64,000 nt of DNA, taken from contig JANRKS010000005.1 in assembly GCA_033763315.1 (NCBI GenBank), positions 321,646 to 385,645 of the forward strand, written 5' to 3'. Shown piece after piece: positions 1 to 64,000 of this stretch (positions within the stretch are counted from its first letter, which is position 1; every line of letters starts with the position of its first letter). Under the pieces are notes generated by a model that worked only from the letters and a program-made list of their open reading frames with translations, ran no database searches and had not been told where the DNA came from. A program made the position numbers and the translations under genes. The stretch comes from Deltaproteobacteria bacterium. GTDB lineage: Bacteria; Myxococcota_A; Polyangia; Fen-1088.

Positions 1-32
1 GCGCTGCCCGATTTCACGTTGCCCCAGCGCCC

Positions 33-893
33 ATGAAGTTCGGTATGAATCTGTTGTTGTGGACCACGGACGCAACAACTGAAGCCTCCTTGCCGCTGTT
101 GGAACGCCTTAAAGCAATGGGCTTCGATGGCGTTGAGGTGCCGGTGTTTGATCTTCAGCCCGATAGGTTCGAACGACTGGGGCGGCGCTTAGACGAGATC
201 GGCTTGCTTCGCACCGCCGTGACTGTGCGAGGCGTGGCAGACAATCCCATCAGCGCAGATGAAACGGTGCGCGCGGCCGGCGTGGCAAAAACAAAGCTCG
301 CGTTGCAGTGCTGCCAAGCTCTGGGTGCACCCCTGCTGGTGGGACCTGTTTACGCAGCACTTGGCGTGTTCAGTGGCACCCCGGCCACCACCGATGAATG
401 GCGTTGGGGTGTGGATGGTGTGGCGGCTGTGATGGATGAGGCCGAACGATGTGGCGTTGACGTGGCCATCGAGTATTTAAACCGCTTTGAGATCTATCTT
501 ATCAACTGCGTCGCAGATGCACTTCGCTTCGTTCGTGATGTGAACCACCCCCGTTGCAAGTTGATGCTCGATACCTTCCATGGCCACATTGAGGAAAAGG
601 ATCTGGGTGAGGCGCTGCGCGCTTGTGCATCGGCTTTGTGTCACATGCACATGTCAGAAAGCGACCGCAGCACCCCGGGCAGCGGTCAGTTGCATTGGGG
701 CAAGGTCTTCGCTGCACTCAAATCCCTTCGCTACGACGGCTGGCTGACCATCGAAGCGTTCGGCCAAGCGCTGCCCGAGTTGGTGGCGGCCACAAAGATA
801 TGGCGCCCGATGTACCGCGACGAGGACGGGCTGGCGCGCGAAGGCCTCGCGTTTCTCAAGCGATCATGGGCAACGGCGCCCGAGGCCCTCTAA
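33..893 (+). CDS. Sugar phosphate isomerase/epimerase, D-tagatose/D-psicose 3-epimerase family (TIM barrel)
   Basis: Family motifs EYLNRFE, MLDTFH, HMSESDR..PGSG and IEAF. Confidence 0.85.
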   Translation: MKFGMNLLLWTTDATTEASLPLLERLKAMGFDGVEVPVFDLQPDRFERLGRRLDEIGLLRTAVTVRGVADNPISADETVRAAGVAKTKLALQCCQALGAPLLVGPVYAALGVFSGTPATTDEWRWGVDGVAAVMDEAERCGVDVAIEYLNRFEIYLINCVADALRFVRDVNHPRCKLMLDTFHGHIEEKDLGEALRACASALCHMHMSESDRSTPGSGQLHWGKVFAALKSLRYDGWLTIEAFGQALPELVAATKIWRPMYRDEDGLAREGLAFLKRSWATAPEAL

Positions 894-939
894 GCCAGCG
901 ATTCCCAGTTCTCGGTCCGCGATTGGCAGGCCCACTTGT

Positions 940-3294
940 TTAAACCAAGGCCCACGAACCTTGATTGTAGCGAAGCGCTTGTGCGCCCTCGAGTGCGATC
1001 AAGTGGATCCAGCCGTTGTGGAACAACTCGCGCACCTGAGGTTGGGCGGCGAGCACATCGTCGATGCGTTGGTGGTCCACATCGATGACCACCGTTAACC
1101 GCCGCGGCTCATGCACGAAGCGTTGGCCGTCGTGAATGGATTGCAGCGGCAGCCCCACCCGCAAGTCGCCGCCGTTGCCTTCCCATACGCCCACGCCACC
1201 CACGACGTTGTGCAACACCTTGTTGCCGCTGCCGTAGAGCTCCGGATCCACCCGCGATGCGTAGTATTGCAGGTTGATCCAGCTGGCCACCACGACCGGT
1301 GCGCACAAAATCAGCGTCAGCACGCTGTTGTCTGTGTCGGCGCTTGCGTTGTAGTCGTGCAAGAACACGCGGCCTTGCAGGTTCAACGCTGACGTTCGGC
1401 TGCGCGGGGCTGCAATTAGGGCTGCGTTGTTTGCCAACGCCCATTCGGGCCGCACTTGCGAGGTGTCGGTCGCTTGCTTCTGCACCGCTTGTTCCAAATC
1501 TGCCGCGTGGCTTAACCCCAGCCGCGGCGCCCGCTCGACCCGGGCGTTCATGCCTGCCTGTTGCAAGGACGTCTGCAAAGCCAACAGATCCTTGTTGTGC
1601 GAAGCCGGCACTTGCTCAAGGTCAAACAAGATGACGTTGTCGGTGGTTGTGTTGTGCAACCCGGCGATGAACACCGTATCGTCGGGGATGGCGATCCCTG
1701 CGCTGGCCAGGCCCGCCCGCACTTGCGCGTTGTTGAGGGTTGATGCTGCCAGCCTCGCGTTCACGTCGCCGGCGTGACCGCCGCACGCGCCGCAATCCAA
1801 AGCCGAGGCATAAGGGTTGTTTGCGCTTTGGCTGCCGTGCCCACACAGCAACACCAACCGAGCGAAGTTTTGCGTGAGGCCCATGTTGCGCAAGGCTCCT
1901 TGTGCCATGCCTATGCGCGTTGTCAGGGGTACGTCCGCAGCAAAGGCCGGGGCGCCTTGCCGTGCCTTGGCCCCCTTACGTCTTGCGGCTAGCGCCGCAG
2001 CAAAGCCTAAGCCTGCTGTTTCAACGAATGAGAAGCATGAAGTGGCAGAGTTGGAGAACGCTTTCCATGCGCCCGCTTGCAGTTTGTGTTGCGTGTGTCG
2101 TTGCGCTTGCTCCGCAGGGAGGGCCTCGTGTGTGGCCACCGGTGGAACTAGCAGCACGGGGCAGCGCGCGCCGGCCTCGCTGGCCACGGGGTTGTGATGC
2201 ACCGGGAAACCAAAGAAGCCTGCGAACCCAATCGTCTGTGACCCCGCGCTGGCCGCTTCAAGGTGCCGCCGAAACACTTCTGACCTGACGTCGATGCAAA
2301 ACACCGCCTGCAACGTCGGCCGTTCACTCAGCTGATGCGATGGTTGCGCCGCGAGCGTGCGTGCGAGGTTGCGCTGGTATCCCGCTTCATAAGCCAGCTG
2401 CCACCGGCATAAGGCACCGATTGAGTGGGTGTCCACCACCGGGCCCCTAACGTTGCGCCAGTCGCTTTCCCGCTCGCTGCCTTGCACAAAGACGGCCCAC
2501 AACGCTGCATCATAAGCCAAGCGAATGGCCAGCAGCTCATGCAAAGCGGGGTTGCTCTTTCCCCGCAGTTTGTCCTCGCGCACCAAGTATTGAACGTAGC
2601 CCGCCCACCCGGCGATGGAGGCAAGTTGCCGATGCAGGAAATCTTGCGTGCTCACCTGCCGCGGTGCCAGCAAAGCTAGGCACGTGGCAATGCATGCGTC
2701 TGCGTCTTGAGGCAAGGTCTTGATGAAATCTCGGAAACCCTTAATGCCGAACGCTTCAGGGTTCCGATCGTGTGGCGCCGCTTGCCGCCACGCTGCGAAC
2801 GGGCCCAGATGCTTCCAAGGCGAATTCCATGTGGTTTGGTTGTCGTCGTAGGTGACCGCGCACCATTTCGAAATTTCTTCCACGATGAAGTTTTTCAGAC
2901 GCGCGCGCGGATGAAATTCGTCGACAAAATCAGCCACCGTCAGTATTGGTTGGCCTTTCGCCGCGGCGGGCGTGGATGTGATCCACTGCAGCAGTCGTTC
3001 ACTATTCCAGGTGGCGTCGGCTGCCGTAGCCACATCCTCCAAAGTTATTTGGCCAGCGTCGAAAGCTGCGAGGTATTCATGTGGCTGCAACAGCGGCGCT
3101 GCGCCCGTGGCCTTCTGCAACAGGGTGCAGGCTTGTGAAAAGGGCAGGTGAAGCAAGCCTGCGAAGGGGTTCACGGCCACAAAGTGTTTCAGTGGCCACA
3201 GTGGCGGTATGCGGGAAAGCGCATCGTCAAGGGCCTCTGGGCTAATGGTTGGAACCGCTTTAAGAGCGACGTCTTGTTTTGATGCAGAAAGCAT
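940..3294 (-). CDS. dabA: DUF2309 protein, inorganic carbon transporter subunit DabA (beta-carbonic-anhydrase-like)
   Basis: WPL..FVAVNP N-terminus; Zn-ligand motifs FCIDVRSE, GHGS, LDCGACGG; RPEWALA. Start moved to ATG at 3294, which has GGAG upstream. Confidence 0.92.
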   Translation of the reverse strand: MLSASKQDVALKAVPTISPEALDDALSRIPPLWPLKHFVAVNPFAGLLHLPFSQACTLLQKATGAAPLLQPHEYLAAFDAGQITLEDVATAADATWNSERLLQWITSTPAAAKGQPILTVADFVDEFHPRARLKNFIVEEISKWCAVTYDDNQTTWNSPWKHLGPFAAWRQAAPHDRNPEAFGIKGFRDFIKTLPQDADACIATCLALLAPRQVSTQDFLHRQLASIAGWAGYVQYLVREDKLRGKSNPALHELLAIRLAYDAALWAVFVQGSERESDWRNVRGPVVDTHSIGALCRWQLAYEAGYQRNLARTLAAQPSHQLSERPTLQAVFCIDVRSEVFRRHLEAASAGSQTIGFAGFFGFPVHHNPVASEAGARCPVLLVPPVATHEALPAEQAQRHTQHKLQAGAWKAFSNSATSCFSFVETAGLGFAAALAARRKGAKARQGAPAFAADVPLTTRIGMAQGALRNMGLTQNFARLVLLCGHGSQSANNPYASALDCGACGGHAGDVNARLAASTLNNAQVRAGLASAGIAIPDDTVFIAGLHNTTTDNVILFDLEQVPASHNKDLLALQTSLQQAGMNARVERAPRLGLSHAADLEQAVQKQATDTSQVRPEWALANNAALIAAPRSRTSALNLQGRVFLHDYNASADTDNSVLTLILCAPVVVASWINLQYYASRVDPELYGSGNKVLHNVVGGVGVWEGNGGDLRVGLPLQSIHDGQRFVHEPRRLTVVIDVDHQRIDDVLAAQPQVRELFHNGWIHLIALEGAQALRYNQGSWALV

Positions 3295-3311
3295 TGAAGT
3301 GTCTCCAGGAG

Positions 3312-4871
3312 TTAGGCTACAGCCACAGGCAAAGGGGGTTGCGCGTTCGAGTGCTGCGGTGGCCACAAGCGGCCAAGCAACCGGTTACCCAACGTGCCGA
3401 CGTAAAAGCCATTCAAGGCGTGCACATAGAGGCGCTGCCCTAGCTTTCGGTGGCCCATGCGCCACAACAACGTTTGAAAGAGGAACAAGCCCGCGAAGAG
3501 CGCGCCCACAACCGTGATGACCGTTGTCGAAGGTGTTAGGTGCGGTGTGTGCACGAAGAACCGCTGGGCTCCGGCGTGAAGGCCGAGGCCCAGCAAACAA
3601 AACACTTGCGTTGTTGCAAGTCCGAGCAACACAGCCTTGGGTTGCACGGACCATAACCTCGCCAGGCCGTATCCCATCGCCAACACAAACACCAATCCCA
3701 ATACGCCCAGCTCCAAGTGGGCTCCAAGCGTGTTGAGTGCCGTTGTATGCGCGACGAAGGTGGCGGCGGCCGTGGCCAATCCCAACACAAGCGCGCCTGT
3801 GCGCAGCGGCGCCGCCTTGCGGGGCACAGCGCCGATGGTGGAGCCCGCCGTTAAAAACGCGTGTGCCTTGTAGAGCGAATGCGCCACGATATGCACGGTG
3901 GCCAAAGCAAAGGCGCCGAGGCCGCACTGCAAAAGCATGAAGCCCATCTGCGCGATGGTGGAGTAAGCAAGCGCGCGCTTGACGCTTGGTTGCGCCAGCA
4001 TCACCACGGCCCCAAATCCCGCCGTGACGGCACCCACCAGCGCCAATACGGAGAGCACGTGCGGTGCGTGCACGAACAGTGGCGACAACCGAATCACCAA
4101 AAAACCACCGGCGTTGATGATGCCCGCGTGCATAAAGGCGGACACCGGCGTGGGCGTCTCCATTGTATCGGGCAACCATCCATGAAATGGGAACTGCGCT
4201 GATTTTAAGGCGGCGCAGGCCGCGATGAGCGCGCATGGCAGGCTGAGGCCTTGCGTTTGGCCCGCGTCGACGGCGGCAAACATCTGTGTGACGTCGAAGG
4301 TGTTGTATTGCTCCTGCAGCAAGACGATGGCTGCCAGCAAACACAGGTCGCCCATACGGCTGATGACGAACTTCTTGCGCGCTGAAAACACGGCGCCTGC
4401 GCGGGTGGGGTAAAAAAGAAGCAACTGGTGCAGGCACAAGCTGGTGGCCACCCAAGCCACCCACAACAAGAGCAAGTGGCCCGCGCTCACCAACAGCAAG
4501 ACCGCGGCCAGGGTGTTGCTCAACCAAGAGAAGAACCGTGGCGCCTCTGCATCGTTGCCTAAGTGGTTGCGGGAGAAACTCATCACTGACGCGCCGACGA
4601 AGGAAACCAGCACCAGCATGACGGCTGACACTTCGTCAAGCCGCAGGCTCACCGCCCAGGCGCCATGCAGGTTCGGACCCGCACCCAGCGTGGTGATGTG
4701 TCCGTGAGTTGTCAGAAGCACCGCCGAAACAATCGCCGCCACGCACGCGCTCAAGGCCGCCGCGATGGTGAGCGAAACCGCGCTCTTGGCGCGCAGCAAG
4801 CGCGGCAGGCACCCCGCGACGAAGGGAAGAAGCGGCACGGCAAATAGTGTGAAAGCTGCCAAGGAAGTCAT
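3312..4871 (-). CDS. dabB: Proton-conducting membrane subunit (NuoL/MrpA-like), DabB of the DAB inorganic carbon pump
   Basis: Multi-TM protein with KSAQFPFHGWLPDTMETPTPVSAFMHAG, LAYSTIAQMGF and AHSLYKAHAF; directly upstream of DUF2309. Confidence 0.9.
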   Translation of the reverse strand: MTSLAAFTLFAVPLLPFVAGCLPRLLRAKSAVSLTIAAALSACVAAIVSAVLLTTHGHITTLGAGPNLHGAWAVSLRLDEVSAVMLVLVSFVGASVMSFSRNHLGNDAEAPRFFSWLSNTLAAVLLLVSAGHLLLLWVAWVATSLCLHQLLLFYPTRAGAVFSARKKFVISRMGDLCLLAAIVLLQEQYNTFDVTQMFAAVDAGQTQGLSLPCALIAACAALKSAQFPFHGWLPDTMETPTPVSAFMHAGIINAGGFLVIRLSPLFVHAPHVLSVLALVGAVTAGFGAVVMLAQPSVKRALAYSTIAQMGFMLLQCGLGAFALATVHIVAHSLYKAHAFLTAGSTIGAVPRKAAPLRTGALVLGLATAAATFVAHTTALNTLGAHLELGVLGLVFVLAMGYGLARLWSVQPKAVLLGLATTQVFCLLGLGLHAGAQRFFVHTPHLTPSTTVITVVGALFAGLFLFQTLLWRMGHRKLGQRLYVHALNGFYVGTLGNRLLGRLWPPQHSNAQPPLPVAVA

Positions 4872-4927
4872 AGACGTAACGTAGCGACCCCCAGGCTTTT
4901 ACGGAATTACATGTTTTAGAAGGTCAT

Positions 4928-4944
4928 GTTAAGTTTAATTTAAC
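4928..4944. promoter_or_regulatory. Putative LysR box (GTTAA-N7-TTAAC, contains T-N11-A) between dabB and lysR
   Basis: AT-rich inverted repeat in the divergent intergenic region, just before the LysR start. Confidence 0.6.
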
Positions 4945-4948
4945 GACG

Positions 4949-5863
4949 ATGCCGTTCTTGAATTACCACCACCTGCGCTATTTTCGCGTGATTGCGAACG
5001 AGCTAAATCTCACCCGCGCGGCAAAGAAGCTTAACCTTTCGGCGCCCGCGCTGAGCATCCAGCTCAAGCAACTTGAGGAAAGCTTGGGGCATTCCCTGTT
5101 TGATCGCGGGCGTGGCGGTTTGCGGCTGACCGAGGCTGGGCGGTTGGCTCTGGATTACGCGGAAACCATCGGGCGCGCCGGCGAAGAGCTCATGGATGTG
5201 ATGCAACACCAGGGCGTGGGCGGGCGGCAGGTTTTGCGGGTCGGCGCGGTGGCCACTTTGTCTCGCAACTTCGTCACCCAATTCTTGCGGCCGGCGTTGC
5301 ATCTGCCGGACGTGGAGGTTGTGGTGCGCTCAGGCGCGATGCGTGAACTGCTGCCCGCTCTGCACACACACCAAGTGGATCTCATCTTGTCCAACCAGCC
5401 GGCCCGACGTGATGCCGAAACACATTGGCATAGCCACCTGCTTGCGGAACAGCCCGTGAGCTTGGTGGGGGTGGCGGCGTGGAAGAAGAAGCGGTTGGTG
5501 TTTCCGCAAGATTTCCGCGACGTGCCTGTGATCTTGCCCAGCCTTGAGAGCAACACACGCGCTGCGTTTGATCGCATCACCGCCGCGGCCATGGCGCGGC
5601 CGCGCATCGTGGCAGAGGTGGACGATATGGCTTTGCTGCGCTTGTTGGCCCTGGAAGGGGAGGGGTTGGCACTGGTGCCGCCCGTGGTTGTGCGCGACGA
5701 AATCAAATCGGGGGCGCTCGTGCAAACCCACCGCATCCCCCAGATCAAAGAAACGTTCTACGCCATCACGCCCAGCCGTCGCTTTCCCAACCCTTTGGTG
5801 GCAAAGCTGGTGAACCACACTTTGTCGGCGAAACAATTGGGGGTGCAGGCAAAGGCGTCATGA
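4949..5863 (+). CDS. LysR-family transcriptional regulator (NhaR-like)
   Basis: LNYHHLRYF...AAKKLNLSAPALSIQLKQLEE HTH followed by a substrate-binding domain; divergent from dabBA. Confidence 0.92.
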   Translation: MPFLNYHHLRYFRVIANELNLTRAAKKLNLSAPALSIQLKQLEESLGHSLFDRGRGGLRLTEAGRLALDYAETIGRAGEELMDVMQHQGVGGRQVLRVGAVATLSRNFVTQFLRPALHLPDVEVVVRSGAMRELLPALHTHQVDLILSNQPARRDAETHWHSHLLAEQPVSLVGVAAWKKKRLVFPQDFRDVPVILPSLESNTRAAFDRITAAAMARPRIVAEVDDMALLRLLALEGEGLALVPPVVVRDEIKSGALVQTHRIPQIKETFYAITPSRRFPNPLVAKLVNHTLSAKQLGVQAKAS

Positions 5864-5928
5864 AAGTGGCGTGCGGTTCGCGGGGACCGCTGCAAAGTTT
5901 CTGATTTTATTTTGTCGCGAAGCCGTCG

Positions 5929-7659
5929 GTGGCTGGTCAACAAGAAGAGGAGCTCTTCTTGCGCGCACAGCTGTTCACTGCGTTAATCGTCACAACCTTG
6001 GTCTCAGGGTGCTCCGGCGCGGCGGGGTCCCCATCTGAGGGCGACGAGGCCGACGGCGGATCCGGTGGCGGCGCTTCCGGCGGCACCACAGCGCCGCCGC
6101 CCGAGGTGGTGCCAAAGCCGCGTGATTCTGCGTGTGCCGGCGCCGCGCCCAAGCCCGGCATCGCGGGCTTGCGCAAACTAACGCCATTTGAATACGACAA
6201 CACTGTGGAAGAGTTGCTGCGCGCCACCACAAAACCTGGCGCCTCGTTCCCCGCATCGCAACTTGTGCTTGGTTTCGACAACAACGCCGACGCTGTGAAC
6301 GCCTCCACCTTGGCCGTTGAGCAGTATCAATCGGCCGCCGAAACGCTGGCACTGGCCGCCGTCAAAGATCTGCCGAAGTTGATGGGGTGCAACGGTGGTT
6401 CCGCGGCCGCCGAAGACACGTGCGCCAAAAGTTTTATCAAGTCGTTCGGCCTGCACGCGTTTCGCCGCCCGCTGACCACGGCAGAGCTCGATCGCTTCAC
6501 GCGCTTCTATATGGACAGCAAAGCGCCGAACGGATTCACAGACTCGGTGCGCATGCTCGTCGAAGCGTTCTTGCAGTCTCCGCATTTTCTTTACCGCGTT
6601 GAAGGTGCAGCGAAAACGGGCTCTGTGGCCGCGCCTTATGCATTGGCTTCGCGGCTTTCGTATCTCATTTGGAGCAGCATGCCTGATGAAACGTTGTTTG
6701 CTGCGGCAGCCTCTGGCCGCTTGAAGGGCGCCGGCGACGTGGCGTTGCAAGCGCAGCGAATGTTGGCCGACGATCGCGCCAAGCGCGGGGTGAATAACTT
6801 CTTTGGCCAGTGGCTTGAGTTGTCGCGCGTGCAGCGTCTTGAAAAGGATGCGGAAGCCAACCCCACGTGGACGCCGGCTATCGCCGGATTGTTGCGCCAA
6901 GAGACAGAAGCGTATGTGCAGGATCAGGTGTTGGGCGGCAAAGGCAACTTGAAATCGCTACTCACCGACCCCCATAGTTTCATCAACGCAGATCTGGCGA
7001 AATTCTATGGCCTCCAGGCGCCTGCAGGGAGCGGCTTCGGGCGTGTAAATTTGAACCCCAAGCAGCGTGCCGGATTGCTCACGCAAGGCGCCTTGTTGGC
7101 AGCGGCAGCCAAGCCTCGGCAAAGCTCGCCCGTGGCTCGGGGCTACTTCGTGCGCGACCGGTTGTTGTGTTCGCCGCCACCGCCTCCACCAGCCAACGTG
7201 AATGCCAAATTGCCCGAGCCCGACGGAACGGCCACCACGCGGCAACGCCTTGAAAGCCACCGCACGGATCCAAGCTGCAGAGGGTGCCACGAGCTTCTTG
7301 ATCCCGTGGGTCTTGGTTTTGAACACTACGACGCCGTGGGCCTATGGCGCGATCAGGACGAAGGCAAGCCGGTGGATGCGACGGGCAAGATCAGCAGCGC
7401 CGGTGACGCCGACGGCGCGTTCGATGGCGCCATCGAACTTGCAACGAAACTGGCAGGCAGCCAAACGGTGCAGGCCTGCTTTGCCAAACAATTCTTTCGC
7501 TTCGCTTTCGCACGCGGCGAAACCGACGACGACGCATGCACGTTGGATGCCCTGAGTGTGGCCCTCGGTGGCAATGACGCCACATTCGCGCGCTTCATCG
7601 CTACGCTGACACAAACAGATCCATTCATGTACGAAACACAGGCAGGAGTTGGCCAATGA
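5929..7659 (+). CDS. DUF1587/1595/1592/1588/1585 multidomain lipoprotein with CxxCH
   Basis: LRKLT..EYDNTV, AFRRPL, LQSPHFLYR, ASRLSY..WSSMPD, SSPVARG, CRGCH; lipobox VSGC; start uncertain. Confidence 0.88.
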   Translation: MAGQQEEELFLRAQLFTALIVTTLVSGCSGAAGSPSEGDEADGGSGGGASGGTTAPPPEVVPKPRDSACAGAAPKPGIAGLRKLTPFEYDNTVEELLRATTKPGASFPASQLVLGFDNNADAVNASTLAVEQYQSAAETLALAAVKDLPKLMGCNGGSAAAEDTCAKSFIKSFGLHAFRRPLTTAELDRFTRFYMDSKAPNGFTDSVRMLVEAFLQSPHFLYRVEGAAKTGSVAAPYALASRLSYLIWSSMPDETLFAAAASGRLKGAGDVALQAQRMLADDRAKRGVNNFFGQWLELSRVQRLEKDAEANPTWTPAIAGLLRQETEAYVQDQVLGGKGNLKSLLTDPHSFINADLAKFYGLQAPAGSGFGRVNLNPKQRAGLLTQGALLAAAAKPRQSSPVARGYFVRDRLLCSPPPPPPANVNAKLPEPDGTATTRQRLESHRTDPSCRGCHELLDPVGLGFEHYDAVGLWRDQDEGKPVDATGKISSAGDADGAFDGAIELATKLAGSQTVQACFAKQFFRFAFARGETDDDACTLDALSVALGGNDATFARFIATLTQTDPFMYETQAGVGQ

Positions 7660-9020
7660 AGTTCCGGCAGCTGTCACGACGTGCGTTGCTTCGCGGTGCA
7701 GGCGGCATCAGCATCGCGCTGCCATGGCTTGACATCATGGCGCCGCGCCGAGCTTACGCCGCGGACCCGAAGCGCTTCATTGTGGTGTTTACTCCGAATG
7801 GCACGAACAACTACGAGCAGTTCACTCCGAAGGGAACTGGCGCGAACTTTACGCTTGGCACCGAAACGGCGCCATTGTTGCCTTGGAAGAACAAGATGCT
7901 CGCGCTCTCGAACGTCAACGCCGTGAGCGCTTTGAACTCCGAAGGCGATCAGCATGGCGTGGGCATGGCCGAAGTGCTTACAGCCACGCGTTGGGCAAAG
8001 GGGCCCGCGGTGGATGACGTTCCGATCTGGGGCGGCGGTATTTCCATCGATCAGCGGATCGCCCAAGACGTGGGCAAATCCACCATGTTTCCTTCGCTGG
8101 AGCTTGGCGTGCAAACCACCTTGGGTACAGAGGGGTCGGGCGTGCACCCATTTAGCCGCATGGTCTATAAGAGCGCCGCCACACCCGTGCCGGCGATCGA
8201 AGATCCGCGCGAGACTTTCAAGCGTTTGTTCAGCAACCTGGCACCAAGTGGCGCCGGTGCAGACACCTCGGGCCTGGACAAAGCCCGGCTGCAACGCAAA
8301 AGCGTGCTTGATTTTGTGAAGGAAGACTATCAACAGCTGGCGCCTCGTCTCAGCACGAAGGACAAGCAAAAGATTGATCAACACTTTACGGCCATTTCAG
8401 AAATCGAGAAGCGTTTGGGTGGCGCAACCACTGTAACGCCGGCTATGGGGTGCAACAAACCGGCTGAGCCATCACCCACTTTGGATGTGAAAAATCCCGC
8501 GAACTTTCCGCAAATTGGGAAATTGCAAACCGACCTGTTGGCTGTAGCGCTGGCGTGTGACTTAACCCGTGTGGCCACGTTGCAGTGGTCTTGGGCACGC
8601 TCAGATGTGGCCCTGCAGTGGATTGGCGTTAAAGATTCGCATCACGATCTGAGCCATGGTGCCGCGTCCGCCACGCTTTCGTCGATCAATAAGTGGTACG
8701 CGGAACAAGTGGCATACTTGTGCAAGACGCTGGATGGCTTTGACGAAGGCGGAAAAACCTTGCTCGACAACTCAGTGTTGTGGTGGACAAGCGATGTTTC
8801 GTTCGGCCCCACCCATTCTTTCACAAACATACGCGCCCTGTTGTTTGGCTCATGCGGCGGCTACTTTAAAACCGGGCAGCACATTGATTACGGCAACGCC
8901 AGCAAGGTCACCAACAATCAGCTGATGGTGACGTTCATGCGGGCGATGGGCATACAGGCCGCTCAATTTGGTGAGGCATCCGCGGCACAGGGCCCCCTGC
9001 CTGGGCCGATCACGGCTTGA
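7656..9020 (+). CDS. DUF1552 (HXXSHH) protein with Tat-like leader
   Basis: SRRALLRGAG..LPWL, ACDLTRV, HHDLSH; 4-nt overlap with the DUF1592 gene. Confidence 0.9.
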   Translation: MKFRQLSRRALLRGAGGISIALPWLDIMAPRRAYAADPKRFIVVFTPNGTNNYEQFTPKGTGANFTLGTETAPLLPWKNKMLALSNVNAVSALNSEGDQHGVGMAEVLTATRWAKGPAVDDVPIWGGGISIDQRIAQDVGKSTMFPSLELGVQTTLGTEGSGVHPFSRMVYKSAATPVPAIEDPRETFKRLFSNLAPSGAGADTSGLDKARLQRKSVLDFVKEDYQQLAPRLSTKDKQKIDQHFTAISEIEKRLGGATTVTPAMGCNKPAEPSPTLDVKNPANFPQIGKLQTDLLAVALACDLTRVATLQWSWARSDVALQWIGVKDSHHDLSHGAASATLSSINKWYAEQVAYLCKTLDGFDEGGKTLLDNSVLWWTSDVSFGPTHSFTNIRALLFGSCGGYFKTGQHIDYGNASKVTNNQLMVTFMRAMGIQAAQFGEASAAQGPLPGPITA

Positions 9021-9022
9021 AC

Positions 9023-9844
9023 TTAGCGGTTGCGGCCAAGCGCGAAGCGTTTCTGCATTTGCGTCTCGCTGAGCGCAAACGTAAACAAGGCACCTCGCGA
9101 CAGACGCAGTTGATCCAGATCTTCGCTGCCCAACCTGATCACCGCGTTCACATCTTCCATGGACCACTGCAAAGTTGAGGATACGGTTGGTTTGTCATTG
9201 GCCCACGCCAAAACAGGCTTGCCATCCAGGTAAAGCGTTAACAATGCGGTAAGCCCCGGATGAAAGGTGATGCCAAAGTGGTGCCAGCCACCGTCGGTGG
9301 TCCACGGGTACGTGAGGTCAATTTCGCCCGAGCTTGTGTTGGCAAAAACGGTCAAAGACGTACCAGAGACGTTCACATTTATGGCGGGCGTCAACAGGAG
9401 TTGCCCCGGCTGGCTGCCGGGCGGCAGCTTCATCCACAATTCAAAAGAAAATCCGCCACCTGCTTTTGTGATGGCCTCGCCCATGAGGCGGCTTGCGGCG
9501 GCGGTGGATTCCCCAACCAGATCCCGCATCCATAAGGCTTTTTCTTGCACCAAGCCCGCTGTGCTTGTCATGGGGGGCTTCAGCATCAAGGCAACGTCCG
9601 GCTCCGCCTTCGCGGAATCAGCGATCAGATGCGCCGCAATCTCGGCAAAAAACCATTCGACCGCGGGCGTTTCGGTTTGTGCGATGGCCATGTCGGGAGC
9701 GGCGTCGGGCGATTGCGCATCAACGCCGCCGCGCAACGAATCCCAGTCGAGGCATCCTGTGCCCAGCCACACGGCCATGAAATAAGGCGCGAGACCTGAT
9801 AGGCATTGTGAAGCGAGTCGCATGGTTAGAAGTGACCTCGCCAC
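9023..9844 (-). CDS. Putative lipoprotein with LamG/concanavalin A-like domain
   Basis: FSFELWMK, WHHFGITF and LYLDG are LamG-type motifs; lipobox-like GTGC. Confidence 0.6.
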   Translation of the reverse strand: MARSLLTMRLASQCLSGLAPYFMAVWLGTGCLDWDSLRGGVDAQSPDAAPDMAIAQTETPAVEWFFAEIAAHLIADSAKAEPDVALMLKPPMTSTAGLVQEKALWMRDLVGESTAAASRLMGEAITKAGGGFSFELWMKLPPGSQPGQLLLTPAINVNVSGTSLTVFANTSSGEIDLTYPWTTDGGWHHFGITFHPGLTALLTLYLDGKPVLAWANDKPTVSSTLQWSMEDVNAVIRLGSEDLDQLRLSRGALFTFALSETQMQKRFALGRNR

Positions 9845-10596
9845 TGCAGATGCAGGCCTTGTTCGGGCAACAAAACTGCGGCAAAGGTTGAGCGTTCACC
9901 TTCGGCTCCCGCAGGCCACCACCACACAGCCAAAGCCGCGGCCACGGTGACGCTGCCGGCTGCCATCATCGCGTAACTGACGTTGGTGGCTGCTTGCCAA
10001 CCATCGATTGTGTCATCGGGGCACGGGCACTCGTTTTTGAGTTCGTTGAACCGAAGCCGCGCGCGTGTGTAAAGGCCTGCGCCTCCCAGAAAAACCACGG
10101 CCCCTGCTCCCGCCGCCCATAGCGGAATGTGAGAGCGCGGCTTTGGCGCACGAGGGTGCGCTGCCTCGGGTGCCGGTTCCGGCGCCATGGTTTGGCGCTC
10201 TTGCTCGACGCAAGCACGCATCGCCTTGATGTACGACTCCACTTCAGCACGTTCAGCCGCGCGTGGTTCGGCGGCCAGATACAATTCATAGTGGCGTAGC
10301 GCTGACGCGCAATGGGGAGGCACCCGCAAGCGATTGGCTTGGGCGATGTTGAGCAACAACGCGCCCGCAGGCTCAATGTCATAAGCGGCCTGGAAGGCCT
10401 TTATCGCGTCGTCGTACCGGCCTTGCCGGTAGTGTTCCGCGCCTTGCTCGAAATAAGAACGGGCTTTCGCGCGGCCCGCGGCGTCAACCTTGGTTTCGGC
10501 GTGGCAGGGTAGGCTGTGCGCAAGCCAACACGCCGCGATCGCCATCGCGACACAACGATGCCAGGGTGAAATCATCTCAGGGCGCCTAACGCGCAT
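9826..10596 (-). CDS. TPR-containing exported/membrane protein (myxobacterial type)
   Basis: Signal peptide, TPR segment ARSYFEQG..HYRQGRYDDAIKAFQAAY, C-terminal hydrophobic segments. Confidence 0.75.
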   Translation of the reverse strand: MRVRRPEMISPWHRCVAMAIAACWLAHSLPCHAETKVDAAGRAKARSYFEQGAEHYRQGRYDDAIKAFQAAYDIEPAGALLLNIAQANRLRVPPHCASALRHYELYLAAEPRAAERAEVESYIKAMRACVEQERQTMAPEPAPEAAHPRAPKPRSHIPLWAAGAGAVVFLGGAGLYTRARLRFNELKNECPCPDDTIDGWQAATNVSYAMMAAGSVTVAAALAVWWWPAGAEGERSTFAAVLLPEQGLHLQWRGHF

Positions 10597-12046
10597 AAGG
10601 GTCCTTTATACCGTTAAGCAATGGCCGCGGTGGACTGTGTTCCACAGGTTCGGCTTTCGGTGTGGCGGATCTTGGTTTCGGCCGCTGTGTCGCACGCTTG
10701 GTGCGCCTTGAAACGGGCTTCACAGGCGCGGGCGCTGCAGCGGGAGGCGTCGTTGCCGAAGGTTGAACGTCCACAGGCGCCGGGGGGATCACCCTTGCCG
10801 TCGGCGGAGGCATCGCCACGAGGGGATTCTCCTGCTTTGCCTTGGGCGTGCGTTGCACAAGCACCGTCGCCACAGTTGCGATCGCCAGCGCCGCCCCCGG
10901 CAGCCACAAAAGACGGCTTTGACGCTGCGAGCGCGCTGGTCTTGCCGGCTGCACGATGTTTTGCAAGGCCGTCAGCAGTGTGGCCATTGATGCAAATCGA
11001 TCTTGCGGCTGCAGCGCGAGTCCCTGCGCCAAGATTCGATAAAGGGCGCCTGGTACTTTGGTGTCCTTGGGCGCGGGTCTTAGTTGACCTGAGAGCACGG
11101 CACGCGCCAGCGCCGAGAGATCGCGCTCGCCATCGGAAGCAAAGGGCCTCTGCTTGTAAAGCGCGACATAAAGCGAAGCGCAAAAATTAAACTGATCCGT
11201 CGACTGATCGGCGCGTGCCCCGCGAAATTGTTCCGGCGCCATATACGCGGGTGTGCCGGCAAACGCGGCCGCCTCCGTCAGCGTCAATAAAAACGAACGC
11301 ACACCTGTGATGGAAGTTGTGGTGCCTGCCACGCCATCAGGGTGATCGCTGTCCCCCGCGTGGGCCGCGCGCGCCAACCCAAAATCAGTGACGCGCGGCC
11401 GCCCGTCGGCGCCCACCAGAACGTTCTCGGCCTTGAAATCGCGGTGAACCAGCCCCGCCGCGTGCGCTGCCACCAACCCCTGGCCCGCGGCAATGAACTG
11501 GGCCACCACGTCTTGCCAAGCCGGTTTGTGCCGTGAAAGCCAGCGGGCCAAGGTCTGGCCTTCAATAAGCTCCATCGCGATGAACACGCCGTCTTTGAAC
11601 GTGCCGGCATCGTAAACAGCCACGACAGACGGGTGAGACAACTGTGCCATGGCACGTGCCTCGCGTAGCAACCGATGCGCGTCTGTCGCCGCCTGCGCGC
11701 CCGCACGATCGGGACGCACGATCTTCAATGCGACCCGGCGGCTCAGCTGTGGATCGAAAGCCTCATAAACCAGGCCTGCCCCTCCTGCGCCCAGCAGGCC
11801 ACCGATTTCATAACGGCCTACGGTGGCGCCATGCTCAAGCTTGATGGGCTCGCTGTCGTGGTCGTCGACGGTGGCGCCGATCTCTGGCTCGTCCAAACTG
11901 GGGGGCAACGCCTTGCGGGTTTGCGCCACCAACACGCGGCACCGACTGCATGTGCCCAGGTGATCGATGATGGCCGGTCGATCGGGACCCGCGGTGCCCC
12001 CGCCGACAAACAAGAGGATCTCGTCGTCATTGAGGCAGGGGCGCAT
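10586..12046 (-). CDS. Ser/Thr protein kinase with N-terminal zf-HC2-like motif and a TM segment
   Basis: HLGTCSRC; GAGGAGLVY, VALK, HRDFKAEN, DFG, GTPAYMAPE; start set at MRPCL. Confidence 0.93.
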   Translation of the reverse strand: MRPCLNDDEILLFVGGGTAGPDRPAIIDHLGTCSRCRVLVAQTRKALPPSLDEPEIGATVDDHDSEPIKLEHGATVGRYEIGGLLGAGGAGLVYEAFDPQLSRRVALKIVRPDRAGAQAATDAHRLLREARAMAQLSHPSVVAVYDAGTFKDGVFIAMELIEGQTLARWLSRHKPAWQDVVAQFIAAGQGLVAAHAAGLVHRDFKAENVLVGADGRPRVTDFGLARAAHAGDSDHPDGVAGTTTSITGVRSFLLTLTEAAAFAGTPAYMAPEQFRGARADQSTDQFNFCASLYVALYKQRPFASDGERDLSALARAVLSGQLRPAPKDTKVPGALYRILAQGLALQPQDRFASMATLLTALQNIVQPARPARSQRQSRLLWLPGAALAIATVATVLVQRTPKAKQENPLVAMPPPTARVIPPAPVDVQPSATTPPAAAPAPVKPVSRRTKRATQRPKPRSATPKAEPVEHSPPRPLLNGIKDPYAR

Positions 12047-12118
12047 GCCGTTCTCGTTCACACGTGAATTTTCCCAGTGTATCATGAGGTGTGAACGATT
12101 CCCAACGCCGGCCTTAGC

Positions 12119-13051
12119 ATGTCCGGAGCGTCGCATTTACCCGTTTTACCGCAAGGTTTCCTGCCGCAGGATGTTCTGGCGGCCTACCTGCAGGCGGGCG
12201 GCGCCGCGGGCTTGGACGCCACGCGGTTGAGCGAGCTTTTGGTTCAGCTGTTTGCCAAAGCAAGCCTGCGGCATTCCACCTTCGTGGTGACGCCAGTGAC
12301 GTTCGCAGCCGCTTTGGCGGAACGCACCGCCGGCGAACCCGATCCGTTGGTCACCCTGGCTTCTTTGCATGTGGAGGATCTGTATTTGGCGCAGGCCTGC
12401 GTCTTGGGTGACGCCGTGGCGTTGCGCTGCCTCAATGAAGAATTCCTTCTGCCTTTAGGCCAGCAGGTGCGCCGCGGACCGTTTGCGAACCATGCCGATG
12501 AAGCGCAACAGATGCTGCGCGTGCGCCTGCTGGTGGGGCATGACGGTGAGCCGGCGCGCTTGTTCGGTTATCGTGGCACGGGACCCCTGGCAGCGTGGCT
12601 GCGCCTCACTCTAACGCGACTGGTGCTGAACCTTCACAACGCAGCCGCGCGCGAAACAAGCTTGGATGATCACCTCATCTCCGTCAGTGCGGGGCAAGGC
12701 GATCCAGAACTTTCATACCTTCGGGATCACTACCGCGATGTGGTGTTGCAAGCTATGCGTGAATCGATTGAGGTGCTATCCAGTGAAGAGCGCGCAATTT
12801 TGCGCATGCATTTCATCGATGACTTGTCAGCGGCCGACATCGGCTCATTGTTTCAAGTTTCGGGCCGCACGATCCAGCGGCGCATTGCGGACACGCGCCG
12901 CCAGATTGTCGAGCGCGTCAAGGAAATCATCGGCCGCCACGTGGGGTTGAATGGGAGCCAGCTGGAAACCATCATGCGCCTGGTGCAAAGCGATTGGAAC
13001 CTTTCGCTGCACCGTCTGCTCGCTGCGCCCACGGAGCCGTCTGGAAAATAG
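12119..13051 (+). CDS. Myxococcales-type sigma-70/ECF-like transcriptional regulator
   Basis: LHVEDLYLAQAC..GD..A, YRGTGPLAAWLR, DPELSYLR, C-terminal sigma4 HTH; divergent from the kinase. Confidence 0.78.
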   Translation: MSGASHLPVLPQGFLPQDVLAAYLQAGGAAGLDATRLSELLVQLFAKASLRHSTFVVTPVTFAAALAERTAGEPDPLVTLASLHVEDLYLAQACVLGDAVALRCLNEEFLLPLGQQVRRGPFANHADEAQQMLRVRLLVGHDGEPARLFGYRGTGPLAAWLRLTLTRLVLNLHNAAARETSLDDHLISVSAGQGDPELSYLRDHYRDVVLQAMRESIEVLSSEERAILRMHFIDDLSAADIGSLFQVSGRTIQRRIADTRRQIVERVKEIIGRHVGLNGSQLETIMRLVQSDWNLSLHRLLAAPTEPSGK

Positions 13052-13118
13052 AAAGCTTTGTCCGCTTTCGGCGCCTGCGGCATAGCCCCGTCACAAGCAA
13101 GCTTTTCCTCGACTACAC

Positions 13119-13706
13119 GTGACAGACAAAGACGTCCCCACGTCCGCGACGCTTTTGGCTCAATTTAGGGCCGGGGAACGCGCGGCCTTTTTACAGGTAT
13201 ATGAACTGTTTGCCGACAAAGTGGGCGGGGTGGCGCGTCGGTATTTCAATACGGCCTTTGATCAGGAGGAGGCCATACAGGAGATTTGGCTCATGGTGCA
13301 CTGTCAGTGCGCGCAATTTGATGGCAGCAAAGGTGATCTGGGAGGCTGGCTGTGGACCGTGGCGACCAACCGTTGCAAGGAGCTGTGGCGCAGCCGTTCA
13401 CGTCGCCCAGAGGTTCTGCCCGCTGATGCAGCAGATGATTCACCCACGCTATCTTTTGATCCGCCCGAGCTGCATGTGCAGACGCAGCGCTTGGCGGCTG
13501 CCATGGCTGCTTTCGCCGCTCGCCTTGACGCCACCGAGGCGCGTGTGTTTCAGCTTTCGTGCCTGGAAGAGCGCACGCACGATGAGGTGGCTGCCTTGAC
13601 CGGCATGACAGCGAGGCAGTGCAAATACCTGCGTATGAAGCTTCTGGCACGCGCCGCCGCCGACGCCGAGCTTGCGAAAGCCGTGCAAGAGGTGACGCAC
13701 CCATGA
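13119..13706 (+). CDS. ECF sigma factor (sigma-70 family)
   Basis: Region 2 (DQEEAIQEIW..GWLWTVATNRC) and region 4 (ERTHDEVAALTG). Confidence 0.85.
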   Translation: MTDKDVPTSATLLAQFRAGERAAFLQVYELFADKVGGVARRYFNTAFDQEEAIQEIWLMVHCQCAQFDGSKGDLGGWLWTVATNRCKELWRSRSRRPEVLPADAADDSPTLSFDPPELHVQTQRLAAAMAAFAARLDATEARVFQLSCLEERTHDEVAALTGMTARQCKYLRMKLLARAAADAELAKAVQEVTHP

Positions 13707-14473
13707 GCTTATGGCGGTACCGCCACAGAATCGCGCGCGCGGTGGCCGGCGATCTGCCGGCGAAGGCGGAGCTGAAGCTGCGCGCACACTTGCGATCTTG
13801 CGAGGCCTGCCGGGCGCACTACAACGTGCTTTCGCAAATGGCGAGCGTCAGCGATCCCGCCACAGCGAAGCAACGCCAACGCGCTCGGCTTGAAGCTTTG
13901 TTGCCTGCGCCGGTGGCAACGCCCGTGCGAGCCACGCGCCGGTGGGTTTGGGCGCTGCCCGTGCTAGTGCCTGCGATGGTGGCACTTGTGTGGATGCGAT
14001 CGCACCCGCCCACTCTTGAAGAAGTGCAATGGCGTGGTGGTGCGGAGCCCGCGGCGTGGCCGCTGTCGCTTGTGATGTACGAGTTTGCGCATGGCCCGCA
14101 GGGGCCCGCGGTTGTTTTGGGCGAGCTGCCATTTTCGCGCGGCGTACGTGTGGCGCGTGAGGCTTTGGTGCAATTCGCTTACGCCAAGCTGCAAAAGCCC
14201 ACGTTCTTGTTCTTGGTGGGGCAACAAGAAGGCAAAGCGGTGGTGCTTTTCCCGCGGCGTCCACAAGACGAGGGGCAGCTTGTGCCAGAGCCACGCGCGA
14301 AAGCTTTGGGCACGTCGTTGAACCTGCATGCCGCCTTCAACCCAGGCTTGCTGCGGCTAAGCGTGGTGCTTTCCGCACAGCGGCTCACGGCGGACCAAGC
14401 CACGGCAGCCGTCACTTCGGGCAAGCTCACTGGCTTACAAGTCTTTGGCGAAACGGTTAGGCTGCTCCCCTAA
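13703..14473 (+). CDS. Putative zf-HC2 anti-sigma factor (ZAS, TM helix, extracytoplasmic domain)
   Basis: HLRSCEAC motif and a TM helix; ATGA overlap with the ECF gene gives the start at 13703. Confidence 0.75.
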   Translation: MSLWRYRHRIARAVAGDLPAKAELKLRAHLRSCEACRAHYNVLSQMASVSDPATAKQRQRARLEALLPAPVATPVRATRRWVWALPVLVPAMVALVWMRSHPPTLEEVQWRGGAEPAAWPLSLVMYEFAHGPQGPAVVLGELPFSRGVRVAREALVQFAYAKLQKPTFLFLVGQQEGKAVVLFPRRPQDEGQLVPEPRAKALGTSLNLHAAFNPGLLRLSVVLSAQRLTADQATAAVTSGKLTGLQVFGETVRLLP

Positions 14474-14478
14474 GCGAC

Positions 14479-16206
14479 ATGTTCAAGTTGGTGCGGCTCG
14501 CTCTGCTTCTCACCCTGGTGATTCCACCACTGCAGGCGCACGCCCAGGGGGGGCGGGAGCGTGAGTTCGGGCAAACGCTCGTTTTAATCGTGGGCTGGAA
14601 CGGCGGCGGCTTTGGGCTTCCGCCGCTGCGCTATGCCGACGACGACGCACTTCGCTTTGCTGCCACTTTGGGGGCCGATTCTTCAGGCCTCTTACGACCC
14701 AAGATGGTGGTGCTCACGCAGCTTGACGCGGAGACAGCTGCGCATGCGCCGAATGCGAATGTTGTTTCGGGGCCGCCGACGCGCGTGCGGTTGCGCGCCG
14801 CGATCGATGATTTCGTGCGTGACTTGGCCGCATCGAAGAAGCGGCACCGCGTGTTTGTGATCTACGCCGGCCACGGCCTCACCAATCGGCTGTTGCTTGC
14901 CCCTTCGGATGGCCAAGACGAAACTTTCTCTGGATACGAATTGCGTTCAGCGGTGACCCAGCTTGCACAGGCCAACGCGCACGCTGAGATCTTCGTGTTC
15001 ATCGACGCTTGCCGCTCGCAGAGCCTGTTTACAACACGCGGCGGATTGGACGGGCCCGATTTGAGCGCCGTCATAGACAACCTTGAACAACAACCGTTGG
15101 GCACGCAGGTGGGTGTGTTGACGGCGGCCACCAGCGCCAAGCCCGCAGGTGAACTGCACAGACTTGAATCAGGTTACTTCAGCCACGTCTTGCTCTCGGG
15201 CATTGTAGGCGCGGCGGATGCCGATGAGGACGAGCACGTCTCATTCGGGGAATTGGCAGCGTTTGTGAGCTTTCACACGCAGGCGATGATGGGGCAACGA
15301 CCCTGGTTTAGCCCGCCGCATGGCGATCTAGGCAGCGTTCTGTTTGATCACAGCCGCGACAATCATCGCCTGGTGTTCCCGCGCGGCATGGATGGACACT
15401 TCGAGGTGCGGGCCGCGCAAGGTCGACCGCTGTTTGCTGAGCTGTTCAAAGACAAGAACCAGCGCATAACGCTGTCGTTGCCGCAAGGCCAGTATCAAGT
15501 GCTGCAGACTTCACCAGCGCAAGGCACACGGCAGGCGGCTGTGGAATTGGCCGCGCGGGGCAGCGTGGATGTGCAAACATCGGCTTGGCAAGTGGCAGGC
15601 GAAGCTTCGCGTGGTGAACAGGATGGCGTTGACGCGGACACTTTGGGCTTTCGCGCGCCATTTTCCAGCGACGTGGTCGCCACGCTCAGAAGCGGTTACG
15701 ACAGTGGCCGCATGTCGGCGGTGAGCCCATCGGTCGAAGCGCGGGATGCGTTTGCCCTCGGCGCGGCCGCTGGCAGCATGCCCTTGTCCCTGGGCGGCGT
15801 AAGCTATGGCGTTGCTCTTGCGTATAGGCACTTGTTTTCGCATTGGTTCGTGGGTGTTGGTGGTTCGTTTCTGCGCGCATCACACGACTTGCCAGATGAG
15901 TCTTACACGCTGGTACAGCTCCCAGTGCAAGCGCAACTCGGTGCTTGGCATGCCTTTACGCCGGCATGGTGGGCGTCCACGTGGTTAAGTGGGGGCTCAA
16001 ACAGCTTGTGGCGCATAGGATCAGAAACGACAGGCGATCGCTTGTTGCCACGCGTTGGCGCTGGTGTGTCAGTTTATCGACGGCTACAAGGGGCGTGGTT
16101 CTTGGGCGTGTCGCCGGCGCTGCACAGTCAATGGATTGCCGTTGATGGACGAGCGCAGGCAGATAAGGGAATGACGATCAATTTTGAGGTGAGCTATGTG
16201 CGTTGA
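14479..16206 (+). CDS. Exported caspase-family (peptidase C14) protein with C-terminal beta-barrel-like region
   Basis: Signal peptide; LRYADDDA, YAGHG (catalytic His) and DACRS (catalytic Cys); amphipathic beta-strands ending FEVSYVR. Confidence 0.85.
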   Translation: MFKLVRLALLLTLVIPPLQAHAQGGREREFGQTLVLIVGWNGGGFGLPPLRYADDDALRFAATLGADSSGLLRPKMVVLTQLDAETAAHAPNANVVSGPPTRVRLRAAIDDFVRDLAASKKRHRVFVIYAGHGLTNRLLLAPSDGQDETFSGYELRSAVTQLAQANAHAEIFVFIDACRSQSLFTTRGGLDGPDLSAVIDNLEQQPLGTQVGVLTAATSAKPAGELHRLESGYFSHVLLSGIVGAADADEDEHVSFGELAAFVSFHTQAMMGQRPWFSPPHGDLGSVLFDHSRDNHRLVFPRGMDGHFEVRAAQGRPLFAELFKDKNQRITLSLPQGQYQVLQTSPAQGTRQAAVELAARGSVDVQTSAWQVAGEASRGEQDGVDADTLGFRAPFSSDVVATLRSGYDSGRMSAVSPSVEARDAFALGAAAGSMPLSLGGVSYGVALAYRHLFSHWFVGVGGSFLRASHDLPDESYTLVQLPVQAQLGAWHAFTPAWWASTWLSGGSNSLWRIGSETTGDRLLPRVGAGVSVYRRLQGAWFLGVSPALHSQWIAVDGRAQADKGMTINFEVSYVR

Positions 16207-16252
16207 GCGCAACCGGTTTGTCTGGTGCCAATGGATCTCGCATAGAGGATGC

Positions 16253-16774
16253 ATGCGCCGTTTTTTTACGTTGGCTTTGACGCTTATCAGCGCGTGCAGC
16301 GTGCCGCCCCTGACCACTGAAGATCTCACAGGTGGCAAACGTGACGCTTCGAGCGTCGTGGCTGATGCGGCGCCTGCGAAGGTTGATGGCCCGTCTGACG
16401 CTGGCGTGGCGCCTGACGCATCCGAGCCGCGGCTGGATACCGCCCCTATGCTTGATGGCGTTCTCAGCGGCATTGTGGTGGATGCCTGCACCGGCAAGGC
16501 GATCAATGCTTTGGTAGGCATCGCCGGTAAGCACTTATGTTCCTTTGCCGGCAAGGGAGGCTTCTATTTCACAGGCTTGCCCACGGGCATTGAACTCGAG
16601 TTGGCCAGCGCCGCTCCTGGTTACCAGGCATTTGGAAAAGCTGTGGTTATTTCGGCCGCCGGCACCACCGTTAAGATCGTTTTGGATCGTGTCGACGCGA
16701 GCTCGGAGGCGCCGTGCGGTGTGCCCGAACCACCGGAGCCGATGTGTTCGTGTCTGCAGCCGGGCTGCATCTGA
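16253..16774 (+). CDS. Lipoprotein with carboxypeptidase-regulatory-like (Ig-fold) domain
   Basis: Lipobox ISAC; LSGIVVDACTGKAI...APGY pattern. Confidence 0.6.
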   Translation: MRRFFTLALTLISACSVPPLTTEDLTGGKRDASSVVADAAPAKVDGPSDAGVAPDASEPRLDTAPMLDGVLSGIVVDACTGKAINALVGIAGKHLCSFAGKGGFYFTGLPTGIELELASAAPGYQAFGKAVVISAAGTTVKIVLDRVDASSEAPCGVPEPPEPMCSCLQPGCI

Positions 16775-16848
16775 GGTGGGCCTTCGTGTTGAAAAGGCTG
16801 AAGCAACAGCCTTTTGTCCGGAAACGAAGCGATGAACATAGAACAGGT

Positions 16849-17955
16849 ATGCTCCAATCTCTTGCGCATGCTTTTCTGGGTTTGTGTCTAGCTTTTGGCG
16901 TCGCGGCCTGCGAAGCCGGATCGGGTGCTGACACGGATGCCACACCGCCAGACGCCGCCGCAGACACTGTGTTGCCGACTGCTGTTTCCCTCGGCAACGT
17001 ACTTCTGCTGGCCGCCGCTTCTCACGCCGGGTGGGCGGTGCTGGCGCATGCCCCGATGAACACCTCGGAGGCACCCGGCCAGCTGGTTTGGCTAAACAAC
17101 GCGGGTAAGGCAGTCGGGGCACCACAAGCTTTGGCCGGGCGACCAACGACCTTGGCCACAGATGGCGAGCAGGCCATTGCTTGTTGGGATCGCGGCGGCG
17201 CAGTCACGTGCCAATGCCACGCGCGCGGCGGACAGGCGTCGCGTCTCACGTTTGAGGTCGCAGGGTCAAAGCCCTCGCTGGTTTTCGGCAACGAGACTTA
17301 CCTGCTGGTTTATGTGGGGATCGACAAGCAGGTGCGTCTGCAACGGGTTGCTGCTGCGTGCGAACCCGTGGGAGAGACCGCGGTCTTGCATCAGGCGTTT
17401 CTTGAACAATACGGATATCAAATTCCCGTAATCTCGACCATGGGAGGATGGCTGGTGGCGGCGGGCGATCCCGTGCACTTGCACCGCTTAGGGCCGGATT
17501 TCACAGCCCTCCAAGCGCCCGTCGATCTGAAGATGCCCCCTTGGTTCTATGGCAGCCTCGCCGCAGTTGATGATGACTTCATGGTGTACCTGGCGAAGCC
17601 GTACGGCGGACAAATATTCCTGGTCCAAGGTGCGAAGGTCACCGAAGGATCCGAAATAACGGCGGGAGGTAAGCAGGGGGCCGACGTTTTGTTGGCCACC
17701 GAGGGACGCCACGCTTTGGCTGTGTGGAACAGCGGAGGCTCACTTCAACAACACGAAATGGGCGCCGTTGCGGCCACGATGTTTGCCGCTGGGGACGCCA
17801 CCACACCGAAGCCGCTGGGAATGCAGATGGAGGACTGGTCGCGTTACGCTCTTGTGAAGATAGGTGACCAGCAAAGACTGGCGGCCAGAGTGGAGGGCGA
17901 ACTGAAACTGTTCAACTTGCACGGCTTCGAGCCGTCGCACTTAGGTGAGCGCTAA
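16849..17955 (+). CDS. Hypothetical lipoprotein
   Basis: Long ORF with lipobox VAAC; start set at MLQSLAH. Confidence 0.6.
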   Translation: MLQSLAHAFLGLCLAFGVAACEAGSGADTDATPPDAAADTVLPTAVSLGNVLLLAAASHAGWAVLAHAPMNTSEAPGQLVWLNNAGKAVGAPQALAGRPTTLATDGEQAIACWDRGGAVTCQCHARGGQASRLTFEVAGSKPSLVFGNETYLLVYVGIDKQVRLQRVAAACEPVGETAVLHQAFLEQYGYQIPVISTMGGWLVAAGDPVHLHRLGPDFTALQAPVDLKMPPWFYGSLAAVDDDFMVYLAKPYGGQIFLVQGAKVTEGSEITAGGKQGADVLLATEGRHALAVWNSGGSLQQHEMGAVAATMFAAGDATTPKPLGMQMEDWSRYALVKIGDQQRLAARVEGELKLFNLHGFEPSHLGER

Positions 17956-18935
17956 TCTGAATGCGTTGTCGTAGGTGATGCCTCGGCGAACCTATCAAGC
18001 GCCTCGAGCAGCGCCTTTCGTTTTGTGATGCTTGGCAAGTGCCCCGTGTCATCGATCGTGTAAAGGCGAGAGCCCACCCATGCGCGGGACAGGGACCAGG
18101 CGGTCTCAATGGGACAACTCAGGTCGTGGCGACCATGTATGAGCACGCCCGCAATGCCGAACAGCTGGTGGGCGTCGCGAACCAGCGCGCCTTCTTCAAG
18201 CCAAGCCCCATGTTGAATGTAATGGGTGCAGATCCGCACGAGAGCGATCATCGCGGCCTCGGGTAGATCGCTATACACGTTGTAATGGGAGTTCGGTTCA
18301 AGCGAAAGCACCGCGTCCTCCCAGGCGCACCATGCACGCGCGGCAGCCAGGCGCACCGCCTCAGTGGGGCTCTGCAACCTGCGGGCATACGCGGCGACGA
18401 GATCTTGGTCGACGTTTACTTCGCTCACGTGGTCGCGAAACCTCTGCCACGCCTCGGGAAACAAACGCGCGACGCCACCGCCATACAGCCACGCAGCTTC
18501 GCTTCGACGCGAGGTCGTCACATCGGTGAGCACCATCTGAGTAACACGGCTAGGGTGGCGCTGCGCGTATGCGAGCGCCAGGGTTACGCCCCACGAACCT
18601 CCGACCACCAACCAGCGCTCGATGCCCAGATACAAACGCAAGGCCTCCATGTCCTGTACCAAGTGCGATGTGGTGTTTGCGGCCATATCGGTGGTGGGAT
18701 CGCTTGCGTGCGGCGTCGAGCGGCCGCACCCACGCTGATCAAACAGCACAATTCGATACCGCGCAGGATTGAATGCCTGACGCATCCGCGGCGCACAACC
18801 TTGCCCCGGACCGCCGTGCAAAAGGACGGCTGGCTTGCCATGCGGGTTGCCGCTCACTTCCCACGCAATGCGATTTCCTTCGCCCACGCTTAACATGCCA
18901 TGGTCGTAGGGCTCAATCGGCGGGTAAAGATCCAT
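17952..18935 (-). CDS. pip: Proline iminopeptidase (prolyl aminopeptidase, S33)
   Basis: LYPPIEPY, HGGPG, DQRGCGRSTP, GGSWG nucleophile, GRHD, TGH. Confidence 0.93.
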   Translation of the reverse strand: MDLYPPIEPYDHGMLSVGEGNRIAWEVSGNPHGKPAVLLHGGPGQGCAPRMRQAFNPARYRIVLFDQRGCGRSTPHASDPTTDMAANTTSHLVQDMEALRLYLGIERWLVVGGSWGVTLALAYAQRHPSRVTQMVLTDVTTSRRSEAAWLYGGGVARLFPEAWQRFRDHVSEVNVDQDLVAAYARRLQSPTEAVRLAAARAWCAWEDAVLSLEPNSHYNVYSDLPEAAMIALVRICTHYIQHGAWLEEGALVRDAHQLFGIAGVLIHGRHDLSCPIETAWSLSRAWVGSRLYTIDDTGHLPSITKRKALLEALDRFAEASPTTTHSD

Positions 18936-19073
18936 CAGGTCAACTCAGGTGGTGGGACCTTCACACATAGGCATCAAGCCCGCAAGAGAACCGCAAAAAG
19001 ACACCAGGGCCTGAACGCAGGTGCTTGGTGGTTTGGGGTATCCTGGTCGTGAGACTGCGGAGGGGGTGCCGCG

Positions 19074-19673
19074 ATGAAACCAACGAAGCCGGCACAAGAA
19101 ATCACGAAGCTTGAGGTTAAATCTCGAAAAGAACTGCGGCGTTGGCTGCAGAAAAACCACGCACAATCCAGAGGCTGTTGGGTGATCACGTTCAAAAAGC
19201 ATGTGGGCAAATGGCAAACCACCGCTGAAGAAGTGGGTGAGGAGGCCCTTTGTTTCGGGTGGGTAGATAGCAAAGTGGGTAAGGTGGATGCCGATCGGTC
19301 GATGCTGTTGATCACGCCTCGAAAGCCAAACAGCCGGTGGTCCCGCACCAATAAGCAGCGCATCGCAAAACTTGAGCAGGCGGGCTTGCTAGAGCCCGCG
19401 GGCGCGGCAATGGTGGCGCTGGCCAAATCATCCGGAACATGGAGCGCGCTTGATGCCGTTGAGGATCTGGTGTTGCCGCCAGATCTCAAAGCGCGCTTCA
19501 AGCTGGAAGCCAAGGTGGCGCTGCAAAACTTTGATGCTTTCCCACGCTCCGTCAAACGCGGAATCTTGGAATGGATTCTCACCGCCAAGAAACCTCAAAC
19601 GCGGGCCGACCGCATCGAACAAACGGTTACCATGGCGGCGCGAAACGAACGCGCCAACCAGTGGCGGCCGTAG
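19074..19673 (+). CDS. YdeI/OmpD-associated family protein
   Basis: LRRWLQKNH, EALCFGWVDS, TPRKPNSRWSRTNK, WILTAKKPQTR. Confidence 0.9.
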   Translation: MKPTKPAQEITKLEVKSRKELRRWLQKNHAQSRGCWVITFKKHVGKWQTTAEEVGEEALCFGWVDSKVGKVDADRSMLLITPRKPNSRWSRTNKQRIAKLEQAGLLEPAGAAMVALAKSSGTWSALDAVEDLVLPPDLKARFKLEAKVALQNFDAFPRSVKRGILEWILTAKKPQTRADRIEQTVTMAARNERANQWRP

Positions 19674-19754
19674 GGGATTTGTGGATTGCTTCGTAGCACG
19701 TGTGGTGGGCCAAGCGGGTGGTAGTGGCGCCGCGTTGCTCTCCCCGCTGAGCGC

Positions 19755-20231
19755 TCACGGAAGCGGCATCCACATACGCTCAACGCGGGTACCAAACCCC
19801 AGCTTCATAAACGCGCGTTTGGCGTCGGAGTTGAACGAATACACATCAAGATGAAGTTCTGTAATGCCTTCGGCCTCGGCCGCGCCTCGCATCGCTGTAA
19901 CCAGCGCACGAGCAATGCCTTCGCGCCGTCGTTCGCTCTTCACGAAGATTTGATCGATGTAGAGCCAGTGATAAGCAAAGGCCATTTCTCTTTGCTCACC
20001 CTCCTTAACGGTGCCAACCACATAGCCCACCGTCTCGTCGTCGCTTTTTGCCACGAAAGCACGTGTATCGGGGGCCGAGAGCTGGACAGACATGATCTTG
20101 CCCAGCTGTTCAGGCGACACGGAACGAAAATACCATCCCACGTGTGCCACGTGCATCTCGTGAACAAACGTTTGCAGCCGACCAATGGCCTCGGCGTCTT
20201 TGATCGTGGCGACCGCAATGTGCATGCGCAC
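19755..20231 (-). CDS. GNAT N-acetyltransferase
   Basis: YIDQIFV...RREGIARAL, LDVYSFN..A..F.KLGF. Confidence 0.85.
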   Translation of the reverse strand: MRMHIAVATIKDAEAIGRLQTFVHEMHVAHVGWYFRSVSPEQLGKIMSVQLSAPDTRAFVAKSDDETVGYVVGTVKEGEQREMAFAYHWLYIDQIFVKSERRREGIARALVTAMRGAAEAEGITELHLDVYSFNSDAKRAFMKLGFGTRVERMWMPLP

Positions 20232-20511
20232 CTACTGTACACGTCGTAGTGCGCCGCGGGCAAATGGGTGACCTTTGGGGTTTTTCGTATTTGCGGATCA
20301 GGTGACACAGCTGGGTGAAGAATTTGCAGTCGTCCAAATAAGCGCAAGCAGACGCCTGCGAGCAAGAAGGGTAGGGCCAGAAACTTTCCCGGCCACACTC
20401 CCATTATGAACCCCCACGCGGTCACGGCGACCTTACCCACGACGAGCACCGCCAACGCCAAACTATAAGCACCGTTAGCTCAGCTTTGAATGATGGCCCA
20501 GCATTTGCGGC

Positions 20512-20567
20512 AAGAGAACCTGCCCTTGCGATTCGCTGTGAGCAATACAACGGGCATAGGTTCTCTT
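20512..20567. terminator. Long imperfect hairpin at the 3' end of the toxin gene
   Basis: AAGAGAACCT(GCCC)...(GGGCAT)AGGTTCTCTT with a 10-bp perfect outer stem; function unproven. Confidence 0.4.
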
Positions 20568-21225
20568 AACGACCCATGGACTGATCTCGTCGCCAAAGCG
20601 AGACACCCTTTTCGAGTTCTTTCTTCACGATTGACCATGATCGCTCATACCCCTCGGGAGACGGATCGCGTTCTGCATCCATGAAATATGTAAGCGCCAA
20701 GGCGACCTGGCTCGGCGCTAGAGGCAAGTTCTTTGCGGCGTGGTCAATGAATCGGCCAAGTGACCACCCCGGTGACTTGGATATCTCAAGGACATCTATC
20801 AGGTCTCGCTTCGTTCCTCTGTCATGAACGGCAGCAGCCTTCATCACAGCGAGCATTTCAAGCTTTGCAACCGGAATCGCAACGGCCCCTATCTTGATCG
20901 GCGCCACCTTCGGGGGCACCTGCCGATAGGCGATGAAGCTGGTTTCGAAATTGCCGTAGTAGGCCCGCACCGTATGGGCGCTGTTTTGGGCAATACTTGT
21001 TGGCTTCTCACCCAGGGCACTTAGCTCCTTCTTCAACGCTTCTGCGTCAAATGCCTGCGCGGTGAACCAATCCAAATCGCGGGAAATGCGGTGCTTGAGC
21101 AGCAGCCCCATGGCCGTGCCGCCCGCAAGAAAGAAACCCTTCTTCTTCACAAGGTCCGCTTGCAAGCCAATGATGCGGATCTTCTCCGCATCGAGGATCT
21201 TCTTCTTCGTCGTCAACCCGCCCAC
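20566..21225 (-). CDS. Nucleotidyltransferase, AbiEii/AbiGii toxin family (type IV TA toxin)
   Basis: FLAGGTA..L...HRISRDLDWF, MKAAA..DRG.KRD..D, ALTYF.DAE. Confidence 0.88.
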   Translation of the reverse strand: MGGLTTKKKILDAEKIRIIGLQADLVKKKGFFLAGGTAMGLLLKHRISRDLDWFTAQAFDAEALKKELSALGEKPTSIAQNSAHTVRAYYGNFETSFIAYRQVPPKVAPIKIGAVAIPVAKLEMLAVMKAAAVHDRGTKRDLIDVLEISKSPGWSLGRFIDHAAKNLPLAPSQVALALTYFMDAERDPSPEGYERSWSIVKKELEKGVSLWRRDQSMGR

Positions 21226-21689
21226 TCAAATCCAAGAAACGCGCGCTCTGGCACGTCTTGCGTTGTAAGTAAGTAGCGCTTCCGCAAAAGCTTTCTCTCG
21301 GGCTCGTTAAATCCCGCCCCTGCGTATTGTCGCAGCAATTCACGCACGCCCGTTTCTGAAAGCATTCCCTTAAGCCACCTCCGAGCCGGCCGCGAACCCC
21401 TACGAACTATCTCTCGCACAATTGCGTAACGATGGTCCTGCTGCATCCAATCAAGCTTCGCCACGTCGTAGGTCTTCAAAAGCTGCGCCACCGGCAGCGG
21501 CAACGGCACGTTCGCCGGGGGCTTAGCTTTGGATCTAACCGTGCTCCAGCGCTTCTGAGCAGCCAGCTGCGCAATTTCTCTACGCCGTTGAGGCGACAAC
21601 GACAAGGCGCGCGCACGCCCGCCCAATGGGCCTCCCTTAAGGCCCCCAAGCCGGCCCAATGCCACTGCATGAGGATTCTTCGTCGTCAC
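21213..21689 (-). CDS. Putative antitoxin: N-terminal KGG-like basic motif fused to a DUF6922-like domain
   Basis: ALGRLGGLKGG..GGRARA..LSPQRRREIAQ.AA.KRW followed by YD...LD......AIVREIVRRG......WL; overlaps the toxin start. Confidence 0.65.
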   Translation of the reverse strand: MTTKNPHAVALGRLGGLKGGPLGGRARALSLSPQRRREIAQLAAQKRWSTVRSKAKPPANVPLPLPVAQLLKTYDVAKLDWMQQDHRYAIVREIVRRGSRPARRWLKGMLSETGVRELLRQYAGAGFNEPERKLLRKRYLLTTQDVPERAFLGFEWAG

Positions 21690-21695
21690 TCATTG

Positions 21696-21724
21696 ATGGT
21701 ACCACCATACTTAGTCCGGTTCAA
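21696..21724 (-). promoter_or_regulatory. Sigma70 promoter of the TA operon (probably leaderless)
   Basis: Minus strand TTGAAC-17 nt-TACCAT with extended TG; GTG start 7 nt after the -10; overlapped by the imperfect palindrome ACCATA...TATGGT (21704-21733). Confidence 0.65.
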
Positions 21725-21880
21725 GCATATGGTAGGTCCTGTAGAACATGGAGTTGCGGAGGGACTTCGGTGAAAGGACCTCAAAATAGACGCCTTCGCT
21801 GGGCGAGAGAACCGGCAGGGTGGAGGGACGGCCCCATCACGATTGCATTGATTTCGGCGCCGCGGCGTGGATAGTAGGCG

Positions 21881-22315
21881 TTGCGGTCACATTGCATGCA
21901 AAGCCAGCTCCTTCTTTTTAGTGTTCCCGCGATCACCGCCGTGGCCGGCATTGTCACAATTGCAGTCGTGAACGGAGGAGGGCGAGGCTTCTTCGATATC
22001 GGGCGGCCGGTGATAGTGATGGTGTTCTTTGTCTGGGCCTTGATCACCATCGCGTGGCTAACTGTGATCGGTTTGCTGCACAGGGGATCGATAGGCGCGG
22101 GGCGACTGGCATACCTTCTCGGCGCCTGGTTGTTGGTATTTGCGTTGCCTCTGATTGATCGGGTGGTCAGCGCGCAGCAGATCGATGGTGATTCTCAATC
22201 GATTCTGCACTGGGTTGAAGCCATGATCGTCGTTCACGGCCTCCTTGCAACCTGGCACTTGGTTCTTCGTCGGCGCCGAAACGAGATGACCTCCTTGAGA
22301 GGACGCGAGTACTAA
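21881..22315 (+). CDS. Hypothetical 4-TM membrane protein
   Basis: Four hydrophobic segments and a basic C-terminal tail; start may be ATG 21896. Confidence 0.55.
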   Translation: MRSHCMQSQLLLFSVPAITAVAGIVTIAVVNGGGRGFFDIGRPVIVMVFFVWALITIAWLTVIGLLHRGSIGAGRLAYLLGAWLLVFALPLIDRVVSAQQIDGDSQSILHWVEAMIVVHGLLATWHLVLRRRRNEMTSLRGREY

Positions 22316-22335
22316 CCCATACTTGTGTTGAAGCT

Positions 22336-22677
22336 ATGGCGGTACCAGACTTGGAAAGGCAACGGGTCACGCGCGCTTTGACAAGGGTATGTGACAAGGT
22401 TCCCTTGCATGTGCGATCCCAGTTGAGCCATCATTTTCGCTTCGTGGGCTCTGCAGTCGAATTGTTCGAACGCCGGACAGGGTACTCCGACGAAAAGGGG
22501 CCCATCGAACATATCGTGGCAAAGTTCCGCTACAACGCCCGCAAGGGCAGCTGGACCTTGTACTGGTCAGATCGCAACTTGAAGTGGCATGAGTATGAGG
22601 GCTTCAAGGACCGTCGAAATGTTCTGGAACTCATCGCTGAAGTGGAACGAGACCCTACGCACATCTTCTTCGGCTGA
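22336..22677 (+). CDS. DUF3024 family protein
   Basis: VELFERR, VAKFRY....WTLYW.DRNLKWHEY, EVERDPTHIFFG. Confidence 0.88.
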   Translation: MAVPDLERQRVTRALTRVCDKVPLHVRSQLSHHFRFVGSAVELFERRTGYSDEKGPIEHIVAKFRYNARKGSWTLYWSDRNLKWHEYEGFKDRRNVLELIAEVERDPTHIFFG

Positions 22678-22959
22678 GGGGCACGAACCCGCACTGTGTG
22701 TGTTTTGATCGCGGAGCGTACCGTTGGGCCGCAGGCTCGAGGGACGGCCTGCCGCGCACGCCAACTCAGCACCTCAAAGCACAAGCTAGGCTTGGCTTGC
22801 GTAGCTTGTGCGCCGTCTGGCCTTTCAGCCGTGGCCCAGGATCATGTTTGTGGACACGCGTGGCGTGCGTGCAGGTTAAAGCCCATTGCTGGTGAGGCGG
22901 CGCTAGGACGACGCAACGAAAAAGGCGTTCATGGCGCGAGCCACTTCGGCCCCGACGAA

Positions 22960-23457
22960 TCATTGATCTTCCTTGGCCGCGTCCATGCTTGCATCATCGT
23001 CGCGAAGTGAGTCAGGACTTGAATCAGACCGAACGTCAGGTCTCAACAAGCACGACACGGGCTCCGACCTGACCCGATCGATCATGTCGCATCCTCGGCT
23101 ATCCTTCACGATCACGCGGTTGTTGTACGTCTGGTCGGCATATCTGGGGCAGGAGCCATCCGGCTGACGTGCCCCACCGATCCGACCACCGTCGCACTGG
23201 TAATAGTCGATGGGGCAGCATGGCGATGGGGCGTCGGCCGCATCGGGCGCTTGGCTGCCTCCCGCGTCGCACGCTGGACTCAAGCTTAAGGGCGCTCCCA
23301 AGGCGACAAGCGCCGCAATGCGGCACCAACGCGACGTGATCAGGGCTCGAATGTCGCGATAGCGCCGTGAACCTGTGCTGAACGCACGCTGAAATGGCAT
23401 TTCATCGGTTTCAGCAAAGATCGGACCACGGCGCGTAAAGCTGGGTTTCAAGCCCAC
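22960..23457 (-). CDS. Hypothetical Cys-rich lipoprotein
   Basis: Hydrophobic stretch ending SPAC, then CCPID..C.GG..GG..DG.C; the real start is probably downstream of 23457. Confidence 0.45.
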   Translation of the reverse strand: MGLKPSFTRRGPIFAETDEMPFQRAFSTGSRRYRDIRALITSRWCRIAALVALGAPLSLSPACDAGGSQAPDAADAPSPCCPIDYYQCDGGRIGGARQPDGSCPRYADQTYNNRVIVKDSRGCDMIDRVRSEPVSCLLRPDVRSDSSPDSLRDDDASMDAAKEDQ

Positions 23458-23492
23458 ATCGCCTTTGGCTTACCGTTGTTCTTGATTGGCGC

Positions 23493-24434
23493 CTACGCTT
23501 GCGTTGGCAGCAGGGCTTCTAGCTTATCGAATGAGCCCGTCCAGCCTTGTGTCATGCCGGGCTTGCCTTGATGGAACGTCTCGCGTTCAACGGCTGTGGC
23601 TTCGCCGTGCACTTGCCATTGCACCGTGACCCGCGTGCGATTTGGTTCTTCTTCCGTTAACGTCACGGTGGTCAGCATCTCTGCGGGCCACGTCGGCGCC
23701 AAGGGATGGCGTGCCGGTTGTTCGTCTTTGTCGCAGAAGGACTGCGTGTAGACGATAAGGTTCGGCTTCTGAATTTTCTGGTAGTTGCCTCTGCCGTACA
23801 TGGTAAGACCATTGCCGCTCATGCAAAAGAAGGAGCTGCCGCCTGGCCTGATGTCAGCGCGCAGATACTCCATCGTCATGCCTACGGGCGGCAGCCACTG
23901 CGCGAAATGCGCAGGATTCGTCCACAGATCGAACATCGTGTTGATGTCTGCATCGAAGGTGCGATTGATCACGAACTTATCCGTGGGGGATAGATACTCG
24001 GCCAACCGATCCCAGGTGCTATCGCCACCAACCTGCTTGATAAACTTCTTTGTTTCCTTGGCGGCCTGCTCAGTTGCCAAAGCCATGGTCATCTCCATCA
24101 GCGTTTTGTTGCCAACCTCCTTGAAGTTGACCGTGACACGAAAGAGCGGCGGCCGATCTTCGTAACCGCCATGGTCGTACACAAGCCGCGCATACTCTTG
24201 CACTTCTAGAAACTTGGTGTGGTTCGGATAATCGGTGCCATCAGGGCCGTGCATGACGTATTTCCACGAGCCGCCCGTTCGAACGTCCTTGTACTCGTTG
24301 GTGATTGTGAACCCACGCGGGCCCCACCACTGCGCCACCTGCGCGGGATCTGTCCACGCTTCCCACACCATCTTCACGGGCGCGTCGAAAAGGCGCTCGA
24401 TGTAAAGTTCGTTCGGCTTACTTTTGGTTGCCAT
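23493..24434 (-). CDS. Tandem SRPBCC/AHSA1 domain protein
   Basis: Two START-like repeats (R.FDAP..VWEAWTDP..WWGP; RTFDA....F..WT.P..WLPP; GW..SFDKL). Confidence 0.9.
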   Translation of the reverse strand: MATKSKPNELYIERLFDAPVKMVWEAWTDPAQVAQWWGPRGFTITNEYKDVRTGGSWKYVMHGPDGTDYPNHTKFLEVQEYARLVYDHGGYEDRPPLFRVTVNFKEVGNKTLMEMTMALATEQAAKETKKFIKQVGGDSTWDRLAEYLSPTDKFVINRTFDADINTMFDLWTNPAHFAQWLPPVGMTMEYLRADIRPGGSSFFCMSGNGLTMYGRGNYQKIQKPNLIVYTQSFCDKDEQPARHPLAPTWPAEMLTTVTLTEEEPNRTRVTVQWQVHGEATAVERETFHQGKPGMTQGWTGSFDKLEALLPTQA

Positions 24435-24828
24435 CTTGGCTTCCCTTCTTCTTGTTCGTTTTGTTGGTGCGCTTTGGGGCTGCGCTCGTTTTGGCTTCAG
24501 CGTTTTTGAGCCGCATCTGCTGCTTTAAATACGCGTCGAGTTGATCGAAGCGTTGCTCCCAGATCGTTTTGTATTCGTCCACCCAGTCTGCGATCTCACG
24601 CAACGCCGCCGGTTCGATGCGGCAAGGGCGAAACTGGGCGTCGCGGCTGCGCGAAATCAGCCGGGCGTTCTCGAGCACCTTTAGGTGTTTGGTGATGGCC
24701 GGGGCTGAGATCGCAAACGGCTTCGCCAGATCCTTCACGGTGGCTTCTCCTTGCGCCAATTGCGCCAGGATGGCTCGACGTGTGGGATCAGCCAGCGCGA
24801 AGAACGTCAGCGTCAGCGTGTCTTCCAT
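24418..24828 (-). CDS. ArsR/SmtB-family regulator
   Basis: FFALADPTRRAIL, PAITKHLKVLE, W..RFDQLD; usual partner of SRPBCC genes. Confidence 0.93.
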   Translation of the reverse strand: MEDTLTLTFFALADPTRRAILAQLAQGEATVKDLAKPFAISAPAITKHLKVLENARLISRSRDAQFRPCRIEPAALREIADWVDEYKTIWEQRFDQLDAYLKQQMRLKNAEAKTSAAPKRTNKTNKKKGSQDGNQK

Positions 24829-24848
24829 GGCGACGAACTATGCCAGTT

Positions 24849-24873
24849 GGTTAATTAACCCGCAAGTTAATTA
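24849..24873. promoter_or_regulatory. Putative ArsR operator
   Basis: Palindrome GGTTAATTAACC and inverted repeat TAATTAAC-N6-GTTAATTA just upstream of arsR. Confidence 0.65.
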
Positions 24874-25007
24874 TAAGTTTAACGCCGGGATCGCTGCAGC
24901 GGTGCACCCTTGCGCCTTATCAGGGGTGCCCATATCATAACAATCTATAACAAGAAGCCGGGCCACCTTTGACGGGTGAGCCGCTGGCCAGCGGGAAGAA
25001 GGACTCC

Positions 25008-25817
25008 ATGCAGTTTCGGAGCGTTCGCAGCCATATTTTTCGTGCAGGCGTATGGGCCACCAGCACGGGCCTGTTGCTCGGTTTGACGTTGGCTTGTTCC
25101 AACGAAGCCGCAGAAAGCCAAGCGCAGTCGAATACCGCTGGCGAAGGTGGAGAGGGCGCAGAAGGCGGCAGTGGGGGCGGTGACGATCGCGTCCCGATGG
25201 GAGGCTCTACCGAGCCCTCACCGGTCATGGTTGACGCCTCCATTGCGGACTCGGCGGCCGACGCGGGTGGAGAGGATGCGAAAGAGGCAGGAAACCTTGT
25301 CCCTGCAATCATGGGCGCCGGTTACGGAGGCATCCGCACAATTTCTTTCGACGACGGTCTCACGTGGAAAACCCTGGCGATCGCCAACCGGCGCAACGCA
25401 GATGACGAGAACTTGATCCGTGGGGTCGGCTATGTGGGCGGCGTTTGGATCGCTGTGGGCTGGAAGGTGTTTCGTTCAGTTGATGGTCGCCAATGGACCG
25501 AAGCGGATCTGCCCGGCGGTTGGTACGACTGCGTAAGTGAAAGCAACGGAAAGATCATCGTGAAGACAATCCGATCCGATTATGGCGGTCAAAACGGCGA
25601 CACGTTGTCGTCAAGCGATCAGGGAAGAACGTGGCAAGAGGTTAGAGCTAACAAACCCGTTTGCAACTACACTCCCAAACCCTTTCCCGCGGGCAACGCG
25701 CTCGTGCGTGGCCGCGGCGGCATCGAGCGCTCCACTGATCAAGGCAAAACGTGGAAGAAAGTGTTTGAAGACTGCTGCTGGGTGGAAACGTTCGCTGCGG
25801 GCCGCGCCGCCCGTTAG
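25008..25817 (+). CDS. Lipoprotein with BNR/Asp-box repeats
   Basis: Lipobox TLAC; SFDDGLTW, SVDGRQW, SSDQGRTW, STDQGKTW. Confidence 0.7.
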   Translation: MQFRSVRSHIFRAGVWATSTGLLLGLTLACSNEAAESQAQSNTAGEGGEGAEGGSGGGDDRVPMGGSTEPSPVMVDASIADSAADAGGEDAKEAGNLVPAIMGAGYGGIRTISFDDGLTWKTLAIANRRNADDENLIRGVGYVGGVWIAVGWKVFRSVDGRQWTEADLPGGWYDCVSESNGKIIVKTIRSDYGGQNGDTLSSSDQGRTWQEVRANKPVCNYTPKPFPAGNALVRGRGGIERSTDQGKTWKKVFEDCCWVETFAAGRAAR

Positions 25818-25836
25818 GTGCAACCTTACGGGCGTC

Positions 25837-25926
25837 GTTAGTCGACGTAGAATGTGAAGCTGTCGATCACTTGGCCGCTTACGTTCTTGAAGTAGCCGGT
25901 GCCTTTTTTGGGATTGCCATCCACAT
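25837..25926. repeat. Direct repeat copy 1 (90 bp): orphan duplicate of the 3' end of the metallophosphoesterase gene
   Basis: Identical to 34465-34554 except A25919 vs G34547. Confidence 0.95.
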
Positions 25927-26076
25927 CCCGAATCTTTGTGTAGCCCCAACCCAAGTTTTCGTTGGCGAACCGAAGAACAAGGTCAGGCCGCCGAAGTCTG
26001 AATCCTTTTTTTGCGACGAGGTGGGTGAGACAGCGTCAACGGTCGCAACAACATCGATTCACCGAAGGATGATGTC

Positions 26077-27681
26077 ATGAAAACGAAGTCAGTTATGTTG
26101 AGCTCTTTTGCCGCTCTCCTTGGCGCTTGCTCTGGCGTGCCAACATTCGACGAGGAACCACTAGGAGCGGACGTGCAGCTGCGACAAGAGCCGCTCGATG
26201 GCTTACCCGCCAAGGCAGGCGGCCCGCCCGGCGATGACGTTGCTATGACCAGGCAATTTATCCTGGATAGCCTCTCGAAATACGTCCCGGCTGACATCAA
26301 GGCTTTGGGAAAGGCCGCCAACGATTTGGGCACCGTGTACAGCAAAGCAAAGACCACCGTCGAGGTGGCCAGAGCACTGGGGGAAGCTGTAGGACTATTG
26401 CAGAAGCGGCAATCAGCCGAGGAGGGCATTGCCGAGATCCAAAAGCGCCTTGAGTTCGTGATTCAACAGGTCGAGTTGCTGGGCGTTCGGCTGGACGGGC
26501 GGGAATCGGCACGAGATCGTGCCAACCGTCTAGGAATGGCGCTGCGGGCGGTGGTGACTGCCCAGCAGGCCATCGCCTCGGGTCAGAACTTCAACCCCGC
26601 CTGGCCGGCCGCCGAGAACTCTGGCCTAGCGGCGACGCAAGTCATGATGCCAGTGCAGTTTGAGTCGATCTATTCTCACCAGTCGGTTGCCGGCGAATGG
26701 GACAAAATGGTTAGCAGAAGGGCTGCGTCGCCGGGGGGGATCGCTTACGACTGGCGACTGGGTGTACCAGCCATGCTTCAGATCATCGCGGCCCGCATCA
26801 GCGTCATTGCGGCTCTGGACGCATCGTTCAAGACCAGCGGCATTTATAGGAACGAGCTTCTCGACTACCGAGCGAATATCCTCTCTCACATACAGAGAAT
26901 GAACAGCGGTATCGAGTGTGGATGGGCGCCGGGGCCCGCAAACACAAACACGATCCGCGTAGGATGTGCGGACATTCATTCGGGTCTTGCCTCGTACCAG
27001 ACCTTTGAAAACCCCGCAAACTTCTGGCTGTGCCTCGATTTGCGCACGGGACGGTTCAACGAGGATTGCTATCGGCAGGAGCACGCCAAATGGTTGGCGT
27101 TCCACCAAAATGAAGTTGCCACGTCGAAGATATTGCTCAGAGCCGAAGTCGCGAAATCGATGCCGATCTTCGAGATGCAGTCGCTGGCCGACCAGTTGTA
27201 CTCGTACGCTTTCAACTCGCCAGAGCTCACGACGAGGAACCGGCGGATTCAGTCGAATAGCAACCCCAACCTATGCATCGATGTCCAGTGGGGTAACCCC
27301 GGCCGTGGCACACCGGTATGGCTGTGGCCCTGTGACGGCAACAACGCGCAGCAGTGGGTTTATGATCGGCGATCGGGCCTCATCCGCAACCCAGCCTACG
27401 ACAAATGTCTTGATGTCCAATGGGGTAGGATCACCCCGGGGGCCCCGATTTGGACATGGGACTGCACGGGCGATCCAGCCCAGACGTGGACTTGGGATCC
27501 CGAAACGGGGCAGCTGCAAAATGCCTTGGGCACCGTAGCGGCGTTCAATCAGCCAACACAAGCCGATTTGCTCTTCACAGAAAACAGATACACCCCAGTC
27601 GGCCCGAAGCAACAGTGGATCGAGATGTTCACAGACTCCGACTCTTCGGCACCTCCCAAGATAAGCGGACTGAAATTCTAA
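26077..27681 (+). CDS. Lipoprotein with helical N-terminal region and C-terminal ricin-B (QxW) lectin domain
   Basis: Lipobox LGAC; LCIDV..LWPC....AQQW, KCLDV..TWDC....AQTW, QQW. Confidence 0.8.
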   Translation: MKTKSVMLSSFAALLGACSGVPTFDEEPLGADVQLRQEPLDGLPAKAGGPPGDDVAMTRQFILDSLSKYVPADIKALGKAANDLGTVYSKAKTTVEVARALGEAVGLLQKRQSAEEGIAEIQKRLEFVIQQVELLGVRLDGRESARDRANRLGMALRAVVTAQQAIASGQNFNPAWPAAENSGLAATQVMMPVQFESIYSHQSVAGEWDKMVSRRAASPGGIAYDWRLGVPAMLQIIAARISVIAALDASFKTSGIYRNELLDYRANILSHIQRMNSGIECGWAPGPANTNTIRVGCADIHSGLASYQTFENPANFWLCLDLRTGRFNEDCYRQEHAKWLAFHQNEVATSKILLRAEVAKSMPIFEMQSLADQLYSYAFNSPELTTRNRRIQSNSNPNLCIDVQWGNPGRGTPVWLWPCDGNNAQQWVYDRRSGLIRNPAYDKCLDVQWGRITPGAPIWTWDCTGDPAQTWTWDPETGQLQNALGTVAAFNQPTQADLLFTENRYTPVGPKQQWIEMFTDSDSSAPPKISGLKF

Positions 27682-27804
27682 GGTGAATCTCGGAGTGTCG
27701 CCTCGATTCGAATTCCCGTTTCAGAATGACTGAGGGCATTGTGCATGTCTGGCGGGCACGGAAAGGCGGGGCGGCCTGATGCAGCTTTTCGCGAACGCTG
27801 CGAA

Positions 27805-27860
27805 TGCCGCTTGAGAGCGGCAGCAACGAAGGGGGGCGATGTCTGCACAACCCTTCGTTG
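27805..27860. terminator. Two adjacent hairpins between convergent genes
   Basis: TGCCGC-N6-GCGGCA and CAACGAAGGG-N17-CCCTTCGTTG. Confidence 0.4.
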
Positions 27861-27870
27861 TGCCTTCGCG

Positions 27871-28509
27871 CTATTCGGTCTTGAAGCCCACCTTGTTGTG
27901 AGTGCCGTCGCAATAGGGTTTGTTCGCTGACTGGCCACAGCGGCAGAGGGCGGTTTTCTCAACCCGGTTCAGGGTTCGGCCGGTGCCCGAACAGATTTCA
28001 AGATTGCCGCTCACAAGCAGTGGCCCATTCTTGAGCGGCGTGATGGTGAGCGGTCCGCCCCGCGTTGCCAAGGGTTGCGAGGGTGCGGTGGCAGGCTCCC
28101 CCGTTGCGGTGAAATTCGCAGCGCTGTGGCTGCCATCGCAAAATGGCTTGTTGTTCGAGGCACCGCATCGGCACAACGTGGCACGCAGCGCAGAACCGTG
28201 TCCGTCGATCGAGATCTCGGCGTGAATGGCGACGGGGCCATTCTCTCGCACGCGCGCAACGTTCACCAAGGGCGCTGATTCGCCCGGGGTTCCATCCAAG
28301 GGTTCAAACGTGATGGCGCCCGACGGGCAGTTGCGCGCGATTTCGGCGAGCTCTGGGACGCTGGCGTTATCGGGATGTATCCACGCGCCTTGCACGTTAG
28401 GCACGAAGACATCCGGTCGATCCAAAACGCAGTGTCTTGAGTGGATGCACTTCTTTCCTTCAAAACGAAGGATCGCTTTTTGCCCCGTCACCTCTTCGAT
28501 TTTGCTCAT
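27871..28509 (-). CDS. CDGSH iron-sulfur protein (Fer4_19-like domain plus two zf-CDGSH)
   Basis: CIHSRHC...CPSGA; LCRCGASNNKPFCDGSH; LCRCGQSANKPYCDGTH. Confidence 0.93.
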   Translation of the reverse strand: MSKIEEVTGQKAILRFEGKKCIHSRHCVLDRPDVFVPNVQGAWIHPDNASVPELAEIARNCPSGAITFEPLDGTPGESAPLVNVARVRENGPVAIHAEISIDGHGSALRATLCRCGASNNKPFCDGSHSAANFTATGEPATAPSQPLATRGGPLTITPLKNGPLLVSGNLEICSGTGRTLNRVEKTALCRCGQSANKPYCDGTHNKVGFKTE

Positions 28510-28607
28510 GGTGGAAGAATTGCTTTTCTGCTCGCGAAGAGCAAGTCCCGTATTCGCCCGCGATTTCGCGCCTTCGGGATGTCCGGCTATTGGCTGGCCT
28601 CGGCCGC

Positions 28608-28751
28608 ATGAACCAAGAGGCTTCCCTCCGGCAGATTCGTGCCAGCGAACTCAAGGCGATGCGTGACCAAGGTTTGCCGCACGAGCTCTTTGATGTGCGT
28701 ACCACCGCAGAGCGTGCGCTATTTGCAGAAGTGCCTGCGGGTGGGAGTTAA
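28608..28751 (+). pseudogene. Truncated rhodanese-domain remnant
   Basis: LRQIRASELKAMRDQGLPHELFDVRTTAERA matches a rhodanese N-terminus, then stops after 47 aa. Confidence 0.5.
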
Positions 28752-28777
28752 GCTTCCAGATTGACATCGCGCCTTGG

Positions 28778-29953
28778 CTACCGAAGAAACAGGATGTCCA
28801 ACGCGTCAGTTCGGCGGTCAATCGGGCCGGCGGAGATCTCGGTGCGATTCGCGAGCAACACGGTCGCGATGCCGCGGGAAGGGTAGATTCGCACGTTGCC
28901 GTGAAAGCCCAACCCGCCGCCCTGCTTTCCGAAGTAGGACTGGCCGGCCAACTTGCCGATCACCCAGCCGAGCGCGCCGGCAGGTTGTCCATTCGTCGTG
29001 TGCTGTCGTGCGAACAACTTCGCTTTTGTCTCCGCACGCAGCAGCACCGAATCGCTGCGGAGCAGGTCTGCAAGCACACGTCCCGGCGCTTGTGCCGTAA
29101 CGAAAAGGCCGCCGTACGCACGGCCGTAAGGCAGGACGCGCGAGCTGCTGCTCCACGGGCCGCGTGCGTCGCCCCAGTAGCGCGCTGGCGTCATGAGCCG
29201 AAGCATCCAAGTGAGGGGGCTGAACCGACGAGCGTATCCCACTGCCAACGCGCCGGGCCCGTCTATCGCGAAACGCGCCGACGCAGCCGTGAGGCCCAAG
29301 GGTCGGAACACGTGGTCGTCGACATAGGCCGCGTAGTCCTGGCCGGAGGTGCTTTCGATCACCTTCTCCAACAGCCAGTAGCCGAGGTTCGAATAGCCGT
29401 ACTTCTGCCCAGGTGCGTGGCGAAGGCGCGGGTGCTTCCCGAGGATCCGCTGGATCTCTCGGTCGCGATCGAACGACTGGCCTTGGACCACGAACCAATC
29501 GAGCGGCATTGGATCGGGCACGCCCGAGGTGTGAGCCAACAGCTGACGAATCGTGACGTCGTCGCCATACGGGTGGCGCTTGAAATACTTCTGAAGGGGC
29601 GCGTCCAGCTTGATTCTTCCCTGTTCCACCAGCTGCATAACGGCGATGGCGGTAATCACCTTGGTGGTCGAATACGCCATTAGGATCGTGGCCTCATTCA
29701 TCGGCGTTGCGGAGCCGACGTCGCTCACGCCGGCCGTTGCGGAAAACAGCACGCCCTTTGGACCGACGACCACGTACTGGATCCCAGGCACCTCTCCTGA
29801 TGAGACGAGCTGTTCCAAAGCCAGCCGCGCCCGCGCGGCCGGGGCTCCCTGGGTTACATCGGTGGCTGTACAACTTGGCATGGTCATCGATACCATCAGG
29901 ACAGCCAAGGCGTGCGCGAGGAACGAGCCGATCTGCTTGGCGCCGGGGTTCAT
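28778..29953 (-). CDS. Serine hydrolase, beta-lactamase class C/AmpC-like family (lipoprotein-like)
   Basis: SxxK (STTK), LLAHTSG, YSN; ATGA overlap with the upstream oxidase gene. Confidence 0.88.
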   Translation of the reverse strand: MNPGAKQIGSFLAHALAVLMVSMTMPSCTATDVTQGAPAARARLALEQLVSSGEVPGIQYVVVGPKGVLFSATAGVSDVGSATPMNEATILMAYSTTKVITAIAVMQLVEQGRIKLDAPLQKYFKRHPYGDDVTIRQLLAHTSGVPDPMPLDWFVVQGQSFDRDREIQRILGKHPRLRHAPGQKYGYSNLGYWLLEKVIESTSGQDYAAYVDDHVFRPLGLTAASARFAIDGPGALAVGYARRFSPLTWMLRLMTPARYWGDARGPWSSSSRVLPYGRAYGGLFVTAQAPGRVLADLLRSDSVLLRAETKAKLFARQHTTNGQPAGALGWVIGKLAGQSYFGKQGGGLGFHGNVRIYPSRGIATVLLANRTEISAGPIDRRTDALDILFLR

Positions 29954-30648
29954 CGCAACGGCTCCGACGTGACCGCGACGTGGTCATTGGGCTCAGGGGA
30001 GGTATGGAACCGTGCGCACGTCATGCGGCGCAGGCTCTCATCGCGGTGCTCGGCCTCGTCGCGGGCGATCTGGCGAAACAACGCCGCAAGCGTCGCGTGC
30101 GCACCGTAGTCTTCGGCGAAGATGCTGATCCAGGGCTGCGATTCAAGCTCGGGGTGGCCAGCGACAAACGCCAAGTATGAAACTTCGGCGTGATCCTCGA
30201 AGTCGGCGTTCAGTGCGTAACTCCAGCGCGGGTTGAGCACGTATAGAAGCCAGCTGACGTGGTAGTAGACAAGCGCCAGCAGCTGCGGGATCGCGCGGCC
30301 GAGCAACCACGATGTTCGTTCGCCACTTTTCGAAAGCAGCTCGTCCACGATCAGGAGGTGCCACTGCTCGTTGTCTTGGGCAGCGCGTGCCTCGCGCACG
30401 TACTCGAAGATCCGGCGGGCCGAGCGGAAGCGATGGTGGGCGTGAGTGAGCGCGACGTACGCGACGCCTTCCCAGGCCTGGTACGGCACGCGTGCGACCA
30501 ACTCCAAGACCTGAAGCTTCTTTAGAGTCAGCTGGCGCCCGTACAGGGCGTCCATCGTGAAGAACAAGGCACGCGCCAGCCAGCCGTGGCGTCGCGGAGC
30601 TCGTGTGATAGTTTGAGGGGCTTTGTTGCGAGTGGGGTTGGTGGTCAT
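29950..30648 (-). CDS. Alternative oxidase/PTOX-like di-iron carboxylate protein
   Basis: LELVARVPY, DNEQWHL, FEDHAEVSY and IARDEAEH give the four AOX/PTOX iron-ligand motifs; start at 30648 fits the sigma54 promoter. Confidence 0.8.
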   Translation of the reverse strand: MTTNPTRNKAPQTITRAPRRHGWLARALFFTMDALYGRQLTLKKLQVLELVARVPYQAWEGVAYVALTHAHHRFRSARRIFEYVREARAAQDNEQWHLLIVDELLSKSGERTSWLLGRAIPQLLALVYYHVSWLLYVLNPRWSYALNADFEDHAEVSYLAFVAGHPELESQPWISIFAEDYGAHATLAALFRQIARDEAEHRDESLRRMTCARFHTSPEPNDHVAVTSEPLR

Positions 30649-30661
30649 GCCATTCGCTTGC

Positions 30662-30677
30662 AGCAACCGACGTGCCA
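30662..30677 (-). promoter_or_regulatory. Sigma54 (-24/-12) promoter for the oxidase-hydrolase operon
   Basis: Minus strand TGGCACGTCGGTTGCT, a perfect match to TGGCACG-N4-TTGCW. Confidence 0.85.
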
Positions 30678-30693
30678 TCGCGACGGTGGCTGG

Positions 30694-31737
30694 TCAAACG
30701 ACGGTGGCGCGCCGGTTCGCAATCTTCCGCCACAGCGTGCTGCGGCTGATGCCCAGGACGCGCGCGGCGCGCTCTTGGTTGTTGTCGCAGCTGTCGAGAA
30801 CGCGGGCAATGTGCGCACGCTCCACCGCGTCCAGAGATTTGAGTTCGCCATCCGCTGCGGATGGCCGCGGTGGGGACACTGCGATGTCTTCTGGCAGATG
30901 CTCCACTGCGACAGCGCGATCTTGTGCGAAGGCAACGGCATGCTCGATGGCGTTGCCGAGCTCACGTACGTTGCCCGGCCACGTGTACGCTTCGAGCATC
31001 GCTCGCGCCCGCGCGGACAGCTTCAGGTCCGCTACGCCCAGCTTGCTGGCAAACATCCGCGCCAGCGGCACGATGTCGTCGCGTCGTTCGCGCAGCGGCG
31101 GGACATTCAGCGTGAACACCCGCAGCCGGTAGAACAGATCCTCGCGAAACCGACCGGCCGCGACCAGAGCCTTCAGATCACGGTGGGTGGCGCTGAGCAC
31201 TCGTACATCCACGGGACGTGCCCGCGCTTCCCCAACCCGCCGGATCTCGCCTTCTTGCAGGACGCGCAGCAGCTTGGCTTGCAGCAGAAGTGGCATCTCG
31301 CCGATCTCGTCGAGCAGCAACGTCCCGCCGTCGGCCTCACCGAAGAGACCGGGCGTGCTGGCAGCGGCACCCGTAAAAGCGCCCTTGGCGTGGCCAAACA
31401 ATTCCGACTCAAGCAGCTCTGAAGGCAGCGCCGCCACGTTCACGGCGAGGAACGGTCGCGAATGGCGTGGGCTGTTCGAGTGAATCAGGCGCGCGATGAC
31501 CTCCTTACCGGTGCCCGTCTCCCCGTGGATGACAGCGCTGGATTTGGTCTGCGCAACGACGGCGCACTTGGCGAGCACATTCCGAAGGGCTTCGCTGCTG
31601 GCAACGACACGCGAGCAACGGCGTAACCCGTCCACCTGCGGCGCACGCTTACAAACGCCACACAACCGAATCCGTTCCATGGGCTCGCTGCAGGGGCCAA
31701 CCACCGGGAGGTGACGAGTTTCATTTTGAGACGTCAT
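30694..31737 (-). CDS. Sigma54-dependent enhancer-binding protein (AAA+, Fis HTH) with a short Cys-rich N-terminus
   Basis: GETGTGKE, ESELFGH, GAFTGA, LLLDEIGE, FREDLFYRL, WPGNVREL, LGISRSTLWRK; the longer N-terminus in the ORF track overlaps opposite-strand genes. Confidence 0.92.
   Translation of the reverse strand: MTSQNETRHLPVVGPCSEPMERIRLCGVCKRAPQVDGLRRCSRVVASSEALRNVLAKCAVVAQTKSSAVIHGETGTGKEVIARLIHSNSPRHSRPFLAVNVAALPSELLESELFGHAKGAFTGAAASTPGLFGEADGGTLLLDEIGEMPLLLQAKLLRVLQEGEIRRVGEARARPVDVRVLSATHRDLKALVAAGRFREDLFYRLRVFTLNVPPLRERRDDIVPLARMFASKLGVADLKLSARARAMLEAYTWPGNVRELGNAIEHAVAFAQDRAVAVEHLPEDIAVSPPRPSAADGELKSLDAVERAHIARVLDSCDNNQERAARVLGISRSTLWRKIANRRATVV
31718..31732. promoter_or_regulatory. 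Candidate upstream activator sequence GTTTCA-TTT-TGAGAC
   Basis: Near-palindrome about 100 bp upstream of the predicted start site of the + strand sigma54 promoter; overlaps the first codons of the activator gene. Confidence 0.5.
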
Positions 31738-31796
31738 GTGTTCGATTCTGGAGAATACCGGCGTGAATGCGCCCAAGCAACCAAGGCTTTCGCCGC

Positions 31797-31812
31797 TGGC
31801 CCGAGCGTTGCA
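31797..31812 (+). promoter_or_regulatory. Sigma54 (-24/-12) promoter for the membrane pair/globin/hemerythrin operon
   Basis: TGGCCCGAGCGTTGCA, one mismatch to consensus, 28 nt before ATG 31841 (GGAG RBS). Confidence 0.75.
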
Positions 31813-31840
31813 GTCCCGGAGCTCCGAAAGGAGATCGTCT

Positions 31841-32332
31841 ATGAACCAAAAGCGACCTGCACTCTTTCCTCCGCCCGAGGACGCATCGATCCGGCAACGC
31901 CTTGCCAGGTACCTGCTACGCGCACACGGGGCTGGGCTTGTGTTGCTGGCGTCGGGCAATGCCGTCGTGTCGTTCCGAGCGACGCAAATGCCCATCGCGG
32001 GCCCGTTCCGCTTCCTGTTCGAGAATCCGGCCGCCGAGATCGGACTGCTGCAGGCGTACCTACTCATGGCCGCGATTGGCGCGGTCCTGTTCTGCGGGTC
32101 TTTCGCTGTGCGCATCGGCCGCTTCGACGCTCTCGGCATCGCCGCGCATCTGGTGCCGTTGTTGGCGCTCCTGGCCTTCCGCCCCCTTGTGATCTCGTTC
32201 ATGGGACCCGGCACCCTGCTGATGAGCGCCACCATCCATCTCACGTTCATCGCGATCGAGGTCGTGGCCCTGCTGCTGCAAGGCCGCATGGCGTGGTCGG
32301 GCAGAATCCAAGCCGGGGTGGTGGCGTCATGA
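31841..32332 (+). CDS. Hypothetical 4-TM membrane protein (paralog 1)
   Basis: Hydrophobic helices with LRAHG, AAHL and TIHL. Confidence 0.7.
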   Translation: MNQKRPALFPPPEDASIRQRLARYLLRAHGAGLVLLASGNAVVSFRATQMPIAGPFRFLFENPAAEIGLLQAYLLMAAIGAVLFCGSFAVRIGRFDALGIAAHLVPLLALLAFRPLVISFMGPGTLLMSATIHLTFIAIEVVALLLQGRMAWSGRIQAGVVAS

Positions 32333-32769
32333 TCTGGGGACGTTCCATCCTTCGCGCACACGGCAGCATTCTCGCGGTTCTCGGCGCGATGCTGTTCGGT
32401 CGGACACTGGTAGGTCGGTTTCATGGTGCCGGCATGTTCTCCTTCTTGGCGAGCAACCACGTGGCCGCGATCGGATTCGCTGAGGCCTACGGTCTGATTG
32501 CCCTCACCGGCGTGGCCCTCGTTCTGGGAGCAGGGTTACCCCGGCCCCGCGCTCTGCACATCGTGGCCGCCGGGATTCACGCTTTTCTTACAGCGATCAA
32601 CTTATCCAACTGGCGGTTCTACGCCGTGCTGGGCATGCAAGGCGCGGGCTACGGTTCGACCGCGATGCACGTGGTCCTTGCGACCGTCGAGGTTGCATGC
32701 GCAGTGATGTCCAGTGATGCGCGCGGGGCTACCTTACGAGGAAAGGCGGTCTGCGATGCGCGACCTTGA
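32329..32769 (+). CDS. Hypothetical 4-TM membrane protein (paralog 2)
   Basis: ATGA overlap with paralog 1; LRAHG, GIHA and AMHV. Confidence 0.7.
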   Translation: MIWGRSILRAHGSILAVLGAMLFGRTLVGRFHGAGMFSFLASNHVAAIGFAEAYGLIALTGVALVLGAGLPRPRALHIVAAGIHAFLTAINLSNWRFYAVLGMQGAGYGSTAMHVVLATVEVACAVMSSDARGATLRGKAVCDARP

Positions 32770-33151
32770 ATCCATCGCCGACTGCCGCGCGTTGGTCGAA
32801 CGCTTCTACGACGCCGCGCGACGCGATCCGCTGCTCGGTCCCGTCTTTGCCGCGAGGTTGTCGCGCGTGTGGCCCGATCACCTCGAAACCATGACCCGGT
32901 TCTGGGGCGCGGTGTTGTTCGCCCAACCCCTGTACCACGGAAGCCCGATCGAACGTCACCAAGGTCTACCGATCGAAGGCGCGCATTTTCGTCGCTGGCT
33001 CGATCTGTGGACGGAAGCCGTTGACGGTCTGTTCAGCGGTGCACGTGCCGAACACGCCAAGCGCGGCGCCGCGCGTATGGCCGAGCGGATGGCCAAGTCC
33101 GTTTCAGGCTTCGCTTCAAACACCACCACCATCACACCCGCTCGTCAATGA
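32756..33151 (+). CDS. Group III truncated hemoglobin (trHbP)
   Basis: LVERFY..ARRDPLLGPVF, WPDHL..MTRFW, YHGSP..RH, HFRRWL.LW. Confidence 0.9.
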   Translation: MRDLESIADCRALVERFYDAARRDPLLGPVFAARLSRVWPDHLETMTRFWGAVLFAQPLYHGSPIERHQGLPIEGAHFRRWLDLWTEAVDGLFSGARAEHAKRGAARMAERMAKSVSGFASNTTTITPARQ

Positions 33152-33972
33152 AAGGAATGAACATGATCAATACGCAAAAAGAAGGTCGAGTGTGGGCCCT
33201 CCACGCGCCCCTTGAGGTTGTCACGTTCGACATCTACCGTGACATCCATAAAGGGATCCGGGCCGAGCTGTTCGGCGTCACCACCGCCGCTGGCAACGTG
33301 GACCCGCACGACGGCACCGCGATCGCGTCACTGCTCCAGCGCTTGTCAGCACTCGTCGGGCTTCTGGACGGGCACGCCGCTCACGAGGATCGATACCTGG
33401 CGCCGCTCATCCAGCGCCAATCGGGTGCGCTGGCTGACGCCATCACGCAGGACCACCGCACCCTGGAAGGGCAGCTTCATCAGCTGGCGTCGACGCTGCA
33501 GAATGTCCCTTCGTCCAGGTCAGAACAGCGCTTGGCCGTTCATCGCTTCTACCTGTGCATGGCCTCGTTCACTTCGGACTATCTTGAGCACCAGGCGTTG
33601 GAGGAGCTCGAAGTGATGCCGGCCCTTGCTGCTGGGTACACAGTGCAGGATCTCTTGCATGTGAACGCCGAGATCCTCGCGGAGATCCCTCCTGAGACGA
33701 TGGCCGCATCGCTGTCTCTCCTCCTGCCGGCAATGAACGTTGATGATCGCGTCGAGATGTTGTCCGGGATCAGAGCGACCGCGCCACCTCAGGAGTTTGC
33801 GGCCGTACTCGGCCTCGCGGCCACCGTCCTGCCCCCAGCGGACTACGCGGCTCTGGCTGCGCTCGGCGACAACATTGTTGCCGCCACGAGGCGAACCATC
33901 GACAACGACAGCGTCACTCGCGCATTTGTTCCTTGTCTGCCAGCCAGGGAAGAAGGCTCTCGGAGAGGGTGA
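33148..33972 (+). CDS. Hemerythrin-domain (HHE) protein; C-terminus probably altered by a junction
   Basis: DIYRDIHKGIR, HAAHED, DH..LE, YLEHQALEE; the tail after YAALAAL looks unrelated. Confidence 0.82.
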   Translation: MKGMNMINTQKEGRVWALHAPLEVVTFDIYRDIHKGIRAELFGVTTAAGNVDPHDGTAIASLLQRLSALVGLLDGHAAHEDRYLAPLIQRQSGALADAITQDHRTLEGQLHQLASTLQNVPSSRSEQRLAVHRFYLCMASFTSDYLEHQALEELEVMPALAAGYTVQDLLHVNAEILAEIPPETMAASLSLLLPAMNVDDRVEMLSGIRATAPPQEFAAVLGLAATVLPPADYAALAALGDNIVAATRRTIDNDSVTRAFVPCLPAREEGSRRG

Positions 33973-34360
33973 CAACTTTTCCGATGATTGGCGAACCGTT
34001 GGCTCCGCTGACCTGGCTTCACTGCGTTCTTTGCTCCTTAGCATTGAGAACTACCCATTCCTAAAGGCAAGGCTTGCTGGCAAAAAGGAATTCACGCCCG
34101 GCTGCGCATTTCGACCTGGCTTCGCCATCCGCTTTGAGCGCCGCCGTGGATCGAAGGTGCGAAGGCTAGACATACTCCTCTGCTTTAGGTGCGGCCTCCT
34201 ACGACTGGTTCGGGGAGATGGCGCGGTTGAATATGCCGAAAGTATGACCGCGATGACCGATGGTTTGCGGATGATTATGGAGAGGGTCTTCCCTGGCAAG
34301 GACGACGTGTTGGAGGCCGCAAGACGGTATGATCGCCGCCAAGACGCCCTTCGGCAATAG
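33862..34360 (+). pseudogene. 5'-truncated hypothetical gene remnant
   Basis: Frame encodes CAFRPGFAIRF...DILLCFRC but has no credible start of its own; overlaps the hemerythrin tail; left boundary approximate. Confidence 0.4.
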
Positions 34361-34464
34361 AGGGCGTGACGACGGCGACTATCCGCGCCCAACGTATGAA
34401 AACTTGCGCGGGCAGCGCAGGTTCACTTGCACATGTGCTCGAAGACGGAGCGGGCGTCTTCGTG

Positions 34465-34554
34465 GTTAGTCGACGTAGAATGTGAAGCTGTCGATCACTT
34501 GGCCGCTTACGTTCTTGAAGTAGCCGGTGCCTTTTTTGGGATTGCCGTCCACAT
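34465..34554. repeat. Direct repeat copy 2 (90 bp): 3' end of the metallophosphoesterase CDS
   Basis: Matches 25837-25926 with one mismatch; adjacent hairpin CGAAGACG-N7-CGTCTTCG at 34440-34462. Confidence 0.95.
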
Positions 34555-36019
34555 GGAAGGTCAGGAACAAAGCGCCAAATTGGGCGCCTTGATTGCTTGT
34601 GTAGATTGAGGCCCAGATCGGGCAACTCGCGTCTGTGGTGTTAAGGGAGGCGTAGGGTGCCGACGACGCCGTGGGTGCGCAGCGCACTTGATCGCGCAAG
34701 CCGGTGCCGCCTGTGCCCACAACAGCCAGCCAGCTGCGGCCCGGTCCGACGCACAAACTTGAACCTGTGGCGCATGACGAAGAAATGGTTTGGTTGGTGA
34801 AGCTGCTCAAAGTCTTCGTGCGGTGGTATGTGTGCTCGTGCCCGTTGATGATGATGGCGCCTTGGTTCTTGCAAGCTTCATAGACGTCGTAGCCCATCTC
34901 GTCGCCTTTGCCGCCCACTTGAAGCTTGTTCTGGTTTTGGTGCCAGTAACAGATTTTCGAGATTTCCGCCCGGCCTGAAAATCGATCGTTGACCCGCGCA
35001 GCTGTGTCGCCCTTCTTTATGGCAACCAATGACACGCCTTTGAACACTGTAAGGTAGTTGGCGTCGTGCGCACCTGCGATGCGCGTAGCGCCGCCTAAGT
35101 GGTTGCTTGCTTCGGGCAAGAATCCTGACCATGAACTGTCGTCGTGGTTGCCGCGGGCCAAGAACACCGGATAGGTTTGCCCCACCTTCCCTTCGGTGGC
35201 GCTCCACCAGCCGTTCGGATCGGCATCGTACGTCATGTCTCCGGCCACGACCACGGCTTGTGCACCCTCGGCAAGAACCAGGTTCAGCACGCCAGTCCAG
35301 TTGGCGCCGTCTGCTGTATCCCCAACGAAAGCAATCTTGGTGTTCGCCTGTGCTGGCACGGGTGTCGTCGTCCCGGTACCCGCGCTTGTGATCACGATCT
35401 GTGGTTGATTGCTGGTGGCGTTGCGTGAACTAAAGTCCATTCCATCGGTGGTGCCCGGGATGATGGCCAAGGAGTAGGTGGCGTTCGGCGCTGTTACCAA
35501 ACTGGTGATATCCACCTCTTTCCACGTGTTCGCGCTTGCGCTGGTGATCGTGGCGATGTTGGTGGCATCGGGCGCGGGCTTGTTGTTCCAGGTGATGCCC
35601 GATTCGGTCCATGTATTGTTCGCCACACGGCGAACGTAGTAGGGGCCAGCCGATGCGTTGGTTACGTAGAAGCGCAACTTCACATTCGATATCGCGCCCA
35701 CATTGCCGACGGCGAAGCGGAGGTATCCGTGAAACACGATGCCCGCATCGTCGCCGTCGTTTTGCACGGTTGTGGCTGAACCATAGTTGGTGTTGGCATA
35801 TGTCCCGGAACGTACGTAAGAATCTGCCGCAAGACCACCCGTGGTGGTAAGACCGAAACGTTGCAGCTCGATGGCTGGGCCTTCCCCTCGCGGCACGCCC
35901 AGTTCCGACACCCTTTGTTCGTCGTCATCAGCCGCACAGCCCACAGCCAAAACGGCCATCAGCGGAGCTGTCAATGCAAAACCGCGAGCGAACGCATTCG
36001 ATCCCTTTATCAAGCCCAT
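34466..36019 (-). CDS. Lipoprotein with DNRLRE/CBM96-like domain and calcineurin-like metallophosphoesterase
   Basis: Lipobox AVGC; ADSYV...NTNYG, YLRF, WTESGITWNNKP, P.IVIT; GD, GDMTY, GNHD, GHEH; start approximate. Confidence 0.85.
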   Translation of the reverse strand: MGLIKGSNAFARGFALTAPLMAVLAVGCAADDDEQRVSELGVPRGEGPAIELQRFGLTTTGGLAADSYVRSGTYANTNYGSATTVQNDGDDAGIVFHGYLRFAVGNVGAISNVKLRFYVTNASAGPYYVRRVANNTWTESGITWNNKPAPDATNIATITSASANTWKEVDITSLVTAPNATYSLAIIPGTTDGMDFSSRNATSNQPQIVITSAGTGTTTPVPAQANTKIAFVGDTADGANWTGVLNLVLAEGAQAVVVAGDMTYDADPNGWWSATEGKVGQTYPVFLARGNHDDSSWSGFLPEASNHLGGATRIAGAHDANYLTVFKGVSLVAIKKGDTAARVNDRFSGRAEISKICYWHQNQNKLQVGGKGDEMGYDVYEACKNQGAIIINGHEHTYHRTKTLSSFTNQTISSSCATGSSLCVGPGRSWLAVVGTGGTGLRDQVRCAPTASSAPYASLNTTDASCPIWASIYTSNQGAQFGALFLTFHVDGNPKKGTGYFKNVSGQVIDSFTFYVD

Positions 36020-36172
36020 GACCATCCCTTTCCTACGCGACGTAAAGAGGCCCGTGCCTCGTCCCCGCTGTTGTAAGGCCAAAGCCACCCGGCTTGTGTG
36101 ACCCTTTGGGCAACTTCAAGTTGCGAAAGTGTGTCTGGTTTTCAACGGTCACCTCACGTAAGAAGGTCCGCG

Positions 36173-37735
36173 ATGCTTGCCTGGCCTGCGCGCCCCCGAA
36201 CGCTCGTCGCGCTTGCGGCCGTGGTATCGCACGCCTCGGCACTTTGGGGAGGCTTCGTGTGGCTCGACCACGCGCACATCACAGATGGACTCGCGATCGT
36301 GCCGCTGCGACACATCAGCATGGCATTTACACAGGGCTTCGCCGGCACAGGGTTTTATCGGCCCTTGATGGCGGCTTCGCTATCGCTCGACGCCGCTTTG
36401 GGGGCGCCTGCCTGGTGGTTCCACGCCATGTCATTGGCTTGGCATGCCGCCGCCTCTGTCATGGTGCTCATCACGGCCCAGGCTTTAGGAACGAAAACGC
36501 GTTCGGCTGTGGTAGCCGGTTTGATCTTTGCTGTTCACCCCATGGGTGCCCTGGTCACTGGTGCGATTGCGTTCCGTTCGGAGGCGATGATCACTTGTGC
36601 CCTTTTGGCTTTGCTCGTGTTTCATCTGCAAAGACGGCCCTGGGCGTCGGCCTGTGCGTTGCTCCTCGGGGGCCTTACGAAGGAGACGGCGTTGGTGCTG
36701 GGGCCGCTGTTCATCGTTGCCTTGGAAGTCGAGCGACCCAGCAAGCGGTGGAAGTTGTGGCTTTGCGAAGCGGCGGCATTCGCGATGGCCGTGATGCCGC
36801 GCTTATTGTTCTCGCCCGCTTGGCACGCGCACTTTGCACCGCTGACGACCAATTACGCGGTGGGCACACGCTTGGCGGCGCTACTAAAGACGGCCGCGCT
36901 TGCTGTTTTCCCATTTCGCCACACGGTGTGCGACGCTTTCCCCGTCACAGCGGCGTGGTCGTTGGTTTCGATGCTGGGAGCCGTGGTGTTGGTTGGGATT
37001 GGGTGGTTGGCGTGGAAGCAGCGTGGCCCTGCCGTGCTGTTGCTTATAGCGCTTCTGCCATCGCTTCACCTCGTGCCTATCATGCGCTGGTGGTCGCCCC
37101 ACTATGTCTACGTGCCGATGGCGTTCGCTTGCATAGTGGTGGCCGAGCCTGTGGTGCGCCTTTGGCGCGAGCGCAGCCGTTGGGGCTCGGCTGTGGCCGT
37201 GGCCGCGCTGGTGATGCTGTGTCTGCAGAGCCTAAGTTCCGGTCTGCGCTATCGCAGCGACGTGACATTGTGGCAGCCAGAAGTGGCGCACGATCCAACG
37301 TGCCGGGAAGGCCACTTCTATATGGGCGAGGCCGCGCGCGCCGCGGGCCACCTTGACGAGGCTGTGGCTCATTACGAGGCTGCCGTCACCAGCCACGCGC
37401 GCGTGATCGCATATGTTGATCAAGGCGCCGCCTTGCAGAACCTGGGCGTGGTTCGCCTCTCGCAATCACGCTTTGACGATGCTGTCGCTATTTTCCGCAG
37501 CGCCTTGGCAGTGGTGAACGAGCCATCGGAGCGGCGCCAGATCACGCATAACTTGGCCACAGCAGAACTTCGTTTGGGTCACGCCGAACAAGCTGAAGAT
37601 TTGCTTCGGCAGGAAACTGAACGCAACGACGCGCTAAAGGCTTCCTTGTTTGTGCGGGCACATGCGTTGGCTCGCCTTGGACGCCGCCACGAGGCTGATG
37701 TGCTGATGGCCCGCTATAAGACCGCCCTACCTTAA
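36173..37735 (+). CDS. Multi-TM protein with C-terminal TPRs (TMTC/GT-C glycosyltransferase-like)
   Basis: GFVWLD, FYRPL, FAVHP, R.E, TKE, YRSDVTLW, then TPR repeats; start approximate. Confidence 0.72.
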   Translation: MLAWPARPRTLVALAAVVSHASALWGGFVWLDHAHITDGLAIVPLRHISMAFTQGFAGTGFYRPLMAASLSLDAALGAPAWWFHAMSLAWHAAASVMVLITAQALGTKTRSAVVAGLIFAVHPMGALVTGAIAFRSEAMITCALLALLVFHLQRRPWASACALLLGGLTKETALVLGPLFIVALEVERPSKRWKLWLCEAAAFAMAVMPRLLFSPAWHAHFAPLTTNYAVGTRLAALLKTAALAVFPFRHTVCDAFPVTAAWSLVSMLGAVVLVGIGWLAWKQRGPAVLLLIALLPSLHLVPIMRWWSPHYVYVPMAFACIVVAEPVVRLWRERSRWGSAVAVAALVMLCLQSLSSGLRYRSDVTLWQPEVAHDPTCREGHFYMGEAARAAGHLDEAVAHYEAAVTSHARVIAYVDQGAALQNLGVVRLSQSRFDDAVAIFRSALAVVNEPSERRQITHNLATAELRLGHAEQAEDLLRQETERNDALKASLFVRAHALARLGRRHEADVLMARYKTALP

Positions 37736-37744
37736 ATGCGCGTT

Positions 37745-38710
37745 CTACTTAGGTAAGTCGGCCGCCACTTGGGCAGCAAGAATCCGCACCCCCTTATCGG
37801 CGTCAGAGGCAGCGATTTGCCCTGCCAAAGTGGCCAACGATGGATCGTTTGCGCCCTTAAGCGCATGTAGCGCGGAGAGCCGCACATACGCTGCAGGGTC
37901 CGAGGCCGCCGCAAGCTTGAGGGCCTCTAGAGCCGCCGGGTTGTCACGCAGAAGCCCCAGGTTGCGTGCGGCTTCGAGGCGAATCGATTCATGTGGTCCC
38001 GTGCGCGCGAGCTCCGCCAAAACCTGAACGGCTTTGGGATCGCCGGTGTTGGCCAACGCCGCCATCGCTTTCATACGCGGCGTGAACACCTTCTCGTCAG
38101 GAAGTTCAGTTGAAGGATCATTGGGGTTGCGTGGTTCGGCGATAAGGGGCGCTGCAGGCAGATCCGGATCAGTCAACGCCACATCTGACAACGCCGCCAC
38201 CGCCGTGGGTGTTTTCTGTTGCCCCAAGCTTTCGAATGCCATGGCGCGGGTGGAACTCTGCTTCCCCTGCCGCGCTTCTTCAATCACGCGCGCCTCAACG
38301 GCGGGCCAAGGCAAGCGTCTTAAGAGGTTAAACAAGCGATCGCGTGCGGCGGGCAATGTGCTGCCATTAAGGCGGGCGATCACGGGCGTAACTGCGCCCT
38401 CGCCCATGCTCAGCAGCTGTTCCTCCCACGCCTGCGCTTGGCGCTCTTCTTCTTCGCTTAGCGCACGGGCCGATCCCACGAGCGCGAACCACTGTTCGGT
38501 CAACAGCTCGGCGGCCGTGGCTGGTGCTTTGGGCGGAGGCGCTGGCGATGTTGGCGGCGCTTGGATGGGTTGGTCCTGCACTGGTGTGGGAGCCGGCAGA
38601 GCAGCCTGAGTATCAACAGGGGGGGCCGGTGTCGAGGCTGACCGCACAGCAAAGCAAACCGCCGCAATCGCCCCCACCAATAACACCCCGAGGATGGTTC
38701 TGGCTTTCAT
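37745..38710 (-). CDS. Membrane-anchored HEAT-repeat protein
   Basis: N-terminal TM, Pro-rich linker, repeats such as IRLEAARNLG and VRLSALHAL. Confidence 0.75.
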   Translation of the reverse strand: MKARTILGVLLVGAIAAVCFAVRSASTPAPPVDTQAALPAPTPVQDQPIQAPPTSPAPPPKAPATAAELLTEQWFALVGSARALSEEEERQAQAWEEQLLSMGEGAVTPVIARLNGSTLPAARDRLFNLLRRLPWPAVEARVIEEARQGKQSSTRAMAFESLGQQKTPTAVAALSDVALTDPDLPAAPLIAEPRNPNDPSTELPDEKVFTPRMKAMAALANTGDPKAVQVLAELARTGPHESIRLEAARNLGLLRDNPAALEALKLAAASDPAAYVRLSALHALKGANDPSLATLAGQIAASDADKGVRILAAQVAADLPK

Positions 38711-41427
38711 GGTTGTTCCACAAGAAGGTCGTATGAACCTGAGTCTAGCGCCAACGTGGCTCCACGGTTGCCCTGCGATGCTTGCAAAGTTTTCAACCCG
38801 GGAGCGCGATCGAGCGGACGCCCGCTTTCGGTGGTGGCGCCAACCACTGGCAAATCAACGGTGGCTGTTACATTGGGGGGAACGCTCACCTTCAAACGAA
38901 ACGCCTTGCCTTGCATGCGCCACGATGTGGTGATCGGGCCATAGAGGGATTCATAGCGGGCGCGGGCCCATGTCAAACCGCCACCCACTTGCGGTCGCAC
39001 GAACACATGCGCACCTCCGGGCGCACGTGCATCCAAGGCGATGCCGCCAACGGCGTCAAACAGCCACACACCAACACCTGCATAGGCGAACGAATTGAGC
39101 GCGGTTGTCCTGTTTGTGTTTGCAAGGTTTTCCCACAAGGTTGTGGCGCCTTGATCGACCGCGCACATCCATGACGGGCAGCCCGGTTGCATCAGCACCT
39201 TGTACGCAAGATCGCTGCGCCCGATGCGCGTAAGTGCCGGTAAAAGATAGCTTGCGCCCAATACGCCTGCCTTCACGCGATATCCATCGCGCTCAAGAAC
39301 ACTGATAAAGCGCTTGGCGCTGGCCTCAAATAAAGGTGGCGGCACCAGATCAAGCCCAATGGCCAACGCATAAGCGCCCTGTGTGTCGCCGGTCAGTGTG
39401 CCATCGGCCTTGATGAATCGCTTGGCAAACGCCGCACGCGCCGCCTTGGCTATCGCGCCGTACTTTTGCGCGTAGGAGTCCAAGCTGTGACCCCGCTGCT
39501 CCGCGATTTGCACAAGCGCTAGGGCGGCGTGAACAAGTTCAGCAGAACCAACAAGCGCGGCATCCGTGCGAGCGCCTTGTTCACCTGGATCGCCAGCGAA
39601 TGTGCCTGGCACATTATTCGCAACATAGTCAGGGCTGCGAGACACCACGAGATCCACCCAGCGTCCCATCGATGTCAAATGCCGATCAATCGCTTGATGA
39701 TCGGCGTAACATTCGAACAAAGCCCAGGGCACGACAACGCCCCCTGATCCAGCGGCAGGGCCACCATCATGCCACCGTTGGGCCGGAGCGGTGTCTGCAT
39801 AAGTGGCGTCTGCAGCTTGCGCATCCCGAATGTCGTCGGTCCATTTGCGCAAAAGCGTGCGCACGTTGCGGAACAGGCAGGAGGTATGCGCAATGGCTCG
39901 TCCTTGGGGCAGAGCCCCTGCGCGGTTTGCACCGGCGGGAAACGGCGTAGGCACGCTGGCGAAGCCTGAGCGTAAGGACCAGTCAATGTTCTGTATCAAA
40001 CGGTTCAACCGTTTGTCAGACGATTCCAATTGTGCCGTTTGGGGTGCTTCCGAGTGCACCACGCGGCCCAAGATTGTGCTTGGCGCTGGCTTTGGGCCTA
40101 GGCCCTTCACTTCCACATAGCGAAAGCTGTGCAACGTAAACTTGGGCTCCCACGTTTGTGTGCTCGTGACGCCGCCTTTCGCTGTGAAAACATCCGTGGC
40201 CTCACAACCTTGCAGGTTGTCTGTGAGTAAGTTGCCATCTTGGTTGAGTGCTTCAGCAAATTTCATCGTCACAGTGGCGCCTGCTGGCACCTTGGCGCGC
40301 AATCGCGCCCAGCCCACAATGTTTTGGCCGAGATCGAACACAGCGACGCCGGGCCGCGGTTCGCTGACTTTTACCGCCGCCACATCCTGCACGACACGCA
40401 TTGGCGCGCCGGCGTCTGGCACCAAGTCTCGTTCGCGTTTGGTGTCGTATAAGACCGCCGGCGACCAAGCGCTATCATCATAGCCCGCCGTGTTCCATCC
40501 CGGCAGCTCGTGACGGGCATCATAGGTTTCTCCGTCACACAGGTGCGCGCTGCGGATGGGGCCAGGGTGTGCGCGCCAGCTTTCGTCGCCCAACACAACT
40601 TGCTTCGTTCCATCTATGAGGGTGGCCTCAAGCTGCACCATCAGGCGCGGTGGCTGATCGTGGCACGCCCCCACCACGCCTCCCAATCCAGCCGTGCACC
40701 AGCCGCCCGCGACAACGGCGCCCAACACATTGTCGCCCTTACGCAACAGCTTCGTGACGTCGTACGTTTGAAACAGGGCGCGCTTTTCGTAGTTCGTATA
40801 CCCCGGCGCCAACACATCATCGCCAACACGCTGGCCATTGATTGAAAGCTCGTACACACCAAACCCACTGGCGTACACGCGTCCCAACTTGCTCGCCGTG
40901 TTTAGCCGAAATGGCTTGCGTAGATACACGACAGATCGATCGCCAAGAGCCGCCACGGCTGCGTAGCCCGGCGCCTTTGCGGGCCTACCAATCCAACCGC
41001 CTTGCCACTCTTCATCATAAAGCGCCATCTCGAAATGGCTGGGCGCCGCGAATGGGGAGGGCCGATCCTGCTTGTCCCAAGCGCGGACGGTCCAATAGGC
41101 GCGTTGACGGCCTTGCAACGGCTTGCCCGCAAATGGCACATCAATAGAGGCCGCTGACGTCAGCTTACCGGAATCCCACACATCGGCGGACCCAGGTCGC
41201 AAAAGAGCGGGATCGCTTGCCACCAACACTTGATAAGCCGTCTGCTTTTGACCCCGTTCGTCGCTTTGCAAAACCCAGCTGAGCCGAGGCTCGAATTGCA
41301 TCAATCCCAACGGGGCCACCCGGCCATCCCAGCGCAGGCCGGTGACGGTAAGGCCTTTTGCAACGGCGTCGGATCCGGTGGCCACAAAGACCGCAGCGGT
41401 CAACAAGACCCCTTGTATTCTCCACAT
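38707..41427 (-). CDS. GH78 alpha-L-rhamnosidase-like protein with degenerate active site
   Basis: Full GH78 architecture (PRLSW..QTAYQ, WDSGK, LAPGYTNY, GETYDAR, DLGQN, FRYVEV, GATTLWE); catalytic loop altered; start set at MWRIQG. Confidence 0.88.
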   Translation of the reverse strand: MWRIQGVLLTAAVFVATGSDAVAKGLTVTGLRWDGRVAPLGLMQFEPRLSWVLQSDERGQKQTAYQVLVASDPALLRPGSADVWDSGKLTSAASIDVPFAGKPLQGRQRAYWTVRAWDKQDRPSPFAAPSHFEMALYDEEWQGGWIGRPAKAPGYAAVAALGDRSVVYLRKPFRLNTASKLGRVYASGFGVYELSINGQRVGDDVLAPGYTNYEKRALFQTYDVTKLLRKGDNVLGAVVAGGWCTAGLGGVVGACHDQPPRLMVQLEATLIDGTKQVVLGDESWRAHPGPIRSAHLCDGETYDARHELPGWNTAGYDDSAWSPAVLYDTKRERDLVPDAGAPMRVVQDVAAVKVSEPRPGVAVFDLGQNIVGWARLRAKVPAGATVTMKFAEALNQDGNLLTDNLQGCEATDVFTAKGGVTSTQTWEPKFTLHSFRYVEVKGLGPKPAPSTILGRVVHSEAPQTAQLESSDKRLNRLIQNIDWSLRSGFASVPTPFPAGANRAGALPQGRAIAHTSCLFRNVRTLLRKWTDDIRDAQAADATYADTAPAQRWHDGGPAAGSGGVVVPWALFECYADHQAIDRHLTSMGRWVDLVVSRSPDYVANNVPGTFAGDPGEQGARTDAALVGSAELVHAALALVQIAEQRGHSLDSYAQKYGAIAKAARAAFAKRFIKADGTLTGDTQGAYALAIGLDLVPPPLFEASAKRFISVLERDGYRVKAGVLGASYLLPALTRIGRSDLAYKVLMQPGCPSWMCAVDQGATTLWENLANTNRTTALNSFAYAGVGVWLFDAVGGIALDARAPGGAHVFVRPQVGGGLTWARARYESLYGPITTSWRMQGKAFRLKVSVPPNVTATVDLPVVGATTESGRPLDRAPGLKTLQASQGNRGATLALDSGSYDLLVEQP

Positions 41428-41555
41428 GCGGGCTAGCGTACGTCCTGGTCCAACGACTCGTGCCGTCGTGAACTTTTCGTCGCGGAAAGTTTGCACGATT
41501 GCCCCAACTCATCCCTCGGCACCATTCTTTTGCGCCGTGGCCGCGTCATGACTTA

Positions 41556-42860
41556 TCACCCGCGGCTTGCGTCGCCGTCAGCGCAACGAGCTAACTTTTT
41601 CTCGAACACCGCCCGCTCGGCCTTCGTTGGCGCCGATTCGATGGCCCGCAGCCAGTATCGCTGTGCTTCTTCAAACGCTCCTTGTCGGCGCAGCAATTCG
41701 CCGTGGGTTGCGTCCCACAAATAGTATCCACTTAGCCACGAAGGGGGCTTTGCTTGCCTAAGCAGATCTAATCCCGCTTGCGGCCCCTTCCATTCGGCCA
41801 GGGCAATCGCACGGTTGAGCGTGTGAATGGGTGAAGGCTGGCGTGCTTCGAGCATTTCGTAGAGCGAAACGATTTCATCCCACCGCGTTTGTTGAAACGT
41901 TGGTGCGATGCAATGTTCTGCGAGCACAGCTGCCTCCGCGTGGTAGCGGGAAAAGTTTTCGCCCTGAGCAGCATGCAGCAAACACTCGAGACCGCGGTGG
42001 ATCCCGGCTTTGTCCCAAGCCAAGCGATCCTGCTCTTCCAACATTAGAAGCCCACCTTGCCCATCGTGCCGGGAGGCAAACCTTGCAACATGCATCTCCA
42101 TCAACGCCATCAGAGCCCACGACTCAGGGGTTGACGTGGCCGGATGTTGCAGCAAAAGCTGTCCGAGCCGAATCGCTTCATCGCATAGTTCACGCCGAAT
42201 CGGGGCGTCGTGTACCAAGGAGGAATAGCCCTCATTGAAGAGCAGGTAAATCACGCTTTGCACAGATTGCAGGCGGGAAGACAGGCGCTCTGGCTTTGGC
42301 GTGTTGGCCCATTCTTCTCTGGCTGACCATGCCTGCTTAAGGTGGCTGCGGCCGCGGCTCAGCAGCTTGTGAACGTTGTCTTCACTGATAAACAAGCGCG
42401 CGGCAATTTCGTGGGTTGCAAAGCCGCAAAGAAGCTTCAAGGCCAACACCAAGCGGCCTTGTTCGTTTAGCCCTTCCTCACAGCAAACGAACAACATGCG
42501 CAGTTGATCATCCGCAATCTCACCCCACAGAACCGGATCTGTTGGCTCTGGCGCGTCTTGTGCGCGAACAGACAGTTCGCTTTCTGCACCTTTGTCAGCC
42601 GTTCGATGCCGCCTTATCGAATCAAGAACATTGTTTTTGGCAACGCTTGTAAGCCAGGCAGACGGATTTTCAGGGACGCCGCCCCGTGCCCAGGCCGACA
42701 GGGCCTTTGCCAGCGCCGTTTGCACGGCGTCTTCGATGATGTCTATTTGCGAAGTGCGAAACAAACGCACCAGCGTGGCGACCAACCGGCCGTATTCATG
42801 GCGGAAAAAGTGATCCACCAAGACGTGTTGGGCCACACCTGGCGCGTTGCTTTCGGGCAC
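41556..42860 (-). CDS. ECF sigma factor with C-terminal extension (ECF42-like, DUF6596/TPR)
   Basis: EYGRLVATL, EDAVQ.A, DDQLRMLFVCC, YLLFNEGY, LEEQDRLAWD, LNRAIA. Confidence 0.9.
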   Translation of the reverse strand: MPESNAPGVAQHVLVDHFFRHEYGRLVATLVRLFRTSQIDIIEDAVQTALAKALSAWARGGVPENPSAWLTSVAKNNVLDSIRRHRTADKGAESELSVRAQDAPEPTDPVLWGEIADDQLRMLFVCCEEGLNEQGRLVLALKLLCGFATHEIAARLFISEDNVHKLLSRGRSHLKQAWSAREEWANTPKPERLSSRLQSVQSVIYLLFNEGYSSLVHDAPIRRELCDEAIRLGQLLLQHPATSTPESWALMALMEMHVARFASRHDGQGGLLMLEEQDRLAWDKAGIHRGLECLLHAAQGENFSRYHAEAAVLAEHCIAPTFQQTRWDEIVSLYEMLEARQPSPIHTLNRAIALAEWKGPQAGLDLLRQAKPPSWLSGYYLWDATHGELLRRQGAFEEAQRYWLRAIESAPTKAERAVFEKKLARCADGDASRG

Positions 42861-42864
42861 CTGC

Positions 42865-43200
42865 TCAGAATCCCATCATTTCCCGGATTTCGATCACCGA
42901 ATCCGGCATGTACACAATGGGGCATTCCCGCGCCACTTCGATGGCTTGTTCGATGGTTTCGGTCTGAATGACCGAATAGCCGCCGATGATCTCCTTGGCT
43001 TCCGGTAAAGGACCATCCGTGACTTTGCCGTCCTTCAAGAGCTTGGCTCCATGCTTGAGGCCGTCACCAACGTCAACCACCTGCGCTTTAAACTTCTCTT
43101 TCCAGGCCGTCCACTGCGCAAACATCTGCTGCATCTGTTCAGGAGACGGTTGGAAATCGGGGGAGGGGGGATTGCGATACAGAAATAGGTACTTTGTCAT
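42865..43200 (-). CDS. YciI/DGPF family protein
   Basis: VTDGPLPEAKEIIGGY..I...EA...A..CP....IEIR. Confidence 0.9.
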   Translation of the reverse strand: MTKYLFLYRNPPSPDFQPSPEQMQQMFAQWTAWKEKFKAQVVDVGDGLKHGAKLLKDGKVTDGPLPEAKEIIGGYSVIQTETIEQAIEVARECPIVYMPDSVIEIREMMGF

Positions 43201-43249
43201 TTGGTTCCTTTGGTGCAAAAACGATTTGGGCCGAGGCCCCTGCCTTCAC

Positions 43250-43276
43250 GACGTTGAGCCTGCACCGATTCGGACA
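43250..43276 (-). promoter_or_regulatory. Putative ECF42-type promoter of yciI-sigma
   Basis: Minus strand TGTCCG-N17-CGTC, resembling the TGTCGA/CGTC consensus. Confidence 0.55.
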
Positions 43277-43399
43277 ATTTTTTTATCCATTTTCGGCGCC
43301 AGGCGCCGGGTGATCTCCTCTCACGCCCCCCGGTCGCGCAAGCCTTCGCAGTTGCAAAAGTTGCAAACGTCATTCCGATGAAGCTGTGGTGCGTCGAAT

Positions 43400-45259
43400 T
43401 TGCTAGATTGCGGTACTATGTCGAACTCATCCACTGTTGCCAAAGCCGCACTTCCAGACACGGGCGCCGCCGATGTGCGGTGGGACTTGAATGATCTTTA
43501 TCGCGATCTCGATGATCCGGCTCTCGATGAAGACGTGGCGCGGTTCTTGGCGATGGCGGAGGCGTTTGACAAGAACCACCGTGGCAAGCTGCATGAGACA
43601 CTGGGGCAAGCGCTGCGTGAGCAAGCGGCCATGCAAACGCTTGGCAGCAAGGTGATGGTTTACCTGATGCTCCGTCGCAGCACAGATGCGGTTAATCCCG
43701 AGATCGACCGACGCATGGGCCAAGTTCAAGAAGCGTTCAGCGTGGCGGAGGCGAATCACCTCAATTTCTTCGAGCACGAATTGGTTGCGCTATCTGACGA
43801 GCAATACAAGGCTGCGCTCGCCGTCGATCCGTTCGCCCAGCATCATCGGTCTTTCTTGGACCACGCGCGCGCCAATCGCCAGTATCTTCTGAAGGAAGAG
43901 GTTGAGCGGGCTTTGACACTGCGTAGCCCGTTTGGCTCTTCGGAATGGGCAGAGTACACACACGAGCTTGAAGCCGAACTTCGATTCACGTTAGGCGACC
44001 GCACGCTCACACTGCCGGAGTTGTTGCACGTGGTCAGCAACGATCGCGACGCGGATCAACGCGCCCTGGCGCTGCAGACGCTAAGCGTTGGCCTCAAAGA
44101 GCAACGGTTTGAGCGCGTCATGGCGCGCACGTTGAATGCCATCATGGGCGCCAAGGCGGTCGAAGATCGGGAGCGTGGATATAAGAATCCGATCTCGGCA
44201 CGCAACATCGGCAACCGCGTCGACGACGAAACCGTGGAAGCCCTGCACGAAGCCGTGGCACAAACGGGCGCTCAGCAAGCACAAAGGTTCTATCGCCTCC
44301 TCGCGGCGCATCTTGGGAAGAAGACCCTGCGTTGGTCTGATCGCAACGCACGCCTACCATTTTCCGACGATCGCACTGTCTCGTGGCAGGAGTGTGTGGA
44401 CACAGTGCTTTCGGCCTACGGCTCTTTCAGCCCAACCTTGAAAGACATGATCAACACGATGTTGCAGCGGCGTTGGGTGGACGCACCTCCTTACCCTGGG
44501 AAGACGGGTGGGGCGTTCAACTGTGCCATCTTGCTGCCCAACGATGAGGCCCGTGCGTACAATCTTCTCAACTACCTGGGGTCCACACGCGACGTGATGA
44601 CGGTGGCACACGAAGCGGGGCACGGCGTTCATGGCATGTTGGCAGCGAAGGCTCAAGGCGCGCTGATGTTTCAGGCGCCTATGGCCTACGCCGAGACGGC
44701 ATCGATCTTCGGCGAAATGACGACCTTCAATTACTTGCTCGCGCGGGCCGAGACGGATCAGCAGAAGCTGGCGCTGTTGATGGATAAATGTGCCGACCAC
44801 GTCAACAGCGTCGTGCGGCAAATCTCGTTCTCGAATTTCGAGAAGAAGGCACACGAGCGCCGCAGAGAAACCAAGCTGACGGTGGAAGACTTCAATGCGA
44901 TCTGGATGGAGGTCACGAAATCGTTTTATGGCGCCGACGGAGAACTATTTACGTATGAGAACGTCGACAACCTGTGGTCTTACGTCACTCACTTTCAACG
45001 GCCCTTCTATGTTTATGCCTATGCGTTTGGCGAGCTGTTCACCCAGTCGTTGTTCGCCGTGCGTCAGCAATTCGGAGCCGATTTCGAGCCGATGTATCTT
45101 GATCTGCTGCGCGCCGGCGGCAGCAAGAACGCCGTGGAGCTGATGCAACCGTTCGGCCTGGATCCCCGCGACCCCACGTTCTGGCGCAAAGGCATCGAGG
45201 GCAGCGTGCAGAAGTGGCTGGACCAGGCAGAGGAGCTGTCGCGAGCGATTCTACGATAG
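43400..45259 (+). CDS. pepF: M3B oligoendopeptidase (PepF-like)
   Basis: WDL.DLY, GK.GGAF, HEAGH zinc motif, AETAS.FGE, FYVYAYAFG; start may be ATG 43418. Confidence 0.9.
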   Translation: MLDCGTMSNSSTVAKAALPDTGAADVRWDLNDLYRDLDDPALDEDVARFLAMAEAFDKNHRGKLHETLGQALREQAAMQTLGSKVMVYLMLRRSTDAVNPEIDRRMGQVQEAFSVAEANHLNFFEHELVALSDEQYKAALAVDPFAQHHRSFLDHARANRQYLLKEEVERALTLRSPFGSSEWAEYTHELEAELRFTLGDRTLTLPELLHVVSNDRDADQRALALQTLSVGLKEQRFERVMARTLNAIMGAKAVEDRERGYKNPISARNIGNRVDDETVEALHEAVAQTGAQQAQRFYRLLAAHLGKKTLRWSDRNARLPFSDDRTVSWQECVDTVLSAYGSFSPTLKDMINTMLQRRWVDAPPYPGKTGGAFNCAILLPNDEARAYNLLNYLGSTRDVMTVAHEAGHGVHGMLAAKAQGALMFQAPMAYAETASIFGEMTTFNYLLARAETDQQKLALLMDKCADHVNSVVRQISFSNFEKKAHERRRETKLTVEDFNAIWMEVTKSFYGADGELFTYENVDNLWSYVTHFQRPFYVYAYAFGELFTQSLFAVRQQFGADFEPMYLDLLRAGGSKNAVELMQPFGLDPRDPTFWRKGIEGSVQKWLDQAEELSRAILR

Positions 45260-45519
45260 CTCTGGCTCGCCTAGCGCGATATGTGGCTCGAATGGTCCGC
45301 CGGAGACGAGCTGACACAAGACGAGAGCCATAAACACGCGGTTAAGCCAAGCGGCCACAGAACCTGCATTTTCGCGACAGTTGTCGTCAAGCTCATAGAG
45401 ACAGCCCTCCAGTCCCAACCGAGCCATGTTTACACACCTTCCGTTTAAATCCGACGGGTAAATCGAAGGTGTTTTTTGCCGACGCTCAGGCGGCCAAAAG
45501 GCATGATGATGCCACTAGC

Positions 45520-47754
45520 TTACTGCGTGGAGCGTGGCCAAGCGGCCTTGCCGAACAGCAAGATGGTGGAAACAGGAAGGACGACCCCCACGGAGGTAAC
45601 AGTGGTTGCGTTGCTTGTGTCTGCCGAGACAGCCTGGTTCGCTAGATAGCCACCAAGAATCGATCCCCCAATGGCGCCCGCAACGGTCCAGAAGGCCAAA
45701 GCCGTGCCTTGGCTGTTGCGGACGTTACCGGCGAGCTCAGCTATCACGCCAATGCCGGCCCCGATGAATCCACCCACCATCAAGCCAGTGCTTCCGCCAC
45801 TCACAGTGGCGAAGGCCCTGCGCGTGTCTGGCGCGTCACTCAGCGCTGTGCCGGCGATCATCCCTCCGCCATAAAGCGCGCCGACCGTGATCAAGGCGAT
45901 CGCGGTTCGTCGTTTGGCGCTCCGGTGCCAACGTCGCTCCACAGGGCCATCGTTGCACGTGCGTCGCAGTTTCTCGGACGCGCGGGCTTGATCGATCCTC
46001 GGGCACACGTGTTGCGCGAACGAGTCAAAATCCCTCATCTGTTTTTCGTGCCCCCGCAACACAACCGGTTCCATGCGGGAGGCTACCTGGTCGTCGCGAA
46101 GGGCGGCAACGCGGAATGCCCCGTCGAGCTCCCAGCCCCAGCTTTCTTTGGTGAAAGATTCGCTTACTAGCGTTGTGAACGCAGCGTCAGCCGCAGGCCA
46201 CCGCGCCAGCAGAATGAGCAATTCCGTCCGCGCTTCGAATTGTGATTCAGTTTGTGGTTTCCTACGAAACGACATTACCGCCTGTGCAGAGGCACCCCGT
46301 ACTTGCAATGCGGTCACCAGCACCAAGAACGGCGCTACGTTTGTGGGCGACGAACGCATGGTTAATCCGCGCTCCAACATGCCCCAAAGTTCAGGCGATC
46401 GGCCAGCGTTCACCGAATCGCGGCACGACGGAGAAACTATGTCGCCTAGAGCTGCGAAATAGCCTTCAGGAAACGCGCCCTGTTGCGCGCTGGACGCTAA
46501 AGGAGCCAGCGTGGCTCGGACGAAACTTGTCAGTCCCGCGCAAGGGTCCCCGGGTGGATCCGCTTTCGACCACACCAAGGGCACATTGCTTCCAAGTGGA
46601 CTCGAAAAGGCAAACATATCGCCGTTACGAAGCGCGATCCCCAGGCTGCTTGGCAATGGCGCTTTAGGAAGTGGCTCAGCACGTGGGTCACCCATCCGCC
46701 AGGACCACTGGCGGGTGTAAGTTGAAACGTGCCACGTGTCATTCCCGCGAGGAACAAGAATTCCGTCTGAAGGAATGGGCACCTTGAAGCTTGATTGAGG
46801 TGCAGCGGCAGGGTCTGCGCTGTTAAGCCGCGCAAGCCACGTGTCAGATTCCTTGCCGAGCCACCGCAAGAACAGGTGTCCGTTGCCATTAATCAAGACA
46901 ACGGAGTGCGGCTTTAAATCCTCAGGCAAACGCTGTTTGACCCAAAGCCTTGCAGGCGGAAGCCACCACCACACTTGCGGTGGTTCATCGCCACGAGAGC
47001 CCTCCGCACGGCCCAGCACGGCCACCGCACCTTGCTCGTCGACTTTGGCGTCGACAACACAAAGATCAACGGGTGGTGCGGGCATCGTTTTCCATGTGTC
47101 GTCAGCGTGGCTTGTGACAAAGAAACCGAAGTCGCAGCTTTGCAATGATTGGCTTCGGTGCAGGATGCCGAAATCGCCGTTGGACAGCGGCAGAGAAATC
47201 GCGCTGCGGGATTTGGTAGATGGCAAAGGCGCAAAGGGTCGCCAGGCTGTTTGTCCTGGGGCGAGGATCTCGGGTGTTGGCGCTTGATCCAGCAGACGAC
47301 CTTGGCCCCCCGCAAGGATCAAGCTTCCGTCCCGTAGGATACCCATCGCCGCATACCGCCGAGTCTGTGACGGGGATGGCATGGTCTCTATCGTTCCTGA
47401 TTGTGGGTTCCACCGGTCGCAAAGGCTCCCCTCCGACGCGCCTTCGCACATAACAAGGCTGCCGTCGGGCAACTCGACATATGAAGGAAGGTCGTTCGAT
47501 TGCCTGACCCCGGCGATGCGCCATCCGTCGGCAATGACCACATTCGCTGTGCACAAAAGGAGCACCGCTGTTGTCGTACCTGCCGTGAGCAATCTCAGTT
47601 GTGCACGTGACTCGGCACGGAAGCGCCCACGCCACTTGAACACGCGATCTTCGATTTCGTCGAGTTGATGTTTACCGGCGGGCCCCTCCAATGACCAAGC
47701 TGGAGACAATCCACGTTCGCCGGTCTCCCCATCGCCTGGTGTACGCGTGTGCAT
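45520..47754 (-). CDS. Hypothetical protein: Kelch-like beta-propeller N-terminal region, C-terminal membrane helices
   Basis: LPDGSLV, LRDGSLILAGG, LRNGD repeats; Gly-rich TM tail; start uncertain. Confidence 0.6.
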   Translation of the reverse strand: MHTRTPGDGETGERGLSPAWSLEGPAGKHQLDEIEDRVFKWRGRFRAESRAQLRLLTAGTTTAVLLLCTANVVIADGWRIAGVRQSNDLPSYVELPDGSLVMCEGASEGSLCDRWNPQSGTIETMPSPSQTRRYAAMGILRDGSLILAGGQGRLLDQAPTPEILAPGQTAWRPFAPLPSTKSRSAISLPLSNGDFGILHRSQSLQSCDFGFFVTSHADDTWKTMPAPPVDLCVVDAKVDEQGAVAVLGRAEGSRGDEPPQVWWWLPPARLWVKQRLPEDLKPHSVVLINGNGHLFLRWLGKESDTWLARLNSADPAAAPQSSFKVPIPSDGILVPRGNDTWHVSTYTRQWSWRMGDPRAEPLPKAPLPSSLGIALRNGDMFAFSSPLGSNVPLVWSKADPPGDPCAGLTSFVRATLAPLASSAQQGAFPEGYFAALGDIVSPSCRDSVNAGRSPELWGMLERGLTMRSSPTNVAPFLVLVTALQVRGASAQAVMSFRRKPQTESQFEARTELLILLARWPAADAAFTTLVSESFTKESWGWELDGAFRVAALRDDQVASRMEPVVLRGHEKQMRDFDSFAQHVCPRIDQARASEKLRRTCNDGPVERRWHRSAKRRTAIALITVGALYGGGMIAGTALSDAPDTRRAFATVSGGSTGLMVGGFIGAGIGVIAELAGNVRNSQGTALAFWTVAGAIGGSILGGYLANQAVSADTSNATTVTSVGVVLPVSTILLFGKAAWPRSTQ

Positions 47755-48032
47755 AGGGGCAATGGTCGCACAAGTTCATGGACACTTGCGGAGTTGCCAA
47801 TGCGGAATGATGACTGTCCTGCGGTTTAATGTATCGCGGCCACCGCGTCCGACGACCTGCGCACCCACCGTGATTGCGACACAGTCGGCGACCTCCTGGG
47901 TCCCTGTGGCACGAATGGGTTAGGTCGGGCATTCGATTCCGAAGCAATTCAACCCCTTTCATCGCGGCGGCCATGTCTGCTATGGTGGGCCGGGGTCGCA
48001 CAATGAGTCATCGGTTCAAAGGGAAATCGGGG

Positions 48033-49808
48033 ATGAGGCTTAGAAGTTCGTCTGTGGTGCCATTGGTTCTTTTGCTTTCCGTGATCGGTTGCAGCCGTAA
48101 GGAGGATCCAACGGGCCTGATCGTGGAAGTCACGACTCAGTCGTTGGTCACACCTGCCGAACTGGATGCGATTGAATTGACCGTGACCAACAGCGAGAAC
48201 GCGATTCTCGTCGCGCCGCGAAGCTACAGTTTGGTCGGGGATGCGAAAGTCGAGCTGCCTCTGAGGGTAGCCTTTCGTTGCGATGACGATGACTGTCTCG
48301 CTCTTAAAGTCAGAGTGGTTGGTCAACGCGAGGGTGTGCAAGTGGTTTCGCGCACGGCCCAAGTGCTACTGGAGGAACACAAGCTGTTGTTGTTGAGTGT
48401 GCCACTCGCCAAAGCCTGTGTGAACGTGGTCTGTGGCGACGCGCAGACGTGCATTGATGACGGTCAGTGTCAGTCTGACGTCATATCGCGTGGTCAGCTT
48501 CCCGCATTCACGCAAGACGACGATCAACCTGGCAACAAACCGGACGCGGCCATCGTTGACCAGCCGAAGGAAGACGCGGCCACGCCGGTCAGCGATGCGG
48601 CTAATCCGAGCGTCGAACCTGATGGATCATCCAATATGCCTCCCGACGCAGACCCTGGCTGCAGTGTCTGCAGCGCACTGGCGCACTGTGATCGCTCCGG
48701 CGGACGCGAACGCTGCGTATGCAACGATGGATATGCCGGCAACGGCGTGGTCTGCGACGACGTGGACGAGTGCGCCACGGCCAATGGCGGATGTCACGCC
48801 AAAGCCGTGTGCACGAATGAGGTGGGGGGGCGCCGTTGCACTTGCAGCCAAGGCTATGAGGGCAACGGGGTCATGTGCGTCGTGAGCGACGCCTGCGGCA
48901 GCAACAATGGCGGTTGCAGCGTTAACGCCACTTGCACAAACAAAGGCGGTGGCAACTTCGAGTGCAGCTGCAAGGCAGGCTACCAAGGCAATGGCACCGT
49001 CTGCGAAGACATCAATGAGTGCCTTTCGAACAATGGCGGCTGCGACGCCAATGCGACCTGCACCAACACGGCGGGGAGCCGTACCTGTGCCTGCAAGGGC
49101 GGTTACACCGGCAGCGGCACAACGTGTTCAGACATCAATGAGTGCACAACAAACAATGGTGGATGTGCCAGTGCGGCCAGCTGCACGAACACGCCCGGAA
49201 GCCGCACGTGCGCTTGCTTGTCCGGTTACACCGGCGACGGCTTCACTTGCGCAGACGTCAACGAGTGCGCAACAAATAACGGTGGCTGCAATACAAACGC
49301 CAATTGCACCAATACCCCCGGAAGCCGCACGTGCGCATGCAAGGCCGGCTATAACGGCAATGGAATCACGTGCACCGCTAACACACTTATGTGGAAAGCC
49401 ATCGAACCAGATGGCCGTTACATCACGGACTATAGCTGCCAACCGCTGGGCACGGCGCCTCCCACGGGAGCCTGCACGCAGAAGGATCAGATCATCACCA
49501 TTGGTTACGCCACCTCGAACGTCGGTTATCAATCGCGGGCTGTCAGGTCGGGCGCCTCGGATCAATTTTGTACTGGGGGCAACGTTGCCTACACGTTCAC
49601 TGTGGGTGCTCCTGGCATCAGGGAATGCAATACCACGGGGCCCCTCTGGAACGCCGGAAGTGGTGGCTTCTTGTGCCTAGCGAACAACGGAACGCCCGAG
49701 GGCGGTGAAGTTTGGATGGGCTATACGCCTGGTGTTGGTTGGAGCATCGGGGGCTGCGGCAGCAGTTACCGCTGTGTGGCTCGTCGGTTCATCTGCTCCC
49801 AGGAGTAA
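48033..49808 (+). CDS. Lipoprotein with six EGF-like (mostly Ca-binding type) repeats
   Basis: Lipobox VIGC; units of the form DINEC..NNGGC..NA.CTNT.GSRTC.C..GY.G.G. Confidence 0.85.
   Translation: MRLRSSSVVPLVLLLSVIGCSRKEDPTGLIVEVTTQSLVTPAELDAIELTVTNSENAILVAPRSYSLVGDAKVELPLRVAFRCDDDDCLALKVRVVGQREGVQVVSRTAQVLLEEHKLLLLSVPLAKACVNVVCGDAQTCIDDGQCQSDVISRGQLPAFTQDDDQPGNKPDAAIVDQPKEDAATPVSDAANPSVEPDGSSNMPPDADPGCSVCSALAHCDRSGGRERCVCNDGYAGNGVVCDDVDECATANGGCHAKAVCTNEVGGRRCTCSQGYEGNGVMCVVSDACGSNNGGCSVNATCTNKGGGNFECSCKAGYQGNGTVCEDINECLSNNGGCDANATCTNTAGSRTCACKGGYTGSGTTCSDINECTTNNGGCASAASCTNTPGSRTCACLSGYTGDGFTCADVNECATNNGGCNTNANCTNTPGSRTCACKAGYNGNGITCTANTLMWKAIEPDGRYITDYSCQPLGTAPPTGACTQKDQIITIGYATSNVGYQSRAVRSGASDQFCTGGNVAYTFTVGAPGIRECNTTGPLWNAGSGGFLCLANNGTPEGGEVWMGYTPGVGWSIGGCGSSYRCVARRFICSQE
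48660..49373 (+). repeat. Coding tandem repeat, about 123-bp EGF units
   Basis: 41-aa period seen in the translation; GGAAGCCGCACGTGCGC recurs. Confidence 0.8.
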
Positions 49809-49811
49809 CCC

Positions 49812-50618
49812 ATGCGTATTTTGTCATTCGTAATGGCTTTGACCGCTGTGTTGTTGGCTGCCGGTCCGACGTTCGCTGCGCCCCCGAAAAAACGGGACAC
49901 GCGGACCGTGGAATCGCCCGCAGAAGCTTTGCTGAGCGAAGGCATTGCCCTGCGTCGCTCAGGCAACAATTTGGCCGCGTTGCCTAAGTTTGAAGAGGCG
50001 TATCGTTTGTCTCCGTCACCGCGAACCACGGCGCAGCTGGGCCTGTGTCTGGAATCGTTGGCCCGGTGGGTGGAATCCGAAAAGCGCCTTGAGGAGGCAT
50101 TGACCTCGAATGACCCTTGGATCGAAAAGAACCGGGCGGTTTTGGCGGACGCCTTAAAAACGTCGCGTGACAACATAAGCTACATCGAAGTGCTGGGTGA
50201 GCCTGCGGGCGCCGAGGTCTTCATGAACGGGCGCCGGGTGGGCAGCCTGCCTCTGGGCACGCCCATAAAGCACGATGGCGGAAGCGCTCTGATCGAGATT
50301 CGCGCGCCAGGCTTCGTTACAGCCAGCCAAACGGTGCAAGTGGCCGCGCATTCTCGCTCCGAAGTGTTCCTAAAGGCTTTGCCCGATGCAACGAAGTTGG
50401 TCGCGACAAAGGGATCTGAACCACCGGATCAATCTATGGATGTCACAAGCTCCGCCGCCAACGAGCCGCCGAAATCCATTTTCTCTAGCCCCTGGTTTTG
50501 GGGAGCAACAGCCGTCGTGGTCGTGGGCGCCACTGTGGCGATCCTGGTGGCAACGTCAAGCACCACCACCGGCTCCATTGACTGCAGCACGTGTTCGGAC
50601 AACATCAACCTGAACTGA
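49812..50618 (+). CDS. TPR plus PEGA domain protein
   Basis: Signal peptide, TPR segment, PAGAEVFMNG..VG.LP, IRAPGF, C-terminal PWFW TM. Confidence 0.85.
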   Translation: MRILSFVMALTAVLLAAGPTFAAPPKKRDTRTVESPAEALLSEGIALRRSGNNLAALPKFEEAYRLSPSPRTTAQLGLCLESLARWVESEKRLEEALTSNDPWIEKNRAVLADALKTSRDNISYIEVLGEPAGAEVFMNGRRVGSLPLGTPIKHDGGSALIEIRAPGFVTASQTVQVAAHSRSEVFLKALPDATKLVATKGSEPPDQSMDVTSSAANEPPKSIFSSPWFWGATAVVVVGATVAILVATSSTTTGSIDCSTCSDNINLN

Positions 50619-50788
50619 CGCCGCACTTGGGCTGGCCTATGATGGGGCCGACGGTGAAGCGGTGGCGCGGCAACTATGGAGCTCGACCTAGCGGGCGTTC
50701 AGGTGATCAGGAAGCGAAGCGCCAACGAAGGCATGCGCGAGGCAAGTCGCTTCCGACGATGGCAGCGCCGAGTCAGTGACCGTCGCGC

Positions 50789-51838
50789 TTACGACGGAAC
50801 AGCGGTGATCCGCGCTGGCTTTCGCCGGCGCAAAAGTCGGCCAGCCAAAGGGACCAAGGCCAGCCACATGCCCTGCGGTTGCGGCACGCGCGAGGCCGCG
50901 CTGCAACCGCCACCCGCTGGCTTCGGATCTCGGGCACCGTCTGAAGCATTCGCATCCAAGTTCATCGTGCCCGCATCCCCTCCCCCGTCGGCGTCGCGGA
51001 TGTTGCCGCCGTCCCCAACGCCTCCATCAGCCAAGGGCAGTTCGCAACTGAGCTCGATGGCCGTGAGCAATGGTGGAAGATCCAACGTAATCCCCGCCAG
51101 AGTGACCCGTAGCTCCAGAAGGTGTATTCCCGGCGCCAAGCCCGCGTCGATTGCTGTCGTCGGCGTGCCACAGACGGAATGCACTTCCACATCCACATCG
51201 CCGTTGGGCAAAACCTTTTGTGTGGCCAGGTGCACGAACTTTGAACCCACCTGTGCCCTAAGGCTCGCCAGAGGCCAGTAGGCCCGCATTTCGGCCGATA
51301 AGCTCATGGTGACTTTGGCCAACGCCGCCGTGACGGGCATCGTGACTCCAGGACAAGTGCCAGGAGTGAGAACTGGCACTTGTGCTGTGCCCATTCTGTG
51401 TCCGCTTGCCACGGCTACACCGATGGTCGTGGGTAAGTTACTTGCGGGGCCCGCTACGAACGCGCGCTGAGTTGTGGGTGCCGGCGCACAACCAATAGGA
51501 TACGTGGCTTTGTATATTTTTCCTGGAACAAGCGGCGCGATCGGCCGTACACGAAATTGGTGCCAGCCGATTTGCACGGGCGTGAGCTCTACCTGAACCG
51601 CAGTCCCTTGATCATCTGTTAACGAAAATGCTGACGCATCCGGCCCGAGGCCATTGGGAGTTGAAGCATGAGCGGCCTCGTACAGAAGGACAGGCACGTT
51701 TGCCGGCAGTTGCGCCCCTTCGGCAACAGCGAACCGAGCTGGCCAGCATAACGGTTGCGTGCAAGCCAGCGCCACCTGTCCCCTAAGCACCAACATTGCC
51801 AATGCGGATCCAACGTACGTCGCCAGGGTTCGGTTCAT
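50789..51838 (-). CDS. Exported protein with MYXO-CTERM-like sorting signal
   Basis: C-terminal GGGCSAA...WLALVPL..LLRRRK; start set at MNRTL. Confidence 0.7.
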   Translation of the reverse strand: MNRTLATYVGSALAMLVLRGQVALACTQPLCWPARFAVAEGAQLPANVPVLLYEAAHASTPNGLGPDASAFSLTDDQGTAVQVELTPVQIGWHQFRVRPIAPLVPGKIYKATYPIGCAPAPTTQRAFVAGPASNLPTTIGVAVASGHRMGTAQVPVLTPGTCPGVTMPVTAALAKVTMSLSAEMRAYWPLASLRAQVGSKFVHLATQKVLPNGDVDVEVHSVCGTPTTAIDAGLAPGIHLLELRVTLAGITLDLPPLLTAIELSCELPLADGGVGDGGNIRDADGGGDAGTMNLDANASDGARDPKPAGGGCSAASRVPQPQGMWLALVPLAGRLLRRRKPARITAVPS

Positions 51839-52149
51839 CACGGACCTCCAAGTCGGTTCATAGGGAAAGCCGTATCGACCCTGTGCAAGAGTACGGCCAG
51901 TCATAACTTCCGCCACGCACCCGGAATAGCGGCGTCGACAGGAGACGAAACCACGACAATTGCGTCCGCATCTAGCTCGCTTTGGAGTGCGTCACGAGGA
52001 TTCCTGGGGTCAGGCGGACGAGGTCGTTCCGCCACATCGTAGCACCTTGACCTTCGTCGATCCCACCGCGCCTCAAACCCGGGTTGTATCGCGAGCGAGG
52101 CTGGCCTAAGCTGGACTTATCTTTTCACCCAACGGTGACGGCCTAAAAC

Positions 52150-52788
52150 ATGCGCTTAACCATGTTCTCGCTCCTTCTGACGTTCCTGGTCGCATCGGGC
52201 TGCACGAGCGACTCAACGGATGACGGTGGCGGCACGGGCGGCTCGTCTGGCGCAGGCGGCAAAGCATCGCTTCCAGGTGGCCACGCCGGCACGAGCAGTG
52301 GCGGCCAGGGCGGGGGATCTGACGTTACTGTGGGCCGCAATGATGACGTTGCCAAACACGCCTGCGACGCGTGGGCAGGAAAGCTCAGCGCATCAGTGTC
52401 CGCGAAAACGATCAACGCCGTTGAGACGTCTGATTACGCGGAGCTGGCCGAGGCGAAGTTGACCGTCAATGGGGCCACGCTTTACACAATCAATCTGCCG
52501 CAAAACAAAGAGTCATGGGTGGCGGTGGACGAAAATTTTTGGACCGCGACGCTGGGCTTCTTTGCGCCTAAGGGCGTCAAGTATGAAGTGATCAACTCGG
52601 ACATAAGCCCAGAGTCAGATGGCCCCTTGAAAAACGGTGCCTGCCCCGATGCCGAGCTCACCGATTATCGTGTGTTCTTCATGCACTGGACACCGGCGAC
52701 GATCCACTTCTTCGCCGAAGGTCCACGGCAAGTGCAGTTCATGATCATGCGCGACGAGGCCAATAGCATTCCCGTCCCGCCCATGTGA
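52150..52788 (+). CDS. Hypothetical lipoprotein (partner of the di-heme enzyme)
   Basis: Lipobox ASGC, Gly-rich linker; overlaps the next gene. Confidence 0.7.
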   Translation: MRLTMFSLLLTFLVASGCTSDSTDDGGGTGGSSGAGGKASLPGGHAGTSSGGQGGGSDVTVGRNDDVAKHACDAWAGKLSASVSAKTINAVETSDYAELAEAKLTVNGATLYTINLPQNKESWVAVDENFWTATLGFFAPKGVKYEVINSDISPESDGPLKNGACPDAELTDYRVFFMHWTPATIHFFAEGPRQVQFMIMRDEANSIPVPPM

Positions 52789-53879
52789 TGTCGCTGCGCC
52801 TTCGTTGCCTCATCCTTGTTGGCCTTCTGCCCGCGTGTGGTGGCAGCCCAAGCTCGGCTCCGCGCGTGCGCGTGCCCGTGGCTGCGCCAACCAACAACCC
52901 AGGCAGCGAAGCGAAGGTGCAGTTAGGGCGTCACTTATTTTACGACCCACGGCTGTCTATCAACAACTCGCGCGCGTGTGGCACATGCCACGAACAGAAG
53001 AAGGCCTTCACTGACGGGTTCGCGCGCGCCATCGGCGCCACGTTGCAGGTGCACTCGCTAAGCAGCCTGTCGTTGGCCAACGTTGCGTTTCGCCCCCAGT
53101 TGAATTGGCGCAACCCGATGCCGTTGTCGCTTGAGGATCAGCTGCTGATACCGTTGCTGGGCACGCACCCTGTGGAGATGGGCATGGCCGGTCATGAAGA
53201 CGAATTGCTTGCGCGTCTTGCGGCTGAACCTCGCTACGCGCCGTTGTTTGCCGCTGCCTATCCCGGCGACGTGGCTCCGTTCACTTTGCTCCACGTGGCC
53301 CAGGCTATTGCGTGGTTTGAACGCACGCTCATTAGTGAGGACAATGCATACGATCGATTCACCGCCGGAAACGAGGGAGCTCTGTCAGACGTTGCGAAAG
53401 CAGGCGCCGACTTTTTTTTCAATGAAGCTGGCTGCGGTCAGTGCCACAACGGCCCTGATTTGAATCAAGATCCTACGCGCGTCAACGATTTTCATAACCT
53501 CGGTCTATACAACCTTGACGGTGCAGGCGCGTATCCCGACGGCGCGCAGGGCATGATTGAAGTCACCGCCCAGCCAGCAGATATGGGCCGTTTCCGTACG
53601 CCCACCTTACGCAACATCGCTTTAACGTCGCCTTACTTTCACGATGGTTCCACCGCCACGCTCAACGAGGCCATCCGCATTCACTTGGACGGCGGTCGCA
53701 ACGTCACGCAAGGCCCGCGCGCAGGCGATGGCACCAAAAGCCCCCTGCGCAGCCCCCTGTTGGCGCCGCGTGCCTTGAGCGATGCACAGGTGTGGGCTGT
53801 GGAAGTCTTTTTGCGCAGCCTCACGGACGACGCGTTCATCACCAACCCGGCGTTGGCCAACCCGTGGCCGCAGCCTTGA
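52785..53879 (+). CDS. Di-heme cytochrome c peroxidase family enzyme (MbnH/MauG-like)
   Basis: LGRHLFYD.RLS, CGTCH, CGQCH, PVEMG, FRTPTLRNIALTSPYFHDG. Confidence 0.9.
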   Translation: MMSLRLRCLILVGLLPACGGSPSSAPRVRVPVAAPTNNPGSEAKVQLGRHLFYDPRLSINNSRACGTCHEQKKAFTDGFARAIGATLQVHSLSSLSLANVAFRPQLNWRNPMPLSLEDQLLIPLLGTHPVEMGMAGHEDELLARLAAEPRYAPLFAAAYPGDVAPFTLLHVAQAIAWFERTLISEDNAYDRFTAGNEGALSDVAKAGADFFFNEAGCGQCHNGPDLNQDPTRVNDFHNLGLYNLDGAGAYPDGAQGMIEVTAQPADMGRFRTPTLRNIALTSPYFHDGSTATLNEAIRIHLDGGRNVTQGPRAGDGTKSPLRSPLLAPRALSDAQVWAVEVFLRSLTDDAFITNPALANPWPQP

Positions 53880-55298
53880 TCAAACTGTGATGCCCGGCAT
53901 CGGCCCACCCGTGGCCATGCGCGGATCGCCAAACGTGGTGACGTCGGTGAAGCCCATGTAGTGGAACGCGTTCACAAGAACGTCAGAGAATGAGTACTTC
54001 TTCGCCACTTGCAGCAGACGCCCGGCGCGCAATTGTTTTGAAGCGCCGCCTGTCAACACCACCAGATCGTTGTCGGTGGAATGTTGGTCGCCTTGGCCCA
54101 ATTCGTTCCAGTGCACGATCAGGGTGTTGTCCCACACTGTGCCGTCACCTTCGGGAATCGCCTTCAAGGCGTTGTGCATGTTGACGTTCAGTCCCCACAG
54201 ATGCGCATTGATCTTGCGGATCTTGGCGAACGCCGTTTCGTCGCTGACGTGCGAGATATCGTGGTGGCCCTCTGTGATGCCCAGGTTGCTGTAGACGCGG
54301 CCGCTGGTGTTCCCGCTCCAGGCGAAGTTCACCACGCGCGTGAGATCGCAAGCAAATGCCATCGCCGCGATTTTGGAGAACAGATCCCCCACCACCGCGT
54401 GATTCTTATCGTCGCCTAAATTGATCTTCGTCCCCAACATCACCGGTTGGCAGGCGGCGCTCAGCGTTGGCACGTTTGCGCCTTTGAGCGTGCGTTCAAT
54501 GTCGTTCAGCGATTGCAGATGCTGATCGATTTTTGATTGATCGCTTGTGCCCACCTTCGAACGTAAGGCCTTGGCTTCGGTTAACACCAAATCGATCGCT
54601 GATTTCTTCTTGTCAAGCTGCCTCAGAATCGCAGGATCCGGTTGCCCGCCGCTGTCGAACTTCACGGCGCTAAAGAGGCGCGTATACGCCGCATACGGAT
54701 CCGTTTCGGGCGAGATGGGGTTTTGCTTGCCCACCGGTCCGCCGTGCGAGCACACCGACCAGATGTTGTTGCCGCCTTGACCCACGCGAAACACCAGATG
54801 TCGTTGTGGCACTGAAGGGTTGGCAGCAATCACGCGGCTGCCAATCGCAAAGTCGGCGCTTGGGCCCTCCACGTATCCAATGAAGCGATCAGTGCCGCCG
54901 ATCGGGAAAGAGCCCGCTCCCGATTTCCAAGGCGCTAGGCCCGCACCCGCTTGTTGGTGGCCATCGGCGCGCTCGATGTCCGGAAGCTTGCCGTGGCGCT
55001 TGTCGATGCCGTTGAGCAACAAAATTTCGTTGCGCTGTGGTTCAAGCGGCTTGAGGAACTCGCCCAAGCCAAAATCTGTTTCGCCCGTGGATGTAAACCG
55101 CGTGCTGTGCTGGTTGCCGTTCGGCATGAACACGAACATCACGCGGCGTGGAATGGCGCCCGCGGCTTTGGCCGTGCGGCCGCGCATGGCATCAAGGAAC
55201 GGCAAGGCCAGCGCCACATTGCCAGCGCCACGCAGCACGGTTCGGCGGGACAGGGGCTTTGTCATCGTGGTTTTCGTGTTTTTGAGCATGGCGTTCAA
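53880..55298 (-). CDS. DUF1552 (HXXSHH) protein with Tat-like leader
   Basis: SRRTVLRGAG..LPFL, ACDLTRV, HHDISH. Confidence 0.9.
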   Translation of the reverse strand: MNAMLKNTKTTMTKPLSRRTVLRGAGNVALALPFLDAMRGRTAKAAGAIPRRVMFVFMPNGNQHSTRFTSTGETDFGLGEFLKPLEPQRNEILLLNGIDKRHGKLPDIERADGHQQAGAGLAPWKSGAGSFPIGGTDRFIGYVEGPSADFAIGSRVIAANPSVPQRHLVFRVGQGGNNIWSVCSHGGPVGKQNPISPETDPYAAYTRLFSAVKFDSGGQPDPAILRQLDKKKSAIDLVLTEAKALRSKVGTSDQSKIDQHLQSLNDIERTLKGANVPTLSAACQPVMLGTKINLGDDKNHAVVGDLFSKIAAMAFACDLTRVVNFAWSGNTSGRVYSNLGITEGHHDISHVSDETAFAKIRKINAHLWGLNVNMHNALKAIPEGDGTVWDNTLIVHWNELGQGDQHSTDNDLVVLTGGASKQLRAGRLLQVAKKYSFSDVLVNAFHYMGFTDVTTFGDPRMATGGPMPGITV

Positions 55299-56998
55299 TT
55301 CGTTTGTGGCCGGTACAAAAACGCGTCGGTTTGGGTCAGAGAAACCAGCATTTGCTTTAGATTAAAGCCCGCGTCCTTCCACGCTTTGGTCAGCTGCCCG
55401 CGCGAGCACAGATCAGCGTTGGTGTAGTCGCGGCCGTAGAAAAAGCGGAAGTTCTGCGCCAAGTAGCATTGTTGTGCGGCGTTGCTTGCCGCCAACTTCT
55501 TGCCGAACTCAAGTGGGTTCGCAACTTTGCCGTCAAGATCCACAGAGCTTGTGATTTCGCTGTTGGTGTCCACCGGTTTGCCCGCTTCTTCCATCGTGCG
55601 TGGTCTGCCAACGGCATCGTAGCCTTCAAACACCACGCCCACAGGATCGATCAAGTTGTGGCAACCGGAGCAGGAAGGATCCGTGCGGTGCATCGCGAGG
55701 CGTTCCTTTTGCGTGAGGCCCGAGGAAAGCTTATCCAGGTTCAAAGGCACGTTGGCGGGAGGCGCCGGTATGAGCTCGCACATCACATCCGTGCGCACCT
55801 TCACGCCGCGCAAAACGATCGACGTGCGCGTCGGCTTGTCGTGCACAGTCAGAAATCCCGCCTGGGTCAGCACTCCTGAAGCCGTGGCGCTGTTGGTGCG
55901 GGTGAATTCCGTGCCAAACGTGCCGCCTATACCGTAGTGCTTCGCCAGATCGGCGTTGACGTACGTATAGGGCGCGGACATCAGATCGGCAAACGTGCCT
56001 TGGCCTCCCATCATCAGATCGCGTGTGAATGCGGCCACTTCACCATCGAACAGGGTGGCTAAGTTGCCCGGCAGGTTCTTGAAAACCGTGGCATCGCGTG
56101 AAAAGCGATCCAGTTGATCGGTGTCGAGCCACTGACGGAAAAACTCGAGCGACCGCTCCGCCTTGGTGTCGCCGATCATACGTTTGGCCTGTGCAAGCAC
56201 TTCAGCGGCTGTGCCAAGCTTGCCTTGTTTTGCAGCATCAAACAGCGCTGCGTCGGGCATCGATTGCCACAACAGATAGGACAGCCGTGATGCCATCTCA
56301 TAGTGGTCCACCGCTGCGTACGATTTTCCCGCAAGCGCTTTGCCCGCTTCATACCGGAACAAGAAGTAGGGCGACTGCAGCATGGCGTTGACCACCCATT
56401 CAACACCCGCGCTGAAGTCATACTTCGTCATCGCGGCGTTGAACATCGTGGTGAAGCGCGTGACTTCTTCCGTGGTCAGCGGACGCCGGTACGCGCGCGT
56501 GCCAAAATTGCCTATGAATTCCTTCGCGCACGCGGCTTTGTCGCTGGGGTTGGCGCATTTGACGAAGTTTGGGTCGGCCGCGGCGGCGGCGGAGAGCTTG
56601 TCGGCGGCCGTGGAGAATTGTTCCGCTGCCAGGCTTGATACGGGAAGGAACTCGGCGTTGTTGCGAAAGCCAAGCGATTCATTTTCGGGGGTGAAATCGG
56701 CCGTGAAGGTGCGCACCTGCGCGGCCATGCCCAATAAGTCTGAGACGGTGTGGCGATACTCAGCGTTGCTTAGGCGGCGCATGGGGGCGCTGCCCGGATT
56801 GATCTCATCGCAGGCTTTCGAGCCCAACACTTGTTCAGGATCAATCACGGGCTCCGCAATGTCGCCACCCGCATTTGCACCCCCGCCAGAGCCGCTTTGC
56901 CCGCCTTCTGTGTCCGGCGATGCGGAGCCTGCAACGATCGAACCTGTACAGCCGGACGCGGCAACGAATGCCAAGCACGTGGCGACGAAAAACTTCAT
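55295..56998 (-). CDS. DUF1592-family multidomain lipoprotein with CxxCH
   Basis: RRLSNAEY, AYRRPL, LQSPYFLFR, ASRLSY..WQSMPD, CSGCH; GGAGG RBS before ATG 56998. Confidence 0.9.
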   Translation of the reverse strand: MKFFVATCLAFVAASGCTGSIVAGSASPDTEGGQSGSGGGANAGGDIAEPVIDPEQVLGSKACDEINPGSAPMRRLSNAEYRHTVSDLLGMAAQVRTFTADFTPENESLGFRNNAEFLPVSSLAAEQFSTAADKLSAAAAADPNFVKCANPSDKAACAKEFIGNFGTRAYRRPLTTEEVTRFTTMFNAAMTKYDFSAGVEWVVNAMLQSPYFLFRYEAGKALAGKSYAAVDHYEMASRLSYLLWQSMPDAALFDAAKQGKLGTAAEVLAQAKRMIGDTKAERSLEFFRQWLDTDQLDRFSRDATVFKNLPGNLATLFDGEVAAFTRDLMMGGQGTFADLMSAPYTYVNADLAKHYGIGGTFGTEFTRTNSATASGVLTQAGFLTVHDKPTRTSIVLRGVKVRTDVMCELIPAPPANVPLNLDKLSSGLTQKERLAMHRTDPSCSGCHNLIDPVGVVFEGYDAVGRPRTMEEAGKPVDTNSEITSSVDLDGKVANPLEFGKKLAASNAAQQCYLAQNFRFFYGRDYTNADLCSRGQLTKAWKDAGFNLKQMLVSLTQTDAFLYRPQTN

Positions 56999-57174
56999 TC
57001 GTGACCTCCCGGGCGCAAAGCGGCGCCTGGCAACTTTCGCATCCTTCAAACCAACCCGAAGGATCGTGAGTGACTAGATATACCTAAATCATCGACCTAC
57101 GACCACGGCGAATGAACGTCGGGGTGGCAAATTTATCCTACATATGCGTCGTGGGATCACGTGCGACCACAGCC

Positions 57175-58539
57175 TTAGGCGCGGCCGTGCATCAACTTCG
57201 TCAACGGTCGGCTGACCAGCAGCAACAGCACCCCTGCTACGCCGGAGGTGAACACGAAAATCAGGAAAAAATCGGCCTGGCCACCCAGGACCCGGAACAC
57301 CTTGCCGGACGCAACCTGCTCCGTGAATTGCGCCAATAGGCCCGCCAAGAAGTTCGCCAACGCAGACGTCACGAACCAAAATCCCATGACCAACGAAGCA
57401 AACTTCGCCGGCGCTAGTTTGGTGACCATCGAGAGCCCCACGGGTGACACGCACAGCTCGCCCCATGTGATGAGCAGATACGCCAACACAAGGTAAGCCG
57501 GGCTGGCCAAGTGGCCCCCTTCTGAGACGCGGGCACCAGCCACCATGAACAAAAAGCCGAATGCCTGCAGCAGCAAACCCCAGGCCATCTTTGCGGGTGT
57601 GCTGGGTTCAAGGCCGCGGCGGTTCAAAGCCACCCACAGCCATGAAAACAAGCCGCCAAAACTGATGATCACCATCGTGTTGACCGATTGAAACCATTCG
57701 GTGGGAATTTCAAATCCAAAGACCACGCGGTTCGTGCGTTCCAACGCGAAGAAGTTCATCGATGAGCCCGCTTGCTCAAACGCCATCCAAAACACAACAT
57801 TGAACGCGGCCAGCGCGAGGATCGTCAACAGATGGTGCACGTCTTGTTTCGTCAACGGCGCGTTGGCGATCGCCGCTTGTGCGGCATCGTGCGACCGGCG
57901 CGCGGGCGTTTCCCCTAACGAACCCAGGTAGCGCTTTCGGCCGGCCACATACATCACGAGACCACACACCATGCCTACGCCTGCGGCACCAAAGGCCACG
58001 TGGTAACCGAAAGCCGGCGAGCCAGCCAAGGCGCCGCACACCACTTGGCCAATCGTGGCCCCCAAGTTGATGCCCAAATAGAAGATCGTAAAGCCCGCAT
58101 CGCGCCGGCGATCACCTTCGCTGTAAAGGTGGCCCACCAAAGTCGAGATGTTCGACTTGAAGCAGCCGGTGCCAAGCGCGATCAGCACGAGGCCCACAAA
58201 GAATGACGCGCGGCTGGCCAGCGCCAATGAGAAGTGGCCTGCGGTGATCAACACCGAGCCAATCAATATCGAGCGATGAATGCCCCAGAATCTATCGGCG
58301 AGGTATCCGCCCACCACGGGCGTGATGTAAACAGCCGTGGTGTACCACTTATAAACCGCTGTTGCGTCCTCCTTGCTGTAACCAAAGCCGCTGACACCGT
58401 TGATCAAGAAGAGCACCAACATGGCGCGCATGCCGTAGTAGGAAAAGCGTTCCCACATCTCGACGCCAAACAACAAGTAAAGGCCGCGCGGCTGAGACAG
58501 TGTGGAAGGGTCGCTATCCAGTTCGGGGGTGTTTGTCAT
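57175..58539 (-). CDS. POT/PTR family proton-dependent oligopeptide transporter
   Basis: EMWERFSYYGM, GGYLADR, FYLGINLG, ELCVSPVGLS. Confidence 0.95.
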   Translation of the reverse strand: MTNTPELDSDPSTLSQPRGLYLLFGVEMWERFSYYGMRAMLVLFLINGVSGFGYSKEDATAVYKWYTTAVYITPVVGGYLADRFWGIHRSILIGSVLITAGHFSLALASRASFFVGLVLIALGTGCFKSNISTLVGHLYSEGDRRRDAGFTIFYLGINLGATIGQVVCGALAGSPAFGYHVAFGAAGVGMVCGLVMYVAGRKRYLGSLGETPARRSHDAAQAAIANAPLTKQDVHHLLTILALAAFNVVFWMAFEQAGSSMNFFALERTNRVVFGFEIPTEWFQSVNTMVIISFGGLFSWLWVALNRRGLEPSTPAKMAWGLLLQAFGFLFMVAGARVSEGGHLASPAYLVLAYLLITWGELCVSPVGLSMVTKLAPAKFASLVMGFWFVTSALANFLAGLLAQFTEQVASGKVFRVLGGQADFFLIFVFTSGVAGVLLLLVSRPLTKLMHGRA

Positions 58540-59840
58540 GCCAGTGCCGCATCAAGTGCTAACAGATTGCCAAAGCGATCGAACGAGAAAGGGCGTGGAA
58601 GCGAAAGAACGTCGAGGTTTGTGGCGGTGGCCAAGGCGGCGGGTGACGCCTGCATTTGTTCCAGCGCCAAGGTTGATTCGATGCGGGCCACCTTCGCTTG
58701 CATGAGATCCTTCACGCCCAACGTCGTGAATATGGCGGCCAACGCTCGTTCATCGTTGGCAAAGTGAATTGGTAGCTTGGCAGATTGCAACGAGAGCGAC
58801 GTCAGCGAGTTGGTGAACGTGACGGTGTTGTCTATTGCTTCTACAAAGCGTTGAGTTGTAAAGTCGGCCATGCCAATGCCCGACGCGTTGCCGTGCGACG
58901 CGGGTGTCAATTCGCGGACGAAAATGCGGCGAATGATGGGCCCGTTTGCCGGCCGGTGCGTGAGCTCCGAGCTATAGCCGTTGATGCCACGCCCCACGAC
59001 GTTCGGATCCATGCCTGTGCCGCTTATGTCTTTGCCCAAGCGGTCGACGATGAGCAAATCCAATTCAGCAAAGGGCAAGCGTGCCAGCTGGGCGTCCGCC
59101 ATGTGAAGCAGTTCGGGCTCTCGCGTGGCCAAGCTCGCGGCAGGCACGAATTCCACGTGCGTCGTTTCGTGGTGCGCGTTTTCGATCAACGCGAGTCCGC
59201 CTAACACCGGCGCGCTGTTAAGGATGACCTGCAACGACGCGCGAATCACTTGCTCATGCCCTGCCAAGGCGGCCGCCCGGTGGATGGCGCCCGCGCCCGC
59301 TTGCTTGCCGAGGCCGACCACCAACATCTTCGCGAGGCCACTGCCGAGCGCCCCACGAAAGTCCGTGTGGGGCTTTACGCGGTTCACAACGATGATGCCG
59401 TCGCTGTTCAGTGCCGCTTGGCTAAAATAGACGGGACCGAAGCTTGTGTGACCAAGCAAAGCGACATCCATGCTGTCGTCGAGCGCATCGTCGGGTAAAC
59501 ACACGCTCTGGGTGTTGATGCCGTAGGTTGCCAACACGGCCCGTTGCCCCGCGGCCTCGGCGCCGCCATGGCTGCCCATCGCCGGCACCAGGAACGGCCG
59601 TGCCCCTTGTGCGCACAAATGTTTCACCAAGGCACGTATGCATTCACGCAATCCGCTGATGCCCCGGCTGCCCACACCAAGAGCGATGCGCTTGCCTCGC
59701 AGGTCACCCAACGATCCGAACGACGTTGAGCGCAAACGCTCGTGCCACGCCACCGGCGGCGCGTGCCCGAAGCGTTGCCGCACCAACGCCAGCGGCGGCA
59801 TCGAGTGCGCGGGAACCTCTGAGAAAGACACCCCACGCAT
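58536..59840 (-). CDS. Lactate racemase (LarA N-terminal)/DUF362-like protein
   Basis: GSRGI, PAMGSHGG, NRVKPHTDF, GK..GA...H, GKDISGTGMDPNV; start set at MRGVSF. Confidence 0.8.
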   Translation of the reverse strand: MRGVSFSEVPAHSMPPLALVRQRFGHAPPVAWHERLRSTSFGSLGDLRGKRIALGVGSRGISGLRECIRALVKHLCAQGARPFLVPAMGSHGGAEAAGQRAVLATYGINTQSVCLPDDALDDSMDVALLGHTSFGPVYFSQAALNSDGIIVVNRVKPHTDFRGALGSGLAKMLVVGLGKQAGAGAIHRAAALAGHEQVIRASLQVILNSAPVLGGLALIENAHHETTHVEFVPAASLATREPELLHMADAQLARLPFAELDLLIVDRLGKDISGTGMDPNVVGRGINGYSSELTHRPANGPIIRRIFVRELTPASHGNASGIGMADFTTQRFVEAIDNTVTFTNSLTSLSLQSAKLPIHFANDERALAAIFTTLGVKDLMQAKVARIESTLALEQMQASPAALATATNLDVLSLPRPFSFDRFGNLLALDAALA

Positions 59841-59928
59841 ATTGCCACACGCAGGCAAATCCGCGGTTAGGTCAACGGGACGTGCGTTTTGTTTTGACAC
59901 GCATGGTTGCGCGGGAGGACAATGCCGC

Positions 59929-60918
59929 ATGACTCGAAGCGTTGGTGGTGTGTCCGCTGGGTTGTTGCTTTCGTTGATGTTGCCGCTGTCTTTGGCGCAC
60001 GCGGCGTCGGAGGAAGCCGCCGCAGATCCTTTGGAGGGATTGCCGCCGGAACAGGCGGCGGCCGTGAAGAAGGTGATGGCGCTTGATGCCTCGCTAAAAC
60101 GGCAAACAGGCAAGGTGGAGTTGCAAGGTGGCATCGCCACGCTGACTCTGCCCGAAACGTATGTGTATCTGAACCCGGCTGACACCGAAAAGGTACTGGT
60201 GGAATGGGGCAATCCACCTGGCTCGCAGTCGCTCGGGATGCTTTACCCGAAGGAATCGGGGCTGTGGGGCGAACGTTCGTGGGCGGTGATCGTTAGCTTC
60301 AGCGAAGAGGGCTACGTCAAAGATGACGATGCGGAGAGCATCAATTACGACGAGCTGCTGGCAGACATGAAAAAGTCGAACGCGGAATCAAACGAGGAGC
60401 GCGAGAAGAACGGTTACGGTCGTTTGGATCTGGTGGGCTGGGCTGAGCGGCCTCACTACGACAAGGCCAGCCACAAGCTTTACTGGGCCAAAGAATTGGC
60501 AGCGCCGGGCGCGGCCGAACACACGTTGAACTATGCGATCCGCGCGTTGGGCCGCAAAGGTGTGCTTGAGATGAATGCGGTGGCGGGCACGTCGCAACTC
60601 GAAGCGATCAAAACCGAGATGAAAAACGTATTGGGCTTCGTCGAGTTCAAACAAGGCCATCAATACGCGGATTACACGCCCGGCGTAGACAAACTGGCCG
60701 CCTATGGCATCGGCGCCTTGATCGCTGGCAAAGTGGCGCTGAAGGTGGGCCTGTTTAAAGGTCTGCTGGTGGCGTTGCTTGCGGCCAAGAAATTGTTGGT
60801 GGCCGGCGCCGTGGCTTTATTCGCGGCCGTGCGTGCGTTTCTGCGCAAGCGAGGGTCGGCAGCGCCCGCCCCAGTGGCGGTGGCTTCGGCGCCGCCGGTC
60901 ACCGGCCCAGATCAATAA
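59929..60918 (+). CDS. DUF2167 membrane-anchored protein
   Basis: WGNPP, GYVKDDDA, GWAE.P.YD..HKLYWA, LGR.GVL, D.LAAYGIGALIAG. Confidence 0.9.
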   Translation: MTRSVGGVSAGLLLSLMLPLSLAHAASEEAAADPLEGLPPEQAAAVKKVMALDASLKRQTGKVELQGGIATLTLPETYVYLNPADTEKVLVEWGNPPGSQSLGMLYPKESGLWGERSWAVIVSFSEEGYVKDDDAESINYDELLADMKKSNAESNEEREKNGYGRLDLVGWAERPHYDKASHKLYWAKELAAPGAAEHTLNYAIRALGRKGVLEMNAVAGTSQLEAIKTEMKNVLGFVEFKQGHQYADYTPGVDKLAAYGIGALIAGKVALKVGLFKGLLVALLAAKKLLVAGAVALFAAVRAFLRKRGSAAPAPVAVASAPPVTGPDQ

Positions 60919-61528
60919 TCCCGCGTTGCAGGCCAATCGTGACGGCTTCCGTGCGATCGGCCGCGTTGAGCTTCAGCAGAATCGTGTTGATGTGATTCTT
61001 CACGGTGTTCTCCGAGATGCCCAAGTTGATGGCGATCTCGCGGTTTTTTGAACCTCGCGCCACTTCCGCCAGGATCTCCGTTTCGCGCGCGGTGAGTGAA
61101 GCGAAGGGGCTGCGCTGCTCGATCCTTTGCGCGATCTCACCCGTTGGCTTCACATCGCCATCCTTGGCGGTTCGAATGGCCTGCGCCAACTCGTTGCGCC
61201 GCGTTTTCTTCAACAGGTAGCCAGCGGCCCCGGCCTCAAGCGCGCGGTGGATGGCTTCATCGCCATCGTGGCTTGAAAGCATGAGCACTCGAGCTTTGTT
61301 GTCCATCTTGAGCAATGCGGAAAGGACGTCTAAGCCGTCCATGCCGGGCATGCGCAGATCAAGCAGCACCACGTTGGGTTTGAGCTGTTGGTAGGCCACC
61401 AAGGCCTCGGCGCCGCTGGCCGCGGACCCCACGATCTGAATGTCTGCTTCCACCGCAAGTAAGGCTTCAAGGCCTTCGCGAACGATGTCGTGATCATCAA
61501 CCAGAAGGACGGTGGTTTTGTTGGTCAT
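60899..61528 (-). CDS. NarL/LuxR-family response regulator
   Basis: VDDH, LLDLRMP, LTARETEIL..N.EIA..L.ISENTVKNH. Confidence 0.95.
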   Translation of the reverse strand: MTNKTTVLLVDDHDIVREGLEALLAVEADIQIVGSAASGAEALVAYQQLKPNVVLLDLRMPGMDGLDVLSALLKMDNKARVLMLSSHDGDEAIHRALEAGAAGYLLKKTRRNELAQAIRTAKDGDVKPTGEIAQRIEQRSPFASLTARETEILAEVARGSKNREIAINLGISENTVKNHINTILLKLNAADRTEAVTIGLQRGIIDLGR

Positions 61529-64000
61529 CAGTTGCTTGGCGATTGTGCGTTTTTGATCGGCAAAGTGACGGTCACTGTGGTGCCAGTTTCGGGGCCCTGT
61601 GTGGAAGACTGCCAGTCGATGTGTCCCGCCAGAGCCCGCGTGCGCTCCAGCATACCCTGTAAACCGTGCGTTCTGGGGCGACTTTGTTGGGTGTCGAAGC
61701 CGCAGCCATTGTCTTGCAGCGAAACGCGCAGGGTTGTGGCCGTGCCTTCGACCTGCACCAGCAGCTTCTGCGCGTGGCCATGCCGAATCGCGTTGGTGGC
61801 GGCCTCGCGCATAATCTTGACCAGTTCGTCGCGCATGGTGGAAGGCAAATCGGGAATTGTGCCTTGGCTTTTCACCTTGAGGCTTACGGGCGAACCGCGG
61901 ACCATTTCGCCCAAAATGATGGCCAATCGGGCCGGCAAGGGCGCTTGGTTGGGATGTTCTTCACGCAAAGCCCAAATGGACCCCCGCGCCTCGGCCAGCC
62001 CCTGGTCGATCAAGTCGTTGGCGCGTTCAATGTGCACCTCGGCACGTTCGGGATCCTTAAGCTTCGCCGTGGCCGCCTGCAATTGCAGCCCCACGGCGAC
62101 AAACGTTTGATCGAGGGTGTCGTGCAGCTCGCGGGCAATGCGCGTGCGCTCCTCCGTGATGGCCTTGGCTTGGCTGCGTTGTTGTCGCAACCGCATCACC
62201 CACAACCCTGCCACGATCGCAGCCAGTGCCAGCGCCACAGCCAATCGGAACAACCACCAACTGTAAAACGGCGGTACCAACTCGATGCTGGCTGTTCTGA
62301 CAGGGCCCGCGGCATCGGGATCTTGACCGTCGAACCACGCGGCCACCTCGAAGGTGTAGCGGCCGGGAGGCACGTTGGTAAATCCCGCGGTGGCCCGATC
62401 GCCAACGGTGGTCCAAGCGTCATCAAAGCCACGCAGCCGGTAACGAAAGCGCAAACGGTGCTGATACGCAAATGTGGGTGCGGTGTAGCGGAAAAGTAGG
62501 TTGCCGCGCTCGCGAGGGAAGGTCAGCGATGACTCGCCTTGCATGGGCACATTCTCGCCATTGATCACCACTTCTTCGATGATCGCTCCCGCCTCAGGCG
62601 TTTGCACCGCGTGCGGAGGGTCGTGAAACAGCACGATGCCGTTGGTGGTGGGCAGCCACAATTGCCCTTGGGCGTCGCGCATGCCGGTGGCGTTCCATCC
62701 CCACAAACACGTAATGGAAGGCAAGCCATCTTCGCCTCCGAATGCCAGTGAATACACACGCTCACGTTTGCCCGCCCACTTGTCCTGCAGCACTTGTTCT
62801 GACAACCGGAACACACCGTCACGCGACGAAAGCCACAGATAGCCGCCCGTATCTGTAAATACGTGACCCACATGATCGGAAGCCAATCCGTCGGCTTTGG
62901 TGATGTTGTGAAGTTGCCCCTTATCCCACAAGAACAACCCGCTTTCGGTTGAACCGGCCCACAGACGCTCGCCTTGCACGGTGAGATCCGTAAGCTGCGT
63001 CTGCGGCGGCAATGAGATAAAGCGTTCGATCTTCTGACCGTCGAAAACACAAATGCCGTCGCGCTCAGTGCCTAAGGCGATGCGCCCATCGGCCAGTTGC
63101 ACCATCGTTCGGATCTGGCCTTTGCAAGCGCTGCTGCGGAATTGCCAGGTGCCGCCGCGATCCAAAAACGTGAAGCCTTCGTCTTCGTAGGCGATGTAAA
63201 GCCGCCGCTCGCGGGTCAGCAACATCGTGGCCACACCATGTTGATCAACCTTCGGGCCGCGTTCAGCGCGTTCCCAGCGGCCATCGGAAAACCGCAGCAT
63301 TGTCTTCGCCAGCGATCCAATCAAAAGCTCGCCTTTTTCCAGCTCAACGATCGTGCGCCAACTCCACACGTTCATCTCGTGTGGCACTTCGTGCTCTTGC
63401 ACGATCTTTCCGTCAACAAAGCGCCGCACTTTCCCTGCGCCTGTTAACACCCACGTGCCGCCGGCGGCGCTGGGTATGGTGCCAAATGGCAGATCGTATG
63501 GTTCACCAGCGCCGATCACGGTGAACGGCGATGGCGGTGAAAGCTGCAATAGCCCTCCTGGCGAGGTGCCGATCCACAAATTGCCCTCGTGATCTTCGAG
63601 CGCCGTCGAAGGCCCGCTGCCGGGCAAATCACGCTCGCTGAGGAAGCGCTCGAACGTGCCGTTGTTCCATTCGTATAGGCTTGTATCTGCGGCGACCCAA
63701 CGGCCGCCGGCACGGCGGTTGGTGATAAACCGGATGCGGTCCTGAACCTTAAAGGTTTCTTCGAGCACGGGCGTTTGCGCGCCGGGCAACAGCTTCCATA
63801 ACTTTTGGTCACTTGTGCTTATGTATAGGGTGCGGTCGTCGGCGCGGTACATGGAGGTCACGGCGGGCTGAACCCACACTTGGTTTAGACTTTGGCCCTC
63901 GATGCGCCACAGCCCTTCATCGCCGCCGGCCCATACAACGCCTTGGGCATCGGTTTCCAACGCGTGCACGCGGGGAAGCGGCATGGAGACTTTCAATCGG
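61528..64000 (-). CDS. Sensor histidine kinase with beta-propeller/Y_Y_Y domains (HisKA_3); 5' end lies outside the window
   Basis: EDHEGNLWIGT-type repeats, FRYRL.G.D..W Y_Y_Y, ERTRIARELHDTL, NAIRHG, DNGCGF, GL.GM.ER. Confidence 0.92.
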   Translation of the reverse strand, partial: RLKVSMPLPRVHALETDAQGVVWAGGDEGLWRIEGQSLNQVWVQPAVTSMYRADDRTLYISTSDQKLWKLLPGAQTPVLEETFKVQDRIRFITNRRAGGRWVAADTSLYEWNNGTFERFLSERDLPGSGPSTALEDHEGNLWIGTSPGGLLQLSPPSPFTVIGAGEPYDLPFGTIPSAAGGTWVLTGAGKVRRFVDGKIVQEHEVPHEMNVWSWRTIVELEKGELLIGSLAKTMLRFSDGRWERAERGPKVDQHGVATMLLTRERRLYIAYEDEGFTFLDRGGTWQFRSSACKGQIRTMVQLADGRIALGTERDGICVFDGQKIERFISLPPQTQLTDLTVQGERLWAGSTESGLFLWDKGQLHNITKADGLASDHVGHVFTDTGGYLWLSSRDGVFRLSEQVLQDKWAGKRERVYSLAFGGEDGLPSITCLWGWNATGMRDAQGQLWLPTTNGIVLFHDPPHAVQTPEAGAIIEEVVINGENVPMQGESSLTFPRERGNLLFRYTAPTFAYQHRLRFRYRLRGFDDAWTTVGDRATAGFTNVPPGRYTFEVAAWFDGQDPDAAGPVRTASIELVPPFYSWWLFRLAVALALAAIVAGLWVMRLRQQRSQAKAITEERTRIARELHDTLDQTFVAVGLQLQAATAKLKDPERAEVHIERANDLIDQGLAEARGSIWALREEHPNQAPLPARLAIILGEMVRGSPVSLKVKSQGTIPDLPSTMRDELVKIMREAATNAIRHGHAQKLLVQVEGTATTLRVSLQDNGCGFDTQQSRPRTHGLQGMLERTRALAGHIDWQSSTQGPETGTTVTVTLPIKNAQSPSN

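Follow-up and report, generated by a model that had tools for sequence, protein, structure and literature searches.

A duplicated phosphoesterase 3′ end and a transposase relic probably mark an old cut-and-paste accident of recombination, not a self-moving island

Two nearly identical copies of the 3′ end of a protein-coding gene, lying about 8.6 kb apart, raise the question of how the DNA between them came to its present place. The window, that is, the whole 64,000-nt stretch of DNA from a Deltaproteobacteria bacterium that we analysed, had been described in an earlier note as holding an island at this point, inserted into a metallophosphoesterase gene either through a recombinase acting in trans or by homologous recombination of a circle. 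By repeat search and alignment, we located the direct repeat at 25833-25926 and 34461-34554 (94 nt, 92 of the 94 bases the same or 98%, spacing 8628). When a 6-nt gap is allowed, the left copy at 25829-25926 equals the right copy at 34451-34554 except for one synonymous mismatch (A at 25919, G at 34547). The gap corresponds to TTCGTG at 34459-34464, present in the right copy only, and the short stretch GGGCGTC that the earlier note had seen outside the repeat is indeed common to both copies (25830-25836 on the left, 34452-34458 on the right). BLAST with the left boundary against the whole 7.63-Mb assembly returned these two copies only (E 7e-40) and no third one. The match is far beyond chance expectation, and search, alignment and BLAST together bear out the reported 90-bp near-identical duplication. 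Genome-wide, same-strand repeat pairs of at least 80 nt and at least 90% identity, 2-30 kb apart, number only eight, four of them at one GroEL locus. The features at the two borders are the following.

24969..25817, plus strand: gene for a BNR/Asp-box (sortilin-like) protein, in convergent orientation to the dead stub, with 11 nt between its stop and the repeat start
25829..25926, minus strand: left repeat copy, a phosphoesterase fragment with codons 512-540, the stop codon (25838-25840) and 9 nt of 3′ flank
25924..25999, minus strand: rve_3 (DDE) transposase-gene relic, covering roughly residues 104-131 of the 364-aa product (BLAST, BLASTP, tblastn, PF13683)
34451..34554, minus strand: right repeat copy, the genuine 3′ end of the intact gene with 15 nt of flank behind it, including TTCGTG
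34466..36088, minus strand: intact phosphoesterase gene, 540 aa, with CBM96/DNRLRE and calcineurin-like metallophosphoesterase domains (Pfam, NCBIfam)

As had been proposed, the repeat is the terminal part of the gene at 34466-36088 (minus strand), comprising its final 29 codons and stop. Homologues of the 540-aa protein align with it through to the final residue; translation may in fact begin at an internal Met near residue 22. The left copy shares 97% identity with phosphoesterase residues 512-540, its open frame is merely 65 aa long, and there is no usable reading frame upstream of it; by its sequence, it is a dead 29-codon stub. It sits downstream of the intact phosphoesterase gene on the same strand, so that a duplicated part of the homologous anchor lies beside the insert, in keeping with the earlier suggestion that it is the displaced old 3′ end.

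The sequence just inside this stub proved to be a piece of a transposase gene. Its first 58 nt (25924-25981) are 88% identical to C37:2140-2197 by BLAST, with a copy on contig C2 also similar; BLASTP against P0004 gave 21 of 28 identities (E 9e-12), and tblastn, family names and PF13683 matches back the same assignment. The relic is an internal piece of the transposase gene, neither of its ends being an IS terminus, and in this assembly tblastn found the family only as broken copies and small relics. Phosphoesterase homology reaches 25926 and transposase homology begins at 25924, so that the two unrelated sequences meet with a three-base overlap, CAT (25924-25926). The left inner edge of the 94-nt repeat is therefore a joint within a transposase reading frame, with no recognisable element end, and the stub/relic junction is a putative illegitimate joint and probably not an attachment site. 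Such an edge resembles neither an element end nor an att core, which makes a site-specific recombinase acting in trans unlikely. The other half of the earlier proposal, recombination of a circle, for which there is experimental precedent (PMC3240628), is still a leading model. A second, inverted transposase piece at the right border was sought as a possible sign of inversion or of a composite element and was rejected, the best local alignment being equalled in 80 of 500 shuffles and in 144 of 500 random genomic windows. A composite transposon or IS-mediated transposition, which would leave IS copies with intact ends at each border and a target-site duplication, does not fit a single relic of 58-76 nt that is internal to a transposase gene.

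Pfam and PHROGs scans of all long ORFs from 24969 to 36088 found no integrase, and in the island they found no excisionase or transfer gene either. The region has no tRNA, no Rfam RNA and no terminal repeats. The 385-kb contig (C5) carries no tyrosine recombinase, the five PF00589 matches of the genome lying on C2, C9, C16 and C27; by the region scans and the genome-wide PF00589 search, there is thus no site-specific recombinase in or beside the segment. The statement that there is no integrase accordingly holds for intact genes, but the transposase-gene relic at 25924-25999 had been overlooked. Between the borders lie the following reading frames.

26077..27681, plus strand: ricin-B-type lectin protein (C-terminal domain), 534 aa, cargo, not found in four relatives
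27871..28509, minus strand: CDGSH iron-sulfur protein with an Fer4_19 domain, cargo
28778..29953, minus strand: beta-lactamase-family serine hydrolase, cargo
29950..30678, minus strand: alternative-oxidase-like di-iron protein, cargo
30694..32460, minus strand: sigma-54-dependent transcriptional activator, cargo
32714..33151, plus strand: bacterial-like (truncated) globin, cargo
33148..33972, plus strand: hemerythrin-domain protein, cargo; homology to two dead copies on contig C6 ends at 33884
33980..34360, plus strand: open frame without a family match, possibly a small gene

From their family assignments, the cargo is predicted to consist of ordinary oxygen-, iron- and redox-related genes without a mobility function. 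The CDGSH gene is the only one of them with clear same-genus homologues (73-78% amino acid identity), which stand in other contexts. The 8.6 kb have a GC content of 61.6% (genome 60.6%, sd 1.7) and a tetranucleotide distance at the 89th percentile among 876 windows, and the GC steps fall near 28.5 and 33.9 kb, away from the repeats. Neither measure gives a distinct composition that changes at the ends. The comparison of GC inside and outside thus does not support the view of a foreign island, there being no compositional block and no GC step at the repeats; with cargo that lacks foreign composition, nothing shows arrival from outside. The flanks are as accessory as the cargo.

An empty site was not found among the relatives, because they are too distant and their synteny is poor. 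The phosphoesterase was not found in two same-genus genomes and elsewhere occurs in different gene orders; no arrangement like that of a donor or a recipient appeared in 40 relatives, three genome-collection loci and seven metagenome loci. None of the loci from these two scans is close; 55% identity is the highest. When 20 kb were searched at the DNA level in four relatives, only an AHSA1 block and the CDGSH gene proved conserved, on separate contigs, and tblastn of window ORFs against neighbourhoods from relatives revealed no shared gene order.

Three hairpins lie near the repeat copies.

25808..25834, strand not assigned: hairpin over the BNR stop and the outer edge of the left copy (z -1.4; 17 of 200 shuffles fold equally well or better)
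34396..34419, minus strand: terminator-like hairpin with a T-run behind the phosphoesterase; the T-run holds the right arm of the inverted pair
34440..34462, minus strand: 8-bp hairpin directly past the intact gene's stop codon; its loop is where homology to the left copy stops

The hairpin at 25808..25834 is no stronger than shuffled sequence and cannot decide the direction of the event, nor can another at 25983-26001 (z 0.2). A weak 9-nt inverted pair had been reported inside both ends. Its position was right, but it is at chance level: of 5000 shuffles, 282 contain a pair of equal or greater length, as do 635 of 5000 real window pairs with the same spacing. Its left arm falls in the part of the transposase relic that codes for the conserved ENLGWG. 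Outside the repeat, the flanks of the two copies are unrelated (local score reached by 157 of 1000 shuffles, anchored score by 125 of 2000), as the joining of two different neighbourhoods of one gene would predict. The inner flanks share a 22-nt match reached by 16 of 1000 shuffles, which after several tests we treated as chance.

We propose, tentatively and with a probability of about 0.4, that the segment was inserted without an integrase through one homologous and one illegitimate joint. Donor DNA, supplied by a close relative or by another copy within the cell, would have borne its own phosphoesterase 3′ end with the cargo adjoining. It would have recombined with the resident gene through the common 3′-end homology, and its other end would have been joined illegitimately at the CAT overlap inside the decayed transposase gene. 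This could have happened by a Campbell-type single crossover of a circularised fragment, or by homology-facilitated illegitimate recombination, in which a linear fragment is joined homologously at one end and illegitimately at the other; we assume that RecA made the homologous joint and end joining the illegitimate one. The product would be an intact gene, then the inserted DNA, then the resident's old 3′ end as a dead stub downstream on the same strand. In favour of this reading, we count the two-copy repeat, the dead same-strand stub, the CAT joint, the lack of an integrase, tRNA or Rfam RNA, the three Ku genes of the genome and the architecture of the GroEL locus. Against it, no relative shows an empty site or a donor arrangement, a prior difference between donor and recipient is needed 15-18 nt past the stop codon, the hairpin proposed as an old terminator shared by the BNR gene and the stub is no better than shuffles, the short GroEL pieces are shuffled, and a duplication followed by a deletion within the genome yields the identical joint. 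Which way the event ran, where the 8.6 kb came from and which enzymes acted are our inferences. As for excision, no more than a rare RecA-dependent deletion between the 94-nt repeats is to be expected.

Nearly equal in probability is an event within the genome that involved no foreign DNA, the cargo being native and always beside the phosphoesterase. A tandem duplication of 25927-34554 (join 34554|25927) could have arisen, with a later illegitimate deletion removing most of the first copy together with the remaining insertion sequence, and the observed joint, with the repeat end beside 25927, matches that join point exactly and has a 3-nt overlap; this route does require two independent illegitimate events, and there is no trace of a second cargo-gene copy beside the stub. 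Alternatively, during break repair in a resident insertion sequence, template switching to the nearby gene end could have copied some 100 nt, with the hairpin loop where homology stops as a plausible switch point; we know of no bacterial precedent for templated fillers of about 100 nt, which counts against it, and random capture would rarely give a stub in cis, downstream and on the same strand. A native origin agrees with the genome-like composition of the cargo and with same-genus CDGSH homologues at an identity level equal to that of the flanking genes. The presence of the transposase family only as broken copies and relics suggests an old relic in place, and other patchworks of the genome's own gene pieces exist, at C6:71455-71688 and among the shuffled GroEL pieces.

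An assembly or binning artefact, in which copies from different strains or molecules were threaded into one contig, is very unlikely. The genome is a draft of 40 contigs (90.85% complete, 4.1% contamination), but contig ends overlap by exactly 141 nt, from which we infer a de Bruijn k of 141 that exceeds the 94-104 nt repeat. Moreover, the stub-relic joint shares only 3 nt, so that no k-mer graph could create it, and the region is interior to the 385-kb contig. Least probable of all is an integrative island that used the phosphoesterase 3′ end as its attachment site and was moved by a recombinase encoded elsewhere in the genome. Direct repeats at the segment borders, an intact target gene, the five tyrosine recombinases on other contigs and the rarity of the alternative-oxidase-like gene (present in 1 of 88 other genomes of the family) would suit such an element. 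Against these stand the left inner edge inside a transposase frame, the chance nature of the inverted pair, the GC steps that miss the repeats, the lack of a further 'att' copy elsewhere in the genome and of integrase, excisionase or transfer genes inside the segment, and the differing end points of the GroEL pieces, which argue against site-specific cutting.

Comparable gene-end pieces occur elsewhere in the genome. At the GroEL locus, on the same contig, three dead 3′ pieces lie downstream on the same strand with ordinary genes in between, in shuffled order and with differing end points; for the order of these short pieces, template switching is a better fit than simple displacement. A terminator T-run marks the end of the GroEL piece, whereas that of the phosphoesterase piece lies in the loop of a 3′ hairpin. 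Two pieces of the hemerythrin gene flank 2.6 kb in contig C6, where 71455-71688 carries copies of window positions 28718-28762 and 33748-33884 merely 54 nt apart. A genome-wide check by eye suggests a 3′-end bias among dead gene pieces, with about 3 of 8 independent cases, which are too few. The phosphoesterase, GroEL and hemerythrin cases could mean that this Ku-rich, myxobacterial-type genome repeatedly takes up or reshuffles multi-kb blocks at gene 3′ ends without an integrase, each time leaving a displaced dead 3′ piece downstream, a generalisation that we consider unlikely. In a bolder variant, the 5′-truncated pieces, which reach or slightly overrun the gene end, may be mRNA copies made by the genome's reverse transcriptase.

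By itself, the locus is a small scar. A direct repeat derived from a gene's 3′ end is insufficient to call an integrative island, because here the sequence just inside the repeat decided the reading. If the three-locus pattern reflects a common integrase-free route with a homologous anchor and end joining, it would help to account for the assembly of large accessory regions in the big, poorly syntenic genomes of soil bacteria; if true, repeated uptake of 3′-end blocks would be a general, recombination-driven mode of building such regions.

Among known systems, integrative islands that rebuild the 3′ end of a tRNA or protein-coding target likewise have a direct repeat of that end and an intact gene at one end. 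Our segment, in contrast, lacks an integrase and resembles the genome in composition; no element end marks the repeat's inner edge, and the gene serving as target is accessory and patchily distributed. In Sinorhizobium meliloti (PMC6379672), NHEJ inserts heterologous DNA into a chromosomal break. That process shares with our locus joints with minimal or no homology and several Ku genes (three here); it differs in that, in those experiments, a supplied cassette was captured at an induced break and own short gene pieces were not. Homology-facilitated illegitimate recombination and the 'displacement' model for T6SS/Rhs orphan modules, as outlined in PMC5361080, also pair a homologous anchor with a single illegitimate joint; the new DNA comes to lie upstream of the older piece, which is retained, and repeated rounds can build arrays, which may be compared with the GroEL locus. 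Unlike the loci treated there, ours is no polymorphic toxin locus, the displaced piece is of 29 codons and the donor is hypothetical. Finally, among clones obtained after conjugation in E. coli (PMC3240628), 56 of 60 had a duplicated part of the homologous locus; the 14 that were sequenced had duplications of 109-950 bp, attributed to a single crossover of a circle whose homology was truncated. In our case, circle and donor alike are hypothetical, the joint that would have closed the circle falls within a transposase relic, and the homology is at the short end of the range. As in those Campbell-type crossovers, a directly duplicated gene segment (94-104 nt here) flanks the insert without the involvement of a site-specific recombinase, and one copy restores the gene while the other is a stub.

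Repeat search and alignment bore out that the 8.6-kb segment carries a near-identical duplication of a gene 3′ end at its two borders: 25833-25926 and 34461-34554 agree at 92 of 94 positions. When a 6-nt gap is allowed (TTCGTG, found in the right copy alone at 34459-34464), left 25829-25926 equals right 34451-34554 except for a single mismatch, which is synonymous (A at 25919, G at 34547). The right copy ends an intact gene, homologues of which reach the last residue in another genus (62% identity) and on a metagenome contig (55%). Searched across all 40 contigs (7.63 Mb), the assembly yielded these two copies and no third. The two copies are as follows:

25829-25926: left copy, the stub, codons 512-540 and the stop of the phosphoesterase, with an open frame of just 65 codons and the gene body absent
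34466-36088, minus strand: intact phosphoesterase gene, 540 aa, with CBM96/DNRLRE and calcineurin-like phosphoesterase domains, the end of which is the right copy

The earlier note had described the left border correctly as regards the repeat and had overlooked a transposase-gene relic lying directly inside it. Window 25924-25981 matches a portion of a contig C37 gene at 88% identity and also resembles a gene at the start of contig C2. The gene in question covers the N-terminal part of a transposase of 364 aa that contains an rve_3 integrase-core domain. Searches retrieved 266 longer relatives at E ≤ 1e-10; of the top 120 listed, most carry PF13683 and the named entries read transposase, integrase core domain-containing protein, or hypothetical protein, while NCBIfam gave weak IS3/IS481 matches under the curated cut-offs. 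The relic corresponds to transposase residues 104-131 (21/28 identities, E 9e-12, BLASTP), and by tblastn it spans 25928-25999. Within the assembly, tblastn recovered broken copies only: the C37 copy (C37:1827-2536) is missing residues 156-280, the C2 copy (C2:3-410) runs past the contig end, and four more scraps lie on C5, C7, C26, and C31; no copy of the intact 364-aa protein was found. Overlapping the relic end, 25973-25993 is a 21-nt exact match to C26:143917-143937, within a 580-aa gene (E 0.006), which may be coincidental or may add a third short piece to the patch.

Phosphoesterase homology stops at 25926 and transposase homology starts at 25924, with a 3-base overlap, CAT. Because both break points are inside reading frames, the joint is illegitimate and is recognizable neither as an element terminus nor as an att core, and the proposal that the repeats mark an att-like target finds no support at this edge. 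The 9-nt inverted pair between the inner edges of the repeats, which the earlier note had called weak, is present. An inverted match as long arises within the inner 150-nt windows in 282 of 5000 shuffles, and 635 of 5000 real window pairs at equal spacing have one too. The left arm lies in the conserved ENLGWG-coding part of the relic; the right one corresponds to the T-run of a terminator-like hairpin 3′ of the phosphoesterase gene. A hairpin considered as an old terminator shared by the BNR gene and the stub folds no better than shuffled sequence. At the right border, insertion-sequence similarity is at chance level: 80 of 500 shuffles attain it, as do 144 of 500 genomic windows.

At many contig ends in the assembly, an overlap of precisely 141 nt with another contig recurs; the end of C5, which is also the right end of the window, overlaps the start of C29 in this way. 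From this we infer de Bruijn assembly at k = 141. Such a k exceeds the repeat length, so the repeat would be unable to cause a false join, and the stub-relic joint has only three common nucleotides and is thus not a product of graph threading. An assembly artefact is therefore very unlikely, although these arguments weigh against it without standing in for read evidence.

The repeats enclose ordinary genes. By domain search these encode a ricin-B-type lectin-domain protein, a CDGSH iron-sulfur protein, a beta-lactamase-family hydrolase, an alternative-oxidase-like di-iron protein, a sigma-54 activator, a globin, and a hemerythrin-domain protein, and one open frame has no family match. The absence of an integrase held: PHROGs, with domain-level matches only, revealed no mobility protein between the repeats, and the five PF00589 matches in the genome all lie on contigs other than C5 (385 kb). 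No tRNA was found in 15000-45000 and no Rfam family in 24000-37000. The cargo at 27871-33972 shares an oxygen/iron/redox theme (CDGSH iron-sulfur protein, alternative-oxidase-like protein, globin, and hemerythrin), the sigma-54 activator sits between two divergent gene groups, and this stretch may be one regulated unit.

The claim of a coherent island was not sustained by composition. The segment has a GC content of 61.6% and the genome a mean of 60.6% (SD 1.7%, 5-kb windows), GC steps near 28.5 kb and 33.9 kb both fall within it, and the left flank, at 57.5%, is farther from the usual value than the cargo. In tetranucleotide distance to the genome mean, the island, left flank, and right flank stand at the 89th, 81st, and 48th percentiles among 876 equal-sized windows. 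Cargo composition does not show a sign of foreign origin.

The two same-genus genomes match the window at about 70-74% DNA identity, and just in the matching parts; nothing beyond the AHSA1 block and the CDGSH gene is recognizable in them, and these lie on separate contigs with other neighbors. Of 40 relatives searched, six have the phosphoesterase, the two same-genus genomes not being among them; the alternative-oxidase-like gene turned up in one of 88 other genomes of the family. Among four relatives tested, none has the lectin protein and one has the hemerythrin protein (32% identity); the closest match to the BNR protein is 45% identical. Given this patchy distribution, flanks and cargo are equally accessory, and an empty site is not definable. 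In other genera, the phosphoesterase keeps company with TPR, HEAT-repeat, and 933-aa genes, differently ordered (arrowheads give direction):

Window: < phosphoesterase, TPR >, < HEAT, < 933 aa
Relative G020 (contig C174, locus L027): phosphoesterase > 933 aa > HEAT > < TPR
Further loci L032 and L036: phosphoesterase > TPR >

The four genes adjoin both in the window (34466-41508) and in L027, in circularly permuted order.

Self-comparison of the assembly showed that this genome contains further dead fragments of its own genes. Downstream of an intact GroEL gene on the same contig, outside the window (loci L045 and L046), lie dead pieces of its 3′ part on the same strand (contig coordinates):

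C5:38907-40568, plus strand: intact GroEL gene
C5:42741-42855, plus strand: GroEL piece
C5:64852-65525, plus strand: GroEL piece, 399 nt at 96.7% identity, terminator included
C5:67113-67271, plus strand: GroEL piece
C7:193408-193473: further GroEL piece, 66 nt

The genes between these pieces are ordinary (NMT1-like, DUF3160, DUF1552, cytochrome c, and HEAT), with no integrase. The end points of the pieces differ, which argues against site-specific cutting, and short pieces neighboring one another at this locus are shuffled in order. The hemerythrin gene of the window is represented by two dead copies of its 3′ half (33468-33884), at C6:68709-69069 and 71455-71688 (locus L047), which are 81-96% identical and contain stop codons and a 56-nt deletion, with an AbiEii/DUF6036-like gene and a CorA gene between them. 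A gap of 54 nt separates one of them from a 45-nt copy of window 28718-28762; the pair keeps the window's order and orientation, with the intervening 5 kb absent. Homology of the window gene to the C6 copies ends at 33884, a few bases ahead of their stop codon; its present C-terminal tail (33885-33972) seems to be a longer replacement, a sign of a further break point within the segment. The phosphoesterase stub accordingly belongs to a small class of scars, whose cases are too few and insufficiently independent for a statistical claim. Elsewhere, C9:33762-33827 and 39658-39724 form a 67-nt direct repeat pair, 5.9 kb apart, which by eye resembles a tRNA 3′ end and makes this a candidate classical tRNA-linked island.

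Every model must provide a joint placing 34554 beside 25927, and three kinds do so. We tentatively favor, at a probability of roughly 0.4, homologous and illegitimate insertion of a cargo segment. A DNA segment comprising the cargo and a copy of the gene's 3′ end would have recombined with the resident phosphoesterase gene through the shared 3′-end homology, its other end being joined illegitimately; it might have entered as a circularized fragment through a single crossover, or as a linear fragment joined homologously at one end and illegitimately at the other. Alternatively, 25927-34554 may have been tandemly duplicated and most of the first copy then deleted, or a break in a resident insertion sequence may have been mended by an approximately 100-nt copy of the nearby gene end; jointly, these two are nearly as probable in our estimation. 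The outer flanks of the two repeat copies are unrelated, which is consistent with insertion of a cargo segment and neutral for the other two. A true integrative element served in trans is the least probable of all. What stands of the earlier interpretation is an integrase-free event, possibly homologous recombination of a circle, shorn of the att-like target, the inverted pair, and the coherence of the island; the prospect of excision reduces to the possibility of a generic, predicted RecA-mediated deletion between the 94-nt repeats.

Insertion of a cargo segment by one homologous and one illegitimate joint has a direct precedent in Escherichia coli: PMC3240628 reports that part of the homologous locus was duplicated in 56 of 60 clones, and attributes the duplications of 109-950 bp in the 14 sequenced clones to a circle with truncated homology that entered by a single crossover. 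In PMC6379672, end joining puts DNA into chromosomal breaks in a bacterium with several Ku genes, like this genome, which has three. The displacement model for orphan modules, as set out in PMC5361080, follows the same logic. The phosphoesterase duplication is a fresh example of an already known kind of recombination scar.

What the first reader, a model, noticed from the sequence alone, without database searches (positions are those of the whole stretch)
28778..33972. Self-contained sigma54 module for O2/NO handling: PTOX-like oxidase, group III globin, hemerythrin and new membrane proteins
Seen: a central enhancer-binding protein flanked by two outward-facing -24/-12 promoters (perfect TGGCACGTCGGTTGCT on the minus strand at 30662-30677; TGGCCCGAGCGTTGCA on the plus strand at 31797-31812), and a candidate UAS palindrome at 31718-31732. 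The left operon is a di-iron oxidase plus a serine hydrolase. The right operon is two membrane paralogs, trHbP and a hemerythrin-domain protein. Genes within each operon overlap. A CDGSH Fe-S gene lies nearby. Established: trHbs, hemerythrins and CDGSH proteins bind or react with O2/NO, and AOX/PTOX enzymes are heme-free quinol oxidases insensitive to cyanide. Inference: a portable system that senses O2/NO, buffers or detoxifies the gas and bypasses inhibited heme-copper oxidases. I do not recognise this combination as described. It is the best candidate for a new system in this window.
Basis: partly seen in the sequence, partly recalled or inferred. Interest (0 to 1): 0.85.

Follow-up and report, generated by a model that had tools for sequence, protein, structure and literature searches.

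The report
Sigma-54 switch for globin and oxidase
A small regulator with an unusual four-cysteine tip appears to switch on a haem-free oxidase-like gene and a truncated haemoglobin operon; this three-gene unit recurs in related soil bacteria and has not been described, though what it senses is still a guess.

Summary
Only the proposed UAS palindrome is weak.

Comparison with 80 genomes carrying the oxidase-like gene narrows the claim. The conserved unit is three genes: a group III truncated globin, read divergently from an enhancer-binding protein (EBP), followed by an AOX/PTOX-like di-iron protein. It occurs only in three Myxococcota genomes, which form one well-supported clade with the window.

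In all four loci GGCRC-N5-TTGCT sits 12-13 nt before the oxidase ATG, implying a nearly leaderless sigma-54 transcript. The EBP has no GAF, PAS or receiver domain. Instead it has about 44 residues with four conserved cysteines.

The two membrane paralogs, hemerythrin and serine hydrolase were absent from all 80 loci. The membrane paralog recurs only in metagenome relatives. The CDGSH gene shows no link. Nothing indicates mobility.

An NO/O2 or respiratory-stress role is inferred only by analogy with NsrR-aox, NssR-ctb and NorR.

Verdict: a real, undescribed variant of a known kind of stress regulon, of moderate interest.

The parts
28778..29953 (-). Beta-lactamase/PBP-family serine hydrolase, 391 aa, with a hydrophobic N-terminus. 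Second gene of the left operon in this lineage only.
   Evidence: PF00144, 4.7e-60. It falls below every NCBIfam cut-off; the best is AmpH at 87 bits against 266. SxxK (STTK) and YSN motifs read by eye. ATGA overlap with the AOX-like stop codon. No homolog in any of the 80 loci.
29950..30648 (-). AOX/PTOX-like membrane di-iron carboxylate protein, 232 aa.
   Evidence: PF01786, 7.3e-12, 45.8 bits against a cut-off of 22.7. E, ExxH, E, ExxH and a Tyr are invariant or nearly so in 34 homologs. 31% identity over 150 aa, E 4e-14, to a Nostoc protein annotated 'alternative oxidase'. Only marginal match to solved AOX, E 0.04-0.06. Homologs start at the 30648 ATG.
30662..30677 (-). P_left, a sigma-54 -24/-12 promoter (TGGCACGTCGGTTGCT). 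It ends 13 nt before the AOX-like ATG. The predicted +1 near 30651 leaves a leader of about 3 nt.
   Evidence: GGCRC-N5-TTGCT lies 12-13 nt before the ATG in L001, L004 and L023, while the flanking bases differ. A relaxed motif is present in 3 of 3 EBP-linked loci and 4 of 76 others.
30694..31737 (-). Enhancer-binding protein, 347 aa: a roughly 44-aa N-terminal Cys4 module (C16, C26, C29, C41), an AAA+ sigma-54 interaction domain with GAFTGA, and an HTH_8 domain.
   Evidence: domains from residue 45. NorR model matched only over profile positions 190-503, 326 bits against a cut-off of 476; cysteines and residues 9-19 conserved in L004 and L023; no Pfam family for residues 1-50; only 4 clusters share this N-terminus.
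31738..31750 (-). Conserved block just before the EBP ATG (GAACAC plus a -10-like hexamer CAGAAT, separated from the ATG by 7 nt), with no Shine-Dalgarno sequence. This is a probable sigma-70-type promoter giving a leaderless EBP mRNA.
   Evidence: GAACACATGA is invariant in the window, L004 and L023. The hexamers are CAGAAT, CATATT and CATAGT at the same distance. The function is inferred.
31718..31732 (.).
   Evidence: Sequence. No perfect 6-bp dyad there in the window. L004 and L023 have GTTTCAT-N10-ATGAAAC at the homologous place. Only the GTTTCAT arm is retained in the window.
31797..31812 (+). P_right, a sigma-54 -24/-12 promoter (TGGCCCGAGCGTTGCA). It lies 28 nt before the memA ATG, with an AAAGGAG Shine-Dalgarno sequence in between.
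   Evidence: Aligned -24/-12 elements precede the globin gene in L023 (TGGCTCACGGGTTGCG) and L004 (CGGTCCGAGGCTTGCT).
31841..32332 (+). memA, a 163-aa four-helix membrane protein of a family absent from Pfam. His29, His103, His133 and Glu140 are conserved.
   Evidence: No Pfam or NCBIfam family. 10 close homologs. Model pLDDT 83 with four long helices. No solved fold at E <= 0.001. 128 family representatives. 0 of 60 scanned have a Pfam family. Conserved columns.
32329..32769 (+). memB, a 146-aa paralog of memA.
   Evidence: 38% identity over 68 aa, E 5e-7. The same His/His/His/Glu columns are invariant in its own subfamily alignment. ATGA overlap with memA.
32756..33151 (+). Group III truncated haemoglobin (trHbP), 131 aa.
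   Evidence: PF01152, 26.6 bits against a cut-off of 21. Best PDB match is 2ig3, E 1.5e-10. Y18, H42, H68 and W81 are invariant in the three orthologs. The 32756 start fits the orthologs and follows GAGGAAAGG.
33148..33972 (+). Hemerythrin-domain protein, 274 aa: an Hr domain at residues 28-160 and a C-terminal part of about 110 aa with no family.
   Evidence: PF01814, 1.1e-13. PDB matches: FBXL5 hemerythrin domain 8e-4 and YtfE 0.22. NCBIfam YtfE at 25 bits against 254. No Pfam family for the C-terminal part. No homolog in any of the 80 loci.
27871..28509 (-). Neighbouring CDGSH/Fer4_19 iron-sulfur protein. Membership in the unit is not shown.
   Evidence: PF09360, 2e-30, and PF06902, 1.2e-12. 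A 268-nt gap separates it from the hydrolase gene, with no GG-N10-GC promoter in the gap. No homolog in any of the 80 loci.

Best explanation
This is a sigma-54 regulon whose conserved core is three genes. A bacterial enhancer-binding protein (EBP) is followed on the same strand by an AOX/PTOX-like di-iron gene, and a group III truncated haemoglobin is read divergently from the EBP.

**Shown**
- The gene families.
- The two -24/-12 promoters and their conservation in related Myxococcota.
- The fixed 12-13 nt gap between the -12 element and the oxidase ATG, which implies a leader of about 2-4 nt.
- An EBP with an intact AAA+/GAFTGA core and HTH_8 but no GAF, PAS or receiver domain. In their place is a roughly 44-residue module with four conserved cysteines (C-x9-C-x2-C-x11-C).

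**Inferred**
- The EBP is made from a sigma-70-type promoter as a leaderless mRNA.
- The Cys4 module holds a metal or iron-sulfur centre that gates the ATPase.
- A redox-active signal, most plausibly NO or another inhibitor or over-reduction of haem-based respiration, changes that centre.
- The EBP then opens both promoters.
- The di-iron protein oxidises quinol without haem or copper, while the globin deals with NO or O2.

**Lineage-specific additions**
In the window's lineage the right operon gained two paralogous His-rich four-helix membrane proteins and a hemerythrin-domain protein. The left operon gained a periplasmic serine hydrolase.
For: **Families:**

**Synteny**
- A close EBP (69-75% identity) lies directly upstream of the oxidase-like gene in L001, L004 and L023.
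- The globin (54-55% identity) is divergent from the EBP in L004 and L023. The L001 contig starts inside the EBP, so that side cannot be seen.

**Promoters**
- GGCRC-N5-TTGCT lies 12-13 nt before the ATG in 4 of 4 loci.
- The relaxed motif occurs at 2.9e-4 per nt.
- 3 of 3 EBP-linked loci carry the motif, against 4 of 76 others, where about 4.5 of 79 are expected by chance.
- The divergent promoter aligns in all three loci.

**Clade:** the four EBP-linked oxidase genes fall in one 21-row clade with SH-aLRT 98. Its other rows are metagenome proteins of unknown context (quick tree).

**Metagenome relatives:** the window-type EBP, memA and oxidase homologs report identical longest-contig lengths (2908, 3113, 226244 and 13044 nt). 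This suggests the same contigs but is indirect.

**Cys4 module:** it is conserved, with synonymous DNA changes upstream of the gene-caller's start.

**Di-iron site:** the ligands and a Tyr are invariant.

**Analogy**
- V. fischeri aox is NsrR-controlled, NO-induced and NO-resistant (PMC5156696, passages).
- C. jejuni NssR activates ctb, a group III globin, under nitrosative stress (PMC4601167, passages).
- OrpR is an EBP that senses through an Fe-S cluster (PMC8359166, passages).
- Myxococcota pexR-ahpC shows the same layout: a divergent sigma-54 target and a possibly leaderless regulator mRNA (PMC12754779, abstract and passages).
Against: - No signal, metal centre, enzymatic activity or RpoN dependence was tested.
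- The EBP model failed (pLDDT 48.5), so nothing shows that the four cysteines come together.
- No enhancer site shared by the two promoters was found. The dyad in L004 and L023 is degenerate in the window.
- The oxidase-like protein matches solved AOX only at E 0.04-0.06, so quinol oxidase activity is an extrapolation.
- 77 of 80 family loci have no adjacent EBP, and the family has no common neighbour (at most 10 of 80). The family's general role is therefore not tied to this regulon.
- A leader of about 3 nt on a sigma-54 transcript is unusual, and the start codon is not verified.
- The L023 EBP carries an apparent frameshift.
- The core was seen complete in only two outside genomes.
Confidence: 0.55

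Rival explanations
1. The architecture is the same, but the signal is peroxide, general redox stress or iron status rather than NO/O2 as respiratory poisons. The Cys4 module would lose a metal or form disulfides on oxidation. The regulon would then supply or protect iron proteins.
For: - Every product that can be assigned is an iron protein: di-iron, haem, di-iron.
- The closest Myxococcota precedent, PexR, senses H2O2 through a Zn/Fe site (PMC12754779, abstract).
- OrpR senses redox potential rather than O2 itself (PMC8359166, passages).
- The hemerythrin's best solved relative is the FBXL5 hemerythrin domain, which I recall as an iron/O2 sensor.
Against: - There is no peroxidase, catalase or iron-uptake gene in the unit.
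- Both conserved targets have homologs in NO-responsive regulons elsewhere.
Confidence: 0.2
2. The AOX-like protein is not a respiratory quinol oxidase. It would be a di-iron oxygenase or hydroxylase acting on a lipid, quinone or small metabolite, possibly working with the serine hydrolase. The globin would supply or buffer O2 for it.
For: - The match to solved AOX is only marginal.
- There is a weak COQ7 hit, 18 bits, below the cut-off. Some sources name homologs 'demethoxyubiquinone hydroxylase'.
- The oxidase-like gene is translationally coupled to a hydrolase in the window.
- The family occurs in many phyla without any fixed respiratory neighbour.
Against: - Pfam AOX is the only family above its cut-off.
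- The ligand pattern and the Tyr follow AOX/PTOX (the AOX motifs are recalled).
- It shares 31% identity with a cyanobacterial protein annotated 'alternative oxidase' of the same size.
- The hydrolase is absent from all 80 loci.
Confidence: 0.15
3. One reading: all seven genes, with the CDGSH gene nearby, form one self-contained and portable O2/NO-handling system.
For: - Genes overlap within both operons.
- EBP, memA and oxidase homologs share contig lengths in metagenome relatives.
- GC content is slightly higher in the block than in its flanks, 0.62-0.64 against 0.58.
Against: - 0 of 80 loci have memA, memB, the hemerythrin, the hydrolase or CDGSH.
- A memA/B profile finds nothing among 2543 ORFs around those loci.
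- No integrase, transposase or repeat boundary was seen in the flanking genes.
- Only 2 distant plasmid hits, at 31-33% identity in Nostoc.
- The CDGSH gene has no proper sigma-54 promoter.
Confidence: 0.07
4. The promoter-like motifs are chance matches. The genes are read through from ordinary promoters, and the EBP regulates something else.
For: - The motif class is not enriched in the window.
- P_left overlaps an alternative upstream ATG at 30678.
- No enhancer site was identified.
Against: - Position and spacing are conserved in four loci while the flanking bases differ.
- The motif is restricted to EBP-linked loci.
Confidence: 0.03

Closest known systems
NorR-norVW (sigma-54 EBP that senses NO)
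   Same: A dedicated EBP activates an adjacent NO-related operon from a -24/-12 promoter. NorR is also the best NCBIfam model for this EBP, E 3.4e-97.
   Different: NorR senses through a GAF domain with non-haem iron (PMC4601167, passage). Here the match covers only profile positions 190-503 and scores 326 bits against a cut-off of 476. There is no GAF domain, and the targets are different enzymes.
PexR-ahpC/katB of Myxococcota (PMC12754779)
   Same: Same phylum. The regulator and its sigma-54 target are divergent across a short intergenic region. The regulator mRNA is proposed to be leaderless from a sigma-A promoter. Sensing is metal-based (abstract and passages).
   Different: PexR has a Zn/Fe-binding GAF domain and CACCG-n6-CGGTG enhancer sites, and it controls a peroxiredoxin and a catalase. 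Here there is a 44-residue Cys4 module, no such repeats were found, and the targets are an AOX-like protein and a globin.
NssR-ctb/cgb of Campylobacter jejuni
   Same: A group III truncated globin sits in a small stress regulon that a dedicated activator switches on (PMC4601167, passage). Ctb (2ig3) is the closest solved relative of the window's globin.
   Different: NssR is a Crp/Fnr-family factor acting at sigma-70 promoters, and no AOX-like gene is involved.
NsrR-aox of Vibrio fischeri
   Same: A haem-free alternative oxidase is placed under a gas-responsive regulator and works as an NO-resistant oxidase (PMC5156696, passage).
   Different: NsrR is an Fe-S repressor, not an EBP. The Vibrio enzyme is a canonical proteobacterial AOX. 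The window's protein belongs to a divergent family of about 220 aa that a 2025 survey of AOX/PTOX distribution does not list for these phyla (PMC7618691, passages).
OrpR of Desulfovibrio vulgaris (an EBP that senses through an Fe-S cluster)
   Same: It is a precedent for a cysteine-ligated cluster that gates an EBP negatively (PMC8359166, passages).
   Different: The OrpR cluster sits in a full PAS domain with three cysteines. Here there are four cysteines in 26 residues and no recognisable domain.
PspF/HrpS-type EBPs without an N-terminal sensor domain (recalled, not from a call)
   Same: A short EBP of AAA+ plus HTH only.
   Different: Those are controlled in trans by partner proteins. Here a conserved Cys4 stretch precedes the AAA+ domain, and no candidate inhibitor gene is conserved in the unit.

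Membership tests
sigma-54 (-24/-12) promoter | GG and GC elements exactly 10 nt apart, fitting TGGCAC-N5-TTGCW | tested here: met
   P_left TGGCACGTCGGTTGCT matches fully. P_right TGGCCCGAGCGTTGCA has one mismatch.
sigma-54 (-24/-12) promoter | Correct place and strand upstream of a gene, conserved in orthologous loci | tested here: met
   P_left is present in 4 of 4 loci, 12-13 nt before the ATG. P_right is aligned in 3 of 3 loci. Outside the EBP-linked loci the motif occurs at background frequency.
sigma-54 (-24/-12) promoter | Transcription depends on RpoN and an EBP | not testable with these tools
   Needs reporters or 5' RACE in rpoN and EBP mutants.
bacterial enhancer-binding protein | AAA+ sigma-54 interaction domain with Walker A/B and the GAFTGA loop, plus a C-terminal HTH | tested here: met
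   PF00158 1.1e-67, AAA_lid_14 and HTH_8. GETGTGKE, GAFTGA and DEIGE read by eye and invariant.
NorR (NO-sensing EBP) | N-terminal GAF domain with an iron centre; score above the equivalog cut-off | tested here: not met
   326 bits against a cut-off of 476. Only profile positions 190-503 are matched. No GAF domain in Pfam.
AOX/PTOX membrane di-iron oxidases | Pfam PF01786 above the gathering score | tested here: met
   45.8 bits against 22.7, covering residues 35-203. L004 ortholog 37.4 bits.
AOX/PTOX membrane di-iron oxidases | Four-helix ligand set E, ExxH, E, ExxH and a conserved Tyr | tested here: met
   E59, E104/H107, E161 (with H163 and E165), E208/H211 and Y168 are invariant or at least 90% conserved in 34 sequences. 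The mapping onto AOX motifs is recalled and rests partly on the alignment.
AOX/PTOX membrane di-iron oxidases | Clear sequence relation to characterised members | tested here: inconclusive
   Solved AOX chains match only at E 0.04-0.06 with the family profile, and not at all with the single sequence. 31% identity, E 4e-14, to a Nostoc protein annotated 'alternative oxidase'.
AOX/PTOX membrane di-iron oxidases | Quinol:O2 oxidoreductase activity insensitive to cyanide and NO | not testable with these tools
   Needs a biochemical assay.
Group III truncated haemoglobin (trHbP) | Closest to group III rather than group I or II globins | tested here: met
   2ig3 (group III) at E 1.5e-10. The next hit is YjbI (1ux8) at 9.2e-5, and the remaining truncated globins score 0.0023-0.15.
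Group III truncated haemoglobin (trHbP) | Haem-pocket residues TyrB10, HisE7, HisF8 and TrpG8 | tested here: met
   Y18, H42, H68 and W81 align with the Ctb positions and are invariant in the three orthologs. The residue names are recalled.
Hemerythrin / RIC (YtfE) | Hemerythrin HHE domain; for RIC, a score above the YtfE cut-off | tested here: inconclusive
   PF01814 is met at 52 bits against 25.3. YtfE is not met at 25 bits against 254. It is a hemerythrin-domain protein but not a demonstrable RIC.
Class C beta-lactamase (resistance enzyme) | Score above an NCBIfam beta-lactamase family cut-off | tested here: not met
   bla_class_C scores 54.9 bits against 415, and all named families fall far below their cut-offs. 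It belongs to the broad PF00144 serine hydrolase/PBP family only.

The most novel reading that the evidence does not exclude
A new class of enhancer-binding protein whose whole sensor is a roughly 44-residue four-cysteine metal or iron-sulfur module fused directly to the AAA+ domain. It would drive nearly leaderless sigma-54 transcripts for a third, uncharacterised branch of the AOX/PTOX oxidases, present in Myxococcota and many non-photosynthetic phyla. Together with a group III globin, and in some lineages a His-rich membrane pair, this would form a haem-independent respiratory bypass induced by gas or redox stress.
Probability: 0.3. Interest if true: 0.75.

Novelty: new variant of a known kind. 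Interest (0 to 1): 0.55.

Why it matters
- **A compact sensor to test.** The EBP may read a signal through only four cysteines ahead of its ATPase. That would make a compact, transplantable redox or gas switch and a new way of gating AAA+ activators.
- **A handle on an unstudied oxidase-like family.** The AOX/PTOX-like family is large, with 4529 hits, and spans many phyla. A recent survey reports AOX only in Pseudomonadota and PTOX only in Cyanobacteria (PMC7618691, passages). A regulated member gives an experimental way in.
- **Context for an unclear globin class.** Group III globins have no clear function, and this unit supplies a new genetic context for one.
- **An unusual transcript.** If confirmed, sigma-54 transcripts with leaders of about 2-4 nt would be an unusual pairing of promoter type and translation mode.

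If the unit turns out to be a routine stress regulon, the gain is modest annotation for Myxococcota genomes.

Tried and rejected
- **EBP structure.** The model, built from a 7-row alignment, was unusable (mean pLDDT 48.5). It says nothing about the Cys4 geometry.
- **memA-memB complex.** Ten attempts met a full queue. The eleventh reported the tool unavailable. Nothing was folded, so pairing of the two paralogs stays untested.
- **memA fold search.** There was no PDB match at E <= 0.001; the best was E 0.54 with TM below 0.5.
- **Atlas leads.** For memA the lead was a 'BphX' cluster at 0.89. Pfam did not confirm it, even at E <= 10. For the hemerythrin C-terminal part the clusters were all hypothetical.
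- **Enhancer sites.** No k-mer or dyad is shared between the two upstream regions or across loci. The repeat finder with arms of at least 12 found none, but that setting cannot see short dyads.
- **A third promoter for CDGSH.** TGGCACGAATCTGCC at 28630-28644 (-) has GG-N9-GC spacing, so I rejected it.
- **A common neighbour for the oxidase family.** None exists. The largest neighbour cluster covers 10 of 80 loci and is a generic ABC ATPase.
- **Terminators and RNA families.** Nothing useful: 12 terminator-like sites against 6.9 expected, none well placed, and 0 Rfam matches.
- **Tree.** Only the quick tree finished. The careful search did not.
- **Unchecked DNA.** Their gene order is inferred from equal contig lengths only.

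Full report
**1. What is in the window**

ORF listing and start-codon checks, together with Pfam and NCBIfam, give the following map.

Minus strand:
- EBP at 30694-31737. It has a Sigma54_activat domain from residue 45 (1.1e-67), AAA_lid_14 and HTH_8.
- AOX-like protein at 29950-30648: PF01786, 45.8 bits against a cut-off of 22.7.
- PF00144 serine hydrolase at 28778-29953.

Plus strand:
- memA at 31841-32332 and memB at 32329-32769. Neither has a Pfam or NCBIfam family. They are paralogs at E 5e-7.
- A globin at 32756-33151.
- A hemerythrin-domain protein at 33148-33972.

The flanking genes have no evident link to the block: a ricin-lectin protein, a CBM96/metallophosphatase, TPR and HEAT proteins, a rhamnosidase and an AbiEii-like ORF. 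None is a mobility gene.

**2. Is it more than chance?**

Taken alone, the -24/-12 pattern is not. TGGC-N7-TTGC occurs 11 times in the window against 6.6 +/- 2.6 expected. GGCAC-N5-TTGC with one mismatch occurs 30 times against 38.5 expected.

The case rests on position and conservation. I used the oxidase-like protein as anchor because it is specific and sits inside the block.
- The family has 4529 hits.
- A scan of one genome per species returned 581 confirmed relatives, of which the best 80 loci were kept.
- The window's own species is not among them; the best identity is 65%.

**3. Synteny (tblastn with the window's eight proteins against all 80 loci)**

- A close EBP (69-75% identity) lies directly upstream of the oxidase gene, on the same strand, in three loci. 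These are L001 (a Myxococcales MAG), L004 (Labilithrix sp.) and L023 (a Polyangiaceae MAG).
- Four further loci have only distant EBP hits (42-48% identity) lying 1.8-6.7 kb away.
- The globin (54-55% identity) is divergent from the EBP in L004 and L023. The L001 contig begins inside the EBP, so that side is unseen.
- memA, memB, the hemerythrin, the hydrolase and the CDGSH protein have no hit in any of the 80 loci.
- A profile of the memA/B family finds nothing among 2543 ORFs around the oxidase genes.
- Outside the trio, the neighbours differ in each locus: an Hsp70-like protein and a glutamate-synthase-like protein in L004, a cupin in L001, and an RCC1-repeat protein in L023.

The conserved unit is therefore globin <-> EBP -> oxidase-like gene.

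A quick maximum-likelihood tree puts the window, L001, L004 and L023 in one 21-row clade with SH-aLRT 98. The other rows of that clade are metagenome proteins, and none of the 77 EBP-less loci falls inside it. The careful search did not finish.

**4. Promoters in the relatives**

Sequence before the oxidase ATG in each locus:

| Locus | -24/-12 element | Gap to ATG |
|---|---|---|
| Window | TGGCACGTCGGTTGCT | 13 nt |
| L001 | CGGCACGACGGTTGCT | 12 nt |
| L004 | AGGCACGGCCATTGCT | 12 nt |
| L023 | TGGCGCGCGCGTTGCT | 13 nt |

- The surrounding bases are not conserved.
- With the GC element at -13/-12, the transcript would start 2-4 nt before the AUG. No Shine-Dalgarno sequence is present.
- Homolog alignment shows conserved residues from about residue 29 of the long ORF, and most homologs start at the 30648-equivalent ATG. 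The short leader therefore seems real rather than a mis-called start.
- One 76%-identical homolog was called with an extension reading VARPLL. That is what the promoter would encode if translated. This is weak, indirect support.

Across all loci, a relaxed motif (GG-N8-TTGC) lies upstream of the oxidase gene in 7 of the 79 loci that could be examined. Three of the seven are the EBP-linked loci, and about 4.5 of 79 are expected by chance.

On the other side, the three divergent regions align at the -24/-12 element: window TGGCCCGAGCGTTGCA, L023 TGGCTCACGGGTTGCG and L004 CGGTCCGAGGCTTGCT.

**5. The regulator**

- It has GETGTGKE, GAFTGA and DEIGE motifs and a Fis-type HTH, so it should be a working activator.
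- NorR is the best NCBIfam model, but only over its AAA+ and HTH parts and below its cut-off.
- Residues 1-44 match no Pfam family, even at E <= 10.
- That stretch carries C16, C26, C29 and C41, all conserved in L004 and L023. Residues 9-19 upstream of the gene-caller's start are also conserved, with synonymous DNA differences, so the longer N-terminus is translated.
- A search restricted to residues 1-60 found only four protein clusters.
- The EBP ATG sits in an invariant GAACACATGA block. A -10-like hexamer lies upstream, separated from the ATG by 7 nt, and there is no Shine-Dalgarno sequence. This fits a leaderless mRNA, as proposed for pexR in the same phylum (PMC12754779, passages).
- A metal or Fe-S centre in the Cys4 stretch is my inference. 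OrpR is a precedent (PMC8359166, passages). The structure model that might have shown cysteine clustering failed.

**6. The enhancer**

- L004 and L023 have GTTTCAT-N10-ATGAAAC across the EBP start. The window keeps only one arm.
- Nothing is shared between the regions upstream of the two promoters.
- A perfect 19-bp palindrome at 30847-30865, about 170-190 nt upstream of P_left, is specific to the window.
- The enhancer is unresolved.

**7. The products**

*Oxidase-like protein.*
- The E, ExxH, E, ExxH set and a Tyr are invariant.
- It shares 31% identity with a 226-aa Nostoc protein annotated 'alternative oxidase'.
- It matches solved mitochondrial AOX only marginally.
- 'PTOX-like' is therefore a fair label, but oxidase activity is extrapolated.

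*Globin.* It is group III by its nearest solved relative and by pocket residues conserved in the orthologs.

*Hemerythrin protein.* It is nearest to the FBXL5 hemerythrin domain and only faintly similar to YtfE. Its C-terminal 110 residues are unassigned.

*memA and memB.*
- They belong to a small family: 128 representatives among 1.84 billion proteins.
- None of 60 members scanned has a Pfam family.
- The memA model has four long helices at pLDDT 83, with no solved counterpart.
- Three histidines and a glutamate in helices 1, 3 and 4 are conserved. This suggests a buried metal or haem site, which is inference.

*Hydrolase.* It has SxxK and YxN motifs, read by eye, but it reaches no beta-lactamase family cut-off.

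**8. The window's own lineage**

Window-type EBP, memA and oxidase homologs report the same longest-contig lengths:
- 2908 nt: P0002, P0127 and P0133.
- 3113 nt: P0124 and P0134.
- 226244 nt: P0126 and P0132.
- 13044 nt: P0027 and P0129.

This suggests that memA travels with the EBP and the oxidase gene in several uncultured relatives. It is indirect, because that DNA could not be fetched.

**9. Function**

Both conserved targets have homologs in NO-responsive regulons elsewhere.
- V. fischeri aox is under NsrR and gives an NO-resistant oxidase (PMC5156696, passages).
- C. jejuni ctb is under NssR (PMC4601167, passages).

This makes an NO or respiratory-inhibition response the most economical reading. 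A peroxide, redox or iron signal, or a non-respiratory role for the di-iron protein, remains open.

**10. Novelty**

Seven searches of the paper library turned up no description of an EBP-controlled AOX-like/globin unit, of a Cys4-stub EBP, or of this oxidase-like family in Myxococcota. For most papers I saw only listings and abstracts. I read passages of PMC5156696, PMC4601167, PMC8359166, PMC12754779 and PMC7618691, and no supplements. Subscription journals are largely outside the library.

The logic of a dedicated sensor-activator switching on gas- or redox-defence genes is well known. I therefore rate this a new variant of a known kind.

Noticed in passing
window 30847-30865: A perfect 19-bp palindrome, GCCATCCG-CTG-CGGATGGC, lies inside the variable linker-coding part of the EBP gene, about 170-190 nt upstream of P_left. 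It is not present in L004 or L023. It could be an enhancer site or chance; my rough estimate of chance is 0.05-0.1.
   Followed up: partly
L001-L080: The AOX/PTOX-like family of about 220 aa occurs in Myxococcota, Elusimicrobiota, Omnitrophota, Planctomycetota, Actinomycetota (including a Mycobacterium), Binatota, Rokubacteria, Nitrospirota and others. The tree mixes these phyla. A 2025 survey reports AOX only in Pseudomonadota and PTOX only in Cyanobacteria (PMC7618691, passages). The family has no fixed neighbour.
   Followed up: partly
L081 1128-2151 (Nostoc plasmid NZ_CP117770.1): The cyanobacterial 'alternative oxidase' that resembles the window's protein sits just downstream of a gene annotated 'hexameric tyrosine-coordinated heme protein'. 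A universal stress protein gene and a nitroreductase gene lie further upstream. This is another pairing of an AOX-like gene with a haem protein.
   Followed up: no
window 28630-28644 (-): TGGCACGAATCTGCC lies between the hydrolase and CDGSH genes and looks like a -24/-12 promoter. Its GG-N9-GC spacing is one base short, so I did not count it.
   Followed up: yes
window 46002-46015 (+): This is the only other exact GGCAC-N5-TTGC in the window (GGCACACGTGTTGC). It lies opposite a 744-aa ORF on the minus strand.
   Followed up: no
L023 about 6170-6250: The EBP ortholog in this Polyangiaceae MAG loses its frame after about residue 185. tblastn gives two segments and the alignment breaks down. The cause could be an assembly error or a pseudogene.
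   Followed up: no
window 20566-21225 (-): An ORF with an AbiEii nucleotidyltransferase toxin domain (type IV toxin-antitoxin), E 6.2e-13. It lies about 7.5 kb from the unit.
   Followed up: no
L004 8788-8830 (-): In Labilithrix the globin ATG lies only about 15 nt after the -12 element. Both sigma-54 transcripts of that locus may therefore be nearly leaderless. A second GG-N8-TTGC lies 21 nt further upstream, so the assignment is ambiguous.
   Followed up: partly
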